In this document: positions 1-64,000 of the stretch, piece after piece
Numbering within the stretch: the first letter of the stretch is position 1
How the letters are laid out: the number at the start of each line of letters is the position of its first letter
DNA from: an uncultured Bacilli bacterium
GTDB lineage: Bacteria; Bacillota_I; Bacilli_A; RF39; UBA660
Assembly (NCBI GenBank): GCA_944372195.1
Contig: CALVYK010000003.1
Span: forward strand, 10,337-74,336
Direction: 5' to 3'
DNA: 64,000 nt
Program-made: the position numbers and the translations under genes
The notes under the pieces: model-generated
Databases searched by the model: none
Seen by the model: only the letters and a program-made list of their open reading frames with translations
What the model was told of the DNA's origin: nothing

Positions 1-605
1 TTACATTAGAAGATTTGAAAGGTAAAACTATAATTGGTGGTCGAATTGGTGGTATGCCAGAAATGACTTTAGAGTATACCTTAAAAGAAGCAGGTATCGA
101 CCCTAAAAATGATTTAACTATTGATACTAGTATTGAATTTGCGGCTATGTCAGGAGCATTTATCGGAGGTAATGGTGATTTTGTATCTTTATTTGAACCA
201 AATGCTTTACAACTAGAAGAACAAGGTTATGGTTATGTTGTAGCTTCTTTAGGTGAATTGGGTGGTGTTGTGCCATATACCGCTTACAATACTAAAAAAA
301 GTTATATTGAAAGTAATCCTGATGTAATTGAAGGATTTACTAAGGCTATACAAAAAGGATTAGATTATGTTCATAGTCATGATTCTAAAGATATAGCTGA
401 AGTTATTTTAGATTACTTCCCAGATATCTCTAAAAGTGATTTAGAAATAATTATTGATCGATATAAAAATATTGATTCTTGGTTTACAACTACTTACATA
501 ACTGAAGAAAATTTTAATCATATTCAAGAAATAGCTGAAAGTGCTGGTCAATTAGATAAACGAGCTCCATTTGATAAATTAGTTAATAATTCATATTCAA
601 AATAA
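1..605 (+). CDS. ABC-transporter substrate-binding protein, NMT1/THI5-like (SsuA/TauA/ThiY type); 5' end lies outside the window
   Basis: The frame is open from the first bases of the window to TAA at 603-605. The translated sequence (GGRIGGMPEMTLEYTLKEAGIDP, FVSLFEPN, VPYTAYN) resembles NMT1-like binding proteins. A matching ATPase/permease pair sits at 8.5-10.0 kb. Confidence 0.6.
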   Translation, partial: TLEDLKGKTIIGGRIGGMPEMTLEYTLKEAGIDPKNDLTIDTSIEFAAMSGAFIGGNGDFVSLFEPNALQLEEQGYGYVVASLGELGGVVPYTAYNTKKSYIESNPDVIEGFTKAIQKGLDYVHSHDSKDIAEVILDYFPDISKSDLEIIIDRYKNIDSWFTTTYITEENFNHIQEIAESAGQLDKRAPFDKLVNNSYSK

Positions 606-640
606 AAAGTTATTCGAATTGAATAACTTTTTTTATTTTG
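605..640. terminator. Bidirectional intrinsic terminator shared by convergent genes
   Basis: Perfect 11-bp stem AAAAGTTATTC (605-615) / GAATAACTTTT (621-631) with a 5-nt loop. It is flanked by an A-run on one side and a T-run on the other. The stop of the minus-strand gene (633-635) lies in the T-run. Confidence 0.7.
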
Positions 641-1628
641 ATTCCATCACTGCAACGGCTGTAGCTACAGTAGCTCCTACCATTGGATTATTACCCATAC
701 CAATAAATCCCATCATCTCAACATGGGCTGGTACTGAAGAAGATCCAGCAAATTGTGCATCAGAATGCATTCTCCCCATTGTATCAGTCATACCATATGA
801 AGCAGGACCGGCTGCCATATTATCTGGATGTAATGTTCTACCTGTTCCACCACCTGAAGCAACTGAAAAATATTTCTTATCTAATTCAATTCTTTCTTTT
901 TTATATGTTCCTGCTACTGGATGTTGAAATCTAGTTGGATTAGTTGAATTACCTGTAATAGATACATCGACATTTTCATGATGCATAATAGCAACGCCTT
1001 CTCTTACATCATTAGCACCATAACATAATACTTTAGATCTTTCACCATCAGAATATTTTATTTCTTCTACTATTTTTAATTTACCTGTATAAAAGTCAAA
1101 ATCAGTTTTAACATATGTAAAACCATTAATTCGTGAAATAATTTGAGCAGCATCTTTACCTAACCCATTTAGTATTACTTTTAAAGGTTGTTTTCTGACC
1201 TTATTAGCTGATTTAGCAATTCCAATTGCACCCTCTGCAGCTGCAAAAGATTCATGACCAGCCAAAAAGGCAAAACATTTAGTTTCTTCACTTAATAACA
1301 TAGCAGCTAAATTACCATGACCTAAACCTACTTTTCTATCTTCGGCAACCGAACCTGGTATACAAAAAGCTTGTAACCCTTCACCGATTGCTTTAGCTGC
1401 ACTTACTGCATCTTTACAATCTTTTTTAATAGCGATTGCTGCTCCTAAAGTATAAGCATAACATGCATCATCAAAACAAATTGGTTGAATTTCTTTAGTA
1501 ATTTTAACAGGATCAAATCCTCTATCTAAACAAATTTGTCTTGCTTCTTCTAAATCTTTGATATTATATTTTTTTAATACTTCATTTATTTTTTCTATTC
1601 TTCTATCATAATTTTCAAAACTAATCAC
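633..1628 (-). CDS. GGGtGRT-family protein (function unknown)
   Basis: The 331-aa product carries the family signature literally: VASGGGTGRTLHPDNMAAGPASYGMTDTMGRMHSD. It sits 4 nt downstream of a NifU-like gene. Confidence 0.85.
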   Translation of the reverse strand: MISFENYDRRIEKINEVLKKYNIKDLEEARQICLDRGFDPVKITKEIQPICFDDACYAYTLGAAIAIKKDCKDAVSAAKAIGEGLQAFCIPGSVAEDRKVGLGHGNLAAMLLSEETKCFAFLAGHESFAAAEGAIGIAKSANKVRKQPLKVILNGLGKDAAQIISRINGFTYVKTDFDFYTGKLKIVEEIKYSDGERSKVLCYGANDVREGVAIMHHENVDVSITGNSTNPTRFQHPVAGTYKKERIELDKKYFSVASGGGTGRTLHPDNMAAGPASYGMTDTMGRMHSDAQFAGSSSVPAHVEMMGFIGMGNNPMVGATVATAVAVMESK

Positions 1629-1632
1629 TTTA

Positions 1633-2325
1633 TTACTCCTCTCTTGGATCTATTTTTTTAACAGCTTCATCAAATCTACCATATGTACCGCTAGCTTTTT
1701 CAATTGCTTCCACAGGTTCAATACCAGCTTTAATATTATCCATCATTTTACCTAAATTAACGTATTTATAACCAATAATAGTATCGTTTTCATCTAAGCC
1801 TATTTCAACAATGTACCCTTCGGCTAATTCTAAATATCTTGGCCCTTTAGCTTTAGTTGAATAAATAGTTCCAACTTGACTTCTGTGTCCTTTTCCTAAA
1901 TCTTCTAAACCTGCACCAATATCTAATCCACCTTCAGAAAAAGCTGATTGTGATCTACCATAAACAATTTGTAAAAATAATTCTCTCATAGCCGTATTAA
2001 TAGCATCACAAACTAAATCGGTATTTAAAGCTTCTAATATCGTTTTACCTACTAATATTTCGCCAGCCATAGCAGCCGAATGCGTCATACCAGAGCATCC
2101 TATTGTTTCTACTAATGCTTCTTCTATAATGCCATTTTTAATATTTAAAGTTAATTTACATGCGCCTTGTTGAGGAGCACACCATCCAATACCATGGGTT
2201 AACCCAGAAATATCTGTTATTTCTTTTGCTTTAATCCATTTACCTTCCTCTGGAATAGGCGCTGGGCCGTGGTCAACACCTTTTCTTACATAACACATTT
2301 TTTCTATATCTTTTGTATACTTCAT
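1633..2325 (-). CDS. NifU/IscU-like Fe-S scaffold-domain protein, partner of the GGGtGRT protein
   Basis: 230 aa. Cys residues in GIGWCAPQQGACKLTL and ETIGCSGMTHSAAMAGE are spaced as in IscU/NifU N-domains. GGAGG-type RBS upstream (aggaggatgtt ATG). Confidence 0.6.
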   Translation of the reverse strand: MKYTKDIEKMCYVRKGVDHGPAPIPEEGKWIKAKEITDISGLTHGIGWCAPQQGACKLTLNIKNGIIEEALVETIGCSGMTHSAAMAGEILVGKTILEALNTDLVCDAINTAMRELFLQIVYGRSQSAFSEGGLDIGAGLEDLGKGHRSQVGTIYSTKAKGPRYLELAEGYIVEIGLDENDTIIGYKYVNLGKMMDNIKAGIEPVEAIEKASGTYGRFDEAVKKIDPREE

Positions 2326-2438
2326 AACATCCTCCTATATATTCCTCAATAATTATATAATATCTAAACAAAATCTTCAAGATTTAAAAATAATTTTACT
2401 TAATTTATGACAATTAAAAAGTATATAACTATATATAC

Positions 2439-2729
2439 TTATAATACCGTAATTGCAAATACATATATTGCTATAGAAATAATTAAAATAAAGATAAATG
2501 ATATTATTTTAGCCCGTTCAACATTTTTAAATAAATTTATAAATGCATAGATAATTAATGCTGGGATGAACGCCGCGTTAACTATATTCCTATCAACAAT
2601 ATTTGTCAACTCTAAAATTAACAAAATAACTAAAATAATTTCTAAGGCAATTAAAACTTTTTCCCTTGCTTTTTCTTTTGATGGCAATCCATCACCTCTT
2701 CTTAAATAAGATTTAATCATTTCAATCAT
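2439..2729 (-). CDS. Small integral membrane protein (hypothetical)
   Basis: 96 aa with three hydrophobic segments. Its ATG overlaps the TGA of the upstream gene in an ATGA junction at 2726-2729. Confidence 0.5.
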   Translation of the reverse strand: MIEMIKSYLRRGDGLPSKEKAREKVLIALEIILVILLILELTNIVDRNIVNAAFIPALIIYAFINLFKNVERAKIISFIFILIISIAIYVFAITVL

Positions 2730-3331
2730 AACTTACCTCCTAATAATTTTTCCCATAAAGATATAAATCTACCGATAAATATAACTGCTAAAATAGTTCC
2801 TATTCCTACCCCTTGTAATGACTTAAAACTTATTAAAGAAATTATTATACTAATTAAAACTACTATAAAGTCCAACAAATTTTTTGAAGTGCCATTTTTT
2901 AATTTAAATCTAGTTGATATGGCTTTTACCAATCCATCAGGCGTATTATATACCAAATTAAGTTTTAATACAATAAACATACCAAATGAAATAAAAGTTA
3001 TACTAAAAAATAACAATACAAAAGAAGCATAAATACTATTAACATTAATAAACCAAAAGTAATTTATTATATCGATTAGTACTCCAAACAAAATAGTTAT
3101 AGGTATTTGTAGTACTATTTTTTTATTAATTTCTTTTAAAATAATAATTTGTAATATAATAAAAGTTGCATATACAATATTTGTCATTACACCTAAACTT
3201 AAATTAGATAATTTACTTAAAACAAAAGGCAACGATCCAATAGCTGAATTTCCTAAATTTGTTTTTGTATTTATAACTGTTCCTAACGCAATAAGAAACA
3301 TTCCCAAAAATAGCAATAAAATCTTTTTCAT
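2726..3331 (-). CDS. Polytopic membrane protein, YczE/YitT-like (DUF6198-like, from memory)
   Basis: 201 aa with about 5-6 TM segments. The N-terminal motif is LGTVINTKTNLGNSAIGSLPFVLSKL. RBS aggtgg lies upstream of the ATG. Confidence 0.5.
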   Translation of the reverse strand: MKKILLLFLGMFLIALGTVINTKTNLGNSAIGSLPFVLSKLSNLSLGVMTNIVYATFIILQIIILKEINKKIVLQIPITILFGVLIDIINYFWFINVNSIYASFVLLFFSITFISFGMFIVLKLNLVYNTPDGLVKAISTRFKLKNGTSKNLLDFIVVLISIIISLISFKSLQGVGIGTILAVIFIGRFISLWEKLLGGKL

Positions 3332-3449
3332 TCTACCACCTATTTTAATTATAACATAATTTTAAATAAAAACATATTGATTTTAATTTTTCTGTATGAT
3401 ATTATTATAATGGTGAGATAGCATATCTACTGGGAAGGAGTTTTAGATC

Positions 3450-4610
3450 ATGGCTGAAGCAAAAACAACAGTCAAAAAGAAAAATAATGCAGTCGAATTC
3501 TGGAGATTTATTTTTACTATTGCCGTAGCTTTTGGACACTTTAATAGCTTTGCATGGGCTGGTAAAATTAGTTCAGAAGACTTCATTATGAGTGGTGGAA
3601 GAATTTTAGGCTTGTTTTTATTCTTGAGTGGTTACTTTATGATGTTATAATATCAAAGAAAAAAAGCAAAAGGATTAATTGATGGTGTATCACCTGCAAA
3701 ACAAGCTTGGGCTTACACTGGAAAAAGATGGTTAGGTTTGTATCCAGCTCTATTAGGTGGTGTAACATTTGCATTTATCGTTAGAAATTGGATTGCAGGA
3801 ACTCCATTAAGTAAAATTCCAAGTTTATTAGCTGGTTCTATGTTCGAATTTTTAGGATTATTCCAATTAGGATTAGTTGGTTATAATGAACAAAAAACTA
3901 CTGAACAACTTGTTCAATTTATTAATGAAGGAAATGTATCACCATTATGGAATGGACCATTATGGTATATCTCAGCAATTTTAATAGTAAGTGTTCTTAT
4001 TTACTATGTACTAGTTAAAAATGAAGATTTCTTTATAGCATTCTTTTGCCCATTAGTAATTATCGGTTCTTATGGGTATGCTAGATTAAATCAAGGCGCT
4101 GATTTCTTAAGAACAACTACTGGTTGGTTGGGAATTCCTAATAACTTATTACGTGTTGCAGCTGGTATGTGTGTTGGTTGTTTAATGTATTTTGTAGTTG
4201 ATTATTTTAAAAAGAAAACATTTAGTAAAGGCATGACATTAACATTCACGATCTTAAATGCTTTATTAATTGTATATTTCGTTTATACAATTTGGAACGG
4301 AATCAAGTGGAGTGAATTTGCTAATAATGCGTTTATAATTCCATTTACAATAATCATGTTAGTACAAAAAGATTTAATTTCAAAAATATTTGATAATCAT
4401 CTAAGTGCATATCTTGGTAAATTATCATTATATTTCTATTGCTGCCACATAGTATTTGTATTCTTGTTACCATATTTATTCCCAGAAATGAGTTATGGTA
4501 CAATGGCAATTGTATTCGTGATAGCATGCTTTATTTGGTCTAATGTTATGATGCTATTTGATGACTATGTAGTAACACCACTTGTTAGAAATAGATTTAA
4601 AAAAGCTTAA
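3450..4610 (+). pseudogene. Acyltransferase-3 family membrane O-acyltransferase interrupted by one in-frame TAA (3648-3650)
   Basis: ORFs 3450-3650 and 3738-4610 are in the same frame, and the sequence between them (YQRKKAKGLIDGVSPAKQAWAYTGKRWLGLYPALL) is open. The N-terminal FWRFIFTIAVAFGHFN plus about 10 TM segments fit acyltransferase family 3. There is no in-frame ATG or RBS for the second part. Confidence 0.65.
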
Positions 4611-4621
4611 AATTATCCACA

Positions 4622-4650
4622 AAAAAGCCTTGTTCTAGGCTTTTTATTTT
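4622..4650. terminator. Bidirectional intrinsic terminator (acyltransferase / ptb)
   Basis: AAAAAGCCT tgttct AGGCTTTTT hairpin followed by TTTTATTTT. It overlaps the ptb stop at 4644-4646. Confidence 0.7.
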
Positions 4651-5543
4651 GCTTGAAATATTGCCATCAAGATTGATAAATATTTATCATCTTCTGTGTC
4701 TGATCTACTTGTCATAATAACTGGACTATCAGTTCCTAATAAAGTTCCCGCAACTTTTAAATGAGCAAAGAATACTAATGCTTTTGTAAAAATATTACCA
4801 GATGGTAAATCAGGTACAATCAATATATCAGCATTACCACAAACTTCGTTATTAATGCCTTTATGAATTGCAGCTTCTTTAGAAATTGCTATATCTAATG
4901 CAAGTGGCCCTGCAATGCTACCAATGCCATCAAAATCTTTATATTCTGCTACTTGTTCAGCATCTACAGTACTTTGAATTTTAGGGTTTACTTTTTCTAA
5001 AGCAGATAATACTCCAATATTAGGTTTTTCAATACCTAAGATATGGGCAAATTTAATAGTATTTTTTGTTATTTTAATTTTATCTTCTACATTAGGACTA
5101 ATATTTACTGCACAGTCACTTATAATCATAAATCTATTTTCTTCATCAAACTCTAATAAAGAAGCTTGGCTTAATATATTACCATTACTTATTAAACCTT
5201 CTTCTTTATTTAAAACAGCTTTCATAAATGATGAAGTCATCATCAATCCCTTCATAGGAATATCAGCTTTTTTTTCTCTTACTAACTTAATAGCTATTTT
5301 AGCTGATTCCAACTCATCAGAACAAGGAATAAATTCGTAATCATCGATATTTTCATTTAATTTTGTAAGTATTTCTTTAATTTTTTCAACATTACCAATT
5401 AATATTGCTTTAGCAATATTTTTTCTTTTGGCATTTACAACAGCAGTTAAAGCATGTTCATCTTCAGCATTAGCTAAAGCTATAGTTTTTACAATATTAT
5501 TTTTTACAATATAATCTTCAATTTCACTAAATTTTCTAAACAT
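4644..5543 (-). CDS. ptb: Phosphate butyryltransferase
   Basis: 299 aa of the phosphate acetyl/butyryl transferase family (N-terminal ...VKTIALANAEDEHALTAVVNAKRKNIAKAILIGN), immediately downstream of butyrate kinase. Confidence 0.85.
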   Translation of the reverse strand: MFRKFSEIEDYIVKNNIVKTIALANAEDEHALTAVVNAKRKNIAKAILIGNVEKIKEILTKLNENIDDYEFIPCSDELESAKIAIKLVREKKADIPMKGLMMTSSFMKAVLNKEEGLISNGNILSQASLLEFDEENRFMIISDCAVNISPNVEDKIKITKNTIKFAHILGIEKPNIGVLSALEKVNPKIQSTVDAEQVAEYKDFDGIGSIAGPLALDIAISKEAAIHKGINNEVCGNADILIVPDLPSGNIFTKALVFFAHLKVAGTLLGTDSPVIMTSRSDTEDDKYLSILMAIFQAK

Positions 5544-5551
5544 ATTCCCTC

Positions 5552-6616
5552 CTATAATTCCTTAATTTCAACTTCACCAATTAATGCTTTATATACATTT
5601 TTTCCTAAAGATTCCATTTCTAATTCTCCAGGATATAAGTATACAGGTGCAATAAATTCAACTCTTTTTTTAATTTGATTCATTAAATATTCAGAATTGG
5701 CAATACCACCAGTTATTAAAATAGCATCAATTTTACCATTTACAACAGTAGCCATAGCACCTATTTCTTTTGCTGTCTGATAGCACATTGCATCTAAAGC
5801 TTCTTTGCACTCTTCTTCACCATTTTCAAAAGCTCTTTTTTCTATTTTAGTTACATCAGTTTCATTAACGTAACTCATTAAGCCGCCAAAGCCTTTTATT
5901 TTTTTCTTCATTTGCTCATATGTATATTCACCGCTATAACACATTTTAATTAATTGGCCAACTGGCAAACCACATGATCTATCAGTAGAAAATGGTCCAT
6001 CTCCATCTAAACCATTATCACCATCAATCAATTTACCATTTTTGTGAACAGCTACGGATGTTCCACCACCCATATGACATACTACTAAATTTAAATCCTC
6101 ATATTTTTTATTGTGATCTTCAGCAAATTGTCTAGCTACAGCTTTATGATTTAAAGCATGAAATCTTGATAATCTTTCAATTTCCTTTAAACCACTATAA
6201 CGAGCTAAAGGTTCAAATTCATCAGTACAAGGAGGATCAACTGTAAAAGGTATTGGTCCTTCTTTAGAATATTCATTAGCTAACTGCAAGCCTAAATCTG
6301 TTGGGTGATTTCCATACTTCATACTTCTAGATTGTTCTAGCATTTTGGTATTTATTCTATAAACACCACTAGTTAATGGTTCAGTGTGTCCTCCTCTAGT
6401 TACAATAGCATCTAGTTTTTTAACATCAATATTATGGTCTTTCATAAATGCATCAATTGCATTTTTTCTGAAATCAAATTGATCCCAAATACTATCAAAT
6501 TTTCTTATTTCTCCAGAATCATGTTTAATTGAGTCTTTAATGACACATTTGTCATCTTCAAAATAAGCAACTTTAGTGGAAGTTGAGCCAAGATTAATTA
6601 CAAATATTTTTTTCAT
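5552..6616 (-). CDS. buk: Butyrate kinase
   Basis: 354 aa. The N-terminus MKKIFVINLGSTSTKVAYFEDD and the HMGGGTSV motif are typical of the acetate/butyrate kinase fold. GGAGG RBS. Confidence 0.9.
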   Translation of the reverse strand: MKKIFVINLGSTSTKVAYFEDDKCVIKDSIKHDSGEIRKFDSIWDQFDFRKNAIDAFMKDHNIDVKKLDAIVTRGGHTEPLTSGVYRINTKMLEQSRSMKYGNHPTDLGLQLANEYSKEGPIPFTVDPPCTDEFEPLARYSGLKEIERLSRFHALNHKAVARQFAEDHNKKYEDLNLVVCHMGGGTSVAVHKNGKLIDGDNGLDGDGPFSTDRSCGLPVGQLIKMCYSGEYTYEQMKKKIKGFGGLMSYVNETDVTKIEKRAFENGEEECKEALDAMCYQTAKEIGAMATVVNGKIDAILITGGIANSEYLMNQIKKRVEFIAPVYLYPGELEMESLGKNVYKALIGEVEIKEL

Positions 6617-6785
6617 TATTCCGCCTCCATTATAATTATAACACGGTTTATATACAAAATAAATTATTTTATTATCTTGTTTGTGTAAATATTAGTATAA
6701 ATTGTGTGAAATTAACAAAAAATTAATTTTTTATATGAATTTAGTTAATTTTGTGTTAATATATTTATGAAAGGAAGATTATATT

Positions 6786-7757
6786 ATGAAAAATGAAATT
6801 ATTTTGTTCGACAATCAAAATGTTAGATTGGAGGTTAATTTAAAAGATGAAACAGTTTGGTTAACGCAAGAACAAATGGCAAAATTATTTGATCGAGACA
6901 AATCAGTTATTTCTCGTCACATTAAAAATGCATTAAGTGAGGAACTTAATAAAAAAGAGGTTGTTGCATTTTTTGCAACTACCACTAAACATGGTGCTAT
7001 AAACAATAAAATACAAACTCATTTAGTAGAACATTATAACCTAGATATGATTATATCTGTTGGTTATAGAGTAAAATCGAAAAATGGTATTATTTTTAGA
7101 AAGTGGGCCAATCAAATATTAAAGGATTATTTAATAAAAGGTTATGCTGTTAATAATAAAAGATTAGAATATTTAGAAAAAACGGTTAAATTAATCGATA
7201 TTGCAAGTAGAATTGATGAAGATATCGATAGTAACGAAGCAAAGCAAATTATTAAAGTAATCAATAATTATTCTAATGCTTTAAATTTATTAGATGATTA
7301 TGATCATAAAACAATTAAAAAGCCTAAAGGAACAAATAACAATAATATAATAACTTATGAAGAATGTATTAATGTAATTAACGACTTAAAATTTAATAAT
7401 GATAGTGATTTATTTGCTTTAGAAAGAAATAAAGGATTAAAAGGTATTATTGGTAATATTTATCAATCATTTGATGGCAAAGATTTATATCCAACAATAG
7501 AAGAAAAATGTTCTAATTTATTATATTTAGTAATTAAAAATCATGTTTTTATCGATGGTAATAAACGAATCGGTGCAACATTATTTATCTATTTTTTGAA
7601 TTATTATAATATACTTTATAAGGATAATAAACAAGTAATCGATAACAACACTTTAGTTGCCATTACAATTTTAATAGCACAATCTAATCCCAAAGAAAAA
7701 GAAGTAATTATTGATTTATTAATGAACTTCTTAATAAAAACTAATCAATCCGATTAG
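6786..7757 (+). CDS. RhuM-like N-terminal domain fused to a Fic/Doc-type domain (virulence protein RhuM/Fic/DOC family)
   Basis: The N-terminus VWLTQEQMAKLFDRDKSVISRHIKNA is RhuM-like. The C-terminus carries the Doc-type active-site motif HVFIDGNKRIGA (about 7542-7577). RBS aaaggaag. Confidence 0.75.
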   Translation: MKNEIILFDNQNVRLEVNLKDETVWLTQEQMAKLFDRDKSVISRHIKNALSEELNKKEVVAFFATTTKHGAINNKIQTHLVEHYNLDMIISVGYRVKSKNGIIFRKWANQILKDYLIKGYAVNNKRLEYLEKTVKLIDIASRIDEDIDSNEAKQIIKVINNYSNALNLLDDYDHKTIKKPKGTNNNNIITYEECINVINDLKFNNDSDLFALERNKGLKGIIGNIYQSFDGKDLYPTIEEKCSNLLYLVIKNHVFIDGNKRIGATLFIYFLNYYNILYKDNKQVIDNNTLVAITILIAQSNPKEKEVIIDLLMNFLIKTNQSD

Positions 7758-7762
7758 TTTTT
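7736..7762. terminator. Bidirectional terminator hairpin containing both convergent stop codons
   Basis: Perfect 11-bp stem AAAAACTAATC (7736-7746) / GATTAGTTTTT (7752-7762), loop AATCC. The plus-strand gene stops at 7755-7757 and the minus-strand gene at 7741-7743, both inside the stem. Confidence 0.7.
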
Positions 7763-8376
7763 ATATACTCTTTTATTGTATTAAAATCATTTAAAGATGT
7801 GTCATATATACCATTATTAGTTTGTTCTAAATAACATTTATTTTCTTTTGTATAGATATAGATGTCAATATTATTATTTTCATTATCAAAAAAAACAATA
7901 TCAAATAATTCATCAGGATTTTCAGGGTTTTTACTTATACTTTTTTTAGTTGTTGTTCGATTATAAAAAATATTATATATATTTTCTATTTCTTCTTTGT
8001 CAGTAATTTCTATTACATTATCATATTGTGACATTGTATTAATTACTACTTTTGTAATATCATCTAAATTAGGAATATTTATTGTATATTCTTTATTTTT
8101 ATCATTATTCAAAATTTCGCTTTGTACAAATTTAATATATTTTGAATCAATTATTTTTTCTTTAAAATCATTTTGTTTTTCAACACTATTATCTGATAAT
8201 CCTACTATAACTTTTTTATCTTCATAATCGACATAGTTAAATACTAAATTATCATATTGATTATTGGATAAATAAATAATAATATCATTATTTATTGTAT
8301 CTAATTCTTCATTACTTACACTACCACATCCTACTAATAATAAACATAATGCTATAAATAACAATTTCTTGACCAT
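7741..8376 (-). CDS. Lipoprotein, hypothetical
   Basis: Start moved to the ATG at 8376 (RBS ggaaagtgag). The signal peptide plus lipobox is MVKKLLFIALCLLLVGCGS. No recognisable domain. Confidence 0.65.
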   Translation of the reverse strand: MVKKLLFIALCLLLVGCGSVSNEELDTINNDIIIYLSNNQYDNLVFNYVDYEDKKVIVGLSDNSVEKQNDFKEKIIDSKYIKFVQSEILNNDKNKEYTINIPNLDDITKVVINTMSQYDNVIEITDKEEIENIYNIFYNRTTTKKSISKNPENPDELFDIVFFDNENNNIDIYIYTKENKCYLEQTNNGIYDTSLNDFNTIKEYIKTNRID

Positions 8377-8495
8377 ATATACACTCACTTTCCTATAATT
8401 AAATTTTAACATATTTATATTATAAATTCTAGTCTATTTTACAAATAACCAAACTAATCATTCGTGAATATAATAATGAGAAAGGAGTTTATATA

Positions 8496-9227
8496 ATGAG
8501 TATCCTAACAATTAAAAATTTAAGTAAAATATATCATACTAAAAATTCTGAAACAAAAGCCATCGATAATTTTTCTTTTGAGTTAAATGATAACGAATTT
8601 GTAGCAATTGTAGGGCCAAGTGGTTGCGGGAAAAGTACTATTTTAAATATTTTAGCTGGTTTAGATAACAAATCCGATGGAGAAATATTAATTAAAGATA
8701 ACATCAAATTAGGTTATATGCTACAGCAAGATGCATTATTTAACTGGAAAACAGTTTTAGATAATTGTTTATTGGGTTTAGAAATAAATAAAATGAACAA
8801 TAAAGATTATGTTTTAAAACTATTAAACACTTATGGATTAAAAGATTTTATCAATAGTTATCCAAACAATTTATCAGGTGGTATGAGACAAAGAGTTGCT
8901 TTAATTAGAACTCTTGCTACTAAACCAGACATATTATTATTAGATGAACCATTCAGTGCATTAGATTATCAAACTAGACTTAAAGTATCAGATGATGTTT
9001 ACAATATAATTAAAAAAGAAAAAAAATCAGCTATTATGGTAACTCATGATATAGCTGAAGCAATAAGTATGGCCGACAAAATAATTATATTATCTAAAAG
9101 ACCTAGCATAATCAAAAAAATAATTGACATTAATTTAACTAACAAAAGTACGCCAATTAATAATAGGAAGGCAAAAGAATTTGCTTATTATTATGATTTA
9201 ATATGGAAAGAGATAGATTATGACTAA
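8496..9227 (+). CDS. ABC transporter ATP-binding protein (nitrate/sulfonate/taurine NitT/TauT-type)
   Basis: Walker A GPSGCGKST, signature LSGGMRQRVALIRTL, Walker B ILLLDEPFSALD. RBS aaaggag. Confidence 0.9.
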   Translation: MSILTIKNLSKIYHTKNSETKAIDNFSFELNDNEFVAIVGPSGCGKSTILNILAGLDNKSDGEILIKDNIKLGYMLQQDALFNWKTVLDNCLLGLEINKMNNKDYVLKLLNTYGLKDFINSYPNNLSGGMRQRVALIRTLATKPDILLLDEPFSALDYQTRLKVSDDVYNIIKKEKKSAIMVTHDIAEAISMADKIIILSKRPSIIKKIIDINLTNKSTPINNRKAKEFAYYYDLIWKEIDYD

Positions 9228-10005
9228 AGAGCATATTAATTATTTAAAAAAAATTAAAAGAAATAATCTTTTTATTAAAATAACGCAAGTTGGTATTTTA
9301 ATTCTATTTATTATTATTTGGCAATTATTATCAGATTATAAAATTATTAATCCTTTTATTTTTTCATCTCCTAAAAAAGTAATCGAATGTTTAATAAGTC
9401 TACATAACGCAAATAATTTATATAATCATATTTTTATAACTATATATGAAACTTTTATTAGTTTTTTACTAGGAACTTTATTAGGTATTTTAATAGCAAG
9501 TTTAATGTGGTGGAATAAATTTTTTGCTAAAGTTATCGATCCTTATTTGACTGTTTTAAATAGTCTACCCAAAGTAGCACTAGGCCCAATATTGATTATA
9601 TGGGTAGGAGCTGGTATGCAATCAATTATTGTAATGGCATTATTAATATCTACTATCATTACAATTATAACTGTTTATCAAGGTTTTATTAGTGTTGATC
9701 CAATCAAAGTAAAATTAATGCAAACCTTTAAGGCAAATAAACGACAAATATATATGAAATTAATATTACCTGCCACTTTGCCTAATATAATTAGTTGTTT
9801 TAAAGTGAATATCAGTATGTCTTTAATTGGAGTTATTATGGGAGAATTTTTAGTATCAAAAGAAGGTATCGGTTACTTAATTATGTATGGTTCGCAAGTA
9901 TTTAATTTAGATTTAGTTATCACAGGAACAATAATACTATGTTTAGTAGCAGTTATTATGTATTATTTAGTATTGTTACTAGAAAAAAAGTTAGTCAAAA
10001 ACTAA
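9220..10005 (+). CDS. ABC transporter permease (SsuC/TauC-like)
   Basis: 261 aa with 6 TM segments. It overlaps the ATPase gene by 8 nt and has the typical binding-protein-dependent permease layout. Confidence 0.85.
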   Translation: MTKEHINYLKKIKRNNLFIKITQVGILILFIIIWQLLSDYKIINPFIFSSPKKVIECLISLHNANNLYNHIFITIYETFISFLLGTLLGILIASLMWWNKFFAKVIDPYLTVLNSLPKVALGPILIIWVGAGMQSIIVMALLISTIITIITVYQGFISVDPIKVKLMQTFKANKRQIYMKLILPATLPNIISCFKVNISMSLIGVIMGEFLVSKEGIGYLIMYGSQVFNLDLVITGTIILCLVAVIMYYLVLLLEKKLVKN

Positions 10006-10859
10006 CTTTTTATTAATATAACCCCTATTACTGTTAATATAGCTGCAACAAACTTCTGTTTAAATTTACTTTTATCATGATAAAAAAAGTATTCAATTAA
10101 GGCATTTATTATGCCTGTTAAAGATAATAAAGAAGCTACAACGGTCACATTACCTACTTGATAAGCTTTTACAGACGAAATAAGCATTAAACACCAGGTA
10201 AATCCTGATAAAACAAAACATTTTTTATCGTATAAATTAAATTCATTTATTAATCCTCTAATTGTATGTTTACCAAAAATAAAAATATAAAATGCTGGTA
10301 TCAATACAGTAAAAATTGTATAAATAGCTAAATTAAAGTTTTCAGAAATATTAACGTTTATAAGCATTGCAATAGCAAATAATAAATTAGATATAAATGT
10401 TAAAACATAATACCTATTGATTTTAAATTTTCCTTTTTCAAAAAATAAGATTAAATTGGCTAGTATAATAACTATTGAACCTAATAATTTATTAATTAAA
10501 AATTCTTCTTTTAAAAATATAAAACCAAATATAATTAAATAAACTGTAGAAGATTGTTTAAGCATACTAAAAATAGATGGATCTAATCCATATCTTGCTT
10601 CAATATTTAATCTATCTGTAAAAGCATATAAAATTGTAACAATAAACAAAATCAAATATATATTTAAATTAGTTGTAAATTTAAATTCAAAAAATGGAAT
10701 TAAAAAAACAGCAAAAAAAGCAGTAAAAAATTCAATCAATATTGTTAGTGAACCGGCATTTTTCATGTTTCTATTTGCTTTTTTAAATGTTCTTGCAAAT
10801 ATAATGGAAGATATCAAATAAAGAATTGTCCAATACTGCCAAGAATTAAAAATATTCAT
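10002..10859 (-). CDS. EamA/DMT-family transporter
   Basis: Start moved to the ATG at 10859 (RBS aggtgaag 4 nt upstream). About 10 TM segments in two similar halves. Confidence 0.65.
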   Translation of the reverse strand: MNIFNSWQYWTILYLISSIIFARTFKKANRNMKNAGSLTILIEFFTAFFAVFLIPFFEFKFTTNLNIYLILFIVTILYAFTDRLNIEARYGLDPSIFSMLKQSSTVYLIIFGFIFLKEEFLINKLLGSIVIILANLILFFEKGKFKINRYYVLTFISNLLFAIAMLINVNISENFNLAIYTIFTVLIPAFYIFIFGKHTIRGLINEFNLYDKKCFVLSGFTWCLMLISSVKAYQVGNVTVVASLLSLTGIINALIEYFFYHDKSKFKQKFVAAILTVIGVILIKS

Positions 10860-10979
10860 AAACTTCACCTTAATTATTATTTTACTAAAAAAAAATAAAG
10901 TAAACAACAAAATTTTATAATAATTTGACAAAATATAAATCATATGATAAGATATCACGCCGAAAGAGGGGGATAATTT

Positions 10980-11210
10980 ATGAATATAGAAAGAATTAAA
11001 GAATATGCCAAAGAATGCAAACCTTATTTTAATGCATTAAATAAAAAGCAGCAAGAACAATTTATAATTTCATTACCGCTTAATAAAGAAGAATTTATTT
11101 ATTTCTTCAAAACATTATTAACTTCTGATTCATTTGATATAAGAACAAACATACAAGATATGTTTTCATGCAAAAATAATGAAACATCAAATTGTCAATT
11201 AGTAAGATAA
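10980..11210 (+). CDS. Hypothetical small protein
   Basis: 76-aa ORF with RBS agaggggga upstream, followed by a clean terminator. Confidence 0.5.
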   Translation: MNIERIKEYAKECKPYFNALNKKQQEQFIISLPLNKEEFIYFFKTLLTSDSFDIRTNIQDMFSCKNNETSNCQLVR

Positions 11211-11237
11211 TTTCGTAAATGAAATTATTTTTTTTTG
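11207..11237 (+). terminator. Intrinsic terminator
   Basis: ATAATTTC gtaaat GAAATTAT followed by T9. Confidence 0.7.
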
Positions 11238-11259
11238 CCATATTATTAATGGTGATATA

Positions 11260-12180
11260 ATGATTAGACTAGGATATGTTTCAATTTCAAACACTTTAAA
11301 TATTAGTTGTTCTAAAACAATTACATATACAGAATTTAACAAAAGCAAAGATTTAAATAAAATAGACAAAATAATACTAGAAAATTTAGATAATTTAAAT
11401 AAAATTATCGATTACAATGTAAAAAATAACATTCATTTTTATAGATTAACATCAAAACTAATACCACTTGCCACAAAAAAAGATGTTATATTTGATTATA
11501 TTGATAAATATAAAAATATTTATCAAGAAATAGGAAATAAAATTAAAAAAAATAACATACGAGTTGATGTTCATCCAGATCAGTTTTGTGTTTTAAATAG
11601 TACAAAAAAAGAAGTATTAGAAAATACATTTGAGATACTAGAATATCATTATAAAATATTAGATGCATTAAGTATAGAAAACAAAATAATAATATTGCAT
11701 GTTGGAAGTAGTGTTCTAGGCAAACAAAACAGTACTAAACGATTTATTAATAACTTTTATAAATTGCCTAGACATATTCAAAAATGTATTGCTATTGAAA
11801 ATGATGATAAAGTATATAATATTTTAGATTGTTTATACATTTGTAATAAATTAAATATACCTTTAGTTTTAGACTATCATCATCATATGTGCAATAATGT
11901 TTGTGACATAGATAAATATTTAGATGATATTTTTAAAACATGGAAAATAACACCAAAAATACATTTTTCTTCTCCTAAAAATAATACTAAAAAAGACTTT
12001 AGGTCCCACCATGATTATATTAATATTGATGACTTTATAATTTTTTTAAATAAAGTTAAAAATATTAATTTAGATATCATGTTAGAAGCTAAAGCCAAGG
12101 ATGAAGCGCTATTTAGATTAGTAAGATTATTAAAATACAATAATTATCAATTTATTGACGATACAACATTCATTAATTAA
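11260..12180 (+). CDS. uvsE: UV damage endonuclease
   Basis: 306 aa. The pattern MIRLGYVSISNT..., FYRLTSKLIPLAT, VHPDQFCVLNS, ILHVGS, IAIENDDKVY, LDYHHH follows UvsE/UVDE block by block. Confidence 0.9.
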   Translation: MIRLGYVSISNTLNISCSKTITYTEFNKSKDLNKIDKIILENLDNLNKIIDYNVKNNIHFYRLTSKLIPLATKKDVIFDYIDKYKNIYQEIGNKIKKNNIRVDVHPDQFCVLNSTKKEVLENTFEILEYHYKILDALSIENKIIILHVGSSVLGKQNSTKRFINNFYKLPRHIQKCIAIENDDKVYNILDCLYICNKLNIPLVLDYHHHMCNNVCDIDKYLDDIFKTWKITPKIHFSSPKNNTKKDFRSHHDYINIDDFIIFLNKVKNINLDIMLEAKAKDEALFRLVRLLKYNNYQFIDDTTFIN

Positions 12181-12661
12181 AGTCTATTAACTTCAATAAT
12201 TTTTCAATAGCATCTTTATTGGTATTATCTTTTTCTAATAATTCCTCTAAAAATTTTTTAGTATTATTACTTTGAGGTAACATAAATCCTGCTTCACGAT
12301 ATAAATCTTCTGTTATTAATCTGTTTGATTTCATTAATATTTTTGCTAGTAACTTTTCTTTTTCGTCATTACTATTTTCAAAAATATAATGAGCAATTTG
12401 TTCTTGATCAACCTTACTACTAATTACTCTTCTTAATTTTTCAATTACTTCGTTATCTTTATCTTGTTGTTTTGGATATTTGTAAGGAACCATTGAAATT
12501 GCACCTGCTGGACAGGCTTTGCTACAAGCACCACAACCAATACATTTTTCAAAATCAATTTGACCAGTTTCTGTATCAGTAGCTCCAGTTGGACATACAA
12601 ACAAGCATAAACAATCTTTACTACAAATTCTTAAATTACGAACGGCTCTTAATTCACTCAT
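12173..12661 (-). CDS. 4Fe-4S dicluster ferredoxin-domain protein with helical C-terminal extension
   Basis: [16 protein letters not shown] plus an upstream [15 protein letters not shown] cluster. The stop lies in the palindrome TTAATTAA shared with uvsE. Confidence 0.75.
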
Positions 12662-13251
12662 CTTACTACCTCCACTAATTTAAAATTAGGTACTTTACAT
12701 ACTGGACAAATTTCCGGTTTTTCATCACCAATATACACAAATCCACATACCTCACAAACATATATTTTTTTATCGGTTGGAATTTCATTATTTAACAATG
12801 ATTTTAATATCATCGTAACCTTTTCACCCCATGTGATAACACGTAAAGATCCTCTATCTTCTTTTGTAGTAGCAATTTCTCTGGCTTTTTTATAATTTAA
12901 ATCTAAATCTTTATTTATTTTATTGATTAAATCTTCAAAATTACCTTCTATCTTTGCTTTACTATTATAGTAATCTGCTAATTTTTTAAATAACTCTGCT
13001 TCTTCTTGTAAATATTGCTTTTCACAACTACTAGCTAAACTACTACATAAAGCACTTACTTCGCCATAATTCATTTCTCTTAACTCTTCTTCTTGTTCTT
13101 CAACAACTACTTCAATAGCTTCTGCTTTGAATAAACTTTTAGGAGCTCCACATAATGGACATTTCCAATCATCTGGCAAATCATCAAATTTTACGCCTTC
13201 TTTTGCTTCATCATAAACATATCCGCAAATTGGACAAATATATTTTTTCAT
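12658..13251 (-). CDS. Rubredoxin-domain protein (N-terminal rubredoxin, helical middle, C-terminal rubredoxin-like Zn/Fe ribbon)
   Basis: The N-terminus is [13 protein letters not shown]...[15 protein letters not shown]. The C-terminus is [29 protein letters not shown] overlap with the ferredoxin gene. Confidence 0.8.
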
Positions 13252-13309
13252 TACTCACATCCTTTACATTAAAATTATACCATAATAATCAAAAAAAAGT
13301 ATAGTTAAT

Positions 13310-14008
13310 CTATACTAATTTTTTTTGTTTTCCATTTAATTCATTTAATTTCTCTTTTAATTGTTGTTCTAGTTGTAATTTTAATTCGTTCCCATCAATG
13401 TCATCAACACATTTATTTATCAAAGATTCTACTACATTAATTAATAATTCCTTATCAAAATTATCATTTATATTTGTCAAATTTAAAACCAATTTAGCTA
13501 AAGTTATCCATTGATTTAAGTCAACATTAGATGATTGCATTTGACAAATAATTTTTAAGCAATTGACTTTTAAATAACATTGGTTGTTATTTGGATTAAC
13601 TTTTAATGAAAATTCATAAAACTTAGTTTTTAATAATTCAATTAAATGATATCTACTAGAAAAAGTATGAAATATTTCTTCTCCTATTTTTCCAAAATCA
13701 CCAAAATTCTTTTTAAATATTTCTTCATCTGTTTTTAACATTAATTTTTCATTTTCAATTAAATTATATAATTGAATTAATAAATTTTCATCAACATTTG
13801 AAGATGATTTTAATCTTTCAAACTTATAACAGTCATCTTTAAGATCTAAAATTATTAAATTCCCAAATGTTAAATTGTCGGCATTTGGAATAACAATTGT
13901 AGTTAACTTATTTGCTCTATCACATAAGTGAATAGTTCTATCACTGCGTTTATCTAATGATTGATTATTAATATCTTTTTTTGTAGTTGCAACAACACCT
14001 AAAAACAT
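13310..14008 (-). CDS. Hypothetical protein
   Basis: 232-aa ORF with RBS aaggggga upstream and no recognisable motif. Confidence 0.55.
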   Translation of the reverse strand: MFLGVVATTKKDINNQSLDKRSDRTIHLCDRANKLTTIVIPNADNLTFGNLIILDLKDDCYKFERLKSSSNVDENLLIQLYNLIENEKLMLKTDEEIFKKNFGDFGKIGEEIFHTFSSRYHLIELLKTKFYEFSLKVNPNNNQCYLKVNCLKIICQMQSSNVDLNQWITLAKLVLNLTNINDNFDKELLINVVESLINKCVDDIDGNELKLQLEQQLKEKLNELNGKQKKLV

Positions 14009-14062
14009 ACTACTTCCCCCTTAATGCTAAATATAATAACATCAATCTAACCGCTTGTCAAT

Positions 14063-16621
14063 TTACACACCACCGATAATACCTTTTTTTCTTAAATAAT
14101 ATTTTCTCAAAAAATCAACAGGAACTACTGTAAAACTTAGCCAAAACATAATTTGAAATTCAAAGAATGTTAAACCATAAGTTCTAAATAATTCACCACC
14201 AAAATAAATTAATAAAACTTGAACTATAAAGATAAAACCAATTATAAATATAAACATTTTATTTTTTAAAATATTAGCTAATAAATTTAATCTATGTGTT
14301 CTTGCATTAAAACTATTAAATATACTTATAAAAATAAACAATCCAAAGAAAGCAGTTAAAATATATTGATCTCCATTTCTAAATAATTTATGAAATATTG
14401 GCAACTTTAAAAATAATATACATAATATTGTGGAATATATGCCTGTAAAAAATATTTCATGTTTCATATATTCATTAATTATGTTTTCATCCCTTTTTTT
14501 GGGTTTTTCATACATATATTCTTTTAATGGTGCTTCAAAAGAAAATGCTAAAGCAGCTAATGTATCCATAACCATATTTATCCACAGCATTTGAATAACT
14601 GTAACTGGTGTATCAACACCAATAAAAGGTCCAATAATTGACAAACTTACAGCACAAATATTGACTGTTAATTGAAATATAATAAATTTCCTAATACTTT
14701 TAAATATAGTTCTACCAAATAATATTGCTTTTGTAATAGATAAAAAATTATTATCTAATATAACAATTTCACTTGCTTCTTTAGCAACCTCAGTCCCTGA
14801 TCCAAAAGCAAATCCAACATCAGCTCTTTTTAAAGCAGGAGCATCATTAACGCCATCTCCAGTCATACCAACTACTAAATCTAATTCTTGACTAATTCTA
14901 ACTAACCTACTTTTATCTTGTGGAACAGCTCTAGCAACTACTCTTAATTTTGGTAGTATTTTTTTTAATTCCTCATCAGACATATTTTTCATTTCGTCAC
15001 TTGTTAATATTAAATCACCATCTTGATATAAGCCTACTTCTTTAGCAATAGCTAACGCGGTTAATTTATTATCACCTGTTACCATAACTGTTTGAATAGA
15101 AGCTTTTTTAACCAAATCAATTCCTTCATATGCTTCTTTTCTAATTTCATCTTTGATTAAAACAAATCCAACTAAAGTTAATTGCTTACTATTTTCCTTA
15201 GAAGAAGCAAAAGCAATTATTCTATTACCTTCTTTAGTTAATTTTCTTAAATTATCTTCAATAATTAATTTTTTTCTTAAAAACTTTTTATTACCTTCAA
15301 CATCAAAATAAAATTCACACTTTTTTAAAATAACTTCGGGTGCCCCTTTAATTAAATAAATTTTTTCATTTTTATATTTAATAGTAGTAGATGAATATTT
15401 ATTTTTGCTATCAAAAGGAACATTATCAATTATTTCATATTTATTTTTTTCTTTAACATTTGTAAATTTTAAAATTGCTCGATCAGTAATATTACCACCA
15501 ATTATTTTATTATCATAATAACTAGCGTTGTTATAAACTAAAGATATTAAAACAATTTCTTTTAAATTATTTTCTATTTTATCAATACTATCATATTTTT
15601 TTAAATCACTATTTAAAAAATGAGTAACTTCTAAATTGCCTTTAGTTATTGTTCCTGTTTTGTCACTAAATAATATATTAATACTTCCAGCGGTTTCAAT
15701 ACCATGTAATTTTCTAACTAAAACATTATCTTTTAACATTCTTTTAACATTAGATGATAAAACTAAAGTGATCATCATTGGTAATCCTTCTGGTACAGCA
15801 ACTACTATGACAGTGACACATAATGTTAAAGCATATAAAATATGACCGCTTATTACAGGAATATTAGTAACAGTTTCTTTTATCAAATTAAAATCAAAAT
15901 TATTTTTTATAAAAATTACAGAAAATAAATATGAAAAGAAAACTAAAAACGCTCCAATATAACCTATTTTACTAATTAATTCAGCTAATTTTCTTAATCT
16001 TAACTTTAATGGGCTTTCTGGTTGATTTTCTTGTAATTCTTTAGATATTGAACCATAAAAAGTATTATCGCCTACTTTGGTAACTATCATCTTAGCTTGT
16101 TTTGAATAAACTATAGTTCCTCTAAAAACTATCTTGTTTTCAACATTTTTATATATTTCTTTTGCTTCACCAGTAATGCTTGATTCATCAACAGTTATTT
16201 CTCCTTCAATTATTTCTCCATCAGCGGGTATTCTATCTCCTGATTCTAATAAAACTACATCTCCTACCACAACATCATCAATATTAACTTCAACTACTTT
16301 TTTGTTTCTTAAAACTTTACATTTTATTTTAGATGATTCTTCTTGCAATTTCTCAAATGCTTTCTCACTACCATATTCACTAACAGTTGAGATAAATGAA
16401 GCTAGGAATATTGCTATTACAATACCAACTGTTTCATACCAGTCAAAATTTTTTATTAAAAATACAGTTTTTATTCCTAATGCAATTAATAATATTCTTA
16501 TTATAGGATCTCCTAGAGTAGCTATAAATTCCTTAATAAAACTATTTTTTTTAGTACTATTAATAACATTAGATCCAAATTTTTTTCTTGATTCAATTAC
16601 TTCACTATCATTTAGCCCCAT
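14063..16621 (-). CDS. Cation-translocating P-type ATPase (Ca2+/PMCA-SERCA-like, type II)
   Basis: Phosphorylation motif FSDKTGTITKGN, TGES-type loop SSITGEA, hinge MTGDGVNDAPALKRADVG, about 10 TM segments. Confidence 0.9.
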   Translation of the reverse strand: MGLNDSEVIESRKKFGSNVINSTKKNSFIKEFIATLGDPIIRILLIALGIKTVFLIKNFDWYETVGIVIAIFLASFISTVSEYGSEKAFEKLQEESSKIKCKVLRNKKVVEVNIDDVVVGDVVLLESGDRIPADGEIIEGEITVDESSITGEAKEIYKNVENKIVFRGTIVYSKQAKMIVTKVGDNTFYGSISKELQENQPESPLKLRLRKLAELISKIGYIGAFLVFFSYLFSVIFIKNNFDFNLIKETVTNIPVISGHILYALTLCVTVIVVAVPEGLPMMITLVLSSNVKRMLKDNVLVRKLHGIETAGSINILFSDKTGTITKGNLEVTHFLNSDLKKYDSIDKIENNLKEIVLISLVYNNASYYDNKIIGGNITDRAILKFTNVKEKNKYEIIDNVPFDSKNKYSSTTIKYKNEKIYLIKGAPEVILKKCEFYFDVEGNKKFLRKKLIIEDNLRKLTKEGNRIIAFASSKENSKQLTLVGFVLIKDEIRKEAYEGIDLVKKASIQTVMVTGDNKLTALAIAKEVGLYQDGDLILTSDEMKNMSDEELKKILPKLRVVARAVPQDKSRLVRISQELDLVVGMTGDGVNDAPALKRADVGFAFGSGTEVAKEASEIVILDNNFLSITKAILFGRTIFKSIRKFIIFQLTVNICAVSLSIIGPFIGVDTPVTVIQMLWINMVMDTLAALAFSFEAPLKEYMYEKPKKRDENIINEYMKHEIFFTGIYSTILCILFLKLPIFHKLFRNGDQYILTAFFGLFIFISIFNSFNARTHRLNLLANILKNKMFIFIIGFIFIVQVLLIYFGGELFRTYGLTFFEFQIMFWLSFTVVPVDFLRKYYLRKKGIIGGV

Positions 16622-16698
16622 AGATATTCCTCCTAATAAAAAATATTAGAAAAAATATCTAATATTATAATTTTAAATCGACAAATATTTTTAACAAA

Positions 16699-17442
16699 TT
16701 ATCTTTCTTTAGAACTTTCATTTTCCTTGGAAATGGCATAATCTAATGCTTGAAGCAAAAAGGTTTGATTTTGTTTATTAGAATTCAAATCAACATTTTC
16801 ACTAATCATTTTCCTTAAAGTTTCATTATTTGTAACATGAGCTATTCGCCACATATTTAATTTTGCATAATCCAAAACATCATAATATCCCATTGTCGAC
16901 ATTTCTTTTTGATTCAAAAAATATTTATTTTCGTATTCAGAATAATCTTGAAAAAAATCTCCCATTAGAACTTTATTAGTTGGATCAAAATAACAGCCAT
17001 TATCAAACATCAAATCATTATTTTCTATTTTAATATTAACTATTACAGTTCTTTGAATATTTCCTGTTGGAATAAACAATTGTTTATTATTTACTATATC
17101 AAAACCTTCTTGTGTAAATTTAAGCGAACTAAAATAAATGCTATTCTTAAAATTTTGCAATCTTAATATATATTCCTTAGTAATTCCTGACTTTAAATTA
17201 TAATGAATCAAATAATTTAAATTATCAAGCCATTTAGAAAAACGTTCTTTATCAAACGTAAAATTTTCATCATATTTTCCAATAACAATATAATTTGGAA
17301 TTCTTTTATTAACAAAACGATATATTAATAATTTTTTCATTTGGTTGTTTAATTTAACATATATAATTAGAAAACTATTTATCAAATCACCATAATTTTC
17401 TAAATTTCTACAACTTAAATATTTTTGAATAAACTCTTCCAT
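16699..17442 (-). CDS. Hypothetical protein
   Basis: Start moved to the ATG at 17442 (GGAGG 6 nt upstream). The track start is a TTG inside the RBS. No recognisable domain. Confidence 0.55.
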   Translation of the reverse strand: MEEFIQKYLSCRNLENYGDLINSFLIIYVKLNNQMKKLLIYRFVNKRIPNYIVIGKYDENFTFDKERFSKWLDNLNYLIHYNLKSGITKEYILRLQNFKNSIYFSSLKFTQEGFDIVNNKQLFIPTGNIQRTVIVNIKIENNDLMFDNGCYFDPTNKVLMGDFFQDYSEYENKYFLNQKEMSTMGYYDVLDYAKLNMWRIAHVTNNETLRKMISENVDLNSNKQNQTFLLQALDYAISKENESSKER

Positions 17443-17539
17443 ATAAACCTCCAATTATTCATTTATTATATCATATAATGTAAATTAAATAAATATTTTA
17501 CTTAATTTTGCCCATAATAATTAAAAAGTAGGTGAAACT

Positions 17540-18997
17540 ATGGATAAAGAATTAAATAAAATAATTACCCATATTAAAGAAATGAATGGTAATAGTAGTG
17601 ATATTAATGTAAGATATTTTAATATTCATAAAGAAAAAGTAGCATTTATGTTTTTAGAAAGTGTCGCTAGCGATGATAAAATAAGTAATTATTTAGGCAA
17701 AAGTTTAAGTATTAATGTAAGAAGTAAAAAAAATATATTTGAAAATTTATTCGATAGTATTAATAATACTATTCCAAATAGTAAAGTTAAGATAATAGAT
17801 AACTATGACGATATTTTTTATCATTTAGCAAGCGGTTTTACTTGTGTTTTTGTCGATGGTTATAATAAAGCAATCACTTTAGAAACTAAAGCTTTATTAG
17901 ATAGAAGTGTTACTGAAGCTACTAGTGAACCTGTTTTAAAAGGTCCTAAAGATTGTTTTATTGAAAATATACTAGCTAATATGGGATTAATTAGGAAAAG
18001 AATTAAAGATCCCAATCTTTATTTTGAAGAAACAAAAGTTGGAAGAAGGACAAAAACAAAAGTTATAATTGGTTATATTAAAGATATTGCTGATGAAGAA
18101 AAAGTAAATTTATTAAAGAAAAAACTAGAAAAAATTAATATTGATGGAATCATCGATTCAAATTATATAAAAGAATTATTAACCGATAATCAAAAATCTT
18201 TTTTACCAAGAGTAATATCTACAGAAAGACCTGATTTAACCGCCATGGGATTATTAGACGGTAAAATAGCTATCATCGTAGAAAACACTCCTTATGTTTT
18301 ATTACTTCCTACCGTATTTGCTGATTTTTTCAAATCATCTGAAGACTATTATACAAAACCATTTAATGCCTCTTTTACAAGAATATTAAGATATATCGCT
18401 TTTTTTATTGCTATATTAGTTCCAGCTCTTTATATAGCTGTAACTACATTTAATATGGAAGTCGTCCCTAGTTCTTTATTAATATCATTTTCTATTCAAA
18501 GAGAAAGTGTTCCCTTTCCCACCATAATAGAAGTTCTAATACTAGTAATTTCTTACGAGATATTAAGAGAAGCCGATACAAGAAAACCACAAATCATGGG
18601 CGCATCCATCAGTATTGTCGGTGCTTTAATTTTAGGTGAAGCAGCTGTTTCTGCCGGCGTTATATCACCAATTGTTGTTATTGTTATTTCTATTTCAGCC
18701 GTTTCAGGAATGGGTTTCAATGATCCAGACATAACAAATGCAATTAGAATATGGCGAATTTTATTCATGTTGGCCGCTTGCTTGTTTGGTATTGTTGGAA
18801 TCGTCATTTTATTCATTATCTTTATAACTAAATTGAACAGTATTGAAGTATTAGGTACACCTTATTTAGCGCCTTTATCTCCTTTTAGTTTAAAAGATTT
18901 TAAAAATTCTTTGACAAGATTCCCTCAGCAAAAAATCAAGACAAGACCGACTTATTTTAATAAAAAAAATATTAATAGAATAGGAAGTGACAAATGA
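17540..18997 (+). CDS. Spore germination protein, GerA-family A subunit
   Basis: 485 aa with a soluble N-domain followed by 4-5 TM segments. First gene of a three-gene germinant-receptor operon. RBS aggtga. Confidence 0.85.
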   Translation: MDKELNKIITHIKEMNGNSSDINVRYFNIHKEKVAFMFLESVASDDKISNYLGKSLSINVRSKKNIFENLFDSINNTIPNSKVKIIDNYDDIFYHLASGFTCVFVDGYNKAITLETKALLDRSVTEATSEPVLKGPKDCFIENILANMGLIRKRIKDPNLYFEETKVGRRTKTKVIIGYIKDIADEEKVNLLKKKLEKINIDGIIDSNYIKELLTDNQKSFLPRVISTERPDLTAMGLLDGKIAIIVENTPYVLLLPTVFADFFKSSEDYYTKPFNASFTRILRYIAFFIAILVPALYIAVTTFNMEVVPSSLLISFSIQRESVPFPTIIEVLILVISYEILREADTRKPQIMGASISIVGALILGEAAVSAGVISPIVVIVISISAVSGMGFNDPDITNAIRIWRILFMLAACLFGIVGIVILFIIFITKLNSIEVLGTPYLAPLSPFSLKDFKNSLTRFPQQKIKTRPTYFNKKNINRIGSDK

Positions 18998-20154
18998 AAA
19001 AACTATTAATCATTCCATTAATATTCCTATTAACTGGGTGTTGGAATTATCGCGAACTTAATCAATTAGCTATAACGACTGGGATTGCAGTAGATAAAGA
19101 AAATGATAATTATAAAATAACTATTATGATAGCTAATTCTAAAAAAAGCAGTAGTTCAGATGATAGTATAACTCCATCAGCAGCTGTTTACGATGGAACA
19201 GGTCAAACAATTTATGAAGCCTTTAAAGATACATCTTTAAGTGTATCTAAACAAATTTATCTAAGTCATATTGATGTATTAGTATTATCTGAAGAAGTCG
19301 CAAAAAATAATTTAACTGATGTAATTGATTTTCTATTTCGTTATCCCCAAACAAGAAATAATTTTTATTTAGTTTTAGCAAAGGATAAAAAAGCTAGCGA
19401 CATCTTAAAAGTAACTACGCCATTAGAGACATTTCCCTCTCAAAATCTAGCTAAAAATCTTGAAATAACTGATAAATTACAAGGATTTACTTATACAGTC
19501 GATTTTACTGATTTTACAAAATCACTTGTATCAGAAGGGATAAATCCTATTCTTCCATCAGTAACAATCATTGGAAATAGTGAAGAAGGAAATAAAGAAG
19601 AAAACGTACAACAAAATGAACCATCTACTTATTTAAAATTAGACATATTAGGATTATTTAAAAAAGATAAATTTGTTGCTTGGGCCAATCCTAATCAAAG
19701 CAAAGGAATCAATATAATCAATAATAAAATATACATATTAGGAGTTATCATTGATTACCAAAATGAAAAAATAGTAACAGAAATAACCGAAATGAAAACT
19801 GATTTTAAAGTTGAAAATAATAAAGTGAAAATAACTATTGGTGCAACTGGAGCAATTCAAGAGGTAAATGCTAATGTTAATCTATATAATCTTAAAACTA
19901 TTGAAGAAATTCAAAATTCAGATGTTGAAAAAATTAAAGAATATGTTAATGATGCTATTAATTTAGCCAAAGATAATAAAACAGATATTTTTGGTTTTGG
20001 AAACTATGTTTATAAGAATAATCCTAAAAAATGGAATGAGATAAAAGATAAATGGGACGATGAAATATTCCCTAGTTTAGAAGTAGAAATAGAAGTCAAT
20101 CTAAAACTTCAGGCCAAAGGTTCAATAAATAATATCGTTGAGGTGAGAGAATGA
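18994..20154 (+). CDS. Ger(x)C-family germination lipoprotein
   Basis: Lipobox LLTGCW, then the GerxC-typical WNYRELNQLAITTGIAVD. ATGA overlap with the A subunit. Confidence 0.85.
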   Translation: MKKLLIIPLIFLLTGCWNYRELNQLAITTGIAVDKENDNYKITIMIANSKKSSSSDDSITPSAAVYDGTGQTIYEAFKDTSLSVSKQIYLSHIDVLVLSEEVAKNNLTDVIDFLFRYPQTRNNFYLVLAKDKKASDILKVTTPLETFPSQNLAKNLEITDKLQGFTYTVDFTDFTKSLVSEGINPILPSVTIIGNSEEGNKEENVQQNEPSTYLKLDILGLFKKDKFVAWANPNQSKGINIINNKIYILGVIIDYQNEKIVTEITEMKTDFKVENNKVKITIGATGAIQEVNANVNLYNLKTIEEIQNSDVEKIKEYVNDAINLAKDNKTDIFGFGNYVYKNNPKKWNEIKDKWDDEIFPSLEVEIEVNLKLQAKGSINNIVEVRE

Positions 20155-21224
20155 AAGTAACTAATTCAGAATATGCTTGTTTATCATCTTTTTTAATAAG
20201 ATCATTATTTTTTGGACCAGCTATTTATAGTATCTTACATTTTGCTTTACAAGATGGCTGGATAAGTATCATCGTTTCATTTATTTTAAGCTTTATTCCT
20301 TTAATTATTTATTATAAGCTACTAAATTGTAATCCTAATGATAATATTGTTAGCTTAAATAACAAATTAGGATTAATAGGAAAAATAATTAATACAATTC
20401 TAACAGCTTTTGTTATTTTTCACGCCAGTCTAATTCTATGGAATTTAACTAACTTCATATATTCACAATTTCTATTCCAAACACCATTAATTGTTATTGC
20501 TATTATTATTTCCTTTGGCATATTTTATATCAGTATTAAAAACCTAACAACTATCGCTAGAACGGGAACTGTTTTCTTTATTATTAGCACTATACTATAT
20601 TTTATAGCAGCTTTATCTTTAATTAGTAAATGCGATTTAAATGGTCTTAAACCCATTTTCAACTCAGGTATTATGTCAATTCTAAAGGGAAGTTTTTCTT
20701 CTTTAGGACTTAATATATTTCCTTTATTTATAATTTTAATAATACCGAAAAATAACATCAAAAATAATAACAAAATTATATCATCTTTCTTTAAAGTTTA
20801 TATTTTCAGATATTTGTGCATGCTATCAGTATTAGTAATTTGTGTAGCTATTTTGGGAATAGAATTAACTAACCTTTATCAATATCCGGAATATCACATT
20901 TTAAAAACTATTAATATTGCTAACTTTTTTCAAAGAGTCGAATCAGTTTTATCAGTTCAGTGGATATTTGATGCTGTCATGTCAATAGCATTATGCCTTT
21001 ATTATGTTAAAGAAAGTATAACCAAAACATTTAATTTAAAAAACAAATTTAATTTAATAAATATTATTTGCATTATTAGTATTTTAATTATCGCAAATTA
21101 TATCTTTACTAGTAATACGGTAGCAGAAACATTTTATAAAAATATTTATCCTTTTCTAACTTCAATCTTTTTCTTAATTATTCCTTTGATAATATTAATA
21201 ATAGTTAAAGTTAAGAAAACTTAA
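20151..21224 (+). CDS. Spore germination protein, GerAB-type permease subunit
   Basis: 357 aa with about 10 TM segments (APC-like). ATGA overlap with the C subunit. Confidence 0.8.
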   Translation: MKVTNSEYACLSSFLIRSLFFGPAIYSILHFALQDGWISIIVSFILSFIPLIIYYKLLNCNPNDNIVSLNNKLGLIGKIINTILTAFVIFHASLILWNLTNFIYSQFLFQTPLIVIAIIISFGIFYISIKNLTTIARTGTVFFIISTILYFIAALSLISKCDLNGLKPIFNSGIMSILKGSFSSLGLNIFPLFIILIIPKNNIKNNNKIISSFFKVYIFRYLCMLSVLVICVAILGIELTNLYQYPEYHILKTINIANFFQRVESVLSVQWIFDAVMSIALCLYYVKESITKTFNLKNKFNLINIICIISILIIANYIFTSNTVAETFYKNIYPFLTSIFFLIIPLIILIIVKVKKT

Positions 21225-22052
21225 TTATTCTAATTTTCTCGCTATATTATATCCAACAACTAGCAATACAAGGGCAACTATAGTTTCTAAAATGCTATAG
21301 TTGTTTTTAAATGTTTCAAAAAATAAACTCAACACTGAACTTAAAGTAAATCCAAGAATTCCACAGTACATATACTCCTTTTTTTTATCAAATAAATATG
21401 TCATCAATTTAGATAATATAATAACACATAAAACAATACCCAATAAATAAGGAATGACTTTAAAAATATTAGAAAAAATAGCTTCCATACTAGTTAAAGA
21501 GCTTAAAAAATTTAATAACAAATTATAACAACCTAAAATCATCATCACCGCTGTTCCACTAATACCAGGAATTATCATAGTTAAGGCATCAATAAAACCA
21601 ATAATAAAAAATAATAAAAAATTAATCAATTCATTGGATGTCTCGACAAAAAAATGTTGACCACACACTAAAGAAATTAAAAAAACTGTGGAAAAACTTA
21701 AAGTTAAAATCAAAATATGTATAAATTTCACTTTTTTAATATTAATATTATCGATCAAAGAAGGAATTCCTCCCATTATCAAACCGATAAATAAAAGAAT
21801 AGTTGGAAAATAATAATTATTAATAAAATAAAGAATCAAACCACTAGTCAAAGAAATAGATAGTAATACTCCTAATCCGATAGGAAATAAAAATAAAAAA
21901 TTATTAATTGGATTTTCAAAAAAATTACTAATTGCTTTAATAGCCTTTTCATAAATTCCAAAACTAATTGCAATTAAAGCTCCACTAACACCAGGAATTA
22001 TTTTGGCTATTCCTATTATAAATCCTTTTAATAACAAAGTTAAAAAATTCAT
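21225..22052 (-). CDS. DUF368-family membrane protein (family recently linked to undecaprenyl-phosphate recycling)
   Basis: Duplicated motif IIPGVSGALIAISFGIYEK / IIPGISGTAVMMILGCY and 8 TM segments. RBS gaggtga. Confidence 0.8.
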   Translation of the reverse strand: MNFLTLLLKGFIIGIAKIIPGVSGALIAISFGIYEKAIKAISNFFENPINNFLFLFPIGLGVLLSISLTSGLILYFINNYYFPTILLFIGLIMGGIPSLIDNINIKKVKFIHILILTLSFSTVFLISLVCGQHFFVETSNELINFLLFFIIGFIDALTMIIPGISGTAVMMILGCYNLLLNFLSSLTSMEAIFSNIFKVIPYLLGIVLCVIILSKLMTYLFDKKKEYMYCGILGFTLSSVLSLFFETFKNNYSILETIVALVLLVVGYNIARKLE

Positions 22053-22061
22053 AAATCACCT

Positions 22062-22088
22062 CAAAAAAAGATGTTGTTATAACATCTT
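22062..22088 (-). terminator. Intrinsic terminator after trpS
   Basis: On the minus strand: AAGATGTT ataac AACATCTT followed by T7. It overlaps the trpS stop codon. Confidence 0.7.
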
Positions 22089-23088
22089 ATTCAAAGTAAT
22101 CTATTTTCATGTTTTCTCTAACTAGTTTCATTTTATTTTTCGCATACTTTTGTGCTTTTAAAGTTCCCTCTTTTAAAATATTGTCAACTACATCAATATT
22201 TTCTTCATAATATTTTCTTTTTTCTTGAATTGGTTTTAAAAATTCCATCATCTTATTAATAAGTTCTTTTTTACATGCTACACAACCACGACTGCCTGCT
22301 TTACATTCACTACAAACAGTATCTAAGTTACCTTTATTAACTAATTTGTGATAATAATAAACCATACATACATCAGGATTTGCTTTATCATCTTTTTTAA
22401 TTTTATTAGGATCAGTAACAGCTGACATAATTTTTTTAGAAATAGTTTCATAATCATCAATTAAATATATAGCATTCCCTAGACTTTTACCCATTTTCTC
22501 ATTGCCATCTAATCCTTTAATTCGAGTATTTTTAGTTAATAATTGTTCTGGTTCTACTAATGTATTACCATAGATAGAATTAAATTTACGGACTATTTCA
22601 CGACATTGTTCTAAAAGAGGTAATTGATCTTCACCTACTGGTACTAACTCACCATCAAACATAGTAATATCAGCAGCTTGACTTACAGGATAACCTAAAA
22701 AACCATAAGTAACACTTTCACCATTACCAAACAATTCTTTTTTTTGTTTAATTTCTGTTTTAACGGTTGGATTACGATATAGTCTAGAAATAGTTACTAA
22801 ATTAGAATAATAAACTGTAGCTTCAGCTATTTCAGGTATATATGATTGAATAAAAATAGTTGTTTTTTTAGGATCAATACCGCAGGCTAACAAATCCAAA
22901 GTTAATTCTTTAACATTTTTTCTAACTTTATCAGGATTATTAAAATTGTCAGTTAATGCTTGTACATCAGCTATTTCAATAAAAGTATTATATTTATCTT
23001 GTAAATCAACCCAATTAGAAACAGCTCCAAAATAATGACCTAAATGTAAATTACCAGTTGGTCTAATACCTGTTAATATGTTTTTCAT
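22087..23088 (-). CDS. trpS: Tryptophan--tRNA ligase
   Basis: The HIGH-type motif is GIRPTGNLHLGHYFG and the KMSKS-type motif is KMGKSLGN. 333 aa. Confidence 0.95.
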   Translation of the reverse strand: MKNILTGIRPTGNLHLGHYFGAVSNWVDLQDKYNTFIEIADVQALTDNFNNPDKVRKNVKELTLDLLACGIDPKKTTIFIQSYIPEIAEATVYYSNLVTISRLYRNPTVKTEIKQKKELFGNGESVTYGFLGYPVSQAADITMFDGELVPVGEDQLPLLEQCREIVRKFNSIYGNTLVEPEQLLTKNTRIKGLDGNEKMGKSLGNAIYLIDDYETISKKIMSAVTDPNKIKKDDKANPDVCMVYYYHKLVNKGNLDTVCSECKAGSRGCVACKKELINKMMEFLKPIQEKRKYYEENIDVVDNILKEGTLKAQKYAKNKMKLVRENMKIDYFE

Positions 23089-23090
23089 AA

Positions 23091-24245
23091 CTACCTCCTT
23101 ACAGCTAATAAATAAATAGCTGCAGCAAATTCTTTTGGAAAAAAATTAAATACAGCATTTATTTTATCACAATTCTTTAATTTTAAATATATATATTTTG
23201 TAATAATTGATCTATCTAATATTTTTTTTATTTCATCTAAATCAAATTTTTCAAAATTTATATCCTTAGTCTCTTCTAATTTATCTAAAAGTATCCTATT
23301 TATTTCATATGATTTATATATTTTATCGACTTTAATCTTAAATATTTCTAACGTATCCTCAATTATTTTATTAAACTTTTTTTGATCATAATTTTTAAAA
23401 TTACCAATATAATTTAACTTACTACAAATAGCGTCTATTTTATTGTGATATTCATAATATAAATTAGATAAAGATCCTTTTTTAAAAGTATATAGATTGC
23501 CATCTAATTTATTAAATTTTTTTAGTGTATCATTATAACCTAATCTAATCATTCTTTTAGTAACATTTGATTCAAACATTAAAAAGGAATCTAACTTATT
23601 ATTTGGTTCAATATATGTTATTTTTACATCTTTGCTTTTTATTTTTTTTCTAAATCCAATTGAACCTAAATCAACGGCAATTACTTCAGTCGCTCCTAAA
23701 TCGATCGCTAAATTGATTGGTAAATTATCATAATATCCACCATCTACTAAAATATCATTGCCTATTTTAGTCGGCTTAAAAAATGGAAAACATGTAGCAG
23801 ATGCTAAAATATATTTTTTTAATTTATCAGGTCTAGTATTTTTTTTAGTTGAAACAACAACCTTTCTAGTTGATAAATTATAAGATACTACACCAAAAGC
23901 AATTTTAGAATTATATAATTTATTAGGCTTGTAATTATCATTAATTAATTGTTCAATTTTTACAGTATCTATACCACCTTCAACAATTTTATTTAAATAT
24001 TCTAAATACATTTCTTTAGAATTATTTGTTTGTTTAAAATTATCATATAAAACATCATAATTAATATTTTTCCACAATCTTAAACATTTATAAAATTCCA
24101 TTTGAGCCATCATCATTCCATTTAATGCTCCAATTGAAGTGCCTGTTACAATATCGTATTTAATATGTAATTTACGAAGTGCTTTCCAAACACCAACTTC
24201 ATAGGCTCCTTTAGCTCCACCACCAGATAATACAATAGCTAGCAT
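23091..24245 (-). CDS. Patatin-like phospholipase
   Basis: Oxyanion motif LSGGGAKGAYEVG, nucleophile motif GTSIGALNG, and a catalytic-Asp region VDGGYYDNLP. Confidence 0.85.
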   Translation of the reverse strand: MLAIVLSGGGAKGAYEVGVWKALRKLHIKYDIVTGTSIGALNGMMMAQMEFYKCLRLWKNINYDVLYDNFKQTNNSKEMYLEYLNKIVEGGIDTVKIEQLINDNYKPNKLYNSKIAFGVVSYNLSTRKVVVSTKKNTRPDKLKKYILASATCFPFFKPTKIGNDILVDGGYYDNLPINLAIDLGATEVIAVDLGSIGFRKKIKSKDVKITYIEPNNKLDSFLMFESNVTKRMIRLGYNDTLKKFNKLDGNLYTFKKGSLSNLYYEYHNKIDAICSKLNYIGNFKNYDQKKFNKIIEDTLEIFKIKVDKIYKSYEINRILLDKLEETKDINFEKFDLDEIKKILDRSIITKYIYLKLKNCDKINAVFNFFPKEFAAAIYLLAVRR

Positions 24246-24257
24246 ATTTCATCTCCA

Positions 24258-25484
24258 TTAATTTGCATATACATAAAAAATAATATTTTTATTAAATTCT
24301 AATTCTTTATAATCTATAATGTTTTTAACTCCAAAAGTATCATTATATACTTTTATTTTATTATCTTCAATAAAATAAACATAATTGTTAACATAATTTA
24401 TTAAATCTATTGATTGTGTAGTAAACAAATAAATCATTCCATCATTGTCTTGAATGTTAGTTTTATAAACATCATAACTATTGCCATTCTTTTTGTATAA
24501 ATAATAGAAGCCAGTATCTTCACCTACTTTGTCAACTCTTTCATAACCTTCATACCCATAATTTTCATCTAAAGCAAATTTTTTTTCTTGATTAGCTTCA
24601 GCAACTGTCATAGTTTTCCACTGCCCGTCATTATATTTTATTTCTGTTCCAGTTTTGACAATACTTTTATTATTAGGATCTATTTCATACTGAATTTTAT
24701 TATCCTTATCATATAAATAGACTTTATTACCAATTATTCCTTGAATATAACTATCGAAAGAAATAGCAGTATCCGATGTAATAGTAGATGCATTCAAATT
24801 TACTAAATCAACAATATTTATTTTATTAAATTCGTATTGTTGATTATAATCAGCTACAATATAATATCTATCAACAAAAGTACCTAATTTTTGATTATAA
24901 ACATCATTTTTAAATAATGTTATATTGTATACGACTGAATTAAAATTTTTACTTATGTTATAAATACCTTTATAATTATTAATTCCTACATAATGATTAT
25001 CAATTAAATTATCACGATATACCGAAACATTTTCTATTTCATGCGCTGTTGCGTTATCTTTAAACTGATTAGCATCATATATTTCTATATTTTTAACAAA
25101 TTCATCTAAATTATTGTTTCCCTTAATATTATGATAATACTGATAGATATCACTTTTGCATATCATGTCAATTAATATTTCACCATCAAAAATAGGTAAA
25201 ATACATTTATAAGTATCATCCTCATAATATTTTATATCAGTTAATACTCTATTTTCCTTTCCAAAGTCTTTAAAAATTTGAAAAGAAAATTTTATATCGT
25301 TAATTGTTACCTCATAATAGTAATTATTATTACTAAAATTAGATTTTTCAACAACATCAAAATCATTTGTTTCATCCTTTATTCTATAGCTTATATCTTG
25401 TCCATTACTGAACCAATAAAAAATAAACTGGATACCTAAATAAAATAAAAATAATACTATTAACATAAAAAACAATCTTCTCAT
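24258..25484 (-). CDS. Membrane-anchored hypothetical protein
   Basis: Start moved to the ATG at 25484 (RBS aggtgag). The N-terminal TM is MRRLFFMLIVLFLFYLGIQFIFYWF. The remainder is Tyr/Asn-rich and predicted extracytoplasmic. Confidence 0.6.
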   Translation of the reverse strand: MRRLFFMLIVLFLFYLGIQFIFYWFSNGQDISYRIKDETNDFDVVEKSNFSNNNYYYEVTINDIKFSFQIFKDFGKENRVLTDIKYYEDDTYKCILPIFDGEILIDMICKSDIYQYYHNIKGNNNLDEFVKNIEIYDANQFKDNATAHEIENVSVYRDNLIDNHYVGINNYKGIYNISKNFNSVVYNITLFKNDVYNQKLGTFVDRYYIVADYNQQYEFNKINIVDLVNLNASTITSDTAISFDSYIQGIIGNKVYLYDKDNKIQYEIDPNNKSIVKTGTEIKYNDGQWKTMTVAEANQEKKFALDENYGYEGYERVDKVGEDTGFYYLYKKNGNSYDVYKTNIQDNDGMIYLFTTQSIDLINYVNNYVYFIEDNKIKVYNDTFGVKNIIDYKELEFNKNIIFYVYAN

Positions 25485-25617
25485 ATTCTCACCTATAATT
25501 ATTATATATGATTTTTTTATAATTATCAATATGTTTATTTATAAAATATAGGTGTTTAATTCACACCCTTTTGTCATTATTGAATATGCTATATTAGAAA
25601 ATGAAAGGGTGGATTTT

Positions 25618-26064
25618 ATGTGTAATAATGAAAATGAATCTTGCAAATGCATAGCGGAAATATTAACTGTAATATGTATTCTACAACAAAACGCAAATTG
25701 TTCTGATTCATGTTTAGATACATGTGATCGTGGATTTTTAGGTTGTGGTACTACTACTTATACTTGCAATACAAGACCTATAATGTTATATACATGCTGT
25801 GGTAATGGGACACCATGGAGTATGCCAACAACTAAAGATACAACTGACTGTACTGACACTCCAACACCATCAAATTGTTCAAACGTATTTAGAATTGAAA
25901 AAATTGATGGATGTTGTGCAACTTTTAGAGTTCTAGCACCAAATACTGATCCTCTAACACAAGCAGCTATTCCATATGTATCAACTAATTCTTTCTTTAC
26001 TATGAATTTAAATTGTGTTTGTAGTTTAAGATGTTTACAAGATACATACGTTGAATGTTTATAA
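25618..26064 (+). CDS. CotY/CotZ-family spore coat/crust protein
   Basis: Start moved to the ATG at 25618 (RBS gaaagggtgg). Cys-rich, with VFRIEKIDGCCATFRVLAP and NLNCVCSLRCL aligning to the CotY blocks FFRVEKLCDCCATLSILRP and LGCFCAIQCL as I remember them. Confidence 0.75.
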   Translation: MCNNENESCKCIAEILTVICILQQNANCSDSCLDTCDRGFLGCGTTTYTCNTRPIMLYTCCGNGTPWSMPTTKDTTDCTDTPTPSNCSNVFRIEKIDGCCATFRVLAPNTDPLTQAAIPYVSTNSFFTMNLNCVCSLRCLQDTYVECL

Positions 26065-26068
26065 CATT

Positions 26069-26097
26069 AAAACAACGAAATTAATCGTTGTTTTTTT
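26069..26097. terminator. Bidirectional intrinsic terminator
   Basis: AAAACAACGA aattaa TCGTTGTTTT followed by TTT. It overlaps the stop of the minus-strand ORF at 26081. Confidence 0.7.
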
Positions 26098-26404
26098 GAA
26101 ATTCAATATCTAATATATCATTTACATTAATAACTTCATTATCCATAGTAATTAATTCATTTCTATTTCTGCCAATAATTCTTTTATTCATTTTACCATT
26201 TTTAGTAGTAATAATAACATCTGCTTTATAAACATATCTAGCTGATGAAAAAATTTGATTTATCTTTTGCTTAACAGTAAATATAGAATTAGAATTGTCA
26301 TTTTGTTCACTTCTTAGTTCATTCTTATTGTAATATACTGTTTCATTATTATTTAAATTTTTATCAATTTTATTAGCAAAAACTTTAGGTAATTTTTTTT
26401 CCAT
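26081..26404 (-). CDS. Hypothetical protein downstream of polC
   Basis: 107-aa ORF with RBS agaggtg upstream and no recognisable motif. Confidence 0.5.
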   Translation of the reverse strand: MEKKLPKVFANKIDKNLNNNETVYYNKNELRSEQNDNSNSIFTVKQKINQIFSSARYVYKADVIITTKNGKMNKRIIGRNRNELITMDNEVINVNDILDIEFQKNND

Positions 26405-26460
26405 AGAAACACCTCTTAATAAATTATATTATCTATTTTTCAAAATATGAAAAAAGTCAA

Positions 26461-29400
26461 CTAAAATAAACTTAATTGACTCGATTCATCTAAATTATCT
26501 AAAATATGCATATTACGCATTTTTTCAATTAAAGTACTAGATACTTTACCACGTTTTTGTAAGTCTTCAATACTTAAGAATTCACCTTTATTTCTTTCTT
26601 CTACTATTGTTTTAGCAACAGTATCACCTAGTCCATCAATACTACTAAAAGGTGGAATTAAATTACCTTCTTCATCTAAAGAAAATGTTGTTGCTTGACT
26701 TTTATTTAAATCAATATTTTTAAATTTTAAACCACGCGCTGTCATTTCTAAAGCAAGTTTTAAACATTCTAAGATACCACTTTCCTTATTTGAAGCATCA
26801 TAACCTTTATTAGAAATTTCAGCCATTCTGTTTTTAATAGCATCATAACCTTTTATCATTGTTTCGATATCAAAATCTGTTGCTTTAGTTGAAAACCATG
26901 ATGCATAAAAATAACTTGGGTAATGAACTTTATAATAAGCTATTCTAAAAGCACTAGTAACGTAAGCAGTTGCATGAGCTTTTGGGAACATGTACTTTAT
27001 TTTACGACATGAATTAATATACCAATCTTCAATGCCGGCTTCTTTCATTTCTTGCTCAAATTCAACCCATTTATCAGGTTCTTTACTTGCTTTCCCTTTT
27101 CTTACAAATTCCATTATTTTAAATGCTTTGATTGGTTTCATTCCTTTTTGCATCAAATAAACCATTATGTCATCACGACATCCGATTACTTCTTTAAATG
27201 GTACGATATTATTTTTAATTAATTCTTGAGCATTACCTAACCATACATCAGTACCATGCGATAAGCCTGATATTTTAATTAATTCGGCAAATGTTGTAGG
27301 TTTAGTTTCCGCTACTAATCCTATTGTAAAAGGTGTCCCAAATTCAGGGATTCCTAAAGTACCAGTTTCATTTAATATTTGTTCCTTAGTAACTCCTAAA
27401 GGTTCAGGTGATAAAAATATTTTCATAGTTTCCTTATCATCTAATGGAACTTTTGTAATATCATGCCCAGATAAATCTTGAATCATTCTTAATTGTGTTG
27501 GGTCTGAATGACCTAAAATATCTAGTTTTAAGACGTCTTGATCAATAGCATGATAATCAAAGTGAGTTGTTCGCCAAGCACTAGTTGGGTCATCAGCAGG
27601 ATATTGAAAAGGCGTAAAATCAAAAACATCCATATATCCAGGTATTACAACTATTCCTCCAGGATGTTGTCCTGTTGTTCTTTTAACGCCTGTACAACCG
27701 AGCGCTAATCTTTCAATTTCAGCGGATTTTTTAGTTATACCTTTGTCTTCACAATAACCTTTAACAAAACCATAAGCTGTTTTTTCAGCTACTGTACCAA
27801 TTGTTCCAGCACGATATACATTATCTTCACCAAATAGTACCTTAGTATATTCGTGTGCTGCTGCTTGATTTAAATCAGAAAAGTTTAAATCTATATCTGG
27901 AACTTTATCCGCATTAAATCCTAAGAATGTCGCGAAAGGCATGTCATTACCGTCTTTTAACATTTTAGTGTTACATTTTGGACATTCTAAATCAGGTAAA
28001 TCAAAACCAGATGAATAAGTATTTGCTAAAGGTACACCATCTATTTCAAATATACTATGTTTACAATTAGGGCAACGATAATGAGCTGGCAATGGATTTA
28101 CTTCAGTTATACCCATCATAGTTGCAACAAATGAAGATCCAACAGAACCACGAGATCCAACTAAAAAGCCATCATCATTTGATTTTTTAACTAGTTTTTG
28201 GGCAATTAAATAAATAACATCGAATCCTCCACCGATAATACCACCTAATGTTTTCTTTAATTTTTTTTCAACTTCTTCATCATTTAAATCTGGTTCAGTT
28301 ATTTTAATTTCATTTCTAATTTTATCTTTAACAGCATCAAAGCCTTGTAATATAGTTTCATGTAATATCTTAAATCCTTCTTCTTCAATATTTAAAACAT
28401 TATTTCTTTTTAATTCTTCTTTGATACTATTAAATATACCATCCCCATATAATTCTTTAGCAATTCTCTCTTCAATATTATAAGGTAATGGATCACCATA
28501 CCAATCCTTAGCTTTTGTATAAACCAAATCTGTAACTGTTTCCACTGATTTATCAATTCTAGGTGAAAAAGGAACCCCACCAGTTTCAATAATTACTTCA
28601 ACAATTTCAATCATGTCAGCTATTTTATTAGGATTAGTTATAACAATTTCTTTTCTTGTTTCTTCATCTAAAAAATCAAAATTTTCTAACATTTCATTTG
28701 TTGTTCTAAAATGTTGACTAGGTATTTCCGTTATACTATTTTTAGCCAGTGGATGTCTTCCACCACCTGGCACTTTTTGATTAACAATAATTTCCCTATA
28801 AATTTTATCTTCTTTAAATAAATGATGGACATCACCTGTTGCTACTATTATTTTACCTGAATCTTTAGTTACTCTAATAATTTTTCTAATGTGTTCCATT
28901 AGTTCGATACTAGAACCAAAATCATTAGTTTGTAACAAATGATTATAAACATCTAATGGTTGAACTTCAACATAATCATAAAAATTAATTATGTTGGTTA
29001 ATTCTTCATCAGATTTACTTTTAGCTTCAACAAATACTTCGCTTTCATAACATCCGCTACCTATTAATAATCCTTCTCTTAATTCATTTAAAACACTTCT
29101 TAATATTCTAGGTGTTTTATATAAATAAACTGTATTAGCTAAAGAAATAATTTTAAATAAATTCTTTAATCCTTTTTTATTTTTAACTAAAATATTAACA
29201 TGATAACTTCTACCATATTTATGGATTTCACTTTTATCAATCATTTTATTTAGTTGGGAAACTCTTTCTATATTTTGACTTGATAGTTTTTGCATCATCT
29301 TATGAAATACTAAAGCTGTACCTTCAGCATCGTAATCTGCTCTATGGTGAGCATCTTCATCCCAAGGAACATCATAACGTTTTACTAAAGCAGTTAAATT

Positions 29401-30978
29401 ATGTCTTGCATAATTACTATCTAATATTCTTGATAGTTCTAATGTATCAATAACTGTATTTTTATACTCACCTAAATTATATTTTTTATAACACATCTCT
29501 AAAAAAGATGTATCAAATTTAGCATTATGAGCAACCATTGGTAGGTCACCAAACCACTCAATAAATCTTTTAATAGCATTTTCCTCGTTATCTTTTCCTT
29601 CTAACATTTCATCAGTTATGTTAGTAACTTCAGTTATTTTAGGAGGTAATTTTCTACCTGGATTAATTAATTCATCATATCTATCAATTATCTCTCCATT
29701 ATGAATTTTAACAGCACCAATTTCAATAATAGTATCGCCACCTGCCGCATTAAAACCAGTTGTTTCAAAATCAAATACGACATAAGTATTATCTAATAAA
29801 ACAGAATCATTTTCTCTTACTACAATATTAACACTATCATCAATTAAAGTTAATTCCGTTCCGTAAATAGCTTTAAATTTGTCTTTTTCTTCTTTACCCT
29901 TATTTAAATCACATACTAGGTGATATACATCAGGGTATGCTTGAGCACCATTATGATCGGTAATAGCAATAGCCTTATGACCCCATTTATATGCTTGTTT
30001 AACTAATGTTTTAGCATCTACTACTCCATCCATTTGACTCATCATTGTATGTGCATGTAATTCAACTCTTTTTTCTTTAGCATCATCATTAGGTGTGGTT
30101 ATAACTTTATCACTTTTATTAACATCTCTTAAATTTAAAACTATTTCATTAGAATACTTATCAAATTTAGTATATCCTCTAAATTTATACCAAGTATTAT
30201 TTTTTATATTTTTCTTATAAAAATCAAAATCACTTTGTTCTTTTACAAATAATTTAGCGTACATACTATCATTAAAATCTGTTATTTTTAAAGTAAATAT
30301 TTTAAAATTAGATTTACTTGATTCAAAAATGTCAATACCAAAAACATAGGCTTCGATACTTACATTATCTTCTTCGGTAAATATACCACTTATCTCATGT
30401 GTAATTTTAGGAATATAACTACCCATTATTTCAATTATTTCCTTTTTTTCTTTTGGAACTTCTATAACCTTTGATTCTTCGATTTCTTTTCTTATTTCTT
30501 TACTTTTTTCTTCATCAATAGTTATATTTATATTAATATCATCATATCCTACGCTATTTAACAAATCAATTAATTTAACTTCTATTGATTTAAATTTCAT
30601 TTCTTCGGCTTTATTAGCCACCTTAATATTAATTGTATTATCATTAATATCTAAATTATCAGTTATAAAAGTTTCTAATAAAGGAAACTCTTTTAGATTC
30701 TGTTTTAGTAAATAATTATAATAATCATTTATATATTCATTTATTTTATCATCTACTTTAAATGAAACACCAACTTTGTAGTTTTTAAAATTGTTTTTTA
30801 AACAATCTAAAAAACTTATATAAGTTGAAAGTGGTAATGTGTTTTTTAAAGTAATAAAAAAGTGATAACACGTTTTGTCTTTATTACCTATTATTTTATC
30901 TAATTTTCCTTCATTAAAAAAAACAAATAAATTGTTATCTAGTTTAATTTGATTTAATAATAGATTAAGTTTTTCCAT
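26461..30978 (-). CDS. polC: DNA polymerase III PolC-type alpha subunit (PHP, 3'-5' exonuclease, polymerase core)
   Basis: Start moved to the ATG at 30978 (RBS ggtgg). The exonuclease motif is VVFDFETTG...HNAKFD. The PHP motif is VELHAHTMMSQMDG. The zinc-module Cys pairs are CPNCKH...CPKC. About 1505 aa. Confidence 0.95.
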   Translation of the reverse strand: MEKLNLLLNQIKLDNNLFVFFNEGKLDKIIGNKDKTCYHFFITLKNTLPLSTYISFLDCLKNNFKNYKVGVSFKVDDKINEYINDYYNYLLKQNLKEFPLLETFITDNLDINDNTINIKVANKAEEMKFKSIEVKLIDLLNSVGYDDININITIDEEKSKEIRKEIEESKVIEVPKEKKEIIEIMGSYIPKITHEISGIFTEEDNVSIEAYVFGIDIFESSKSNFKIFTLKITDFNDSMYAKLFVKEQSDFDFYKKNIKNNTWYKFRGYTKFDKYSNEIVLNLRDVNKSDKVITTPNDDAKEKRVELHAHTMMSQMDGVVDAKTLVKQAYKWGHKAIAITDHNGAQAYPDVYHLVCDLNKGKEEKDKFKAIYGTELTLIDDSVNIVVRENDSVLLDNTYVVFDFETTGFNAAGGDTIIEIGAVKIHNGEIIDRYDELINPGRKLPPKITEVTNITDEMLEGKDNEENAIKRFIEWFGDLPMVAHNAKFDTSFLEMCYKKYNLGEYKNTVIDTLELSRILDSNYARHNLTALVKRYDVPWDEDAHHRADYDAEGTALVFHKMMQKLSSQNIERVSQLNKMIDKSEIHKYGRSYHVNILVKNKKGLKNLFKIISLANTVYLYKTPRILRSVLNELREGLLIGSGCYESEVFVEAKSKSDEELTNIINFYDYVEVQPLDVYNHLLQTNDFGSSIELMEHIRKIIRVTKDSGKIIVATGDVHHLFKEDKIYREIIVNQKVPGGGRHPLAKNSITEIPSQHFRTTNEMLENFDFLDEETRKEIVITNPNKIADMIEIVEVIIETGGVPFSPRIDKSVETVTDLVYTKAKDWYGDPLPYNIEERIAKELYGDGIFNSIKEELKRNNVLNIEEEGFKILHETILQGFDAVKDKIRNEIKITEPDLNDEEVEKKLKKTLGGIIGGGFDVIYLIAQKLVKKSNDDGFLVGSRGSVGSSFVATMMGITEVNPLPAHYRCPNCKHSIFEIDGVPLANTYSSGFDLPDLECPKCNTKMLKDGNDMPFATFLGFNADKVPDIDLNFSDLNQAAAHEYTKVLFGEDNVYRAGTIGTVAEKTAYGFVKGYCEDKGITKKSAEIERLALGCTGVKRTTGQHPGGIVVIPGYMDVFDFTPFQYPADDPTSAWRTTHFDYHAIDQDVLKLDILGHSDPTQLRMIQDLSGHDITKVPLDDKETMKIFLSPEPLGVTKEQILNETGTLGIPEFGTPFTIGLVAETKPTTFAELIKISGLSHGTDVWLGNAQELIKNNIVPFKEVIGCRDDIMVYLMQKGMKPIKAFKIMEFVRKGKASKEPDKWVEFEQEMKEAGIEDWYINSCRKIKYMFPKAHATAYVTSAFRIAYYKVHYPSYFYASWFSTKATDFDIETMIKGYDAIKNRMAEISNKGYDASNKESGILECLKLALEMTARGLKFKNIDLNKSQATTFSLDEEGNLIPPFSSIDGLGDTVAKTIVEERNKGEFLSIEDLQKRGKVSSTLIEKMRNMHILDNLDESSQLSLF

Positions 30979-31029
30979 TTTTACCACCCAATATATTGTA
31001 TCAAATATAATTTTTTTTAACAACTAAAT

Positions 31030-31896
31030 TTAGACAATTTTACTTGTTTTTATTAATCCAATTATTTTATCTTTATTTTCATCATATTGACCAAAATGAC
31101 TATCATATAAAGATGTACCTATTCTTATTAATTCTTCAACTTGATTATCACTTTCAGAAATATAATTATTTATTTTATTACCTATTTCTTTAATCAATTC
31201 TCTCTTTTTTGGAGGTAAAGTTAATTTTACTCTAACTTTACCTAAAGGTTTCATTTTTTTTACAAAATTTGCAACTTCATAACATACTGGAATTTGTCTA
31301 CCTTGTTTAGTAAACACATAATCAAAAGATAGATTAAATTCTTCTAAAATTAATAACATCATTTGCATTTTTATAGAAATATCAGAAGAACATAAATCAG
31401 GATTTTCACCATAAAATAAATAATATATTTCACATAATAATCTTTCACTATCGCTTAACTTTAACATAGTAACATCTTTTAATGCTTTAATTTGATCTAT
31501 TCTTCTAGAAAGCATACTTAAAATATTAGAATCTTTTGTATCACTATTGTATAATTTTAATTCTTTACCTATTTTATATATAAATTTATTATCTTTTTTT
31601 ACTTCTTCATATAAACATAACTGTTTATCAATGTACACAACTATCTTCTTATTTTCTCCTCTGAAAAAATGAATTTCTAGATAAGATTCATCAAAATCAT
31701 TGAAAATTGTTCTAAGCCATGCAACATTTCTAATCATATCATCACATGATTTTATTTTTTCAAAACATTGTTCAATTAATTTATCTAATTTATCATAATC
31801 AATATTTTCTTTTTTTTCATTTCCAGTAAAAACAAAATAGAAAACTTTATTATCATCTATAAATTTTTTTTCAATACTTTTATTGTTTTTTAACAT
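31030..31896 (-). CDS. Hypothetical protein, paralog A of a tandem pair
   Basis: 288 aa. It shares long identical blocks with the next gene (CDDMIRN, DFDESYLEIH, LFYGE.PD, QMMLLILEEF..SFDY). RBS aggggga. Confidence 0.7.
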   Translation of the reverse strand: MLKNNKSIEKKFIDDNKVFYFVFTGNEKKENIDYDKLDKLIEQCFEKIKSCDDMIRNVAWLRTIFNDFDESYLEIHFFRGENKKIVVYIDKQLCLYEEVKKDNKFIYKIGKELKLYNSDTKDSNILSMLSRRIDQIKALKDVTMLKLSDSERLLCEIYYLFYGENPDLCSSDISIKMQMMLLILEEFNLSFDYVFTKQGRQIPVCYEVANFVKKMKPLGKVRVKLTLPPKKRELIKEIGNKINNYISESDNQVEELIRIGTSLYDSHFGQYDENKDKIIGLIKTSKIV

Positions 31897-31930
31897 AATA
31901 TTCCCCCTGAAAGTAATTATAGCATATTTC

Positions 31931-32824
31931 TTAATTAAAATTTAATTTTTTTATTAAGCTAAGTATTTTAATATATTCTAATTCTTCTAATGATTGATTA
32001 CCATATGTACAATTTCTTTTTGTATATAAAATGGTTCCAAGTTTAATTAAAACTTTTAATGGTTCATCTTGATTATTTATATATTCATTTATATTATTTC
32101 CAACTAATTGAATAACTTTTTTGTTTTCTTCACTTAAATCAACATCATCTTCTATCTCACCAAATAATTTTATCTTATTTACAAATTCAGTAACCTCAAA
32201 TGACACTGGATACTCTCTTCTTCCTTTATTAAAATCATAATCAAAAGATATACCAAATTCTTCTAAAATTAATAACATCATTTGAAATTTTATATTTATA
32301 GAAGATGAGATAAAATCAGGTGTTTCTCCATAAAAAAGTTTATAAACTTGATATAATATCTTATCTTTATATGTTATTTTTAAACTATTAACACTTTCTA
32401 ATTTTTTTAAATATTTAATCTTATTTATTGAACAATCAATTATTCCAGAAGTATAAGGATCAAAATTATTGTCAAAATAACTAATTCCTTTACCTATTGT
32501 ATATCTTATATTTACACCTTTTTCATTTGTCTCTTCATATCTAAATAATAATTTATTAACATATAAAATAATTATTTTATTTTCTCCTTCTACTAAATGA
32601 ATTTCCAAATAAGACTCATCAAAATCTTTAAAAATTGTTCTAATGCGAGAAATATTTCTTATCATATCATCACAATATTGGAAATTTTGAAAACTTTGAT
32701 CTATTATTTGATTTAACTTTTCATAGTCAATATTTTGCTTTTTTTCACTTCCAGAAAAAATAAAATATAATAAATTATCCTTATTAAAAAAAGTCTTTTC
32801 GATTCTTTTATCATTTACTAACAT
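31931..32824 (-). CDS. Hypothetical protein, paralog B of a tandem pair
   Basis: Start moved to the ATG at 32824 (GGAGGATGTAGT ATG). 297 aa, collinear with paralog A over its full length. Confidence 0.7.
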   Translation of the reverse strand: MLVNDKRIEKTFFNKDNLLYFIFSGSEKKQNIDYEKLNQIIDQSFQNFQYCDDMIRNISRIRTIFKDFDESYLEIHLVEGENKIIILYVNKLLFRYEETNEKGVNIRYTIGKGISYFDNNFDPYTSGIIDCSINKIKYLKKLESVNSLKITYKDKILYQVYKLFYGETPDFISSSINIKFQMMLLILEEFGISFDYDFNKGRREYPVSFEVTEFVNKIKLFGEIEDDVDLSEENKKVIQLVGNNINEYINNQDEPLKVLIKLGTILYTKRNCTYGNQSLEELEYIKILSLIKKLNFN

Positions 32825-32944
32825 ACTACATCCTCCGATAATAATTATAACACAATTAAAAAAATTTGCCTCTAAATTATTATAATAATTCAATATTTTT
32901 AAATATGTGATATAATAGTTGTCACGTTGAAGGGGGAAATAATT

Positions 32945-34303
32945 GTGCCAAACTTAAAAGTAGGATATTTGTTTAAAAAGAAATACATAACTTATCAAGA
33001 TAAAAAATATGAAATTTTTGAATTTGTTGATTATGCTGCTGCTATTAGTTTTAGAAATACACAACACAATTTTATATGCAACATAATAAGCGGAAATAAA
33101 GCTGGAATGTATGCAAGTATTATTAACGAAAACGCTAACGAAGGAGAATATGTATTTTTAATAGATGATATTGATAATGCTATAAAAGATAATGAAAATT
33201 CTGTAGATTTTGTTACAATTCGAAAAAAACGAATTCAATCAACTGCAAAATATTATTTAAGAAATAATGGTACCGGACTAACAAGATTATTAAATGAAGA
33301 TCTAATATCATATATAGAAAATGGCAATAAAAGTCAAGCAGAATTTGATGAAGATGTATTTGAAAAAACTACTGATATATCATCAATGTATGCATCAATC
33401 AAAAAAACAATAATTTCACAAGATGAACAAATAATGCAAATATTGACAGCACTATTCAAAAATCAAAAAGTAGTAGACTCAGGTTTGGATATGGACTTAA
33501 TTGCTAAATTAAAAGAAAATATTTTAATTTTTGGTTCTACAGGTACAGGTAAAACAGAAATATTAAAAAGAATTTCTAAATTATATAAAATTCCTATTGT
33601 AATTGAAGATGCTACATCTCTTTCTGAAACTGGATATCAAGGAAGAAAAATTACTGACATGCTTGAAGATTTGTGTTTAGCAGCAAATGGAGACATTGAT
33701 TTAGCTGAAAAAGGAATTTTAGTTATTGATGAATTTGATAAACTTGCAGAAAAATCAAGCGATAGTCAATCTCATGTTTCCAGATTAGGAGTGCAAAGGT
33801 CTTTATTAAAATTACTTGATGGTTGTTTATTCTATTTTGGTGATAAAAAATTTGATACATCTAAACTAACAATAGTAGGACTCGGAGCTTTTACAGGAAT
33901 AACTAAGGGGGATGATTATTCTCACCTTACAACAGATAATTTTATAGAATATGGAATTATGAGAGAATTAATTGGAAGATTCTCAAAAACAATTCCTATG
34001 AATCCTTTAAAAAAAGAAGATATAATTAAAATATTAAAAGAATCTGATTTTAGTCCAATAAATACATATAAAAAATTATTTGAAATATTAGAAGTAGATT
34101 TTGAATTCACTGATGATTTTATAGATTATATCGCGGAACTAGCAATTTCAAAACAAAGTGGCGCTCGAAGTTTAAAAACTGTTTTTGACAATTGTATTAG
34201 TAGCGCTTTATTTAGAATTTTTGCTGGAGAATATTCTAGTATCTCTTTAATAAAGCCTGATGACGAAAATGATAAACCTTATGTTTTAACAAAAACAAAA
34301 TAA
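32945..34303 (+). CDS. ClpX-like AAA+ ATPase without zinc-finger N-domain and without IGF/ClpP-docking loop
   Basis: A GTG start at 32945 lies 7 nt after AAGGGGGA. Motifs: Walker A GSTGTGKTEI, pore-loop region ETGYQGRK, Walker B ILVIDEFDKL, LLKLLDG, ELIGRF box, sensor-2 GARSLK. The N-terminal 190 aa have no CxxC pairs. A possible promoter is TTCAAT-16-TATAAT at 32889-32916. Confidence 0.8.
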   Translation: MPNLKVGYLFKKKYITYQDKKYEIFEFVDYAAAISFRNTQHNFICNIISGNKAGMYASIINENANEGEYVFLIDDIDNAIKDNENSVDFVTIRKKRIQSTAKYYLRNNGTGLTRLLNEDLISYIENGNKSQAEFDEDVFEKTTDISSMYASIKKTIISQDEQIMQILTALFKNQKVVDSGLDMDLIAKLKENILIFGSTGTGKTEILKRISKLYKIPIVIEDATSLSETGYQGRKITDMLEDLCLAANGDIDLAEKGILVIDEFDKLAEKSSDSQSHVSRLGVQRSLLKLLDGCLFYFGDKKFDTSKLTIVGLGAFTGITKGDDYSHLTTDNFIEYGIMRELIGRFSKTIPMNPLKKEDIIKILKESDFSPINTYKKLFEILEVDFEFTDDFIDYIAELAISKQSGARSLKTVFDNCISSALFRIFAGEYSSISLIKPDDENDKPYVLTKTK

Positions 34304-34388
34304 ACAAAACATGATTTATTAAAAAAAAATCAACTTAAATTAAGTTGCTTTTATATAAAAGTTCGAATAATTCAAACTGATTTGTCAA

Positions 34389-34474
34389 TGGTGCTTGTGG
34401 TGGGAATCGAACCCACATGACCAAAAGCCACACGATTTTGAGTCGTGCGCGTCTACCAGTTCCGCCACACAAGC
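34389..34474 (-). tRNA. tRNA-Leu (anticodon CAA), class II with long variable arm, CCA encoded
   Basis: The reverse complement reads GCTTGTG-TG-GCGGAACTGGTAGACGC-G-CACGA CT CAA AA TCGTG-TGGCTTTTGGTCAT-GTGGG TTCGATT CCCAC-CACAAGC-A-CCA. All four stems pair. An extended -10 (TGaTATAAT) lies about 10 nt upstream on the minus strand. Confidence 0.9.
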
Positions 34475-34518
34475 AATTAATAAGATTATATCACATAATC
34501 TTATTTTTTTAAATACTT

Positions 34519-35079
34519 TTATAAATTATCTTCATTATATTTTGAATTATATAGTTCCTTTACACTGTCATCTTTTGTTATTTCAATACTTGGTAAATCT
34601 TTAATAGACTTTAATCCAAAATAATCTAAAAATAAAGGTGTTGTACCATATAAAACAGGTCTACCAGCAGCTTCACTTCTTCCTACTTCGCATATTAAAT
34701 TCTTATACACTAATTTTCTTATTAAATAAGCACTACTAACACCTCTTATTTCATCAACCATTAATCTTGTAACAGGTTGATTATATGCAATAATAGCAAG
34801 AGTTTCTAAAGCTGATTCTGTTAAATGTTCATCATCTTTAAAATCAACTAATTTTTGTAAATATTCTTTATTTTCTCTTTTAGTTATTAATTTTAGTCTA
34901 TTACTTAATATAGTTAATTCAATCCCTCTATCAGCATTTTGATAATTATCAATTAATTTATCTGTTATTTGAGTTAAAGTTGCATCATCTATTTCTAATA
35001 TTTTTTTTACTTCATCTAAGCTTAACCCTTCATCACCTACTACAAATAACAAACTTTCTAAAACTGAAACCAAATTCAT
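34519..35079 (-). CDS. scpB: Segregation and condensation protein B
   Basis: 186 aa. The N-terminus is LESLLFVVGDEGLSLDEV, the winged-helix pair is present, and it abuts scpA. Confidence 0.9.
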   Translation of the reverse strand: MNLVSVLESLLFVVGDEGLSLDEVKKILEIDDATLTQITDKLIDNYQNADRGIELTILSNRLKLITKRENKEYLQKLVDFKDDEHLTESALETLAIIAYNQPVTRLMVDEIRGVSSAYLIRKLVYKNLICEVGRSEAAGRPVLYGTTPLFLDYFGLKSIKDLPSIEITKDDSVKELYNSKYNEDNL

Positions 35080-35792
35080 TATGACACCTCACACAACACA
35101 ATATCTTCAAAATTATTTTCTTGAATTAATTTAATATCATTATTTTTAGCCAAAACTAAAATAGATAAAAATGTTACAATTATATAACTTTTAGTATTAA
35201 TATTAAATAATTCTTTAAAGTTAACACGTTTTTTTGTTTTAATTATATCTTTTATTTCTTTACTTCTTTTTGTAATTGAATATTCTTTACTAGTTATTTT
35301 AGTATTCAAAGGTTTATTATCTTCTTTTTTTTGTAGAAATTTTTCAAATGCTTTTAATAAATCAGATAAATCAACATCATCATTTAATTTAGTTTCAATG
35401 TCATATTCACTTATATCACTGGCTTTTTTAGTGTAATATTGTTGTCTTTCTTGTTCCAAATCATGAAACTTAGATATAACATCCTTATAATTTTGATATT
35501 CAATTAATCTTTGTATTAACTTTTCTTTTGGATCTTCTTCATATTCATCATCATCTATTTCAGGTTTAGGCAACAATAAAGAAGCCTTCATTTCAATTAA
35601 TTCTGCTGCCATAACCAAATACGAACTAGCTACATTTAAGTTTAATTCTTCCATTTTATTAATGTAATCTAAATATTGATTAGTTATTTCTTCTATTTTT
35701 ATATCATAAATATCAATATTAGATTGTTTAATTAAGTGAAGTAATAAATCTAATGGTCCAGAAAATTTATCAATTGTAAAACAATAATCCAT
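35079..35792 (-). CDS. scpA: Segregation and condensation protein A (kleisin)
   Basis: 237 aa. The N-terminus is FSGPLDLLLHLIKQSNIDIYDIKIEEIT. GGAGG RBS. Confidence 0.9.
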   Translation of the reverse strand: MDYCFTIDKFSGPLDLLLHLIKQSNIDIYDIKIEEITNQYLDYINKMEELNLNVASSYLVMAAELIEMKASLLLPKPEIDDDEYEEDPKEKLIQRLIEYQNYKDVISKFHDLEQERQQYYTKKASDISEYDIETKLNDDVDLSDLLKAFEKFLQKKEDNKPLNTKITSKEYSITKRSKEIKDIIKTKKRVNFKELFNINTKSYIIVTFLSILVLAKNNDIKLIQENNFEDIVLCEVS

Positions 35793-35845
35793 TTTTATTA
35801 CCTCCTTAATAAATTATAACAAAAAAAGATAAAAAAATCTATTAT

Positions 35846-36457
35846 TTATCTTTTAATTAAAGTCATTTTTAATACTTTATATATTTTAATATAAACATTT
35901 TCAAAATTATGATCTAATTCATAGTATATATCTTTTAAAATATTATCACTTTTCTTGTTAAAACATTCTAAATATAAAAAATTCAATTTATCAATATCGT
36001 TAATTTTTTTTAATTGATTATAGATAAATTTTTTAATATACTGTTGATTTCTAGTTTGTAAGTAATCTATCTTTTTTTCACATATTATCTGATATTTAAT
36101 ATCACTTACTTTCAAATTTGAGCTAAAATCTATCACTTCTGTTTCTTCATCTAAAAATAATTGACTATATTTTATTTTATTATGTTCAACCTTAAATGCT
36201 ATTACCATTTTACCATCCGTTGCTAAAAAAGCATAATCTATTACTTTTTTATTGTATAGTTCAGTTCGTTTGAAGATTTTAACTAAAAATTCATCATCAA
36301 TTTTTACTTTTTTGTTTACTAAATTAGATAAGTCTAACGTTTTTAATTTAACAAGTGGAATTTTTCTTATATGAAATATTTTATCATCATTATTCCATTC
36401 AAAAATATCATAGGGAATATCATTAAAGTTTAGTAAAATATCGTATATGTAATTCAT
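35846..36457 (-). CDS. Hypothetical protein upstream of scpA
   Basis: 203 aa with a strong RBS (AAGGAGGATAATA ATG) and no recognisable motif. Confidence 0.6.
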   Translation of the reverse strand: MNYIYDILLNFNDIPYDIFEWNNDDKIFHIRKIPLVKLKTLDLSNLVNKKVKIDDEFLVKIFKRTELYNKKVIDYAFLATDGKMVIAFKVEHNKIKYSQLFLDEETEVIDFSSNLKVSDIKYQIICEKKIDYLQTRNQQYIKKFIYNQLKKINDIDKLNFLYLECFNKKSDNILKDIYYELDHNFENVYIKIYKVLKMTLIKR

Positions 36458-36656
36458 TATTATCCTCCTTAGGTATACTAAAATATATTAAAATTAATCC
36501 TATTATAGATACTAAACATTCAGGTCTTCTAATAATAAATTTAACATAATCAAAAAAATTATACCCTATTGTTGTTAAATTGAGATAAATTATAATATAG
36601 ATACAACCAATTAAAGTTAAACCAAAGCCAACTAAAAAAAAGAAAAATCGTGTCAT
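36423..36656 (-). CDS. Small membrane protein (hypothetical)
   Basis: 77 aa with two TM segments. Its 3' end overlaps the next gene by 35 nt. Confidence 0.45.
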   Translation of the reverse strand: MTRFFFFLVGFGLTLIGCIYIIIYLNLTTIGYNFFDYVKFIIRRPECLVSIIGLILIYFSIPKEDNNELHIRYFTKL

Positions 36657-36702
36657 TATCTCACCTATTAAAATGTATGAAAAAAAGTTCTAAATATAGA
36701 AC

Positions 36703-38628
36703 TTAATTTAAAATACTATACTTGAAGTAATCTTTTTTCAACGTATTATCACTAGCTGTAAATTTATTACTTACTATTTTATTTATTTTTTTAATATAAT
36801 CTTCTCCTAATGTACTATCTTTAAGTTTATAATCATTTTTACCAGCAAAATAAATGGCTTTATCAGTTACCCAACTTCCTGTTGGAAAAATAACAACTGT
36901 CTCTTCATCAGAAAATAAATCTTTACCCATATAATATCTAGGATCATAATTTAAATCAAAAAGGTTAGCTAAAGTCGGTAGTATATCAAATGTACTAGCT
37001 GTCTTAGATATTGTTTGAGGTTTCATTTCACTATTATAGATTATAAAAGGCATTAGATCTTCATTTAAATCTTCATATCTATCTACATTTGAAAAATCAT
37101 TTAAATAATCAAAATCAAGATTATATGGATGATGATCACCAAATATAGCAATAACCGTATCTTCCAATTTGCCATCTTTTTCTAAACTATCTAATAAATA
37201 TTCTAAGCTTAAGTCGAATTCAATGGCTTTAGCTAAATATCTTTTCATAGAAACACCAGTATCTAAATTTTTTACTTTATCCCAATTTTTTCTTGTAGTT
37301 GCATCATCAAAATCATATGAAAAATGCATAGAAACTGTTATTACAAAACTAAAAAATTTATCATTTTGACTAAACATCGGATATATTTTTTCCATTAATT
37401 TTAAGTCACTAGTCCATCCACCATTAGTACTGAAACCTAAAGTATCTGAATTATAAAAAGTAGATCCCATATTTTTGTGTAATTTCGTTCTTGGATAATA
37501 ATTATCGTTCCAACCATGATAAGAAGTAGAAGTATATCCAGCATCATTAAATAAATTGAATATGCTAGAACTATAATTATTATCTACATAAGTATGAGGG
37601 GTACAAGTTGTATTGCTAGGAATAATCGAAGTTAAAGCAATAAATTCTGATTCTCCAGTTGTACAACTATATTTAGGAGCATAATAATTATTAAAATACC
37701 ATCCTTCTTGCGTTAGTTTATATAAAGTAGGAGTCAAATTTTTATCAATAGCTGCCATATCTAAAGCTTCTACCATTATTAAAATTAAATTTTTATCTTT
37801 AAACAAACCTGTATACTCGTTTTTATCTGTTATGGATTGGCTCATATAATATTCATGCAAATTTTTTATAATTTTATCGTTTTCATTGTTCATTAATTCG
37901 ATCCATTTTGTATCATCAATGTGCCTAGTGTAATCTGTGACTTCTTCTATTTCATCATTTTCTTCCTCTTCTATTTCAATTATTGTATCTGTTTCGTTAG
38001 CATTTATAAAATAAACTAAATCTCTAATAAAAAACCTTACACTTCCAAATTCTTTTAACCCAACTTCAATCAACGTTGGACTTTTATATAATTCCTTATT
38101 TAATTTCAACTGATTATCGGGCGTTATATTTAAAGTTAATAGTGATATTATGTGAAGTACAATTATAGAAATAAAAATAAATAATCTTTTTAACCAACTA
38201 TTTTTTTCATATATAAACCACTTTTTCTTCCAAATAAATAAAATGATTAAAATTATTAAAGGCAAAAAACATAAATAATATTCTAATTTAATACTTGCTA
38301 TAAATGTTGGGACCTCTTTACTAATTCTATCAGTTTCACCTGCTCCCAACATACTTAAAGACATGTAATTTCCCATAAAATTTTTAAAACTTAATTGTAA
38401 TAAAGTATATAACCCAAATAAAAACAAACTAATACAACTCAATATTTTACAAACTAAAGGCTTAAAAAATGTAAAAACTAAAGTTAAAAATCCAGTGAAT
38501 ACAAGTGTAAATATTATTATTCTAAATAATTCAAAATCAAAAACATTAAATGAAATTATTTTAAATAATATTTCGATAAATAAAAGGCCAATAAAGTTTA
38601 CTATTAAAAATTTAAAAAAATACTTCAT
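36703..38628 (-). CDS. LTA synthase-family sulfatase-fold enzyme (LtaS-like phosphoglycerol transferase)
   Basis: Start moved to the ATG at 38628 (GGAG 8 nt upstream). Five N-terminal TM segments are followed by an extracellular domain with LILIMVEALD, CTTGESEFIALTS and FGDHHP. Confidence 0.8.
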   Translation of the reverse strand: MKYFFKFLIVNFIGLLFIEILFKIISFNVFDFELFRIIIFTLVFTGFLTLVFTFFKPLVCKILSCISLFLFGLYTLLQLSFKNFMGNYMSLSMLGAGETDRISKEVPTFIASIKLEYYLCFLPLIILIILFIWKKKWFIYEKNSWLKRLFIFISIIVLHIISLLTLNITPDNQLKLNKELYKSPTLIEVGLKEFGSVRFFIRDLVYFINANETDTIIEIEEEENDEIEEVTDYTRHIDDTKWIELMNNENDKIIKNLHEYYMSQSITDKNEYTGLFKDKNLILIMVEALDMAAIDKNLTPTLYKLTQEGWYFNNYYAPKYSCTTGESEFIALTSIIPSNTTCTPHTYVDNNYSSSIFNLFNDAGYTSTSYHGWNDNYYPRTKLHKNMGSTFYNSDTLGFSTNGGWTSDLKLMEKIYPMFSQNDKFFSFVITVSMHFSYDFDDATTRKNWDKVKNLDTGVSMKRYLAKAIEFDLSLEYLLDSLEKDGKLEDTVIAIFGDHHPYNLDFDYLNDFSNVDRYEDLNEDLMPFIIYNSEMKPQTISKTASTFDILPTLANLFDLNYDPRYYMGKDLFSDEETVVIFPTGSWVTDKAIYFAGKNDYKLKDSTLGEDYIKKINKIVSNKFTASDNTLKKDYFKYSILN

Positions 38629-38675
38629 AATATCCACTCCAATTATATTATATAACTTAAAAATATATTTGACAA

Positions 38676-38731
38676 TATCTAAAAATAATGTAAAATATAA
38701 TTGTATCTAAAAATAATGTAAAATATAATTG
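38676..38731 (+). repeat. Perfect 28-bp tandem duplication in the promoter/leader of the RNHCP gene
   Basis: TATCTAAAAATAATGTAAAATATAATTG occurs twice back to back (38676-38703 and 38704-38731). A -35 TTGACA lies at 38669-38674, and 16 nt downstream is TAAAAT (38691-38696) inside copy 1, so the -10-like box is duplicated. Confidence 0.85.
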
Positions 38732-38738
38732 GTGATTT

Positions 38739-39044
38739 ATGAAAAGATTTAATATGATTGATGAAGAATTTATTTGTGAACACTGTGGAAAAAAAGTATC
38801 AAAATTGAATTATACAGCTAGAGATCATTGTCCATCTTGCTTATATTCGAAACATGTCGATATCTTGCCAGGTGATAGAGAAAATAAATGCTGTGGATTA
38901 TTGATTCCCATAGATATAGAAAAATTTAAAGATACATATAAGATAGTATACAAGTGTGAAAAATGTAACGAACTACATAAAAACATTATTGCTAATGATG
39001 ATGATTTCGATGAAATATTAAAAATAATGCAAAATAAAACCTAG
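38739..39044 (+). CDS. RNHCP-domain zinc-ribbon protein
   Basis: 101 aa. It contains FICEHCGKKV...YTARDHCPSCLYSKHVD plus a second Cys pair CEKCNE. RBS ggtga. Confidence 0.65.
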   Translation: MKRFNMIDEEFICEHCGKKVSKLNYTARDHCPSCLYSKHVDILPGDRENKCCGLLIPIDIEKFKDTYKIVYKCEKCNELHKNIIANDDDFDEILKIMQNKT

Positions 39045-39063
39045 ATTTTCTAGGTTCTTTTTT
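39038..39063 (+). terminator. Intrinsic terminator
   Basis: AACCTAGA ttt TCTAGGTT followed by CTTTTTT. It abuts the stop of the convergent gene at 39062. Confidence 0.55.
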
Positions 39064-39595
39064 AAAATTTCCAAATATCTTCATCTTCGGCAACAGGTTG
39101 AATATTGTTTTCTTTAGTATCATCTTCTAATTTTGCTGGTTCGACATTTTTTAATTCAGTATTTTCAACAACTTCATTAGTTTGAGGTATTACTTCACTT
39201 ACATTGTCTGTTAAAGGTGCAAACAAAGATTGATCAATATTTTCATTGTTAATCTGATTATCTTTTTGTGGCTCAGTTATTTTTAATTCGTTAGCATCTG
39301 GTTTGCTATTTTCATTTTCTGTTTGTATTGGTTTATCAACTTCTTTAACCTTTTCTTTATTGGTTTCACTTTCTTTAGTTAATTCAGTATTTTCTTTTAC
39401 TTCAGTTTTATCTTTTTCATTTTTTTGTTTTATTTTCTTTTCTTTTTTCTGCTTTTTATCCTTCTTTTCCTCTTTTGCATTTTCATTAACTTTGCGACCA
39501 AAATCAGTCTTATCAGCTATATAGCCTATTATTGCCATCAAAATTATAATACCTGCTACAATAAACCAAACGAAATTGTTAGAAATAAAATCCAT
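39062..39595 (-). CDS. Membrane-anchored, highly charged Lys/Glu-rich protein (hypothetical)
   Basis: N-terminal TM FVWFIVAGIIILMAIIGYI, then KEEKKDKKQKKEKKIKQKNEKDK low complexity, ending in EDEDIWKF. GGAGG RBS. Confidence 0.6.
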   Translation of the reverse strand: MDFISNNFVWFIVAGIIILMAIIGYIADKTDFGRKVNENAKEEKKDKKQKKEKKIKQKNEKDKTEVKENTELTKESETNKEKVKEVDKPIQTENENSKPDANELKITEPQKDNQINNENIDQSLFAPLTDNVSEVIPQTNEVVENTELKNVEPAKLEDDTKENNIQPVAEDEDIWKF

Positions 39596-39654
39596 ATTTA
39601 ACTCCTCCTTATTCTCATATTAATATTACCATTTTTTTTACATTTTTGCAATAG

Positions 39655-40155
39655 TTATTTTTCCAAATAGTCTTCGCCTTTAAATGGTTCAGTTCTCAGC
39701 AAATCAAAATAATTATTTTGCCTTAAAACTTCATAAACAGCAATCGCAACGCAATTTGATAAATTTAAGGCTCTAACTTTATCAGTCATTGGTAATCTCA
39801 TACAGTGATCTAAATCTTGTTTTAAAATCTCTTTAGGTATTCCAGTACTTTCTTTACCAAAAATTAAGTAAATATTTTCATCCTTAAATTCAAATTCAGT
39901 ATGAGGTTTTTTACCATATCTAGTAAAATAGTAATAAGTTCCTTTATTTTGTTTTTTAAATTCTTCAAAATTAGGATAAACCTTATAATCACAATTATTT
40001 ATGTAATTTACTCCTGAACGTTTTATTGCTTTATCATCTAATTTAAATCCTAGTGGCTCGATCAAATGCAATTTTGCATTAGTAGCAACACATGTACGCA
40101 TTATATTACCAGTATTTTGTGGAATCTCTGGTTCATATAAAACAACATTTATCAT
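39655..40155 (-). CDS. trmL: tRNA (cytidine/uridine-2'-O)-methyltransferase TrmL (SpoU/TrmH family)
   Basis: Start moved to the ATG at 40155 (ATGA overlap with the upstream gene). The N-terminus is MINVVLYEPEIPQNTGNIMRTC and the C-terminal knot motif is LNLSNCVAIAVYE. Confidence 0.85.
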   Translation of the reverse strand: MINVVLYEPEIPQNTGNIMRTCVATNAKLHLIEPLGFKLDDKAIKRSGVNYINNCDYKVYPNFEEFKKQNKGTYYYFTRYGKKPHTEFEFKDENIYLIFGKESTGIPKEILKQDLDHCMRLPMTDKVRALNLSNCVAIAVYEVLRQNNYFDLLRTEPFKGEDYLEK

Positions 40156-41099
40156 AACGCTGTCTGCTCCTTTTCTAAATCTTCTAATTTTACGATTGGT
40201 AAAACAACATTTTCTTCTTTGCATAGATCTTTAAAAGTTTCTCTAAATTTATCTAATTCCTTGATAATGCTATCAGGGTATATTTTTCTACTTGATTTAA
40301 TCGCATTATAAAAATCTGATACATCTGCTTCCTTTTTATTGTTGTACAAGGCTGTGGAAAAAACTTGCGATAAAACAGATAAAGCTACATCTGGATACAT
40401 AGCAGCCAATCCATAAACTCTTTTAAATTCGCTAGTAGCGCTAACAATTGCTTTTACTAATAATTCTGTAACATAAGAATTATATTTAATCTTAACGCCT
40501 GTTTGTTTTTCCATTTTAGGTATTGAACCCATTAATATTTTAATAGTGGTTGGTTCATCTGGCTCTAAAACGTCAATTTTTTCAAATCTTCTTAAAAACG
40601 CTCTATCTTTTAAAATATATGTTTCATATTCAACAGATGTCGTTGCTCCAATTACTTTAATATCTCCTCTATCAAGCCCTGACTTTAAAATATTAGCTAA
40701 ATCCATAGGCCCATCTTCTTTACTTCCTATAAGCATATGAATTTCATCAATAAACAAAATAGTTTTATCTGCCGTCTTTAATTCTTGAACTAATTGATTG
40801 GCTACTAGAACTTCTCTTCCATCAACCATCATTGTACCTAGCAAAGAAGTAGAATTTAATCTAACTATTCGATATCCTTTTAAGGCGTCTGGAACTTCAT
40901 TTTTTTGAATTAAATATGCAATTCCTTCAACAATTGCAGTTTTACCTATACCGGGTTTCCCTACTAATAAAGCTGATTTTTCAGGAGTTAGTAAGACAAT
41001 AATCGCCCTTTTAATTTCCTCATCTCTTGCTATAGCTGGATTTGTAATATAATTTTTCTTGGTTAAATCGTCACCATAAGTATCAATAACACTATACAT
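40152..41099 (-). CDS. Single-module Clp/Hsp100 D1-like AAA+ ATPase (no N-domain, no D2)
   Basis: Start moved to the ATG at 41099 (AGGTGA RBS). It follows the ClpA/B/C D1 pattern: DLTKKNY..NPAIARDEEIKR, Walker A GKPGIGKTAIVEGIAY, Walker B ILFIDEIHMLIG, IGATTSVEY, RAFLRRFEKIDV.EP. Confidence 0.75.
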   Translation of the reverse strand: MYSVIDTYGDDLTKKNYITNPAIARDEEIKRAIIVLLTPEKSALLVGKPGIGKTAIVEGIAYLIQKNEVPDALKGYRIVRLNSTSLLGTMMVDGREVLVANQLVQELKTADKTILFIDEIHMLIGSKEDGPMDLANILKSGLDRGDIKVIGATTSVEYETYILKDRAFLRRFEKIDVLEPDEPTTIKILMGSIPKMEKQTGVKIKYNSYVTELLVKAIVSATSEFKRVYGLAAMYPDVALSVLSQVFSTALYNNKKEADVSDFYNAIKSSRKIYPDSIIKELDKFRETFKDLCKEENVVLPIVKLEDLEKEQTAL

Positions 41100-41100
41100 A

Positions 41101-41502
41101 TTATTCACCTATATATCCATGTTGTTTTAAACTATCTATTACATCCTCATATTTTGCAGCGCCTACAATACGATTATATGTAGAAGTTTCCTCACCATTT
41201 TCTATAAAAATAGTTGTTGGAGTTGAAGTAACTACAAACTTACTATATACTTTTGAATAATCTTCTTCTGATAAAGCATGCAAATTAACATAAAAAATTT
41301 CTACTTTTGTATCTTTCATAACCTTTGTCATAGTTGTTTCATAACTAGCACATGCTGAACATGTATCAGATCCAATTAATAATACAAAAGTATCCTTATT
41401 ATCCAATTTTTGTTTTAATTGTTCATAATTAATTTCCGTATATTTAGGATTACCACATCCAACTAATAATATAGTCATCATACAAATTAATATTTTTTTC
41501 AT
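41101..41502 (-). CDS. Thioredoxin-fold lipoprotein
   Basis: Start at the ATG at 41502 (GGAG 6 nt upstream). Lipobox LLVGCGN, redox motif CSAC. Confidence 0.7.
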   Translation of the reverse strand: MKKILICMMTILLVGCGNPKYTEINYEQLKQKLDNKDTFVLLIGSDTCSACASYETTMTKVMKDTKVEIFYVNLHALSEEDYSKVYSKFVVTSTPTTIFIENGEETSTYNRIVGAAKYEDVIDSLKQHGYIGE

Positions 41503-41553
41503 AAACATCTCCTTTTTTAATTATACAATATTTATTAATAAAAAAAAAGACTT

Positions 41554-41973
41554 TTAATCTTTTTTGTAAAATATTGTTTGATCTTTTTGTAAATAAATAT
41601 TATTTAAACTATCCAATGGTATCCCACTATTCAACAAATCTTTTATACTATCTGTTTCTTTTGTAATATAAACATTATCTCTTGGTATTAATATTTCTTG
41701 ACCAGGGTATATATATTCATTTTCTTTTAAGCCATTTAATAATTCAATGGTTTTTACATCTACACCATATTTTCTAGCTATGTTATATAAATTATCTCCT
41801 TTTTTTACAATATAAGTATTATATTTGTTTTCGTTTGGAATTATGATTAATTGACCAGCTTTTACATCACTAATATTGTTATTTAAATTTATTAATTCTT
41901 CCACACTGATGTTTAATTTATTGGCAACATCATTTAGCGATTCATTTTTTTTGACCTCATAAATACTATACAT
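41554..41973 (-). CDS. Protein with two LysM domains
   Basis: Two copies of the Y.VKKGD.L..IA.KY.V....L...N pattern. GGAGGG RBS. Confidence 0.8.
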   Translation of the reverse strand: MYSIYEVKKNESLNDVANKLNISVEELINLNNNISDVKAGQLIIIPNENKYNTYIVKKGDNLYNIARKYGVDVKTIELLNGLKENEYIYPGQEILIPRDNVYITKETDSIKDLLNSGIPLDSLNNIYLQKDQTIFYKKD

Positions 41974-42001
41974 TTAAATCCCTCCTATATAATCATATTC
42001 C

Positions 42002-42027
42002 AAAAAAAAAAGCTTATACTAAAGCTG
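42002..42027 (-). terminator. Putative intrinsic terminator after csp gene 1
   Basis: On the minus strand: AGCTT tagtat AAGCT followed by T9-10. The stem is short and overlaps the last codons. Confidence 0.45.
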
Positions 42028-42226
42028 TTTTTATTTCAACGACATTTTTAGCTTGTAAGCCCTTATCAGTTTGAACTAATTCAAACTCAACATATTGACC
42101 TTCAACTAAAGTTTTATAGCCTGGTGATAAAATTGAAGAATAATGTACAAATATGTCTTCATTTTCTTTATATTCAATAAATCCAAATCCTTTTTCATTA
42201 TTGAACCATTTTACTTTTCCTTTCAT
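42014..42226 (-). CDS. Cold-shock protein (CspA family)
   Basis: 70 aa. The motifs are KGKVKWFNNEKGFGFI (RNP-1) and IFVHYS (RNP-2). Confidence 0.95.
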   Translation of the reverse strand: MKGKVKWFNNEKGFGFIEYKENEDIFVHYSSILSPGYKTLVEGQYVEFELVQTDKGLQAKNVVEIKTALV

Positions 42227-42264
42227 TAATTAAATCTCCCTTCTAGTAATTCCCTTACAATTTA

Positions 42265-42293
42265 ATTATAAAATAGTTAAATTACAATAGCAA
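42265..42293 (-). promoter_or_regulatory. Sigma-A-type promoter of csp gene 1
   Basis: On the minus strand: TTGCTA (42293-42288), a 17-nt spacer, then TATAAT (42270-42265), about 40 nt upstream of the ATG. Confidence 0.55.
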
Positions 42294-42341
42294 GAAAATT
42301 AAGCCGACACTTTTCGACAAAAATCGACATTTAATTAAATT

Positions 42342-42362
42342 AAAAACATACACAACGTATGT
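42342..42362 (-). terminator. Putative intrinsic terminator after csp gene 2
   Basis: On the minus strand: ACATAC gttgt GTATGT followed by TTTTT, starting 2 nt after the stop. Confidence 0.5.
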
Positions 42363-42363
42363 C

Positions 42364-42579
42364 TTAATTCATAATACACTTCTTTATAACTGATACATTT
42401 TTAGCTTGATATCCTTTATCTGTTTCAACAATTTCATAACTAACAATATCACCTTCATTTAATGTTTTATGGCCTTTTTCAATTATAGATGAATAATGAA
42501 CAAATATATCTATTCCTTCTTTATACTCAATAAATCCAAAACCTTTTTCATCATTAAACCATTTTACTCTTCCTTGCAT
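42364..42579 (-). CDS. Cold-shock protein (CspA family), second tandem copy
   Basis: Start moved to the ATG at 42579 (RBS gaagggag). The N-terminus is MQGRVKWFNDEKGFGFIEY and the second motif is IFVHYS. Confidence 0.9.
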   Translation of the reverse strand: MQGRVKWFNDEKGFGFIEYKEGIDIFVHYSSIIEKGHKTLNEGDIVSYEIVETDKGYQAKNVSVIKKCIMN

Positions 42580-42796
42580 TTTGATGCTCCCTTCTATATA
42601 AACATTTTTAATCATATCATTTAATAATTATTTTTGTTCACTATTTGCTTAAATAATTACTTTTTTTGATTAGAAAATAATTTTTAAATAATTATTTGCT
42701 TTCAAATCAGAAATAAAGCATGCATTAATTTTGTTAAAACAAAACTTCCAATAAATATACTAAAATATGATATCGTAATATACGAGGTTAGTAATA

Positions 42797-43405
42797 ATGA
42801 AAAAAATAATAATAAAGTATACGATGAATTTGATTAAAAAAAATGGAGATTATGATGAAGAGAAACTAGCAATTATTAAATATGGACTTGAAGGATTATA
42901 TTTAACAGTAACTAAGTTACTAGTCATATTTCTGTTAGCCTATATACTAAATATATTGAAAGAAGTAATTACATTTCTATTAATATATAATATCATTAGA
43001 ACTACATCATTTGGATTACATGCGACTAAAAGTTGGATATGTTTGCTATCATCAACATTAATATTTATAGGATTTCCAATTGTATGCAAATACATGTATC
43101 TTAATAATTACAATAAATTGATTCTTGGTCTTGTATTAATATTATTTATATATAAAAATTCACCAGCTGATACACATAAAAGACCAATTGTAAATCCTAA
43201 AAGAAGAATGTTTTTTAAATATAGTTCAACTTTCATTGCAATAATATTTGTATTTTGCTCAATCTTAATTAATAATAATTTTATAAGTAATTGTTTTATA
43301 TTTTCATTATTTGTTCAATCATTTATGATATCACCTTTAATATATAAAATATTCAATTTGCCTTATAATAATTATTTAACTTATTTAGCAAACAATAATA
43401 TTTAA
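42797..43405 (+). CDS. agrB: Accessory gene regulator B (AgrB-family AIP-processing membrane peptidase)
   Basis: 202 aa. It has IIKYGLEGLYLTVTKL and the catalytic-region-like RTTSFGLHA, with 5-6 TM segments, directly upstream of an AgrD-like ORF. Confidence 0.85.
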   Translation: MKKIIIKYTMNLIKKNGDYDEEKLAIIKYGLEGLYLTVTKLLVIFLLAYILNILKEVITFLLIYNIIRTTSFGLHATKSWICLLSSTLIFIGFPIVCKYMYLNNYNKLILGLVLILFIYKNSPADTHKRPIVNPKRRMFFKYSSTFIAIIFVFCSILINNNFISNCFIFSLFVQSFMISPLIYKIFNLPYNNYLTYLANNNI

Positions 43406-43453
43406 ATATACATTGTATATTTGAATATAAAGAATAAGAAGGAGGGAAGTAGT

Positions 43454-43573
43454 ATGGCTTTTGTAGCATCTTTATTAGCAACAGTTGGTTCATTCTTAGC
43501 AACAATGGGAAGTCAAGCTTGCATTCTTGTAGTAGCTGACGAACCTGATTGTCCAAAAAGTTTAATAAAATAA
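43454..43573 (+). CDS. agrD: AgrD-like autoinducing-peptide precursor (39 aa), absent from the ORF track
   Basis: RBS AGAAGGAGGGAAGTAGT ATG. The translation is MAFVASLLATVGSFLATMGSQACILVVADEPDCPKSLIK. That gives an amphipathic leader, a Cys followed by hydrophobic residues, then an acidic DEP..P..L tail. Confidence 0.8.
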   Translation: MAFVASLLATVGSFLATMGSQACILVVADEPDCPKSLIK

Positions 43574-43607
43574 AAATGTAGGTTAACAAATCTACATTTT
43601 TATTTTT
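43573..43607. terminator. Bidirectional terminator between agrD and the convergent kinase gene
   Basis: AAAATGTAG (43573-43581) / CTACATTTT (43592-43600) with a 10-nt loop, then TTTTTATTTTT. The kinase stop codon lies in the right arm. Confidence 0.65.
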
Positions 43608-44899
43608 ATAATTTGAGTAAAAATATTATTTACTATTTTCATATCATTAGTTATTTTTTCATTTTCATCAACAATTTTCTTAAGTAAACTTAACCCATAG
43701 CCATGACCTTTAGACTTACTAGTGTAACCTTTTTCATATATTTTATTTAAATCAAAATCATCTTTAATTCGATTAGAGACTTCAACAATAAATTCTTTAT
43801 CAATATACATTGAAATAATTATCTCTCGTTCTTTCTTATTAAATTTTACTGTTTCCTCGATTGCATTATCAACTATAATTCCTGCAATTCTACAAATATC
43901 ATAATTCATTTTAGATGATAGTTTCCCAAAATCAATCTTTCTTACTTGATTATCAATATCTAAAATTACTTCAATATTATTTTCTTGCATTAATAACATT
44001 TTTTGATATATTAATCCCTGCAAACCTCCAGAAGGAATCCGTTTAGCTTTATTGTAAATAATTTCATTATCTTCTCTCTTTTCTTTTATTATCTCATTTA
44101 CATATTCAATTAATTTTTTATCATTTTTTTCAATCATTGACCTTATTACTAACAATTGATTTTTATTTTCATGATTATTTACTCTTTGATAGTCAAGCAT
44201 CTTTTCATATTCATTTAAATTATCAATTAGTATTTTATTGTTCTCTAAATAAATTTTATTTTTGCTCTTTTCGCAAATATAACTAAATATAATAATAGAA
44301 TATATTATTATAAACGCAATATTAATTGCTATAAACTTTAAATTATTTTCATTTATGTAATTTGAAGTTAAAAAATAATTTAGAGTTATGACAAACATGA
44401 ACAAAATAAGATATATAATAAAATCATTCATTTTTTCAAGCAAACCTAAAAGTTTTTTTATTAAAATTTTTATATATTTAATCCTATAAACAAAAATAGC
44501 AATTATAGAAACAATTAAATTTACTATAATAGATCCAATAAATGTACTTTGAGAGAGCTGCAATAAATTAATAGACATATTGTAAAAAAATAACATGCAT
44601 ATTAATTCTGATATAAATAGCAATAATTGTTCTAAAAAAGATACTATAAAGCATTCGTAAAACTTACTTTTAAAAATAAACATCGAATATATACTTAATA
44701 AAATTGTTGTTGTAAAAAATCTTAAAAAACTGTCAACGATAGAATAATTAAGAACGCATAGTATAATTAATGAAAAAAATAAAGCAAGATTCAAAAAACT
44801 TAAATTTATTTTTTTATCTAAAATTTTTGATTGTAAGTAAATAGCAGTTATTAGCATAATAATAGTTGGTAAAAAATACATTCTTATAGCATCTAACAT
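43592..44899 (-). CDS. agrC: AgrC-like sensor histidine kinase (polytopic sensor plus GHKL ATPase)
   Basis: 435 aa with 6-7 TM segments. The C-terminal ATPase has NAIEE and SKGHGYGLSLLKKIV. It overlaps the LytTR regulator gene by 7 nt. Confidence 0.8.
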   Translation of the reverse strand: MLDAIRMYFLPTIIMLITAIYLQSKILDKKINLSFLNLALFFSLIILCVLNYSIVDSFLRFFTTTILLSIYSMFIFKSKFYECFIVSFLEQLLLFISELICMLFFYNMSINLLQLSQSTFIGSIIVNLIVSIIAIFVYRIKYIKILIKKLLGLLEKMNDFIIYLILFMFVITLNYFLTSNYINENNLKFIAINIAFIIIYSIIIFSYICEKSKNKIYLENNKILIDNLNEYEKMLDYQRVNNHENKNQLLVIRSMIEKNDKKLIEYVNEIIKEKREDNEIIYNKAKRIPSGGLQGLIYQKMLLMQENNIEVILDIDNQVRKIDFGKLSSKMNYDICRIAGIIVDNAIEETVKFNKKEREIIISMYIDKEFIVEVSNRIKDDFDLNKIYEKGYTSKSKGHGYGLSLLKKIVDENEKITNDMKIVNNIFTQIIKIKM

Positions 44900-45603
44900 A
44901 ATTGACCAACTTCTTTTTTATAATTATCTGAAACTAAGTCTATAATTTCTCCATTATCGAATAGAATATGTTTTTTCTTTTTATCTACTTTAACTATTCT
45001 TTCTTCATTAACTAAGCATGCTCTATGACTTTGCGCTAGAGCACCCATACTTAACTCTTTAATTTCAGTTAGAGATTTTCCAACCTTATAAGTTCTATTG
45101 TCTGTTTTAATTAAACATTTTCTCTCTACATTATCATGAGTAACGTACAAAATATCTTTAATTGGAATTATATAAACTGCATTATTATCAACAAACCTTA
45201 TAGCAATTTTCTTGCCAATATATGATAATGATTTAACTATTGCATCTTTAACTCTTTTTTCAAAATCATCAAACTTACAAATGAATGTTAAAACCATAAG
45301 TTGGTCACGTACAATATTTGAAGCTAATTCTTCATGTGCTGTAATAAATATTATAATGCTATCTAAATCATTTTTTCTAATCATTCTTGCAATATCTATA
45401 CCAGATTCTGATTTAGTCTCAATATCTAATAAATATATTCTATTTACCATTGGCTTATTCATAAGTTTTTTAAACTCAATATCATAATCATTAAAGACAA
45501 ATGTTTTGTATTCTAATTTATTATTAATCATAACTTTGTCTATTATATTTTTAATATTATCGGTTACCTCTTTAAAATCGTCAACTATAACAAAATTAAT
45601 CAT
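44893..45603 (-). CDS. agrA: LytTR-family response regulator (AgrA-like)
   Basis: 236 aa. The receiver domain contains IYLLDIE. The C-terminal LytTR domain contains I.IKDILYV......K.LIKT and L.QSHRACLVN. GGAGG RBS. Confidence 0.85.
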   Translation of the reverse strand: MINFVIVDDFKEVTDNIKNIIDKVMINNKLEYKTFVFNDYDIEFKKLMNKPMVNRIYLLDIETKSESGIDIARMIRKNDLDSIIIFITAHEELASNIVRDQLMVLTFICKFDDFEKRVKDAIVKSLSYIGKKIAIRFVDNNAVYIIPIKDILYVTHDNVERKCLIKTDNRTYKVGKSLTEIKELSMGALAQSHRACLVNEERIVKVDKKKKHILFDNGEIIDLVSDNYKKEVGQLC

Positions 45604-45709
45604 AAAAAGCCTCCTACGTTTGCATTTTGTTAATTATTATACCACATTTTGGGAAATTATGGTAGACTTTTTGCCTAAAAAAACTAATTTTATGCTTAAA
45701 TTAATGTTT

Positions 45710-47719
45710 TTAAATAAAATTTGATATATGATTTATTAAAAAACACAATATTATACCTATTAGAGTTGGTATTATAATAGCTAATAGCATCCATTTAAAA
45801 CTACCCGTCTCTTTTTTTATTGTAAGACAAGTTGTAGAGCATGGAAAATGACATAATGAAAATATAAGTACGCAAATGGCAGTTATGACAGTCCATCCAT
45901 TATTAATTAAAATTGCTCTTAAACTTTCTAAACTTTCATATTCTACTAAATTACCTGTAGCCATATAAGTCATAAGCATTATGGGAATAACAATTTCGTT
46001 TGCAGGGAATCCTAAAATAAAAGAAATTAAAATTACTCCATCCATTCCAATTAGCCTACCAAAAGGATCTAAAAATGATGAAATATGATTTAATAATGAT
46101 ATATCATTTATTTGTACATTTGCTAACAACCATATTAAAGCACCTGCAGGTACTGCCACAATTACTGCTCTACTTAATACAAATAATGTTCGATCAAATA
46201 TTGATCTGATTATAACTTTAATAATTTGCGGTTTTCTATATGGAGGTAATTCTAATGTAAATGAAGATGCTACCCCTTTTAATATTGTTTTAGACAAAAT
46301 ATATGAAACTAAAAAAGTTAATACAAAGCCAAACAAAATCACTAATGTTAATAATGCGACACTTAGAAAAGAATTACCATTAATTCCAACAAAAAATATT
46401 GTAATTAAAGTTATCATAGTAGGAAATCGTCCATTACATGGAACAAAAACATTTGTTAAAATAGCTAATAATCTTTCTCTAGGTGAATCAATTATCCTAG
46501 CCCCACTAACACCTACAGCGTTACATCCAAATCCCATGCACATTGTTAATGCCTGTTTCCCACACGCGCGACACTTTTTAAAAATTTTATCTAAATTAAA
46601 AGCAATTCTTGGCAAATATCCAAGGTCTTCTAGTAAAGTAAATAGTGGGAAAAATATTGCCATAGGCGGTAACATTACCGCTACAACCCAACTTAGCACT
46701 TTATATACTCCTGATATTAATAAGTCAATTAAAAATTGAGGTAACCTTAGGAAATTTAAAAATTTTAAAATGTATATCTCTAAAAATGAAAAAAATTGAA
46801 ATAATAAATCTGAAGGATAATTTGCCCCCTTTATAGTTAACCAAAATATTACCATTAACAAAATAATCATTAGTGGTATTCCAAATAATTTGCTAGTTAT
46901 TATTTTATCTATTTTTAAATCTTTTTGCTTATAATTTTTATCATCATATGTTACTACTTCATTAGCTATTTCTTCTGCTTTCTTGACTAAGCTATCAACT
47001 ATATTATATTTTTCTTCTGATTTTATGTAAATTAATTGATTTTTAATTATCTTATCTTTCAATAAATCACAACCCAAATAGTTTGTTATTTTATTATATA
47101 ATGATTCTTCATAATTAATTAAATTTATAGCTACCCATCTTGGATTTAAATCTTTTATTTTATTTTCTAAATAAGGTAGCAAAATATCTATTGCTTCTTC
47201 CACATTGTCATCATATTTTATTTCAACAGGATTAAAATTAGTGTTTTCTAAATTACTTAACAATTCATCAATACCATTTTTATTTCTAGCACTTGTTCCA
47301 ACTACTGGTACACCTAATATGTTAGACAACTTGTTTAAATCAATATTTATTTTCTTTTTTTTAGCTTCATCCATTAAATTAACACATACTATAACTTTTT
47401 TAGTTATTTCTAAAGTTTGTAACACTAGATTTAGATTTCTTTCTAAACATACTGCATCACATACTATAATTACTAAATCATATTTATTAAAACAAATAAA
47501 ATCACGTGCTACTTCTTCCTCTTCCGAGTGAGAAATTAAAGAATAAGTACCTGGTAAATCAAATATTTTATAGTCTTTATTGTTATATTTGAACATTCCA
47601 CTAGCATTGCTTACTGTTTTACCAGGCCAATTACCGGTATGTTGATGTAATCCTGTTAGTGAATTAAAAACTGTACTTTTACCAACATTTGGATTTCCTG
47701 CTAATGCTATTATTTTCAT
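45710..47719 (-). CDS. feoB: Ferrous iron transporter FeoB
   Basis: The G-domain starts MKIIALAGNPNVGKSTVFNSLTG. The membrane domain has gate motifs. ATGA-type overlap with feoA. Confidence 0.95.
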   Translation of the reverse strand: MKIIALAGNPNVGKSTVFNSLTGLHQHTGNWPGKTVSNASGMFKYNNKDYKIFDLPGTYSLISHSEEEEVARDFICFNKYDLVIIVCDAVCLERNLNLVLQTLEITKKVIVCVNLMDEAKKKKINIDLNKLSNILGVPVVGTSARNKNGIDELLSNLENTNFNPVEIKYDDNVEEAIDILLPYLENKIKDLNPRWVAINLINYEESLYNKITNYLGCDLLKDKIIKNQLIYIKSEEKYNIVDSLVKKAEEIANEVVTYDDKNYKQKDLKIDKIITSKLFGIPLMIILLMVIFWLTIKGANYPSDLLFQFFSFLEIYILKFLNFLRLPQFLIDLLISGVYKVLSWVVAVMLPPMAIFFPLFTLLEDLGYLPRIAFNLDKIFKKCRACGKQALTMCMGFGCNAVGVSGARIIDSPRERLLAILTNVFVPCNGRFPTMITLITIFFVGINGNSFLSVALLTLVILFGFVLTFLVSYILSKTILKGVASSFTLELPPYRKPQIIKVIIRSIFDRTLFVLSRAVIVAVPAGALIWLLANVQINDISLLNHISSFLDPFGRLIGMDGVILISFILGFPANEIVIPIMLMTYMATGNLVEYESLESLRAILINNGWTVITAICVLIFSLCHFPCSTTCLTIKKETGSFKWMLLAIIIPTLIGIILCFLINHISNFI

Positions 47720-47940
47720 ATAAGATCAACCTCAATTTTATTACAATCTTCTTTTCTGATTGCTATAATAGCACCTCTAATTAAATAAGCTGTTGGATCA
47801 CTAAACGGACTTTTTAAAACACATTTAACATTTGTTCCTTCAATCATACCAATATCAAGTAATCTTCTTTTTATATTATCACTAGCCACTATATTTTTTA
47901 TAACAGCCTTATTACCAACTTTCATATCACATAAATACAT
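47716..47940 (-). CDS. feoA: FeoA-family protein
   Basis: 74 aa, SH3-like (VKCVLKSPFSDPTAYLIRGAIIAIRKED), directly upstream of feoB. Confidence 0.85.
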   Translation of the reverse strand: MYLCDMKVGNKAVIKNIVASDNIKRRLLDIGMIEGTNVKCVLKSPFSDPTAYLIRGAIIAIRKEDCNKIEVDLI

Positions 47941-48008
47941 CTAACCAATTCCTTTCAAAGTATTATATGTAATTTGAAATTCTAAGTTAATAAAAAAAGA
48001 TATTTCAA

Positions 48009-48350
48009 TTATGATATATCTTTATCAATTAAACCAGCTTCTTTTAATATGTTATATATGCAGGAATAACTTCTTCTATTATAAAATTTACAAAATTTTC
48101 TTACACTAACATTACTTCTTTTATATAAGCTTATTATATAGTCTTTCTCTTTTTGACTTAATTTGTTAACTGGTTCTTTATCTTTGTTGCCATGTATAAA
48201 ATTAATTTCACCATCTAATATTTCTTTTTTTAATTTTAAGATATATTTTGGATGATAACCAGTAATATTAGCAATTTCAACATATGAAAGATATGATTTG
48301 TTTCTTAATTTATCGGCAATTAACTTAGCAGCTTCTATTTTTTTATCCAT
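48009..48350 (-). CDS. Small helix-turn-helix protein resembling the N-terminal DNA-binding part of IS-family transposases
   Basis: Start moved to the ATG at 48350 (AGGTGATATT ATG). SYVEIANITGYHPKYILKLKKE and HGNKDKEPVNKLSQKEKDYIISLYKRSNVSVRKFCKFY recall the HTH head of ISNCY/IS1202-like transposases. No catalytic domain follows. Confidence 0.5.
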   Translation of the reverse strand: MDKKIEAAKLIADKLRNKSYLSYVEIANITGYHPKYILKLKKEILDGEINFIHGNKDKEPVNKLSQKEKDYIISLYKRSNVSVRKFCKFYNRRSYSCIYNILKEAGLIDKDIS

Positions 48351-48833
48351 AATATCACCTATAATAATATTACTACAAAAGTAATATTTTAGCAAGATAA
48401 TATTGTCATAAAAATAATATTTTTGTTATCTTGTAGATTATTATATTGATTAAATTGGTATAAATAATTTTTTATATAAGTCACACTATGGAGTATATTT
48501 ATATAGCTTTACTTTTAATTTTTAACTATAAATAACAAAATATTGAACATCCATTTATTATCTAACTTTATTAATTTAAATCTATGTGACTCTTTATTAT
48601 TTAATATAAGAATATTAAAAATATTTGGCATAAATCATTCATAAATATGTTATATTTTTTTATTATAGATATTTGTGCTATATTTGGATATTTTCAAATT
48701 ACTTTTCGCCAATTATTCTTTTTGTATAAAATAATTATTCTAATAAGATATAAATTTTTTTCTTATATTTTTTTACCATATATAAATCATATATAGTTTT
48801 TTTTACTATTGGTAAAATTGATTTTAAATCTAT

Positions 48834-48859
48834 AAAAAAATCACACCTGTTTGGTGTGA
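48834..48859 (-). terminator. Intrinsic terminator of the pilin-like gene
   Basis: On the minus strand: TCACACC aaaca GGTGTGA followed by T7. Confidence 0.75.
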
Positions 48860-48926
48860 CTAAATTTTAATTTAACATTTAACATCAAAATAAATATTTT
48901 GGAATATCTTAAAAATATATAGATAT

Positions 48927-51821
48927 TTAACCAATTCTAAATGCAGGTGATACTCCATAACTGGAATTAGCATAATAACAATGCCAAGTACCAGTATAGT
49001 AAACACTGTAAAAATAATCCGTACTAAGGTAATCAACCGTTCTTAACCACCATGTTTGAGCTTTACCTTGATACATTTTTATAGTTTTTGAGAATTCGGA
49101 TGTTGTAACTCCAGAGTTCTTATAATAATCTAATTGTCTAGTACTATTATATGCACTATCATATCCTCCAGCATTTGCACCCCATACTTCCATAGGTGAA
49201 AGTAAATATAATTTATCTACAGTAGTAAAATTGCCACTTTCATAATATTGACCATACCCTGAAACAACAGTAGTATTTATTATAATATTTTTTAAATCAG
49301 TAGGCAAAGAATTATATATTGTACTATTTAAAAAGTTTCTCAAATCAGAATCTCGCCATCCACCTTTATTTGTTGGAGTAGCCTTCATTACATGAGTTGT
49401 AATTATATCAACGAATTCAATTACAAAACCACATGCAGATTGAGATTCATAATTTGTACAATTTGTTGTTTTATTTGCCAACCTAACTGTAAAATTTCCG
49501 TAACCAGATAAATTTATTGTTTTAGTATCCCCAACGTCATACTCAGAAACTGTTCCATTTTTTATGTTACTAGAAATTGTACTCCATGAATCATAGTCAA
49601 ATGGTGTTTTAACAATAATCTGCGTAGAAGCTGCTGAAGTATTGCCAGCCCCACTTTTCATAGTACAAGTTAATGTATAAGTACCCGCAGATAAGGAATT
49701 TAAATTTGTAATAACATTATTATTAATTTTACATGTTGTTGTTCCATTACTTAAATTAGAATTATAGTTTGTTAAAATAGTAAAGTAATTAATTGCATTT
49801 ACAGATGTTCCTCTTCTTATTATACTACTTGAGCTTTTAGCACTTAATTTAGGTTCAGTCTTGTCAATCTTTATTGTATAACTTCTAGTTGAACTATTTC
49901 CCGCTAAATCCGTTGTTGTTATTGTTACTTTTGTTCCACTTGTATTTGATGTTATACTGCTAACATTACTTGTTGTACTTGAATGTCCTGATAAACTATC
50001 GCTTCCATTTACTTTATTTACTGTTACATTGCTTGTATACCAACTATTACTTCCTAATGTTCCTGTAAATGTCGCTGTTCCGGCTGTTGGTGCTGTCTTA
50101 TCTAGTTTATATGTATCACTACAAAGCTTTGATGTTTTATTATTATTATCGGTTACTTCGATACATAACCTATTATTTCCTTCTACTTCTATATAGAAGT
50201 CTTTGGTTGCCCCTGTAAAGCTTGCTACTGGCGTACATTCGCTTGAACTATTACTTGAACAACTTTTCGCAGTCTTAATTCCACTTCCACTATTATCTGT
50301 GATTGTTGCTCTTACAAAGAAATTACTCTTTGCCCAGCCATTACTATTTACAGAACTACTATCTACTAATTTATATGTAATTGTTGGTGCGGCTGCATCG
50401 ACAATAATGTTTCTTGTAACTTCTCTTGTATTTCCTGCTTTATCTGTTACTTTATATTTTACTGTCTTTGTTCCTGTTACTGATGTACTTATACTTGAAG
50501 GTTCTATTATCAAATCTCCTGATATGCCTGATAATGCATCACTATATGTTACTCCTGCTTTCAAGTCTACTGTTGTATTTCTTTGTACTGTCTTATCAGC
50601 TACTCCAGCTATATTTGGTAATGTCTTATCTAGTTTATAGGTATCACTACATACTTTTGATGTCTTATTATTATTATCTGTTACTTCGATACATATTCTA
50701 TTATTTCCTTCAGTTTGAATAGAGAATTCTTTTGTTGTTCCGGTAAAACTTGCGCTTGGTGTACATTCATTGGAACTATTAGTTGAACAGTTTTTAGCTA
50801 TCTTAATTCCAGTTCCACTATTATCTGTGATTGTAGCTCTTACAAAGAAATTACTCTTTGCCCAACCATTACTATTTACAGAACTGCTATCTACTAAATT
50901 GTATGTTATTGTTGGCGCGGCTGCATCGACAATAATATTTCTTGTTGCTTCTTTTGTATTTCCTGCTTTATCTGTTATTTTATATTTTACTACTTTTGTT
51001 CCAGTTACTGATGTATCTACAATTGTTGGCTCGATTATTAATTCGCCTGATATTCCTGATAATGCATCGTTATATGTTACTCCTGTTATTAAATCTACAT
51101 TCGTATTCCTTTGAACTGTTTTATCCCCTATTCCTTCTATATTTGGCGCTGTCTTATCTAAATTTAATTCCTCTGTACATACTACTTTACTTTCGCCATA
51201 TGCATTTTCTGCTTTGGCACACAATACATTTGTTCCTTCATTTATTATTATTTTTGTTCCATTTGTTTTATTTTCTTCTATGTTTGGCTCACATTCTGTA
51301 TTTCCTATACAATAATAATATTTTGTCCCTGTTCCATTTATATTTACCATTATATTTTTGTTTAGCCAGCTATTTTCATTTATATTTTCTTTATCATACA
51401 CTAGTGTCATCGTTGGTGCGATTTCTGTTCTTACACATGGTTCTGCATATTTAAAATAATATTGCTTAGCTGTCTCATTCCATCTATATAACACACATCC
51501 TTCCAATTCATTATTTGTTACTGGATTGATATGTTCTTTATCACTTATAAAACCTTTGTTAGCCAATTCTTTTAGTTCTAATATTTGTTGTTCTTTTGGA
51601 TAACCCAAATCATATTTAACGCTATAAAAATAAGCTGCTTCCTCAATATTTTCGATTGTTCTTTCTAAAGCACTCTCTCTACTTCTTTGGATTGATTTAT
51701 CTACTATTGGATATGTTATTAAAGCTATTACGGCTAGTATTATTATTACTCCTAATAATTCTATTAGTGTAAATCCTTTTTGTTCATGTATTTTTTTTAA
51801 TTTATTGGTGTTTTTCTTCAT
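48927..51821 (-). CDS. Giant modular protein with a prepilin-type N-terminal cleavage/methylation signal, tandem Ig-like modules and a DUF6273-like C-terminal domain
   Basis: The N-terminus is MKKNTNKLKKIHEQKG/FTLIELLGVIIILAVIALITYPIV (G-1, F+1, E+5). Two 176-aa repeats follow. The C-terminus WWLRTVDY...YGVSPAFRIG is typical of DUF6273-type domains (from memory). Confidence 0.8.
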   Translation of the reverse strand: MKKNTNKLKKIHEQKGFTLIELLGVIIILAVIALITYPIVDKSIQRSRESALERTIENIEEAAYFYSVKYDLGYPKEQQILELKELANKGFISDKEHINPVTNNELEGCVLYRWNETAKQYYFKYAEPCVRTEIAPTMTLVYDKENINENSWLNKNIMVNINGTGTKYYYCIGNTECEPNIEENKTNGTKIIINEGTNVLCAKAENAYGESKVVCTEELNLDKTAPNIEGIGDKTVQRNTNVDLITGVTYNDALSGISGELIIEPTIVDTSVTGTKVVKYKITDKAGNTKEATRNIIVDAAAPTITYNLVDSSSVNSNGWAKSNFFVRATITDNSGTGIKIAKNCSTNSSNECTPSASFTGTTKEFSIQTEGNNRICIEVTDNNNKTSKVCSDTYKLDKTLPNIAGVADKTVQRNTTVDLKAGVTYSDALSGISGDLIIEPSSISTSVTGTKTVKYKVTDKAGNTREVTRNIIVDAAAPTITYKLVDSSSVNSNGWAKSNFFVRATITDNSGSGIKTAKSCSSNSSSECTPVASFTGATKDFYIEVEGNNRLCIEVTDNNNKTSKLCSDTYKLDKTAPTAGTATFTGTLGSNSWYTSNVTVNKVNGSDSLSGHSSTTSNVSSITSNTSGTKVTITTTDLAGNSSTRSYTIKIDKTEPKLSAKSSSSIIRRGTSVNAINYFTILTNYNSNLSNGTTTCKINNNVITNLNSLSAGTYTLTCTMKSGAGNTSAASTQIIVKTPFDYDSWSTISSNIKNGTVSEYDVGDTKTINLSGYGNFTVRLANKTTNCTNYESQSACGFVIEFVDIITTHVMKATPTNKGGWRDSDLRNFLNSTIYNSLPTDLKNIIINTTVVSGYGQYYESGNFTTVDKLYLLSPMEVWGANAGGYDSAYNSTRQLDYYKNSGVTTSEFSKTIKMYQGKAQTWWLRTVDYLSTDYFYSVYYTGTWHCYYANSSYGVSPAFRIG
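50106..51161 (-). repeat. In-frame tandem duplication, 2 x 528 bp (176 aa each), inside the pilin-like gene
   Basis: Copy 1 is 50634-51161 (aa 221-396) and copy 2 is 50106-50633 (aa 397-572). Both start LDKT.PNI.G..DKTVQRNT.VDL. They contain an identical block apart from one residue: RNIIVDAAAPTITY.LVDSSSVNSNGWAKSNFFVRATITDNSG. Confidence 0.9.
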
Positions 51822-52121
51822 ATTTTCTCCTTAACCATTTAATTAAGCGTCTTATATTTCTACTTATTTTTTATATCATTATACATCATTTTTTATCATA
51901 TTTCAATAGCAACACTATGATTAATGCATATAGTTGCTTTGAAGTTAAAATTAATCATGTTATAAAATTGATTTTTATTAATTTTTTTCAAACCATTAAT
52001 AATCATAAATTTTTGTTTGATAATATATCAAATATTATTAAATTAGTTTGAATTTTACTATACACCTCAATTATATATCTATAATATAATTTGCTTAATT
52101 TACATATATAATAATATTAAA

Positions 52122-52146
52122 AAATTGCACTATATTGGTGCAATTT
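52122..52146 (-). terminator. Intrinsic terminator after the DUF1292-like gene
   Basis: On the minus strand: AAATTGCAC caatata GTGCAATTT followed by TTTAATATT. Confidence 0.6.
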
Positions 52147-52148
52147 AA

Positions 52149-52424
52149 TTAATTATTGTTATTAGAATTAAATTCATCTTCAGGTGACAAACCAACATAC
52201 TTGAAAATTAATTTAGCTAAATTATAATCATTAACTTTTTTTACACTTTTTTGGCCGTTAATATCAACCTCTTCAAAAATTACCAATTCTTCCATAACGT
52301 TTTCTTCATCATCGGTCAATCTTAAAGAAACATAATAAGTGTCTCCCTTATATATAGCCTGCTTTATAATCACATATTTTTTGCCGTCAGCTAATTCCAT
52401 AACTTGATTAATTCTATTTGTCAT
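52149..52424 (-). CDS. Small acidic protein, DUF1292-like
   Basis: 91 aa. LADGKKYVII...YYVSLRLTDDEENVMEELVIFEEV loosely fits the DUF1292 pattern. GGAGG RBS. Confidence 0.45.
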   Translation of the reverse strand: MTNRINQVMELADGKKYVIIKQAIYKGDTYYVSLRLTDDEENVMEELVIFEEVDINGQKSVKKVNDYNLAKLIFKYVGLSPEDEFNSNNNN

Positions 52425-52438
52425 TTTTAATTAACCTC

Positions 52439-55357
52439 CTATTTTGTCTTTCCTGATATTTCATCTGTTGGTTGTGACTCAGATTGCAATTGAGCAAAAA
52501 AGTCATTTAAATCTTGAACAGATTCTTGTGAATACTGACTTCCCAACTCTTCTTGATGTTCTTGAGCTATATCTTCAGCAACATCTTTTACGGTAGTATC
52601 TCCTTGAGTTGTATTATTTTCATATTTGTTTACTACAGCACCATCTTCATTGATTGTAGAAGATACTATATTTTCATCTTCAGTAACGTCGCCAGTGCTT
52701 ATTCCAGATTGCTCTAAACGATCTACAATTTCTTGAGCAGCTTGTTCTTGCAAAGTGCCTGTGTCACCAGTGTTATTGGTTATAGTTGCAGTGTCATCAT
52801 CTGTTTTTAAAATGCCAACTTCTCCTTGTTCAACTGTTTGTGTTTCTTGTACTGGAGTTGGTTCTGGTGTTGGAACTGGAGTTGGCTCTGGTGTTGGCTC
52901 TGGTGTTGGAACTGGAGTTGGCTCTGGTGTTGGAACTGGAGTTGGCTCTGGTGTTGGAACTGGAGTTGGTTCTGGTGTTGGAACTGGAGTTGGTTCTGGT
53001 GTTGGAACTGGAGTTGGTTCTGGTGTTGGAACTGGAGTTGGTTCTGGTGTTGGAACTGGAGTTGGCTCTGGTGTTGGAACTAGAGTTGGTTCTGATAACT
53101 CACTATCATCTTTATTTTTATTTGAATCATCTGTTAAATTTTCCTCATCAAAATTATTATCAACAAAATCATAATCTAAATCTTCATCAGAAACATCTGG
53201 TCCTTCATCGCTTACTGATGGAATATCTTCCGTTGGCAAATCTTTTTCTTTCATTGCATTACATGCAGCAAGAGTAACAAGACAAGCAGTCACTAAAGTG
53301 GCTAAACTAATCAAACCCTTTTTATGTTTTTTCAAAAAGTCTAAAACATTTTTCTTTGCTTTTTTCCAAACAACAATTGGAACTGGTTGATTGTCGTTTT
53401 TATCTTCTTCTTTTGTTGTATCTGAAGTTGATTTTGTATCTTTATTTTCTTTTTCTTTTCCATCAACTGGAACTGGAATTGGTACTACACCAACTTTATC
53501 TTTTTCTTCATCTTGTTTTTCATCAGAAGTTGATTCTGCATCTTTATTTTCTTTTTCTTTCCCATCAACTGGAACTGGAATTGGTACTACACCAACTTTA
53601 TCTTTTTCTTCATCTTTTTTTGCATCAGAAGTTGATTCTGTATCTTTATTTTCTTTTTCTTTTCCATCAACTGGAACTGGAATTGGTACTACATCTACTT
53701 TATCTTTTTCTTCATCTTTTTTTGCATCAGAAGTTGATTCTGTATCTTTATTTTCTTTTTCTTTTCCATCAACTGGAACTGGAATTGTTACTACATCTAC
53801 TTTTTCTCTTTCTGATAAATTATGTATCATATTGTCTAGTTTATCTTCGTAATCATAAGAAATCGCTTTCTCACGTGTCTTTAATATTGTAAGTTGTGAT
53901 AGTAAATTATTTAATTGTTGCCTATCCATTTCCATAGCATATTTATCAATATTTTTCTTATCTAACAATTCTTTTTTCTTTGCATCAAGTTTTTTTTCAT
54001 CAGCAGCCATAAGATTTTCAAAATTCTTTTTACTTTTCTTGACAAGTGTAGTAGCAAATTCAACAGATAAAATTGTTTTATTTATTCTTTCAATTTGCTT
54101 GTCAATATTATCTATTTCTTTAAGAAGTCTACGTTTCTCTTTAGTAATAATTTCCTTTTGTTGATTATATATATCTGTTGGAAGTATAGCTTCATTAGTT
54201 CTCAAGGTATCTAGTTGAGATAATAATCCTTTTTTGTTTTCTTCTAACTTAGATATATCATTTTCCAAAGATATTTTTTGATTTTCAGTAGATATTAATG
54301 ATGCCTCATAGTTCTTAATTTCAGCATCATATCGAGAAATATTATCCTGTAATGTTGATATTTCACTATTGATAGCTTCAACTGCAAATATAGATGGTAC
54401 ATAATTATTTTCATCAGATAACTTATCTTCTAATGATATTTTTTGCATCAAAATATCTGCTTGCAATCTTTGATTTTCAGCAATTTCTTTGTCCATATTA
54501 TCATACTTATTAGTCAATAATGATGGTAACATAAATTTAAATGATTTTAATTGTTTTAATATCTCATCATCGCTAATTTGATCATTTTCGATTTGACTTA
54601 TTAAAGATTCTAGTTCAATAGGAAAGTCAAATGCTATATATTTTTCTCTATTATTGTAAGATTGTACAACATTTTTTAATTGTACTAATTTTTTTTCATC
54701 AGCATTTTTTTTGGCAATATCAATAGAATTATTAACATCGTCTTGATCCTTTTGTTTTATATGATCCAAGAATTTTTCATATTTTCCTTTTTGACCTTTT
54801 AATAATTTTTTTCTATATTCCAAATTATCTAAACTTGCCATTAATTCATTTTTTTCTTGTGTATAGTTATCCAACTCTACTTTGACAATATCAATATCTT
54901 CACGTAGACTTTCCATTTTCATTCTAGCAGCTTTTTCTTCTTCAGGATCTGGATTTTCACCTAAATTTCTAAACTGTACACCAGCCTGATCAAGTTCCTT
55001 TTGAGCTTCACTTGATAATTCATTACAAGCTTCTATTTCACTATTTACAATACCAAGTCTACTCTTGATTGCAAGAATTTCTGCATCTGTCTTAACAGTA
55101 TCCTCACTATTCTTTCTCAATGTTTCTTCGTAATCATAAATTTTAGAATGATTTTTAATATAATCAAACTTTCTATAATTGTCATCATCAGATAATTTTA
55201 CTTCTAAATCCCTAATTTTCATATTTAAAACTGCAAGTTGATTTTCAATTTCTTTTTGTTCTTTCTCTTTACTTTCAGCTGCTAAAGAAGTTGATTTATC
55301 ATTTTCTAACATTTCAGCCATTTCTTTTAATGCTGCTAACAATTCCTCTTTATTCAT
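52439..55357 (-). CDS. 972-aa bitopic protein: long cytoplasmic coiled coil, 4 x 34-aa repeats, one TM helix, extracellular acidic and (TPEPTPVP)n linker plus a small C-terminal domain
   Basis: The first ~520 aa are heptad-rich in K/E/L/N. The TM is [22 protein letters not shown], preceded by [16 protein letters not shown] (N-in). The repeats are listed separately. RBS agggtg. Confidence 0.75.
52851..53093 (-). repeat. About 10 tandem copies of a 24-bp unit encoding TPEPTPVP
   Basis: The plus strand reads ACTGGAGTTGG(T/C)TCTGGTGTTGGA repeated, with one 12-bp half-unit insertion. It is locally much more GC-rich than its surroundings. Confidence 0.9.
53393..53800 (-). repeat. Four tandem copies of a 102-bp unit encoding V(D/G)VV(T/P)[29 protein letters not shown]
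   Basis: Unit ends fall at 53800, 53698, 53596 and 53494, exactly 102 bp apart. The first two copies are nearly identical and the fourth is the most diverged. Confidence 0.9.
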
Positions 55358-55366
55358 TTTAACACC

Positions 55367-56746
55367 CTATCTTTCTAAATTCCTATATTGCATTTGATAT
55401 TGGTATCTAATTTGTTCAATTTTATTTACTTCACTCAAACTATAAACATCATATCCTAAAGATCTAAAAGTCTCTAACATTTCACTTAATGTTACATAGC
55501 CATCTGTTACTGGCAACCATTCCTCATAATTACCGGCATCTGTTCCTTCTTCCAATTTATAATATTTATAAACAGTAGCTTGGGTTGATTCATCTTTTTT
55601 TGCACCACTAATTGGAGCATTTAAATAGTAAGTTATTTCTTGATTTGCATCGCTACTTCCGCTTGGATAATAACTTTTTACATTGGCAACAGTATACCAT
55701 TTCCACATTGTATCAGTATATTTATATCCTTCTTGTTTTTCACACTTTACACCTGTTAAATAGTTAGTTGTACATGCTTCAGTAGTATATTCAGTCCAAT
55801 CACCACAACTTGGAAAATCTCTATTATTCATTTGTTCAGTTGTTACAGGCACAAAATCTGTTCCATTACATGTAAACTGTATCTCAATAGCAACACTATG
55901 AGTTCCTGAACATGGTTTGTCAGATACAACCACATCGTTATCATTATTAGGATTTGCACAAGTATATGCTGCTGGTCTAGCAACTTTTTGGCTTCTATAT
56001 AAAGTAACATTTTCAATATTTCTATAACTTGCATCATTTGGCCTTGTAACTGAATATTTCGTTACCGTAGTACTACTTCCTTTAGTTGGATATCCTTCAG
56101 GTTGAGTCGATGAATATCCACCATTATTCCAATAATTATTAACCGTTTTTTCTGTATACCATTTATATCCAATTTGCTCGTCTTCCTTACCACTATATCC
56201 AGTTTTAGGTATACTAGCGTAATATTCAATAACTTTTGAAGCATCAGTTAAATCGTTAGGATAATAATATTTTGTTCCTGTTTGTTTTTCTTCTCCTAAG
56301 AATTTAAATCTAATGTCTGAATCATCTGTAATATCAGACTCATTACCATCTTGCCACATACCATAATTAGTATTTTCAACTTCACAATCTAAATTTGCAG
56401 AATAATGATATGTCTTACTTTCTAAATAGCAAACTGTTACATATGTATTTTCTTTGTCACATGTTTCATAATTGCTAACTTTAATTAAACCTTCTTTTTC
56501 TAATTGGTCTAAAGTCACAATAAAACATTCACCAACTTCACTTGGTAATAATTCAGGATATTTTTCATAATAATCCTTTGCTGCCTCAATTAAATCGTCC
56601 CTTAAAACTGGCTTACCACAAGCTCTTAGTAATAATAATACTATAATTACTCCTACTACTAAAATTAAAAATGAAATAAAAATCCTAAGCCATGGAATTC
56701 TATTTTTCTCTTCATTATACTCTGTATAACTGTAATTCTCGTCCAT
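55367..56746 (-). CDS. Membrane-anchored, Cys- and Tyr/Trp-rich extracytoplasmic protein (hypothetical)
   Basis: Start moved to the ATG at 56746 (GAGGTGG RBS). The N-terminal anchor is IPWLRIFISFLILVVGVIIVLLLL. About 10 extracellular Cys. Recurrent YKWYT / WKWYT / YKYYK motifs. Confidence 0.65.
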   Translation of the reverse strand: MDENYSYTEYNEEKNRIPWLRIFISFLILVVGVIIVLLLLRACGKPVLRDDLIEAAKDYYEKYPELLPSEVGECFIVTLDQLEKEGLIKVSNYETCDKENTYVTVCYLESKTYHYSANLDCEVENTNYGMWQDGNESDITDDSDIRFKFLGEEKQTGTKYYYPNDLTDASKVIEYYASIPKTGYSGKEDEQIGYKWYTEKTVNNYWNNGGYSSTQPEGYPTKGSSTTVTKYSVTRPNDASYRNIENVTLYRSQKVARPAAYTCANPNNDNDVVVSDKPCSGTHSVAIEIQFTCNGTDFVPVTTEQMNNRDFPSCGDWTEYTTEACTTNYLTGVKCEKQEGYKYTDTMWKWYTVANVKSYYPSGSSDANQEITYYLNAPISGAKKDESTQATVYKYYKLEEGTDAGNYEEWLPVTDGYVTLSEMLETFRSLGYDVYSLSEVNKIEQIRYQYQMQYRNLER

Positions 56747-56803
56747 AATTTCCACCTCTAGAATAATAATACCATTTTTAACATTTTTTTACAAGATATA
56801 AAC

Positions 56804-57460
56804 TTAAATTTGTGTAAAATATTTAACCAAACCATTTCTTATACTATAGGCAATTTTTTCTTGATAACTTTCTTGTTTTAACAGATATCTTTCATTAGGA
56901 TTAGATATAAAGCCAACTTCTAATAAAACACCAGGTATTTTAACCCTTTGATATAAATAGTGATCTTTTATTTCTTTATATTTACGATTAGTTTTTAAAT
57001 CTATTTTAAATTGTTCTTGCATTATTTTAGCTATTACTTGATTTTTATCATTTACAGTATCATAAAATGCTTGTGCTCCTTGCCATGTACTAGATACATC
57101 TGAATTTAAGTGAATTGATAAATATATATCAGCTTTTGAATCATTTATTATATTTGCTCTTCTAGATAAGTCACTTCTTTTTCTATTTATAGCATTTTTA
57201 ACTGATAAATCATAATCACCATATCTAGTTAAATAAACTATTGCACCATTTTTTTCTAATTCTGTTTGTATTTTTAAACTTATTTGCAAATTTAAATTTG
57301 ATTCATATAAATCATTATGTATTGCACCAGGATCAGCTCCTCCATGTCCTGGATCTATATATATAACTTTTCCCAATAAAGGTAAATTTAAAGCGTTAAT
57401 AATTCCGATAGCATATAAACTTATAAAAAACAATAATAAATAAAATATCTTATTTTTCAT
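56804..57460 (-). CDS. cwlD: Germination-specific N-acetylmuramoyl-L-alanine amidase CwlD
   Basis: 218 aa, collinear with B. subtilis CwlD as I remember it: GKVIYIDPGHGGADPGA, YLSIHLNS, PGVLLEVGFISNP. N-terminal TM/signal. Confidence 0.85.
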   Translation of the reverse strand: MKNKIFYLLLFFISLYAIGIINALNLPLLGKVIYIDPGHGGADPGAIHNDLYESNLNLQISLKIQTELEKNGAIVYLTRYGDYDLSVKNAINRKRSDLSRRANIINDSKADIYLSIHLNSDVSSTWQGAQAFYDTVNDKNQVIAKIMQEQFKIDLKTNRKYKEIKDHYLYQRVKIPGVLLEVGFISNPNERYLLKQESYQEKIAYSIRNGLVKYFTQI

Positions 57461-57503
57461 GATTTCACCTATTTAAATATATGAAAAAAAGTAGATAAAT
57501 CTA

Positions 57504-64000: not shown

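Follow-up and report, generated by a model that had tools for sequence, protein, structure and literature searches.

The window, a stretch of 64,000 nucleotides from an uncultured Bacilli bacterium, contains between polC and scpB/scpA a strain-variable islet that comprises exactly three genes: two tandem paralogs, here called parA and parB, and a divergently oriented gene for a ClpX-like AAA+ ATPase that ends beside a tRNA-Leu(CAA) gene. The gene coordinates, the 120-bp control region and the flanking polC, tRNA-Leu(CAA) and scpAB genes given in an earlier note on this DNA were all correct, and the locus is organized as follows.

31024-34321 (no strand): islet, strain-variable, from the polC start to the shared spacer beside tRNA-Leu(CAA)
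31030-31896 (minus): parA, 288 aa, on the same strand as polC and immediately upstream of it
31931-32824 (minus): parB, 297 aa, tandem paralog of parA
32825-32944 (no strand): intergenic region between parB and the ATPase gene, 120 bp, divergent
32945-34303 (plus): ATPase ORF, 452 aa, GTG start behind a GGGGGA ribosome-binding site
32945-33364 (plus): ATPase N-domain, residues 1-140, beta-rich, without zinc finger
33365-34303 (plus): ClpX-type AAA+ module and small domain
34304-34388 (no strand): spacer from the ATPase stop codon to the tRNA 3' end
34389-34474 (minus): tRNA-Leu(CAA), its 3' end facing the 3' end of the ATPase gene

Comparison of the window with the sister strain L072 delimits the islet. 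Nucleotide identity is ~90% on either side; it runs at 85-97% up to position 31022, drops sharply at 31023/31030 to 62-73% over parA, is gone from 31789 and returns at 34322. Three further alleles occupy the same tRNA-Leu/polC slot (L072, L076/77 and L078), and in all four strain alleles the polC-proximal position is held by a member of the paralog family. The ATPase is absent from L072, L076 and L078 despite flanks that are 90-99% identical. L072 carries a serine recombinase at the same tRNA-Leu(CAA), L076 encodes a stand-alone 153-aa ORF consisting of the N-domain only together with HExxH proteins, one of which, an unrelated protein of 338 aa, takes the parB position, and in L078 the ATPase ORF alone has been precisely deleted at a microhomology of ~15 nt. 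The placement of an accessory locus at a tRNA hotspot, proposed from the sequence of the window, is borne out by the ~90% identity to L072 in the flanks and its loss inside the islet, and the reading of the three genes as accessory DNA at a tRNA-linked hotspot is supported.

Read directly, the 120-bp intergenic region contains a candidate extended -10-like element (TGTGATATAAT) in addition to the ribosome-binding site of the ATPase gene. The spacer on the other side of this gene contains a TCAAC...GTTG hairpin and the near-palindrome GTTCGAATAATTCAAAC, and its portion from 34315 to 34388 aligns with positions 11520-11625 of the family locus L016, which form the spacer between a 93-aa ORF (c4) and a tRNA; L072 also aligned. 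In L078, the spacer comes after the deleted ATPase and no tRNA was found there.

The ClpX motif order claimed for the ATPase (Walker A and B, pore-1, LLKLLDG, ELIGRF and sensor-2) was recovered in full, each motif being located, and the AAA+ catalytic and pore motifs are almost invariant in a family alignment of 68 sequences. Apart from LLKLLDG, which is also present, the landmarks of the motor are these.

33533-33556 (plus): Walker A GSTGTGKT, residues 197-204
33632-33643 (plus): pore-1 GYQG, residues 230-233
33716-33739 (plus): Walker B ILVIDEFD, residues 258-265
33824-33853 (plus): shortened RKH region
33896-33919 (plus): site of the IGF-loop deletion
33965-33982 (plus): Arg finger ELIGRF
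34160-34177 (plus): sensor-2 GARSLK

Pore-1 reads GYQG in the window copy and GYVG in 17 family members. The ClpP-docking loop had been described as missing, with a gap of about 15 residues at its place. The first part of this description holds, as the segment from GLGAF to YGIM spans 28 residues compared with 55 in E. coli ClpX and contains no [ILMV]GF, so that the IGF loop is absent, and the PDB alignment independently breaks at the same place, leaving ClpX chain residues 222 to 247 unaligned; the gap itself (GITKG to FIEYG) is only 10 residues. The RKH segment, from LLKLLDG to DTSKL, is likewise short (22 aa versus 33 in E. coli ClpX) and without an RKH motif in all 49 aligned family sequences. 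Of these 49 full-length sequences, 45 have an IGF-loop segment of 28 aa, and a canonical TIGFG loop is kept in the rare members L017, L033 and P0103. The family is therefore not uniformly ClpP-independent, and the earlier notion of an unfoldase lacking the IGF loop applies to the window copy but not to the family as a whole. For an ATPase that, like the window copy, has neither a zinc-binding domain nor an IGF loop, ClpP-independent action is the natural prediction. A tblastn search of the window and 750 kb of loci with a ClpP query gave no match, an uninformative negative.

The N-terminal region also agreed with its first description, in which a different domain took the place of the zinc finger in the first ~190 aa. 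Residues 1-190 contain a single cysteine (C45) and thus no CxxC pair, and an AlphaFold2 model, with pLDDT above 90 over residues 1-120, gives a beta-rich fold. The Foldseek and AlphaFold examination that had been suggested for this domain returned no match in the PDB at E<=0.001. Family conservation is ~50% in the N-domain as against 80-93% per 20-residue block in the motor, and dN/dS is 0.23-0.64 in the former and 0.06-0.16 in the latter. Purifying selection on the motor is strong, and the N-domain evolves faster.

Canonical ClpX (TIGR00382/NF003745; PDB 6wr2, 3hws and 8yd0) is the closest relative in sequence, with an E value of 4e-37 and ~35% identity in the motor. The two proteins have in common the order of Walker A, G-Y-x-G, Walker B, LLK(L/I)(L/I)(D/E)G, Arg-finger box and sensor-2 GAR, as well as a C-domain of the ClpB_D2-small type. 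They differ in that the 140-aa beta-rich domain, for which the PDB holds no fold match, replaces the C4 zinc-binding N-domain, whose CSFCGK...CSNC cysteines are kept in a plasmid ClpX used as control, in the shortened RKH loop, the deleted IGF loop and the GYQG pore, and in the mobile-island context. Scores of 178.7 bits with NF003745 (cut-off 359) and 155.1 bits with TIGR00382 (cut-off 370.75) both fall far below the curated thresholds, at about half of them, and by sequence the ATPase is ClpX-like but outside canonical ClpX. HslU (ClpY) is the second-best relative; the C-terminal half of the ATPase aligns to HslU chains (E 1e-28 to 1e-20), and both proteins are devoid of an IGF loop. An identification as HslU was rejected on a score of 122.5 bits with TIGR00390 (cut-off 362.45), the absence of an insertion the size of the I-domain, and the lack of an hslV-like neighbor at the window or the family loci; the ATPase moreover has an N-terminal extension that HslU does not have. 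The IetA and DolB defense ATPases gave weak partial matches to the P-loop (E 5e-8 to 6e-5; DolB 5e-8, IetA 1e-6), a likeness that comprises the generic AAA+ core and the setting in a variable island. The score with NCBIfam IteA is 22.4 bits (cut-off 510; PADLOC gives none), and assignment to a known anti-phage system in PADLOC 2.0 was rejected because the matches are confined to the P-loop and the partner genes IetS or DolA are absent beside the ATPase.

The ATPase represents a real, undescribed family of ClpX-derived AAA+ ATPases, all finds of which fall within one clade of uncultured gut Bacilli. The family comprises 56 species-level loci with 52-87% identity, a lower bound on the number of species, and more than 1000 database relatives bear as their sole name 'AAA family ATPase'. 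No protein-coding neighbor is conserved across the family loci, and the gene is monocistronic. One identical protein (P0007) is found in two contexts that have nothing in common beyond positions -414 to +116 nt relative to the gene, a single metagenome-assembled genome contains two copies (L046, L051), and L022 contains a tandem pair.

The neighboring parA and parB agree in 47% of residues across an alignment of 267 aa (E 3e-82), and the long identical blocks reported for these two paralogs of 288 and 297 aa are present as quoted. Both are members of a family of their own, made up of fast-diverging cytoplasmic proteins with a beta N-domain and a helical C-domain, represented by 278 clusters at E<=1e-3 with members of ~300-330 aa. 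The AlphaFold2 model of parA is of high confidence (pLDDT 93.3, pTM 0.89) and has no fold match in two libraries, PDB and BFVD. The view that these proteins could be placed in no family was upheld, as Pfam, PADLOC and PHROG also gave no match; in PADLOC, four of 65 family members weakly matched PDC-M34B, and no match was consistent. On the preferred reading, the islet holds two unrelated things, the ATPase on one side and parA with parB on the other.

Many ATPase loci are linked to tRNA or tmRNA genes and to mobility genes. In 27 of 30 family loci, the ATPase gene and the first tRNA or tmRNA gene downstream of it converge (p = 8e-6). These first genes have eleven different identities, ten of them convergent, and nine are found no more than 300 bp from the ATPase stop codon. 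Directly 3' of the ATPase, the loci L007, L016, L047 and L067 encode a MobV relaxase (Pfam Mob_Pre), a serine recombinase (Resolvase and Recombinase domains) and the 93-aa ORF, and decayed C-terminal remnants of MobV lie just past the stop codon in L001-4, L010, L011, L015, L019, L064-66 and L069-71; KilA-N genes also adjoin the ATPase in the family. Relative to L016, the identities of ATPase, MobV and recombinase are 87, 84 and 86% in L007 and 63, 49 and 56% in L047, those of ATPase and recombinase 93 and 94% in L015, and those of ATPase and MobV 63 and 61% in L067. In L064, an ATPase allele of 57% identity accompanies a mobility cassette of 92-98% identity. Tn4451-type integrative mobilizable elements bring together a serine recombinase and a MobV relaxase (PMC5704250). 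The cassettes resemble this family (TnpX and TnpZ/MobV) in encoding a Resolvase and Recombinase protein of 600-640 aa and a 460-aa Mob_Pre relaxase, and are unlike it in their position beside tRNA/tmRNA genes and their linkage to a ClpX-like ATPase rather than a resistance gene. The pair of recombinase and MobV present in the four complete loci is partly present in L072 and absent from the window, where neither gene occurs within 31024-34321; a search for direct repeats of the tRNA end gave none, and att sites of serine recombinases are short. The statement that no integrase is present therefore stands for the islet itself, but not for its relatives with complete cassettes or for the L072 allele, and the window copy can at most be regarded as a derivative of a Tn4451-like element without mobility genes.

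We assign a probability of about 0.6 to the reading that the islet carries the ATPase as a stand-alone, protease-free unfoldase and mobile-island cargo, accompanied by a separate paralog family. The earlier note had instead proposed a self-contained three-gene module for defense, toxin control or dedicated remodeling, in which the paralogs would be its substrates, adaptors or effectors of the ATPase, and had named beforehand the failure of the three genes to co-occur in other genomes as evidence against it. In the window and likewise in L005, the genes are divergently adjacent across a common control region of 120 bp, which agrees with such a module, as does the parallel divergent layout of L076, where the N-domain ORF and an HExxH protein face an HExxH protein and parA. 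A search with a paralog-family HMM, within the fetched flanks, found a neighbor of this family in only three of ~60 other ATPase contexts (L035, L057 and L045, in the last of which it immediately precedes the ATPase in the same orientation), which is somewhat commoner than random placement predicts. The relatives of the L045 ATPase (79%, 71% and 70% identity) lack an adjacent paralog, members of the paralog family stand without an ATPase partner in seven to eight loci (L063, L072, L073, L074, L076, L077 and L078), L078 kept parA and parB intact after the precise loss of the ATPase, and upstream homology among ATPase loci begins only ~35-110 bp before the GTG, short of parB. The module is largely refuted by this missing co-occurrence and is improbable; parA and parB are neighbors of the ATPase and not conserved or obligatory partners. 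An equally improbable alternative is that the ATPase replaces ClpX as a housekeeping gene in the core of a reduced genome, its varied neighborhoods reflecting poor synteny. Presence in at least 56 species, the conserved motor with dN/dS of ~0.1 and the IGF loop retained in some members would suit a core gene, yet the syntenic slot lacks the ATPase in three sister alleles, the identical protein occurs in two contexts, copies are duplicated within a genome or in tandem, and the gene is systematically found beside different tRNAs and MobV, serine recombinase and KilA-N genes.

Two further alternatives keep the association with mobile elements and change the role of the ATPase within it. The gene may be a preferred insertion target or landmark of a Tn4451-like element whose recombinase recognizes the conserved 3' end or the spacer, the window being an empty site. 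Serine-recombinase elements usually aim at specific conserved sequences (PMC5704250), the block of ~4 kb with MobV, recombinase and 93-aa ORF that separates stop codon and spacer in L016 is cleanly absent from the window, and the mismatch in L064 is better explained by a cassette inserting beside the ATPase than by the ATPase being cargo of the same element. We nevertheless regard this as a minority possibility, since it leaves unexplained why at least 10 different tRNA/tmRNA genes have the ATPase next to them and why the spacer moves with the ATPase or the cassette and not with the tRNA (L015, L078), and since L072 has a recombinase of the same type at tRNA-Leu without the ATPase and the identities of cassette and ATPase co-vary in most comparisons. 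Somewhat less probable still is an ATPase that serves the element itself by remodeling recombinase synapses, relaxosomes or replication proteins. ClpX-type motors do remodel DNA-transaction complexes, as when ClpX disassembles the MuA transpososome, and the gene order with MobV and serine recombinase is kept across both ATPase subfamilies. A gene that served only the element would however be expected to decay along with it, and the ATPase is intact, with dN/dS of ~0.1, in many loci that have a C-terminal MobV remnant or no MobV, including the window.

Under the preferred reading of the ATPase as island cargo, it would be part of a mobile unit close to a tRNA or tmRNA gene, or would border on such a unit. 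The backbone of the unit resembles Tn4451, and its full order would be ATPase, then, on the other strand, MobV, large serine recombinase and 93-aa ORF, and finally spacer and tRNA; with the mobility genes absent from the window, the ATPase abuts the spacer and tRNA. Judged from its motifs, the protein would act as a single-ring hexameric ATP-driven translocase, in which the N-domain may pick a specific client protein and the pore-1 tyrosine loops draw it through the ring. As no peptidase would be able to dock, the predicted outcome is unfolding or disassembly of the client rather than its degradation. From the integrity of the gene under purifying selection where mobility genes have decayed and its presence or absence among strains, we infer that the client may be a protein of the host or of an invading element, as for accessory, fitness or defense-type cargo, and not part of the transfer apparatus of the element itself.

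Precedents for a ClpX-type motor acting purely as an unfoldase or remodeler are yeast Mcx1, a ClpP-less eukaryotic ClpX, and ClpX acting on MuA without ClpP; these differ from the window ATPase in N-domain and lineage and are core genes rather than island cargo. ClpG/ClpK, two-ring Hsp100 proteins of Proteobacteria, are stand-alone disaggregases on transmissible heat-resistance islands. The likeness here is one of concept, an AAA+ chaperone that works without a peptidase, has a special N-domain and is kept on a horizontally transferred island to the benefit of the host, and the sequence relationship is limited to the AAA+ fold.

The protein encoded between polC and a tRNA-Leu gene (the ATPase, 452 aa) is an intact ClpX-type motor under purifying selection that has neither the zinc finger nor the RKH and IGF loops of ClpX, the last of which docks onto ClpP. 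Its gene occupies the following setting.

Genes of the polC/tRNA-Leu slot of the window (ORF map; tRNA from ARAGORN)
to 31023, minus strand: polC
31030-31896 (-): parA, tandem paralog
31931-32824 (-): parB, tandem paralog
120 bp: gap between parB and the ATPase gene
32945-34303 (+): the ATPase
34389-34474 (-): tRNA-Leu(CAA)
beyond tRNA-Leu(CAA): scpB, scpA

Pfam matches of the ATPase are AAA_2, AAA and ClpB_D2-small, and the best NCBIfam family is ClpX at 178.7 bits, half of the curated cut-off of 359 bits, with HslU as the second family. Its best relatives in the PDB are ClpX chains (E 4e-37), whose alignments break into two stretches, one on either side of the IGF-loop segment. The protein was aligned to E. 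coli ClpX (an approximate sequence) and to a fetched ClpX of a C. perfringens plasmid. The zinc finger is missing, with a single cysteine in 190 aa; the RKH segment has 22 residues, compared with 33 in ClpX; and the segment from GAF to YGI, which spans 55 residues in ClpX, is reduced to 28 and contains no IGF. All catalytic and pore motifs are intact. Because of these alignment differences and intact motifs, the description of the protein in the earlier note (no zinc finger, no IGF loop, motifs preserved) is correct. Phage and plasmid matches labelled 'clpX' were set aside as ordinary ClpX rather than relatives of interest; the C. perfringens plasmid protein has both zinc finger and IGF loop. 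A tblastn search of the window and 750 kb of loci from related genomes with B. subtilis ClpP, an approximate query, returned 0 matches.

A word-indexed search of 5.8 billion proteins identified 1167 relatives of the ATPase, the best 120 of which are 79-100% identical to it and, where named, are only 'AAA family ATPase [Bacilli bacterium]'. Scanning one genome per species yielded 56 full-length members at 52-87% identity, from MAGs titled uncultured Bacilli, Tenericutes, Mycoplasma sp. CAG:776 and Candidatus Pelethosoma, the last classified by NCBI as Mycoplasmatota incertae sedis. Closed genomes JBAMOY010000001.1 and DAJPHG010000001.1 are among the carriers of the family. Scans of viral contigs gave no relatives of the ATPase or of the paralogs, and a prophage origin is therefore unlikely. 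The full-text literature searched contained no description of the family, nor of a ClpX-like ATPase as mobile-element cargo.

Members form two subfamilies with motors ~75% identical and N-domains (residues 1-140) ~25% identical. Conservation per 20-residue block is 80-93% in the motor and ~50% in the N-domain, and dN/dS is 0.06-0.16 and 0.23-0.64, respectively. An AF2 model covering residues 1-165, with pLDDT >90 as far as residue ~120, presents the N-domain as beta-rich; a Foldseek search of the PDB with this domain gave no match at E<=0.001 (TM <0.3). The N-domain is thus both the faster-evolving part of the protein and one with no PDB fold match, and the proposal that the zinc-binding N-domain of ClpX has been replaced is upheld by the model and its 0 Foldseek matches. 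Of 49 sequences, 28 have GYQG as pore-1 and 17 have GYVG. Between the window copy and its closest relatives (L006, L011 and L012), dS is 0.27-0.34 in the N-domain and 0.76-0.89 in the motor; the roughly 3-fold lower synonymous divergence of the N-domain hints at recombination within the gene. Two genomes carry a pair of copies: locus L022 has them in tandem (8001-9374 and 9537-10883), one per N-domain subfamily, and L046 and L051 lie on separate contigs of one MAG.

Three members break the rule that the family lacks the IGF loop. L017 (3952-5412), L033 (7828-9288) and P0103 (a 486-aa database protein from a cluster of 90 sequences) have a 22-25-residue insertion at the exact ClpX IGF position, ...GNTIGFGSNN..., with the canonical TIGFG; L040 (8004-9467) has IGVG at this position. 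The IGF-plus members are ~80% identical to the window ATPase, which has TKG there, so a single family is polymorphic for the docking loop. A rough NJ tree places the IGF-plus sequences inside the crown group, beside IGF-less ones; the family accordingly stems from a ClpP-docking ClpX, the loop deletion having either recurred or spread by recombination. For the window copy, from which the loop is missing, we judge independence from ClpP to be a sound prediction. ClpX is among the best-understood protein machines, and the family provides a natural experiment on ClpP coupling: the motor is strongly selected in at least 56 species, and all three ClpX-specific appendages (zinc finger, RKH loop and IGF loop) are replaced or removed within the family. 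The IGF-bearing alleles and the window copy would serve as a ready-made pair for comparing a ClpX motor with and without ClpP.

Adjacency in a single genome had suggested a three-gene module of the ATPase and the two paralogs; the comparative data do not support it. When ORFs from 63 sources (the window region and 62 fetched loci) were clustered all against all, no protein-coding neighbour was common to more than a minority of sources. An initial alignment of the paralogs (A2) proved too diverse for scanning loci. Profile matches to the paralog family near the ATPase occurred only in the window and in L045, L035 and L057, so that the two families are rarely found together, and paralog-family genes occur without the ATPase in L063, L072, L073, L074 and L076-78. 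ATPases 79%, 71% and 70% identical to that of L045 have other neighbours, and a protein identical to database entry P0007 was found in two contexts that agree only from -414 to +116 nt around the gene. The ATPase thus occurs in variable genomic contexts, and it has no conserved partner.

Strain variation at the slot was evident in three sister strains. The L072 proteins are 96% (polC), 99% (scpB) and 97% (scpA) identical to those of the window, and its DNA identity to the window is ~90% up to position 31023 and 62-73% through parA, is lost at 31789 and recovers at 34322. Between tRNA-Leu(CAA) and polC it encodes a large serine recombinase of 604 aa, a c4-like 93-aa ORF, four small ORFs that are unknown and one paralog-family gene only 46% identical to parA, with no ATPase. 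L078, at 95% identity across polC, parA, parB and the promoter of the ATPase gene, retains both paralogs and the first ~ten ATPase codons, and then jumps across ~15 nt of microhomology to the spacer that follows the ATPase stop. In L076, parA is 91% identical to that of the window, and the remainder is replaced as follows, with an AlbA_2/HATPase_c_4 gene beyond.

Replacement genes in L076
1853-3488 (-): 153-aa stand-alone N-domain copy in place of the ATPase (HMM E 3e-35), then a 365-aa HExxH protein (HEFCH)
3734-4750 (+): 338-aa HExxH protein (HELHH) in place of parB

This layout may represent sensor/effector shuffling, as a stand-alone N-domain beside an HExxH protein would indicate. Given these differing alleles, the stretch 31024-34321 is a mosaic, strain-variable islet in which nothing is constant except a hypervariable paralog-family gene immediately upstream of polC. 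Base composition gave no sharp island signature, a search inside the islet found no att-like direct repeats of the tRNA end, and Rfam matched the tRNA alone. A promoter/terminator consensus scan returned 44 sites where 35.5 were expected in this DNA of 20-28% GC. The constant gene shares the strand of polC and sits ~50 bp upstream of it in 4/4 strain alleles (window 30978-31029; L072 8798-8804; L078 2834-2886), with no terminator detected in between, and may be co-transcribed with polC.

The paralogs themselves (288 and 297 aa; 47% identical, E 3e-82) belong to a sizeable family with a confident predicted structure and no PDB or BFVD counterpart. A full HMMER search of 1.84 billion representatives gave 278 clusters at E<=1e-3, of which 183 reach E<=1e-10, with most members 300-335 aa long. 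The AF2 model of parA (pLDDT 93.3, pTM 0.89) divides into a beta-sheet N-domain (residues 1-117) followed by a helical C-domain (122-287), and Foldseek against PDB and BFVD found no match at E<=0.001 (TM <0.3). Scans of 65 members with Pfam, PDB profiles, PADLOC and PHROG gave nothing consistent, so the paralogs fit no family of these four collections, and the earlier note could not place them either; hhalign found no relationship to the ATPase N-domain (probability 0.2%). Their most telling property is allelic hypervariability beside near-identical flanks. In alignment A5 (columns 300-349) most members, at ~320 aa, end in ...S..EVE.S.KLVKKI..., a segment that parA lacks and that by eye resembles a helix-turn-helix.

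In many of the loci, the ATPase gene is followed immediately by a cassette of three genes encoded on the other strand.

The cassette
gene 1: Mob_Pre (MobV) relaxase, 460 aa
gene 2: Resolvase+Recombinase protein (large serine recombinase), 600-640 aa
gene 3: 93-aa ORF (c4)

It is complete in L007, L016, L047 and L067 and frameshifted or truncated in L015 and L064-66; a C-terminal remnant of MobV alone abuts the ATPase stop in L001-4, L010, L011, L019 and L069-71, and in four loci a KilA-N gene is found instead, 41 bp past the stop. A tRNA or tmRNA gene follows past the cassette, or directly after the ATPase where there is no cassette. The first such gene is convergent in 27 of the 30 loci having one (binomial p = 8e-6); nine are no more than 300 bp from the stop, and the identities include Leu-CAA, Leu-GAG, Leu-TAG, Thr-CGT, Thr-GGT, Gly-GCC, Gly-TCC, Arg-ACG and tmRNA. 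The 85-bp spacer of the window aligns to the one that separates the 93-aa ORF from the tRNA in L016 and L072, and it is also found after the deleted ATPase of L078, where the tRNA is absent. A supposed MobV 3' remnant after the window ATPase stop was rejected, the alignment being to this spacer. Beside the tRNA 3' end the spacer has a TCAAC...GTTG hairpin and a near-palindrome, GTTCGAATAATTCAAAC in the window and GTTCGAATAGTTCGAAC in L016 (window 34340-34385; L016 11545-11618; L072 2381-2445), which might serve as a terminator, as a recombinase site or as both. In L010 the ATPase lies between direct repeats of ~350 bp (7311-7679 and 9572-9923; blocks 87-97% identical), and the downstream copy abuts tRNA-Leu(CAA), which suggests tandem accretion of elements at the tRNA.

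A serine recombinase and MobV form the backbone of Tn4451-type integrative mobilizable elements, which the relatives' cassette resembles in this respect (PMC5704250). In our reading the ATPase is part of a tRNA-proximal mobile unit, of which the window is a derivative without mobility genes. A less likely alternative is that the cassette merely inserts beside the ATPase. Identities of ATPase, MobV and recombinase co-vary in most comparisons, with L064 as an exception (57/92/98%). Either way, the gene is accessory, as the earlier note had inferred, and it lies in a strain-variable islet linked to mobile elements. In uncultured gut Bacilli its association with tRNA-proximal elements of serine recombinase and MobV points to an unusual cargo.

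The ATPase would act as a hexameric unfoldase whose N-domain chooses the client, which would be remodelled or unfolded without degradation. Because the ATPase gene outlives the mobility genes, the client is probably a protein of the host or of an invading element. A bolder proposal, and an unlikely one at roughly 0.15, is that exchange of the zinc finger for a fast-evolving sensor domain, together with loss of the ClpP loop, created single-gene, protease-free effectors that unfold a specific protein of a phage or rival element. If true, such effectors would provide islands with a defence or interference function of a new kind.

Elsewhere in the window, two ~970-aa proteins are encoded at 48927-51821 (-) and 52439-55357 (-). 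One has an N-terminal prepilin-type methylation motif with Ig-like and DUF6273 domains and resembles a giant pseudopilin-like surface protein; the other has 0 Pfam matches. At 17540-21224, two further co-directional ORFs come after the gene of a GerA spore-germination protein (Pfam E 7e-157), and a Cys-rich CotZ-like spore-coat protein is encoded at 25552-26064. The host organism looks like an endospore former, and related records are titled Tenericutes, Mycoplasma or Mycoplasmatota despite these spore genes.

Follow-up and report, generated by a model that had tools for sequence, protein, structure and literature searches.

What is a very large protein with a prepilin signal for when its gene lies among housekeeping genes, away from any pilus machinery? 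The question is raised by a 964-aa open reading frame in the 64,000-nucleotide stretch of DNA analysed here (the window), on whose minus strand the gene and all its features described below are located. The coding sequence (964 aa plus stop codon, with an ATG start; 48927..51821) matches P0001 exactly and is the isolated monocistron that the preliminary description took it to be, with its own promoter and ribosome-binding site and with terminators on both sides. A sigma-70-like promoter, TTGAAA-17-TATAAT (51878..51906; 11 of 12 positions matching), lies about 57 nt 5' of the ATG, and the ribosome-binding site read from the sequence, AAGGAG (51827..51832), ends 5 nt before it. The intrinsic terminator computed for the gene, AGTCACACC-AAACA-GGTGTGATT followed by a T-run (48829..48861), has its hairpin at 48861-48839, about 66 nt past the stop codon, and another terminator stands upstream of the gene at 52146-52122. 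The spacers measure 327 bp upstream and 531 bp downstream, in agreement with the terminator and the upstream spacer of about 300 bp described earlier. Since the flanks consist of housekeeping genes, whose order is conserved in a second sample, an origin as a prophage or mobile island was rejected. A weak HTH fragment is found downstream of the gene. The organism is an uncultured, spore-forming anaerobe of low GC content (25%), related to "Bacilli/Tenericutes/Mycoplasmatota" gut MAGs.

The canonical class III signal noted at the outset was confirmed by two profiles, Pfam N_methyl matching aa 14-37 with 28.2 bits (cut-off 21.2) and NCBIfam TIGR02532 scoring 26.2 bits (cut-off 16.3). The leader peptide (aa 1-16, MKKNTNKLKKIHEQKG; 51774..51821), with a predicted cut after Gly16, runs into FTLIELL, and Gly-1, Phe+1 and Glu+5 are all present; a scan of all six frames of the window yielded class III motifs in this reading frame only. 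The pilin module that follows (aa 17-131; 51429..51773) is predicted to be composed of a hydrophobic alpha1N with Glu5 and Pro22, an alpha1 helix extending to aa 69 and a small beta head, and the AF2 model of the N-terminal part (pLDDT about 86) places the helix at aa 19-69 and behind it three or four short strands, among them aa 79-82, 109-115 and 120-126. All 55 relatives compared have F17, T18, E21 (Glu5 of the mature protein) and P38 (Pro22 of the mature protein). In comparisons with solved pilins, the sequence of alpha1 matched Geobacter PilA-N (1e-5) and Streptococcus sanguinis PilE1 (5e-3) over alpha1 only, and a Foldseek search of the N-terminal model against the PDB, in which the Ig-like module dominated the matches, retrieved no pilin.

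The head had been thought to extend to about aa 220, a boundary that we now move to about aa 131, because the stand-alone pilins, which are 116-131 aa long, correspond to aa 1-131 in alignments and stop at the second of the two conserved cysteines of the head (C109 and C129) and because AF2 folds aa 135-220 as a separate Ig-like sandwich. With the head deprived of alpha1N (aa 40-135) as the query, 177 representatives were retrieved among 1.84 billion. The module is always N-terminal in these homologues, 44 of the 150 matches listed are stand-alone pilins of 100-160 aa that end at the second Cys, and the largest relative with the same head among the matches listed has 2,201 aa. An assignment to the Flp/Tad pilins, which are about 50-80 aa long and carry a G/xxxxEY signal, does not fit a GFTLIELL-type signal; by contrast, a true Flp (RG/QALVEY, 65 aa) is encoded in the Tad operon of related MAGs. 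Nor is the protein a sortase-anchored LPXTG adhesin, as it ends in ...YGVSPAFRIG with neither an LPXTG motif nor a hydrophobic tail.

Seven Ig-like modules (aa 135-737), in which Pfam finds three Bact_surface_Ig-like domains and Big_13, form a stalk whose length, reckoned with about 4 nm for each module, would be some 25-30 nm. The first is a beta-sandwich (aa 135-220; 51162..51419; AF2 strands within aa 138-221, pLDDT about 90) with Foldseek matches of the Ig/FN3 type, an N-x-N-x-W motif and two conserved Cys pairs. It is followed by the two tandem double modules of 176 aa already recognised in the preliminary description, which Pfam and repeat comparison place at aa 221-396 (Bact_surface_Ig-like plus an NSNGW-type module; 50634..51161) and aa 397-572 (50106..50633); amino-acid identity between the two is 82% and nucleotide identity 84%. 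The Ser/Thr/Asn-rich beta module C (aa 573-651; 49869..50105), detected with Pfam, is the last segment common to the paralogs discussed below, DNA homology with which stops at about nt 1961 (aa 654); beta module D (aa 652-737; 49611..49868), with weak matches to Big_13 and DUF4625, is the first paralog-specific segment.

The C-terminal 227 aa (aa 738-964; 48930..49610), ending WWLRT...GVSPAFRIG, constitute a portable tip cassette made of an N-terminal subdomain and a DUF6273 domain, as delineated by Pfam, homologues, AF2 and Foldseek. What had been called a DUF6273-like domain is a clear member of the family, with a Pfam DUF6273 (PF19789) match of 74.3 bits at aa 815-963 (cut-off 23.5), and the AF2 model of the cassette has a pLDDT of 95.3. 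Foldseek aligned this model with the DUF6273 N-terminal domain of ThomasA (9qa6; E 2e-6) and, among gut-phage proteins, with 29 DUF6273, tail-fibre or receptor-binding matches at TM 0.6-0.78. Direct matches to classical C-type lectins were weak (E > 1), and we take the C-type-lectin-like assignment of DUF6273 from published work (PMC10743442). The 1,377 homologues of the cassette are mounted on differing N-terminal anchors, including ordinary signal or TM anchors, and vary most between WWLR and VSPAFRI.

In the definition of Raynaud et al. 2021, a modular pilin combines an N-terminal pilin module (IPR012902/N_methyl) with at least one domain that is not specific to pilus biology. The 964-aa protein is such a modular pilin: N_methyl, Bact_surface_Ig-like, Big_13 and DUF6273 reside in one polypeptide, which can be divided at about aa 131 into the pilin module and the rest. 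Binding-type cargo prevails among its kin, since in 95 class III proteins encoded at related MAG loci every identifiable cargo belongs to this type (DUF6273 in 17, Ig/HYR in 10, LRR_5 in 2, and CBM, DUF285 and a glycine-rich region in 1 each).

The gene is solitary in its transcription unit, but the giant pilin is not the lone oddity that it had seemed. A metagenome strain whose flanks are 99.7-99.9% identical to those of the window appears to have at least three paralogs, of 964, 1294 and 1509 aa, the longer two (P0127 and P0122, respectively) being located on other scaffolds of the sample that holds the allele of the window's gene. The paralogs have the pilin module and the proximal stalk in common, contain two, three or four double modules and differ in the distal module and the tip. 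Over nt 101-800, the allele is 100% identical to both P0122 and P0127. Its 37 differences from the window all fall within nt 177-1860, with none in the 3' 1,000 nt, and all 24 of those located in nt 177-495 match the paralogs. Gene-conversion tracts are evident in these alignments, and gene conversion keeps the common handle, consisting of the pilin module and the proximal stalk, similar.

The absence of peptidase, ATPase and platform genes from the 64 kb, reported earlier, held up: a Pfam scan of every sizeable ORF detected no pilus machinery in the window, and neither did phmmer searches with PilB, PilT, PilC, PilD, PilM and Tad proteins. The same was true of the contig past both window ends (about 14 kb). 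A three-gene operon at 17540-21224, tried as PilB/PilT/PilC, proved to encode GerA, GerAC and GerB, and at locus L023 the 576-aa and 358-aa ORFs upstream of a short pilin-like gene are DnaG and SigA, which led us to reject it as a pilus operon. The search beyond the window that the preliminary description had called for was rewarded in part. In the strain with near-identical flanks, the locus of the 1509-aa paralog (L092) adjoins a PilB/GspE-type ATPase (GspE, 488 bits; PilB, 479 bits; E 1e-120 against Paenibacillus PilB), whose gene is divergent to two genes for minor-pilin-like proteins (163 aa, KKG/FILAE; 173 aa, KKG/FTTVE), with the paralog directly behind these two. A prepilin peptidase (A24) and a platform protein (T2SSF) were not found in the window, at the contig ends or at L092/L093. 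That L092 belongs to the same genome as the window is suggested by its sample of origin, by the gene-conversion tract and by a tetranucleotide composition that correlates with that of the window at 0.995, and an ATPase of this type beside a paralog speaks against a genome devoid of an assembly ATPase. A Tad-like operon (L050, L089-L091) is highly conserved in related MAGs; we set it aside as the machine of this species, since it is not tied to the window's genome and the paralog's neighbour is of the PilB type. The Walker A motifs read GGTGSGKTT in L050 and GATGTGKST in L092.

Based on these results, we propose, with a probability of about 60%, that the protein serves as a minor pilin on display on a type IV filament, where it is one of several interchangeable tip adhesins. 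A prepilin peptidase would cut the class III signal after Gly16, leaving a new N terminus that is probably methylated, and the mature protein would insert into the membrane via alpha1N, from which a PilB-type machine encoded elsewhere would take it up into a type IV filament. Present in few copies, the giant pilin would then be a minor pilin located at the very end of a pilus or short pseudopilus, where its cassette may be presented to a glycan or another surface ligand, and the paralogs would be interchangeable tips of differing specificity and reach. The preliminary description had offered two options, an adhesin displayed on a pilus or pseudopilus and a protein that uses the pilin signal merely for export and anchoring; this frame is supported, and the evidence favours the filament-displayed option because the head is homologous to stand-alone pilins, Glu5 and Pro22 are invariant, the cargo is of the binding type and a paralog sits beside an ATPase. 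Established pilin biology connects both residues with the assembly of filaments. On the other side, the topmost tip pilin of some systems is devoid of Glu5, in contrast to its invariance in this family, so the protein may or may not take the topmost place in a filament.

According to the second option, the main rival, which we regard as possible but unlikely, the class III signal would serve for export and membrane anchoring only; the protein would stay embedded through alpha1N without ever polymerising, and its stalk would cross the cell wall to show the lectin-like tip, functionally like a sortase-anchored stalk adhesin. Seven Ig-like modules are probably long enough to span the wall unaided, in which case a filament is not strictly needed, and the occurrence of the tip cassette on ordinary signal or TM anchors means that a filament is not required for the tip. 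The orphan position of the gene points the same way, with no machinery within about 78 kb, as does that of nearly all its relatives: about 75 related MAG loci contain class III genes for proteins of 114-970 aa that are dispersed between housekeeping genes and have neither an ATPase nor a peptidase gene next to them. A mere anchor, however, leaves the invariance of Glu5 and Pro22 unaccounted for, as well as a head that appears to be a complete pilin module, common to stand-alone pilins of about 120 aa. It also sits poorly with the paralog that carries this very module behind two minor-pilin genes beside a PilB-type ATPase, and with another lineage in which class III genes with lectin-type tips lie inside or beside a Tad-type operon.

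Should the protein enter a filament, that filament might still be a non-adhesive one, a Com DNA-uptake or secretion pseudopilus of which the protein would be an accessory subunit whose cargo captures substrate or DNA. Com systems are common in Bacillota, and the ATPase of L092 scores for ComGA (268 bits, just below the 300-bit cut-off) in addition to GspE. We nevertheless consider this improbable, since the matches of the N terminus to the equivalog models are confined to alpha1 and remain far under the cut-offs, both for GspG (28.5 against 88.85) and ComGC (27.9 against 75), weak matches that could be read in its favour, and for ComGD (17.3 against 70) and ComGE (16.4 against 49). Moreover, the cargo is lectin-like and Ig-like and common to phage receptor-binding proteins, and no DNA-binding or enzyme domain was found in it. 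As to the tip itself, DUF6273 is a recurrent target of diversity-generating retroelements (DGRs) in Faecalibacterium phages, with a C-terminal variable region (PMC10743442, PMC11792537), which raises the idea that the C terminus of the 964-aa protein is such a variable region or that the gene is a prophage remnant encoding a receptor-binding protein. The structural matches of the cassette to phage proteins and the variability of the stretch from WWLR to VSPAFRI among homologues would be in keeping with this idea, to which we attach hardly any weight: the last 300 nt have no template-repeat-like copy anywhere in the 64 kb, the scanned ORFs of the window include no reverse transcriptase, the allele differences spare the 3' 1,000 nt, and the neighbours are housekeeping rather than phage genes. 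DGR diversification of this locus is therefore unsupported.

Modular pilins are thought to explain many functions of simple type IV filaments, and the few that have been studied so far are all small. The present family adds very large size (964 aa here and up to 2,201 aa among the matches listed), long stalks of variable repeat number between pilin and tip, tips common to phage receptor-binding proteins, and several paralogs in one genome with a gene-converted common handle. It offers a lead on possible modes of attachment, to hosts or to bacterial partners, in the poorly known and uncultured Bacilli/Mycoplasmatota-like members of the gut flora. It also supplies many natural variants of DUF6273, a domain common in gut phages and present in an IgA protease, for the finding of ligands; to our knowledge, the ligand is known for no DUF6273 domain. 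A broader conjecture, rather doubtful at this stage, is that uncultured small-genome gut Bacilli keep interchangeable giant pilus tips whose cassettes come from the pool of gut-phage receptor-binding domains, with a uniform, gene-converted handle and a diversified business end. If true, such tips would attach their bearer to specific partners, be they bacteria or glycans of the host, in the strain-specific manner of phages, and would amount to a chromosomally encoded counterpart of tail-fibre swapping, with a type IV filament as the carrier.

Modular pilins are widespread (PMC8179133), and the closest known parallels are PilB and PilC of S. sanguinis, modular minor pilins located at the pilus tip that carry a vWA module and a lectin module, respectively (PMC8179133, PMC9934059). 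Like these, the 964-aa protein joins a class III signal and a small pilin module to a grafted binding module in a monoderm host, with a predicted tip location and an adhesin role, and the lectin of PilC parallels its lectin-type cargo. The S. sanguinis proteins are indeed about half its size, as had been pointed out, and the 964-aa protein is about twice as large. A stalk of seven Ig-like modules separates pilin and tip here, in place of the short loop of PilB; DUF6273 (C-type-lectin-like) forms the tip, where the S. sanguinis proteins have a concanavalin-like or vWA module; the gene stands alone as a monocistron outside a pil locus; and several paralogs, known from sequence, combine a common pilin module with differing tips. 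In the Kil (Tad) pilus of Myxococcus xanthus, interchangeable minor-pilin "Tips" are likewise encoded at dispersed loci (PMC12075869). As in Kil, the family described here would have several alternative tip sets that expose variable domains at the end of the pilus, presumably with a single machine at their service and with promiscuous peptidases to process them. However, each Kil tip is a complex in which a diderm predator with a CpaF-type machine combines three or four TadE/F/G-like pilins, whereas here each variant is a single giant GFTLIELL-type pilin of a gut monoderm with a linked machine of the PilB type, and the tips, in contrast to those of Kil, are proposed to be interchangeable from their genes.

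In one respect, the stalk recalls the sortase-anchored MSCRAMM-type LPXTG adhesins of Gram-positive bacteria, in which tandem Ig-like repeats of variable number project a distal binding domain through the wall. The topology is reversed in that the N-terminal pilin helix would do the anchoring, the C terminus being PAFRIG rather than LPXTG, and the binding domain is C-terminal. With the gut-phage receptor-binding proteins and ThomasA, which can do without its DUF6273 domain in catalysis and in which this domain has been assigned no function (PMC12402451), the protein shares the Pfam family, the predicted fold and a distal position of DUF6273 on an Ig-like stalk of a surface-exposed protein. In those cases, the domain is carried by a phage tail or a sortase-anchored protease and here by a pilin, which, unlike phage DUF6273, has no DGR template repeat or reverse transcriptase nearby and no tip variation between the two alleles. 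Being one of several putatively swappable versions, the protein extends the known class of pilus adhesins rather than representing a new kind of system.

The preliminary description of this region had singled out a 964-aa open reading frame with a prepilin signal, encoded as an isolated monocistron, and this reading holds. The gene lies at 48927-51821 on the minus strand, and the N-terminus of its product, MKKNTNKLKKIHEQKG/FTLIELLGVIIILAVIALITYPIV, carries a class III signal (a leader with a predicted cut after Gly, then Phe+1 and Glu+5) that scores above the cut-offs of both Pfam N_methyl (28.2 bits versus 21.2) and NCBIfam TIGR02532 (26.2 bits versus 16.3). This is the sole class III motif that a six-frame regex search returned from the 64-kb window, and 55 of 55 relatives keep F1, T2, E5, and P22 (numbered as in the mature protein) unchanged. 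The gene has its own promoter (TTGAAA-17-TATAAT, 51906-51878, 11 of 12 matches), followed before the ATG by the ribosome-binding site AAGGAG, and is bounded by a terminator-like hairpin on its 5' side (52146-52122) and by a hairpin with a T-run on its 3' side (48861-48839). Slippage at an A8 homopolymer inside leader codons 8 to 10 (window 51793-51800) would turn the gene off; such tracts are frequent by chance at 25% GC, and the tract has the same length in both alleles.

Directly upstream and in the same orientation lies the gene of a 972-aa repetitive protein (52439-55357, minus strand), together with a 91-aa ORF (52149-52424, minus strand). The 972-aa protein, for which no Pfam match was found, comprises a coiled-coil N-terminal half, four ∼33-aa repeats, a single TM segment, and an extended tract of (PTPEPTPV)n. 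In L001, the locus holding the window's allele in a second sample, it is not called as a single ORF and blastn alignments shift register in the repeat region, so variation in repeat number, or misassembly, is probable. On the other side, an unusually long AT-rich noncoding spacer of 531 bp (48396-48926) separates the pilin gene from a 128-aa ORF (48009-48395, minus strand), whose single, weak match is to HTH_28 (E = 0.007); it resembles an N-terminal transposase or regulator fragment. FeoAB genes flank the pilin gene, and 3 kb downstream of them is an Agr-type quorum-sensing module (42797-45603), composed of AgrB (42797-43405, plus strand), a GHKL histidine kinase (43592-44899, minus strand), and a LytTR response regulator (44893-45603, minus strand).

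The protein is built from a leader (aa 1-16), a pilin module (aa 17-131), an Ig-like module (aa 135-220), two double modules (aa 221-396 and 397-572), modules C (aa 573-651) and D (aa 652-737), and a tip cassette (aa 738-964). The pilin head had been thought to reach about aa 220; stand-alone homologs and the AF2 model place its end at ∼aa 131. In the model of aa 1-225 (pLDDT 85.9), a 51-residue helix (19-69) and a small sheet (strands 79-82, 109-115, and 120-126) are followed by a separate beta-sandwich at 138-221. An exhaustive HMMER search of 1.84 billion proteins with aa 40-135, which leaves out the generic hydrophobic helix, retrieved only 177 representatives. The match is always N-terminal, in proteins ranging from ∼100 to 2,201 aa, and 44 of the 150 matches listed are stand-alone pilins of 100 to 160 aa (such as P0385, 121 aa) that end directly after the second conserved Cys; the ending GC...Y-x-Y...C also occurs in ∼30 short pilins of related MAG loci. 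Sequence likeness to solved pilins is limited to alpha1 (Geobacter PilA-N, 1e-5; Streptococcus sanguinis PilE1, 5e-3), and Foldseek with the N-terminal model returned Ig/FN3-type matches only, all to the second domain. The two 176-aa tandem double modules already described are indeed present (82% protein and 84% DNA identity), and a DKT-x-P motif recurs at module boundaries (aa 222, 398, 574, and 653). Pfam further matched Bact_surface_Ig-like (three stretches) and Big_13, and bore out the proposed C-terminal DUF6273 (aa 815-963, 74.3 bits).

The last 227 residues behave as a portable cassette. A search with them yielded 1,377 proteins, about 50% identical over the full length, in which quite different N-termini precede the cassette. 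Some begin with a short class III pilin head and others with a TM anchor and then a "...QGAIDEL" motif; members of an abundant ∼393-aa family have an ordinary signal or TM segment and then a beta-sandwich. In the ∼393-aa family (P0133-P0250), the same cassette (about 52% identity) follows a nonpilin N-terminus, MKKKSMLI..IGFAAISTTLIINGNAKV, that precedes the beta-sandwich and looks like another kind of export or anchor signal; in P0131 and P0132 the cassette is present as a tandem pair. The AF2 model of the cassette (pLDDT 95.3, pTM 0.92) gave a sole significant PDB match, the Thomasclavelia ramosa IgA peptidase ThomasA (9qa6; E = 2e-6, TMq 0.60), with weak C-type lectin matches ranking below. 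The N-terminal domain of ThomasA is annotated DUF6273 and is not needed for IgA cleavage (PMC12402451). Among predicted viral structures, 29 matches at E ≤ 1e-3 (TM up to 0.78) correspond to gut-phage DUF6273, tail-fiber, and receptor-binding proteins. DUF6273 has been described as C-type-lectin-like and as a recurrent target of diversity-generating retroelements (DGRs), with the variable region at the C-terminal end (PMC10743442, PMC11792537).

At E ≤ 1e-5, a search with the full protein finds 368 relatives, nearly all with the same N-terminus, G/F or A/F-TLIELL. Coverage is high over aa 1 to ∼740 and falls to 16 to 29 of about 126 matches over the tip, so that C-termini are swapped among relatives; other ends include DUF6273 variants, PT-HINT/Hint, and a glycine-rich domain, among others. 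In P0016, P0018, P0060, P0068, P0069, and P0072, a PT-HINT, Hint_2, or intein-splicing domain replaces the lectin-like tip; these proteins stop about 10 to 25 residues past an "...HN" motif, with no recognizable toxin behind, and are, judging by sequence, pilins bearing a self-cleaving-type module. Among GTDB species representatives, the family occurs in uncultured gut MAGs labeled Bacilli, Tenericutes, or Mycoplasmatota (for example, Clostridium sp. CAG:524 and Ca. Fimihabitans); with the best match at just 59% identity, the window's species cannot itself be one of these representatives. A GerA/GerAC/GerB germinant-receptor operon (17540-21224) and a CotZ-like spore-coat gene (25552-26064) show that the organism, with a window GC of 25%, is a spore-former, relatives of which are deposited as "Tenericutes/Mycoplasmatota" MAGs. 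In related MAGs, class III genes encoding 114 to 970 aa are dispersed among housekeeping genes, often 2 or 3 per locus. A Pfam census of 95 such proteins found N_methyl in 92; DUF6273 was the commonest cargo (17), followed by Ig-like/HYR, BspA-type LRR, DUF285, glycine-rich domain, and CBM5/12, all binding-type modules, with no enzyme domain.

The closest relatives, P0002/P0122 (1509 aa), P0003/P0127 (1294 aa), and P0004 (945 aa), are 91 to 94% identical to our protein in the N-terminal region and have different ends. In sample ERZ28614392, P0122 lies on scaffold_401 and P0127 on scaffold_734, while scaffold_374 holds the window's allele, with flanks 99.7 to 99.9% identical; the differing loci (MutS/Lon versus LeuRS/RelA contexts) show that these are paralogs and not positional orthologs. 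Across nt 101 to 800, the allele of this sample is 100% identical to both paralogs (L001, 10101-10800; L092 and L093, the paralog loci, each 8101-8800; window, 51022-51721), and of 24 differences between this allele and the window at nt 177 to 495, 24 match the paralogs. A 700-nt tract identical in three paralogs of one strain points to recent gene conversion, from which we infer that the pilin gene and its two paralogs reside in one genome. The tetranucleotide correlation of the paralog scaffolds with the window is 0.995, slightly under that of the window's own alleles. The paralogs are homologous in DNA up to about nt 1961 (aa 654), where a DKT-x-P boundary lies, and the 176-aa double modules number 2, 3, or 4.

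In agreement with the preliminary description, no T2SSE, T2SSF, or Peptidase_A24 gene was detected by Pfam among all sizeable window ORFs (which gave GerA/GerAC/GerB, CotZ, PolC, ScpAB, an LtaS-like sulfatase, FeoAB, the Agr-type module, rubrerythrin, and similar), and phmmer with queries from control loci found no PilB, PilT, PilC, PilD, PilM, or Tad homolog in the window. The contig, followed for about 9 kb and 5 kb past the window ends, adds housekeeping genes only and no machinery. In L092 (5269-7935), an orphan 469-aa PilB/GspE-type ATPase is divergent from a minor-pilin-like pair of short class III proteins (163 aa, KKG/FILAE; 173 aa, KKG/FTTVE) and from the 1509-aa paralog that comes after them. 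The ATPase (GspE, 488 bits; PilB, 479; ComGA, 268; E = 1e-120 versus Paenibacillus PilB) carries a CxxC...CxxC motif and a low-complexity C-terminal tail. Of the two components whose absence from the genome was to speak against a pilus, an assembly ATPase is thus encoded beside a paralog, probably in the same genome; neither a prepilin peptidase nor a platform protein was found in the window, its contig ends, or L092 and L093. Neither PilC nor PilD is encoded within 8 kb of the ATPase, which suggests a machine dispersed over the genome. A Tad-type operon adjoining murC (Flp, TadE, TadE, TadZ, CpaF, TadB, TadC) is conserved in related gut Bacilli MAGs, and no tie to the window's species was found; its CpaF is at least 73% identical among the 120 clusters listed, and its TadB bears an N-terminal extracellular Bact_surface_Ig-like domain (L050, L089-L091). 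The L050/L089 lineage holds lectin-tipped GFTLIELL-type pilins within the operon or directly after it, as well as a short pilin with the head type of our protein.

We propose, with a probability of about 0.6, that the gene encodes a giant modular minor pilin. A prepilin peptidase would cut the protein, a PilB-type type IV filament machine would handle the mature form, and the tip of a pilus or short pseudopilus would display it. It would belong to a set of paralogous, interchangeable tips differing in reach and specificity, and its DUF6273 cassette would bind a glycan or other surface ligand. The main rival, a wall-spanning stalk adhesin in which the pilin helix serves as a membrane anchor only, is favored by the orphan, dispersed gene organization and the stalk length, yet we consider it rather unlikely: Glu5 and Pro22 never vary, the pilin module is complete, and one paralog is linked to minor pilins and an ATPase. 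A role in a Com or secretion pseudopilus is improbable. The protein does not qualify as a ComGC or GspG, nor as a Flp, an LPXTG adhesin, or a DGR target. A DGR or phage origin of the gene is hardly credible: the DGR idea was not supported at this locus, with no template-repeat-like copy of its last 300 nt within the window, no reverse transcriptase among the scanned window ORFs, and zero differences over its 3' 1,000 nt from the allele of the other sample.

Modular pilins are an established class, with >1,200 listed proteins of up to 860 aa that fall into 264 architectures (Raynaud et al., PMC8179133), and our protein conforms to their sequence-level definition. Tip location is the accepted model for this class, from S. 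sanguinis PilB and PilC (PMC8179133, PMC9934059), and the Myxococcus Kil pilus provides a precedent for interchangeable tips encoded at dispersed loci (PMC12075869). Our protein is new in extent and in how its features combine: it is large, its long Ig-like stalk varies in repeat number, its DUF6273 tip is of a phage type, each genome has at least three paralogs that share a gene-converted handle, and it occurs in an almost unstudied group of gut bacteria.
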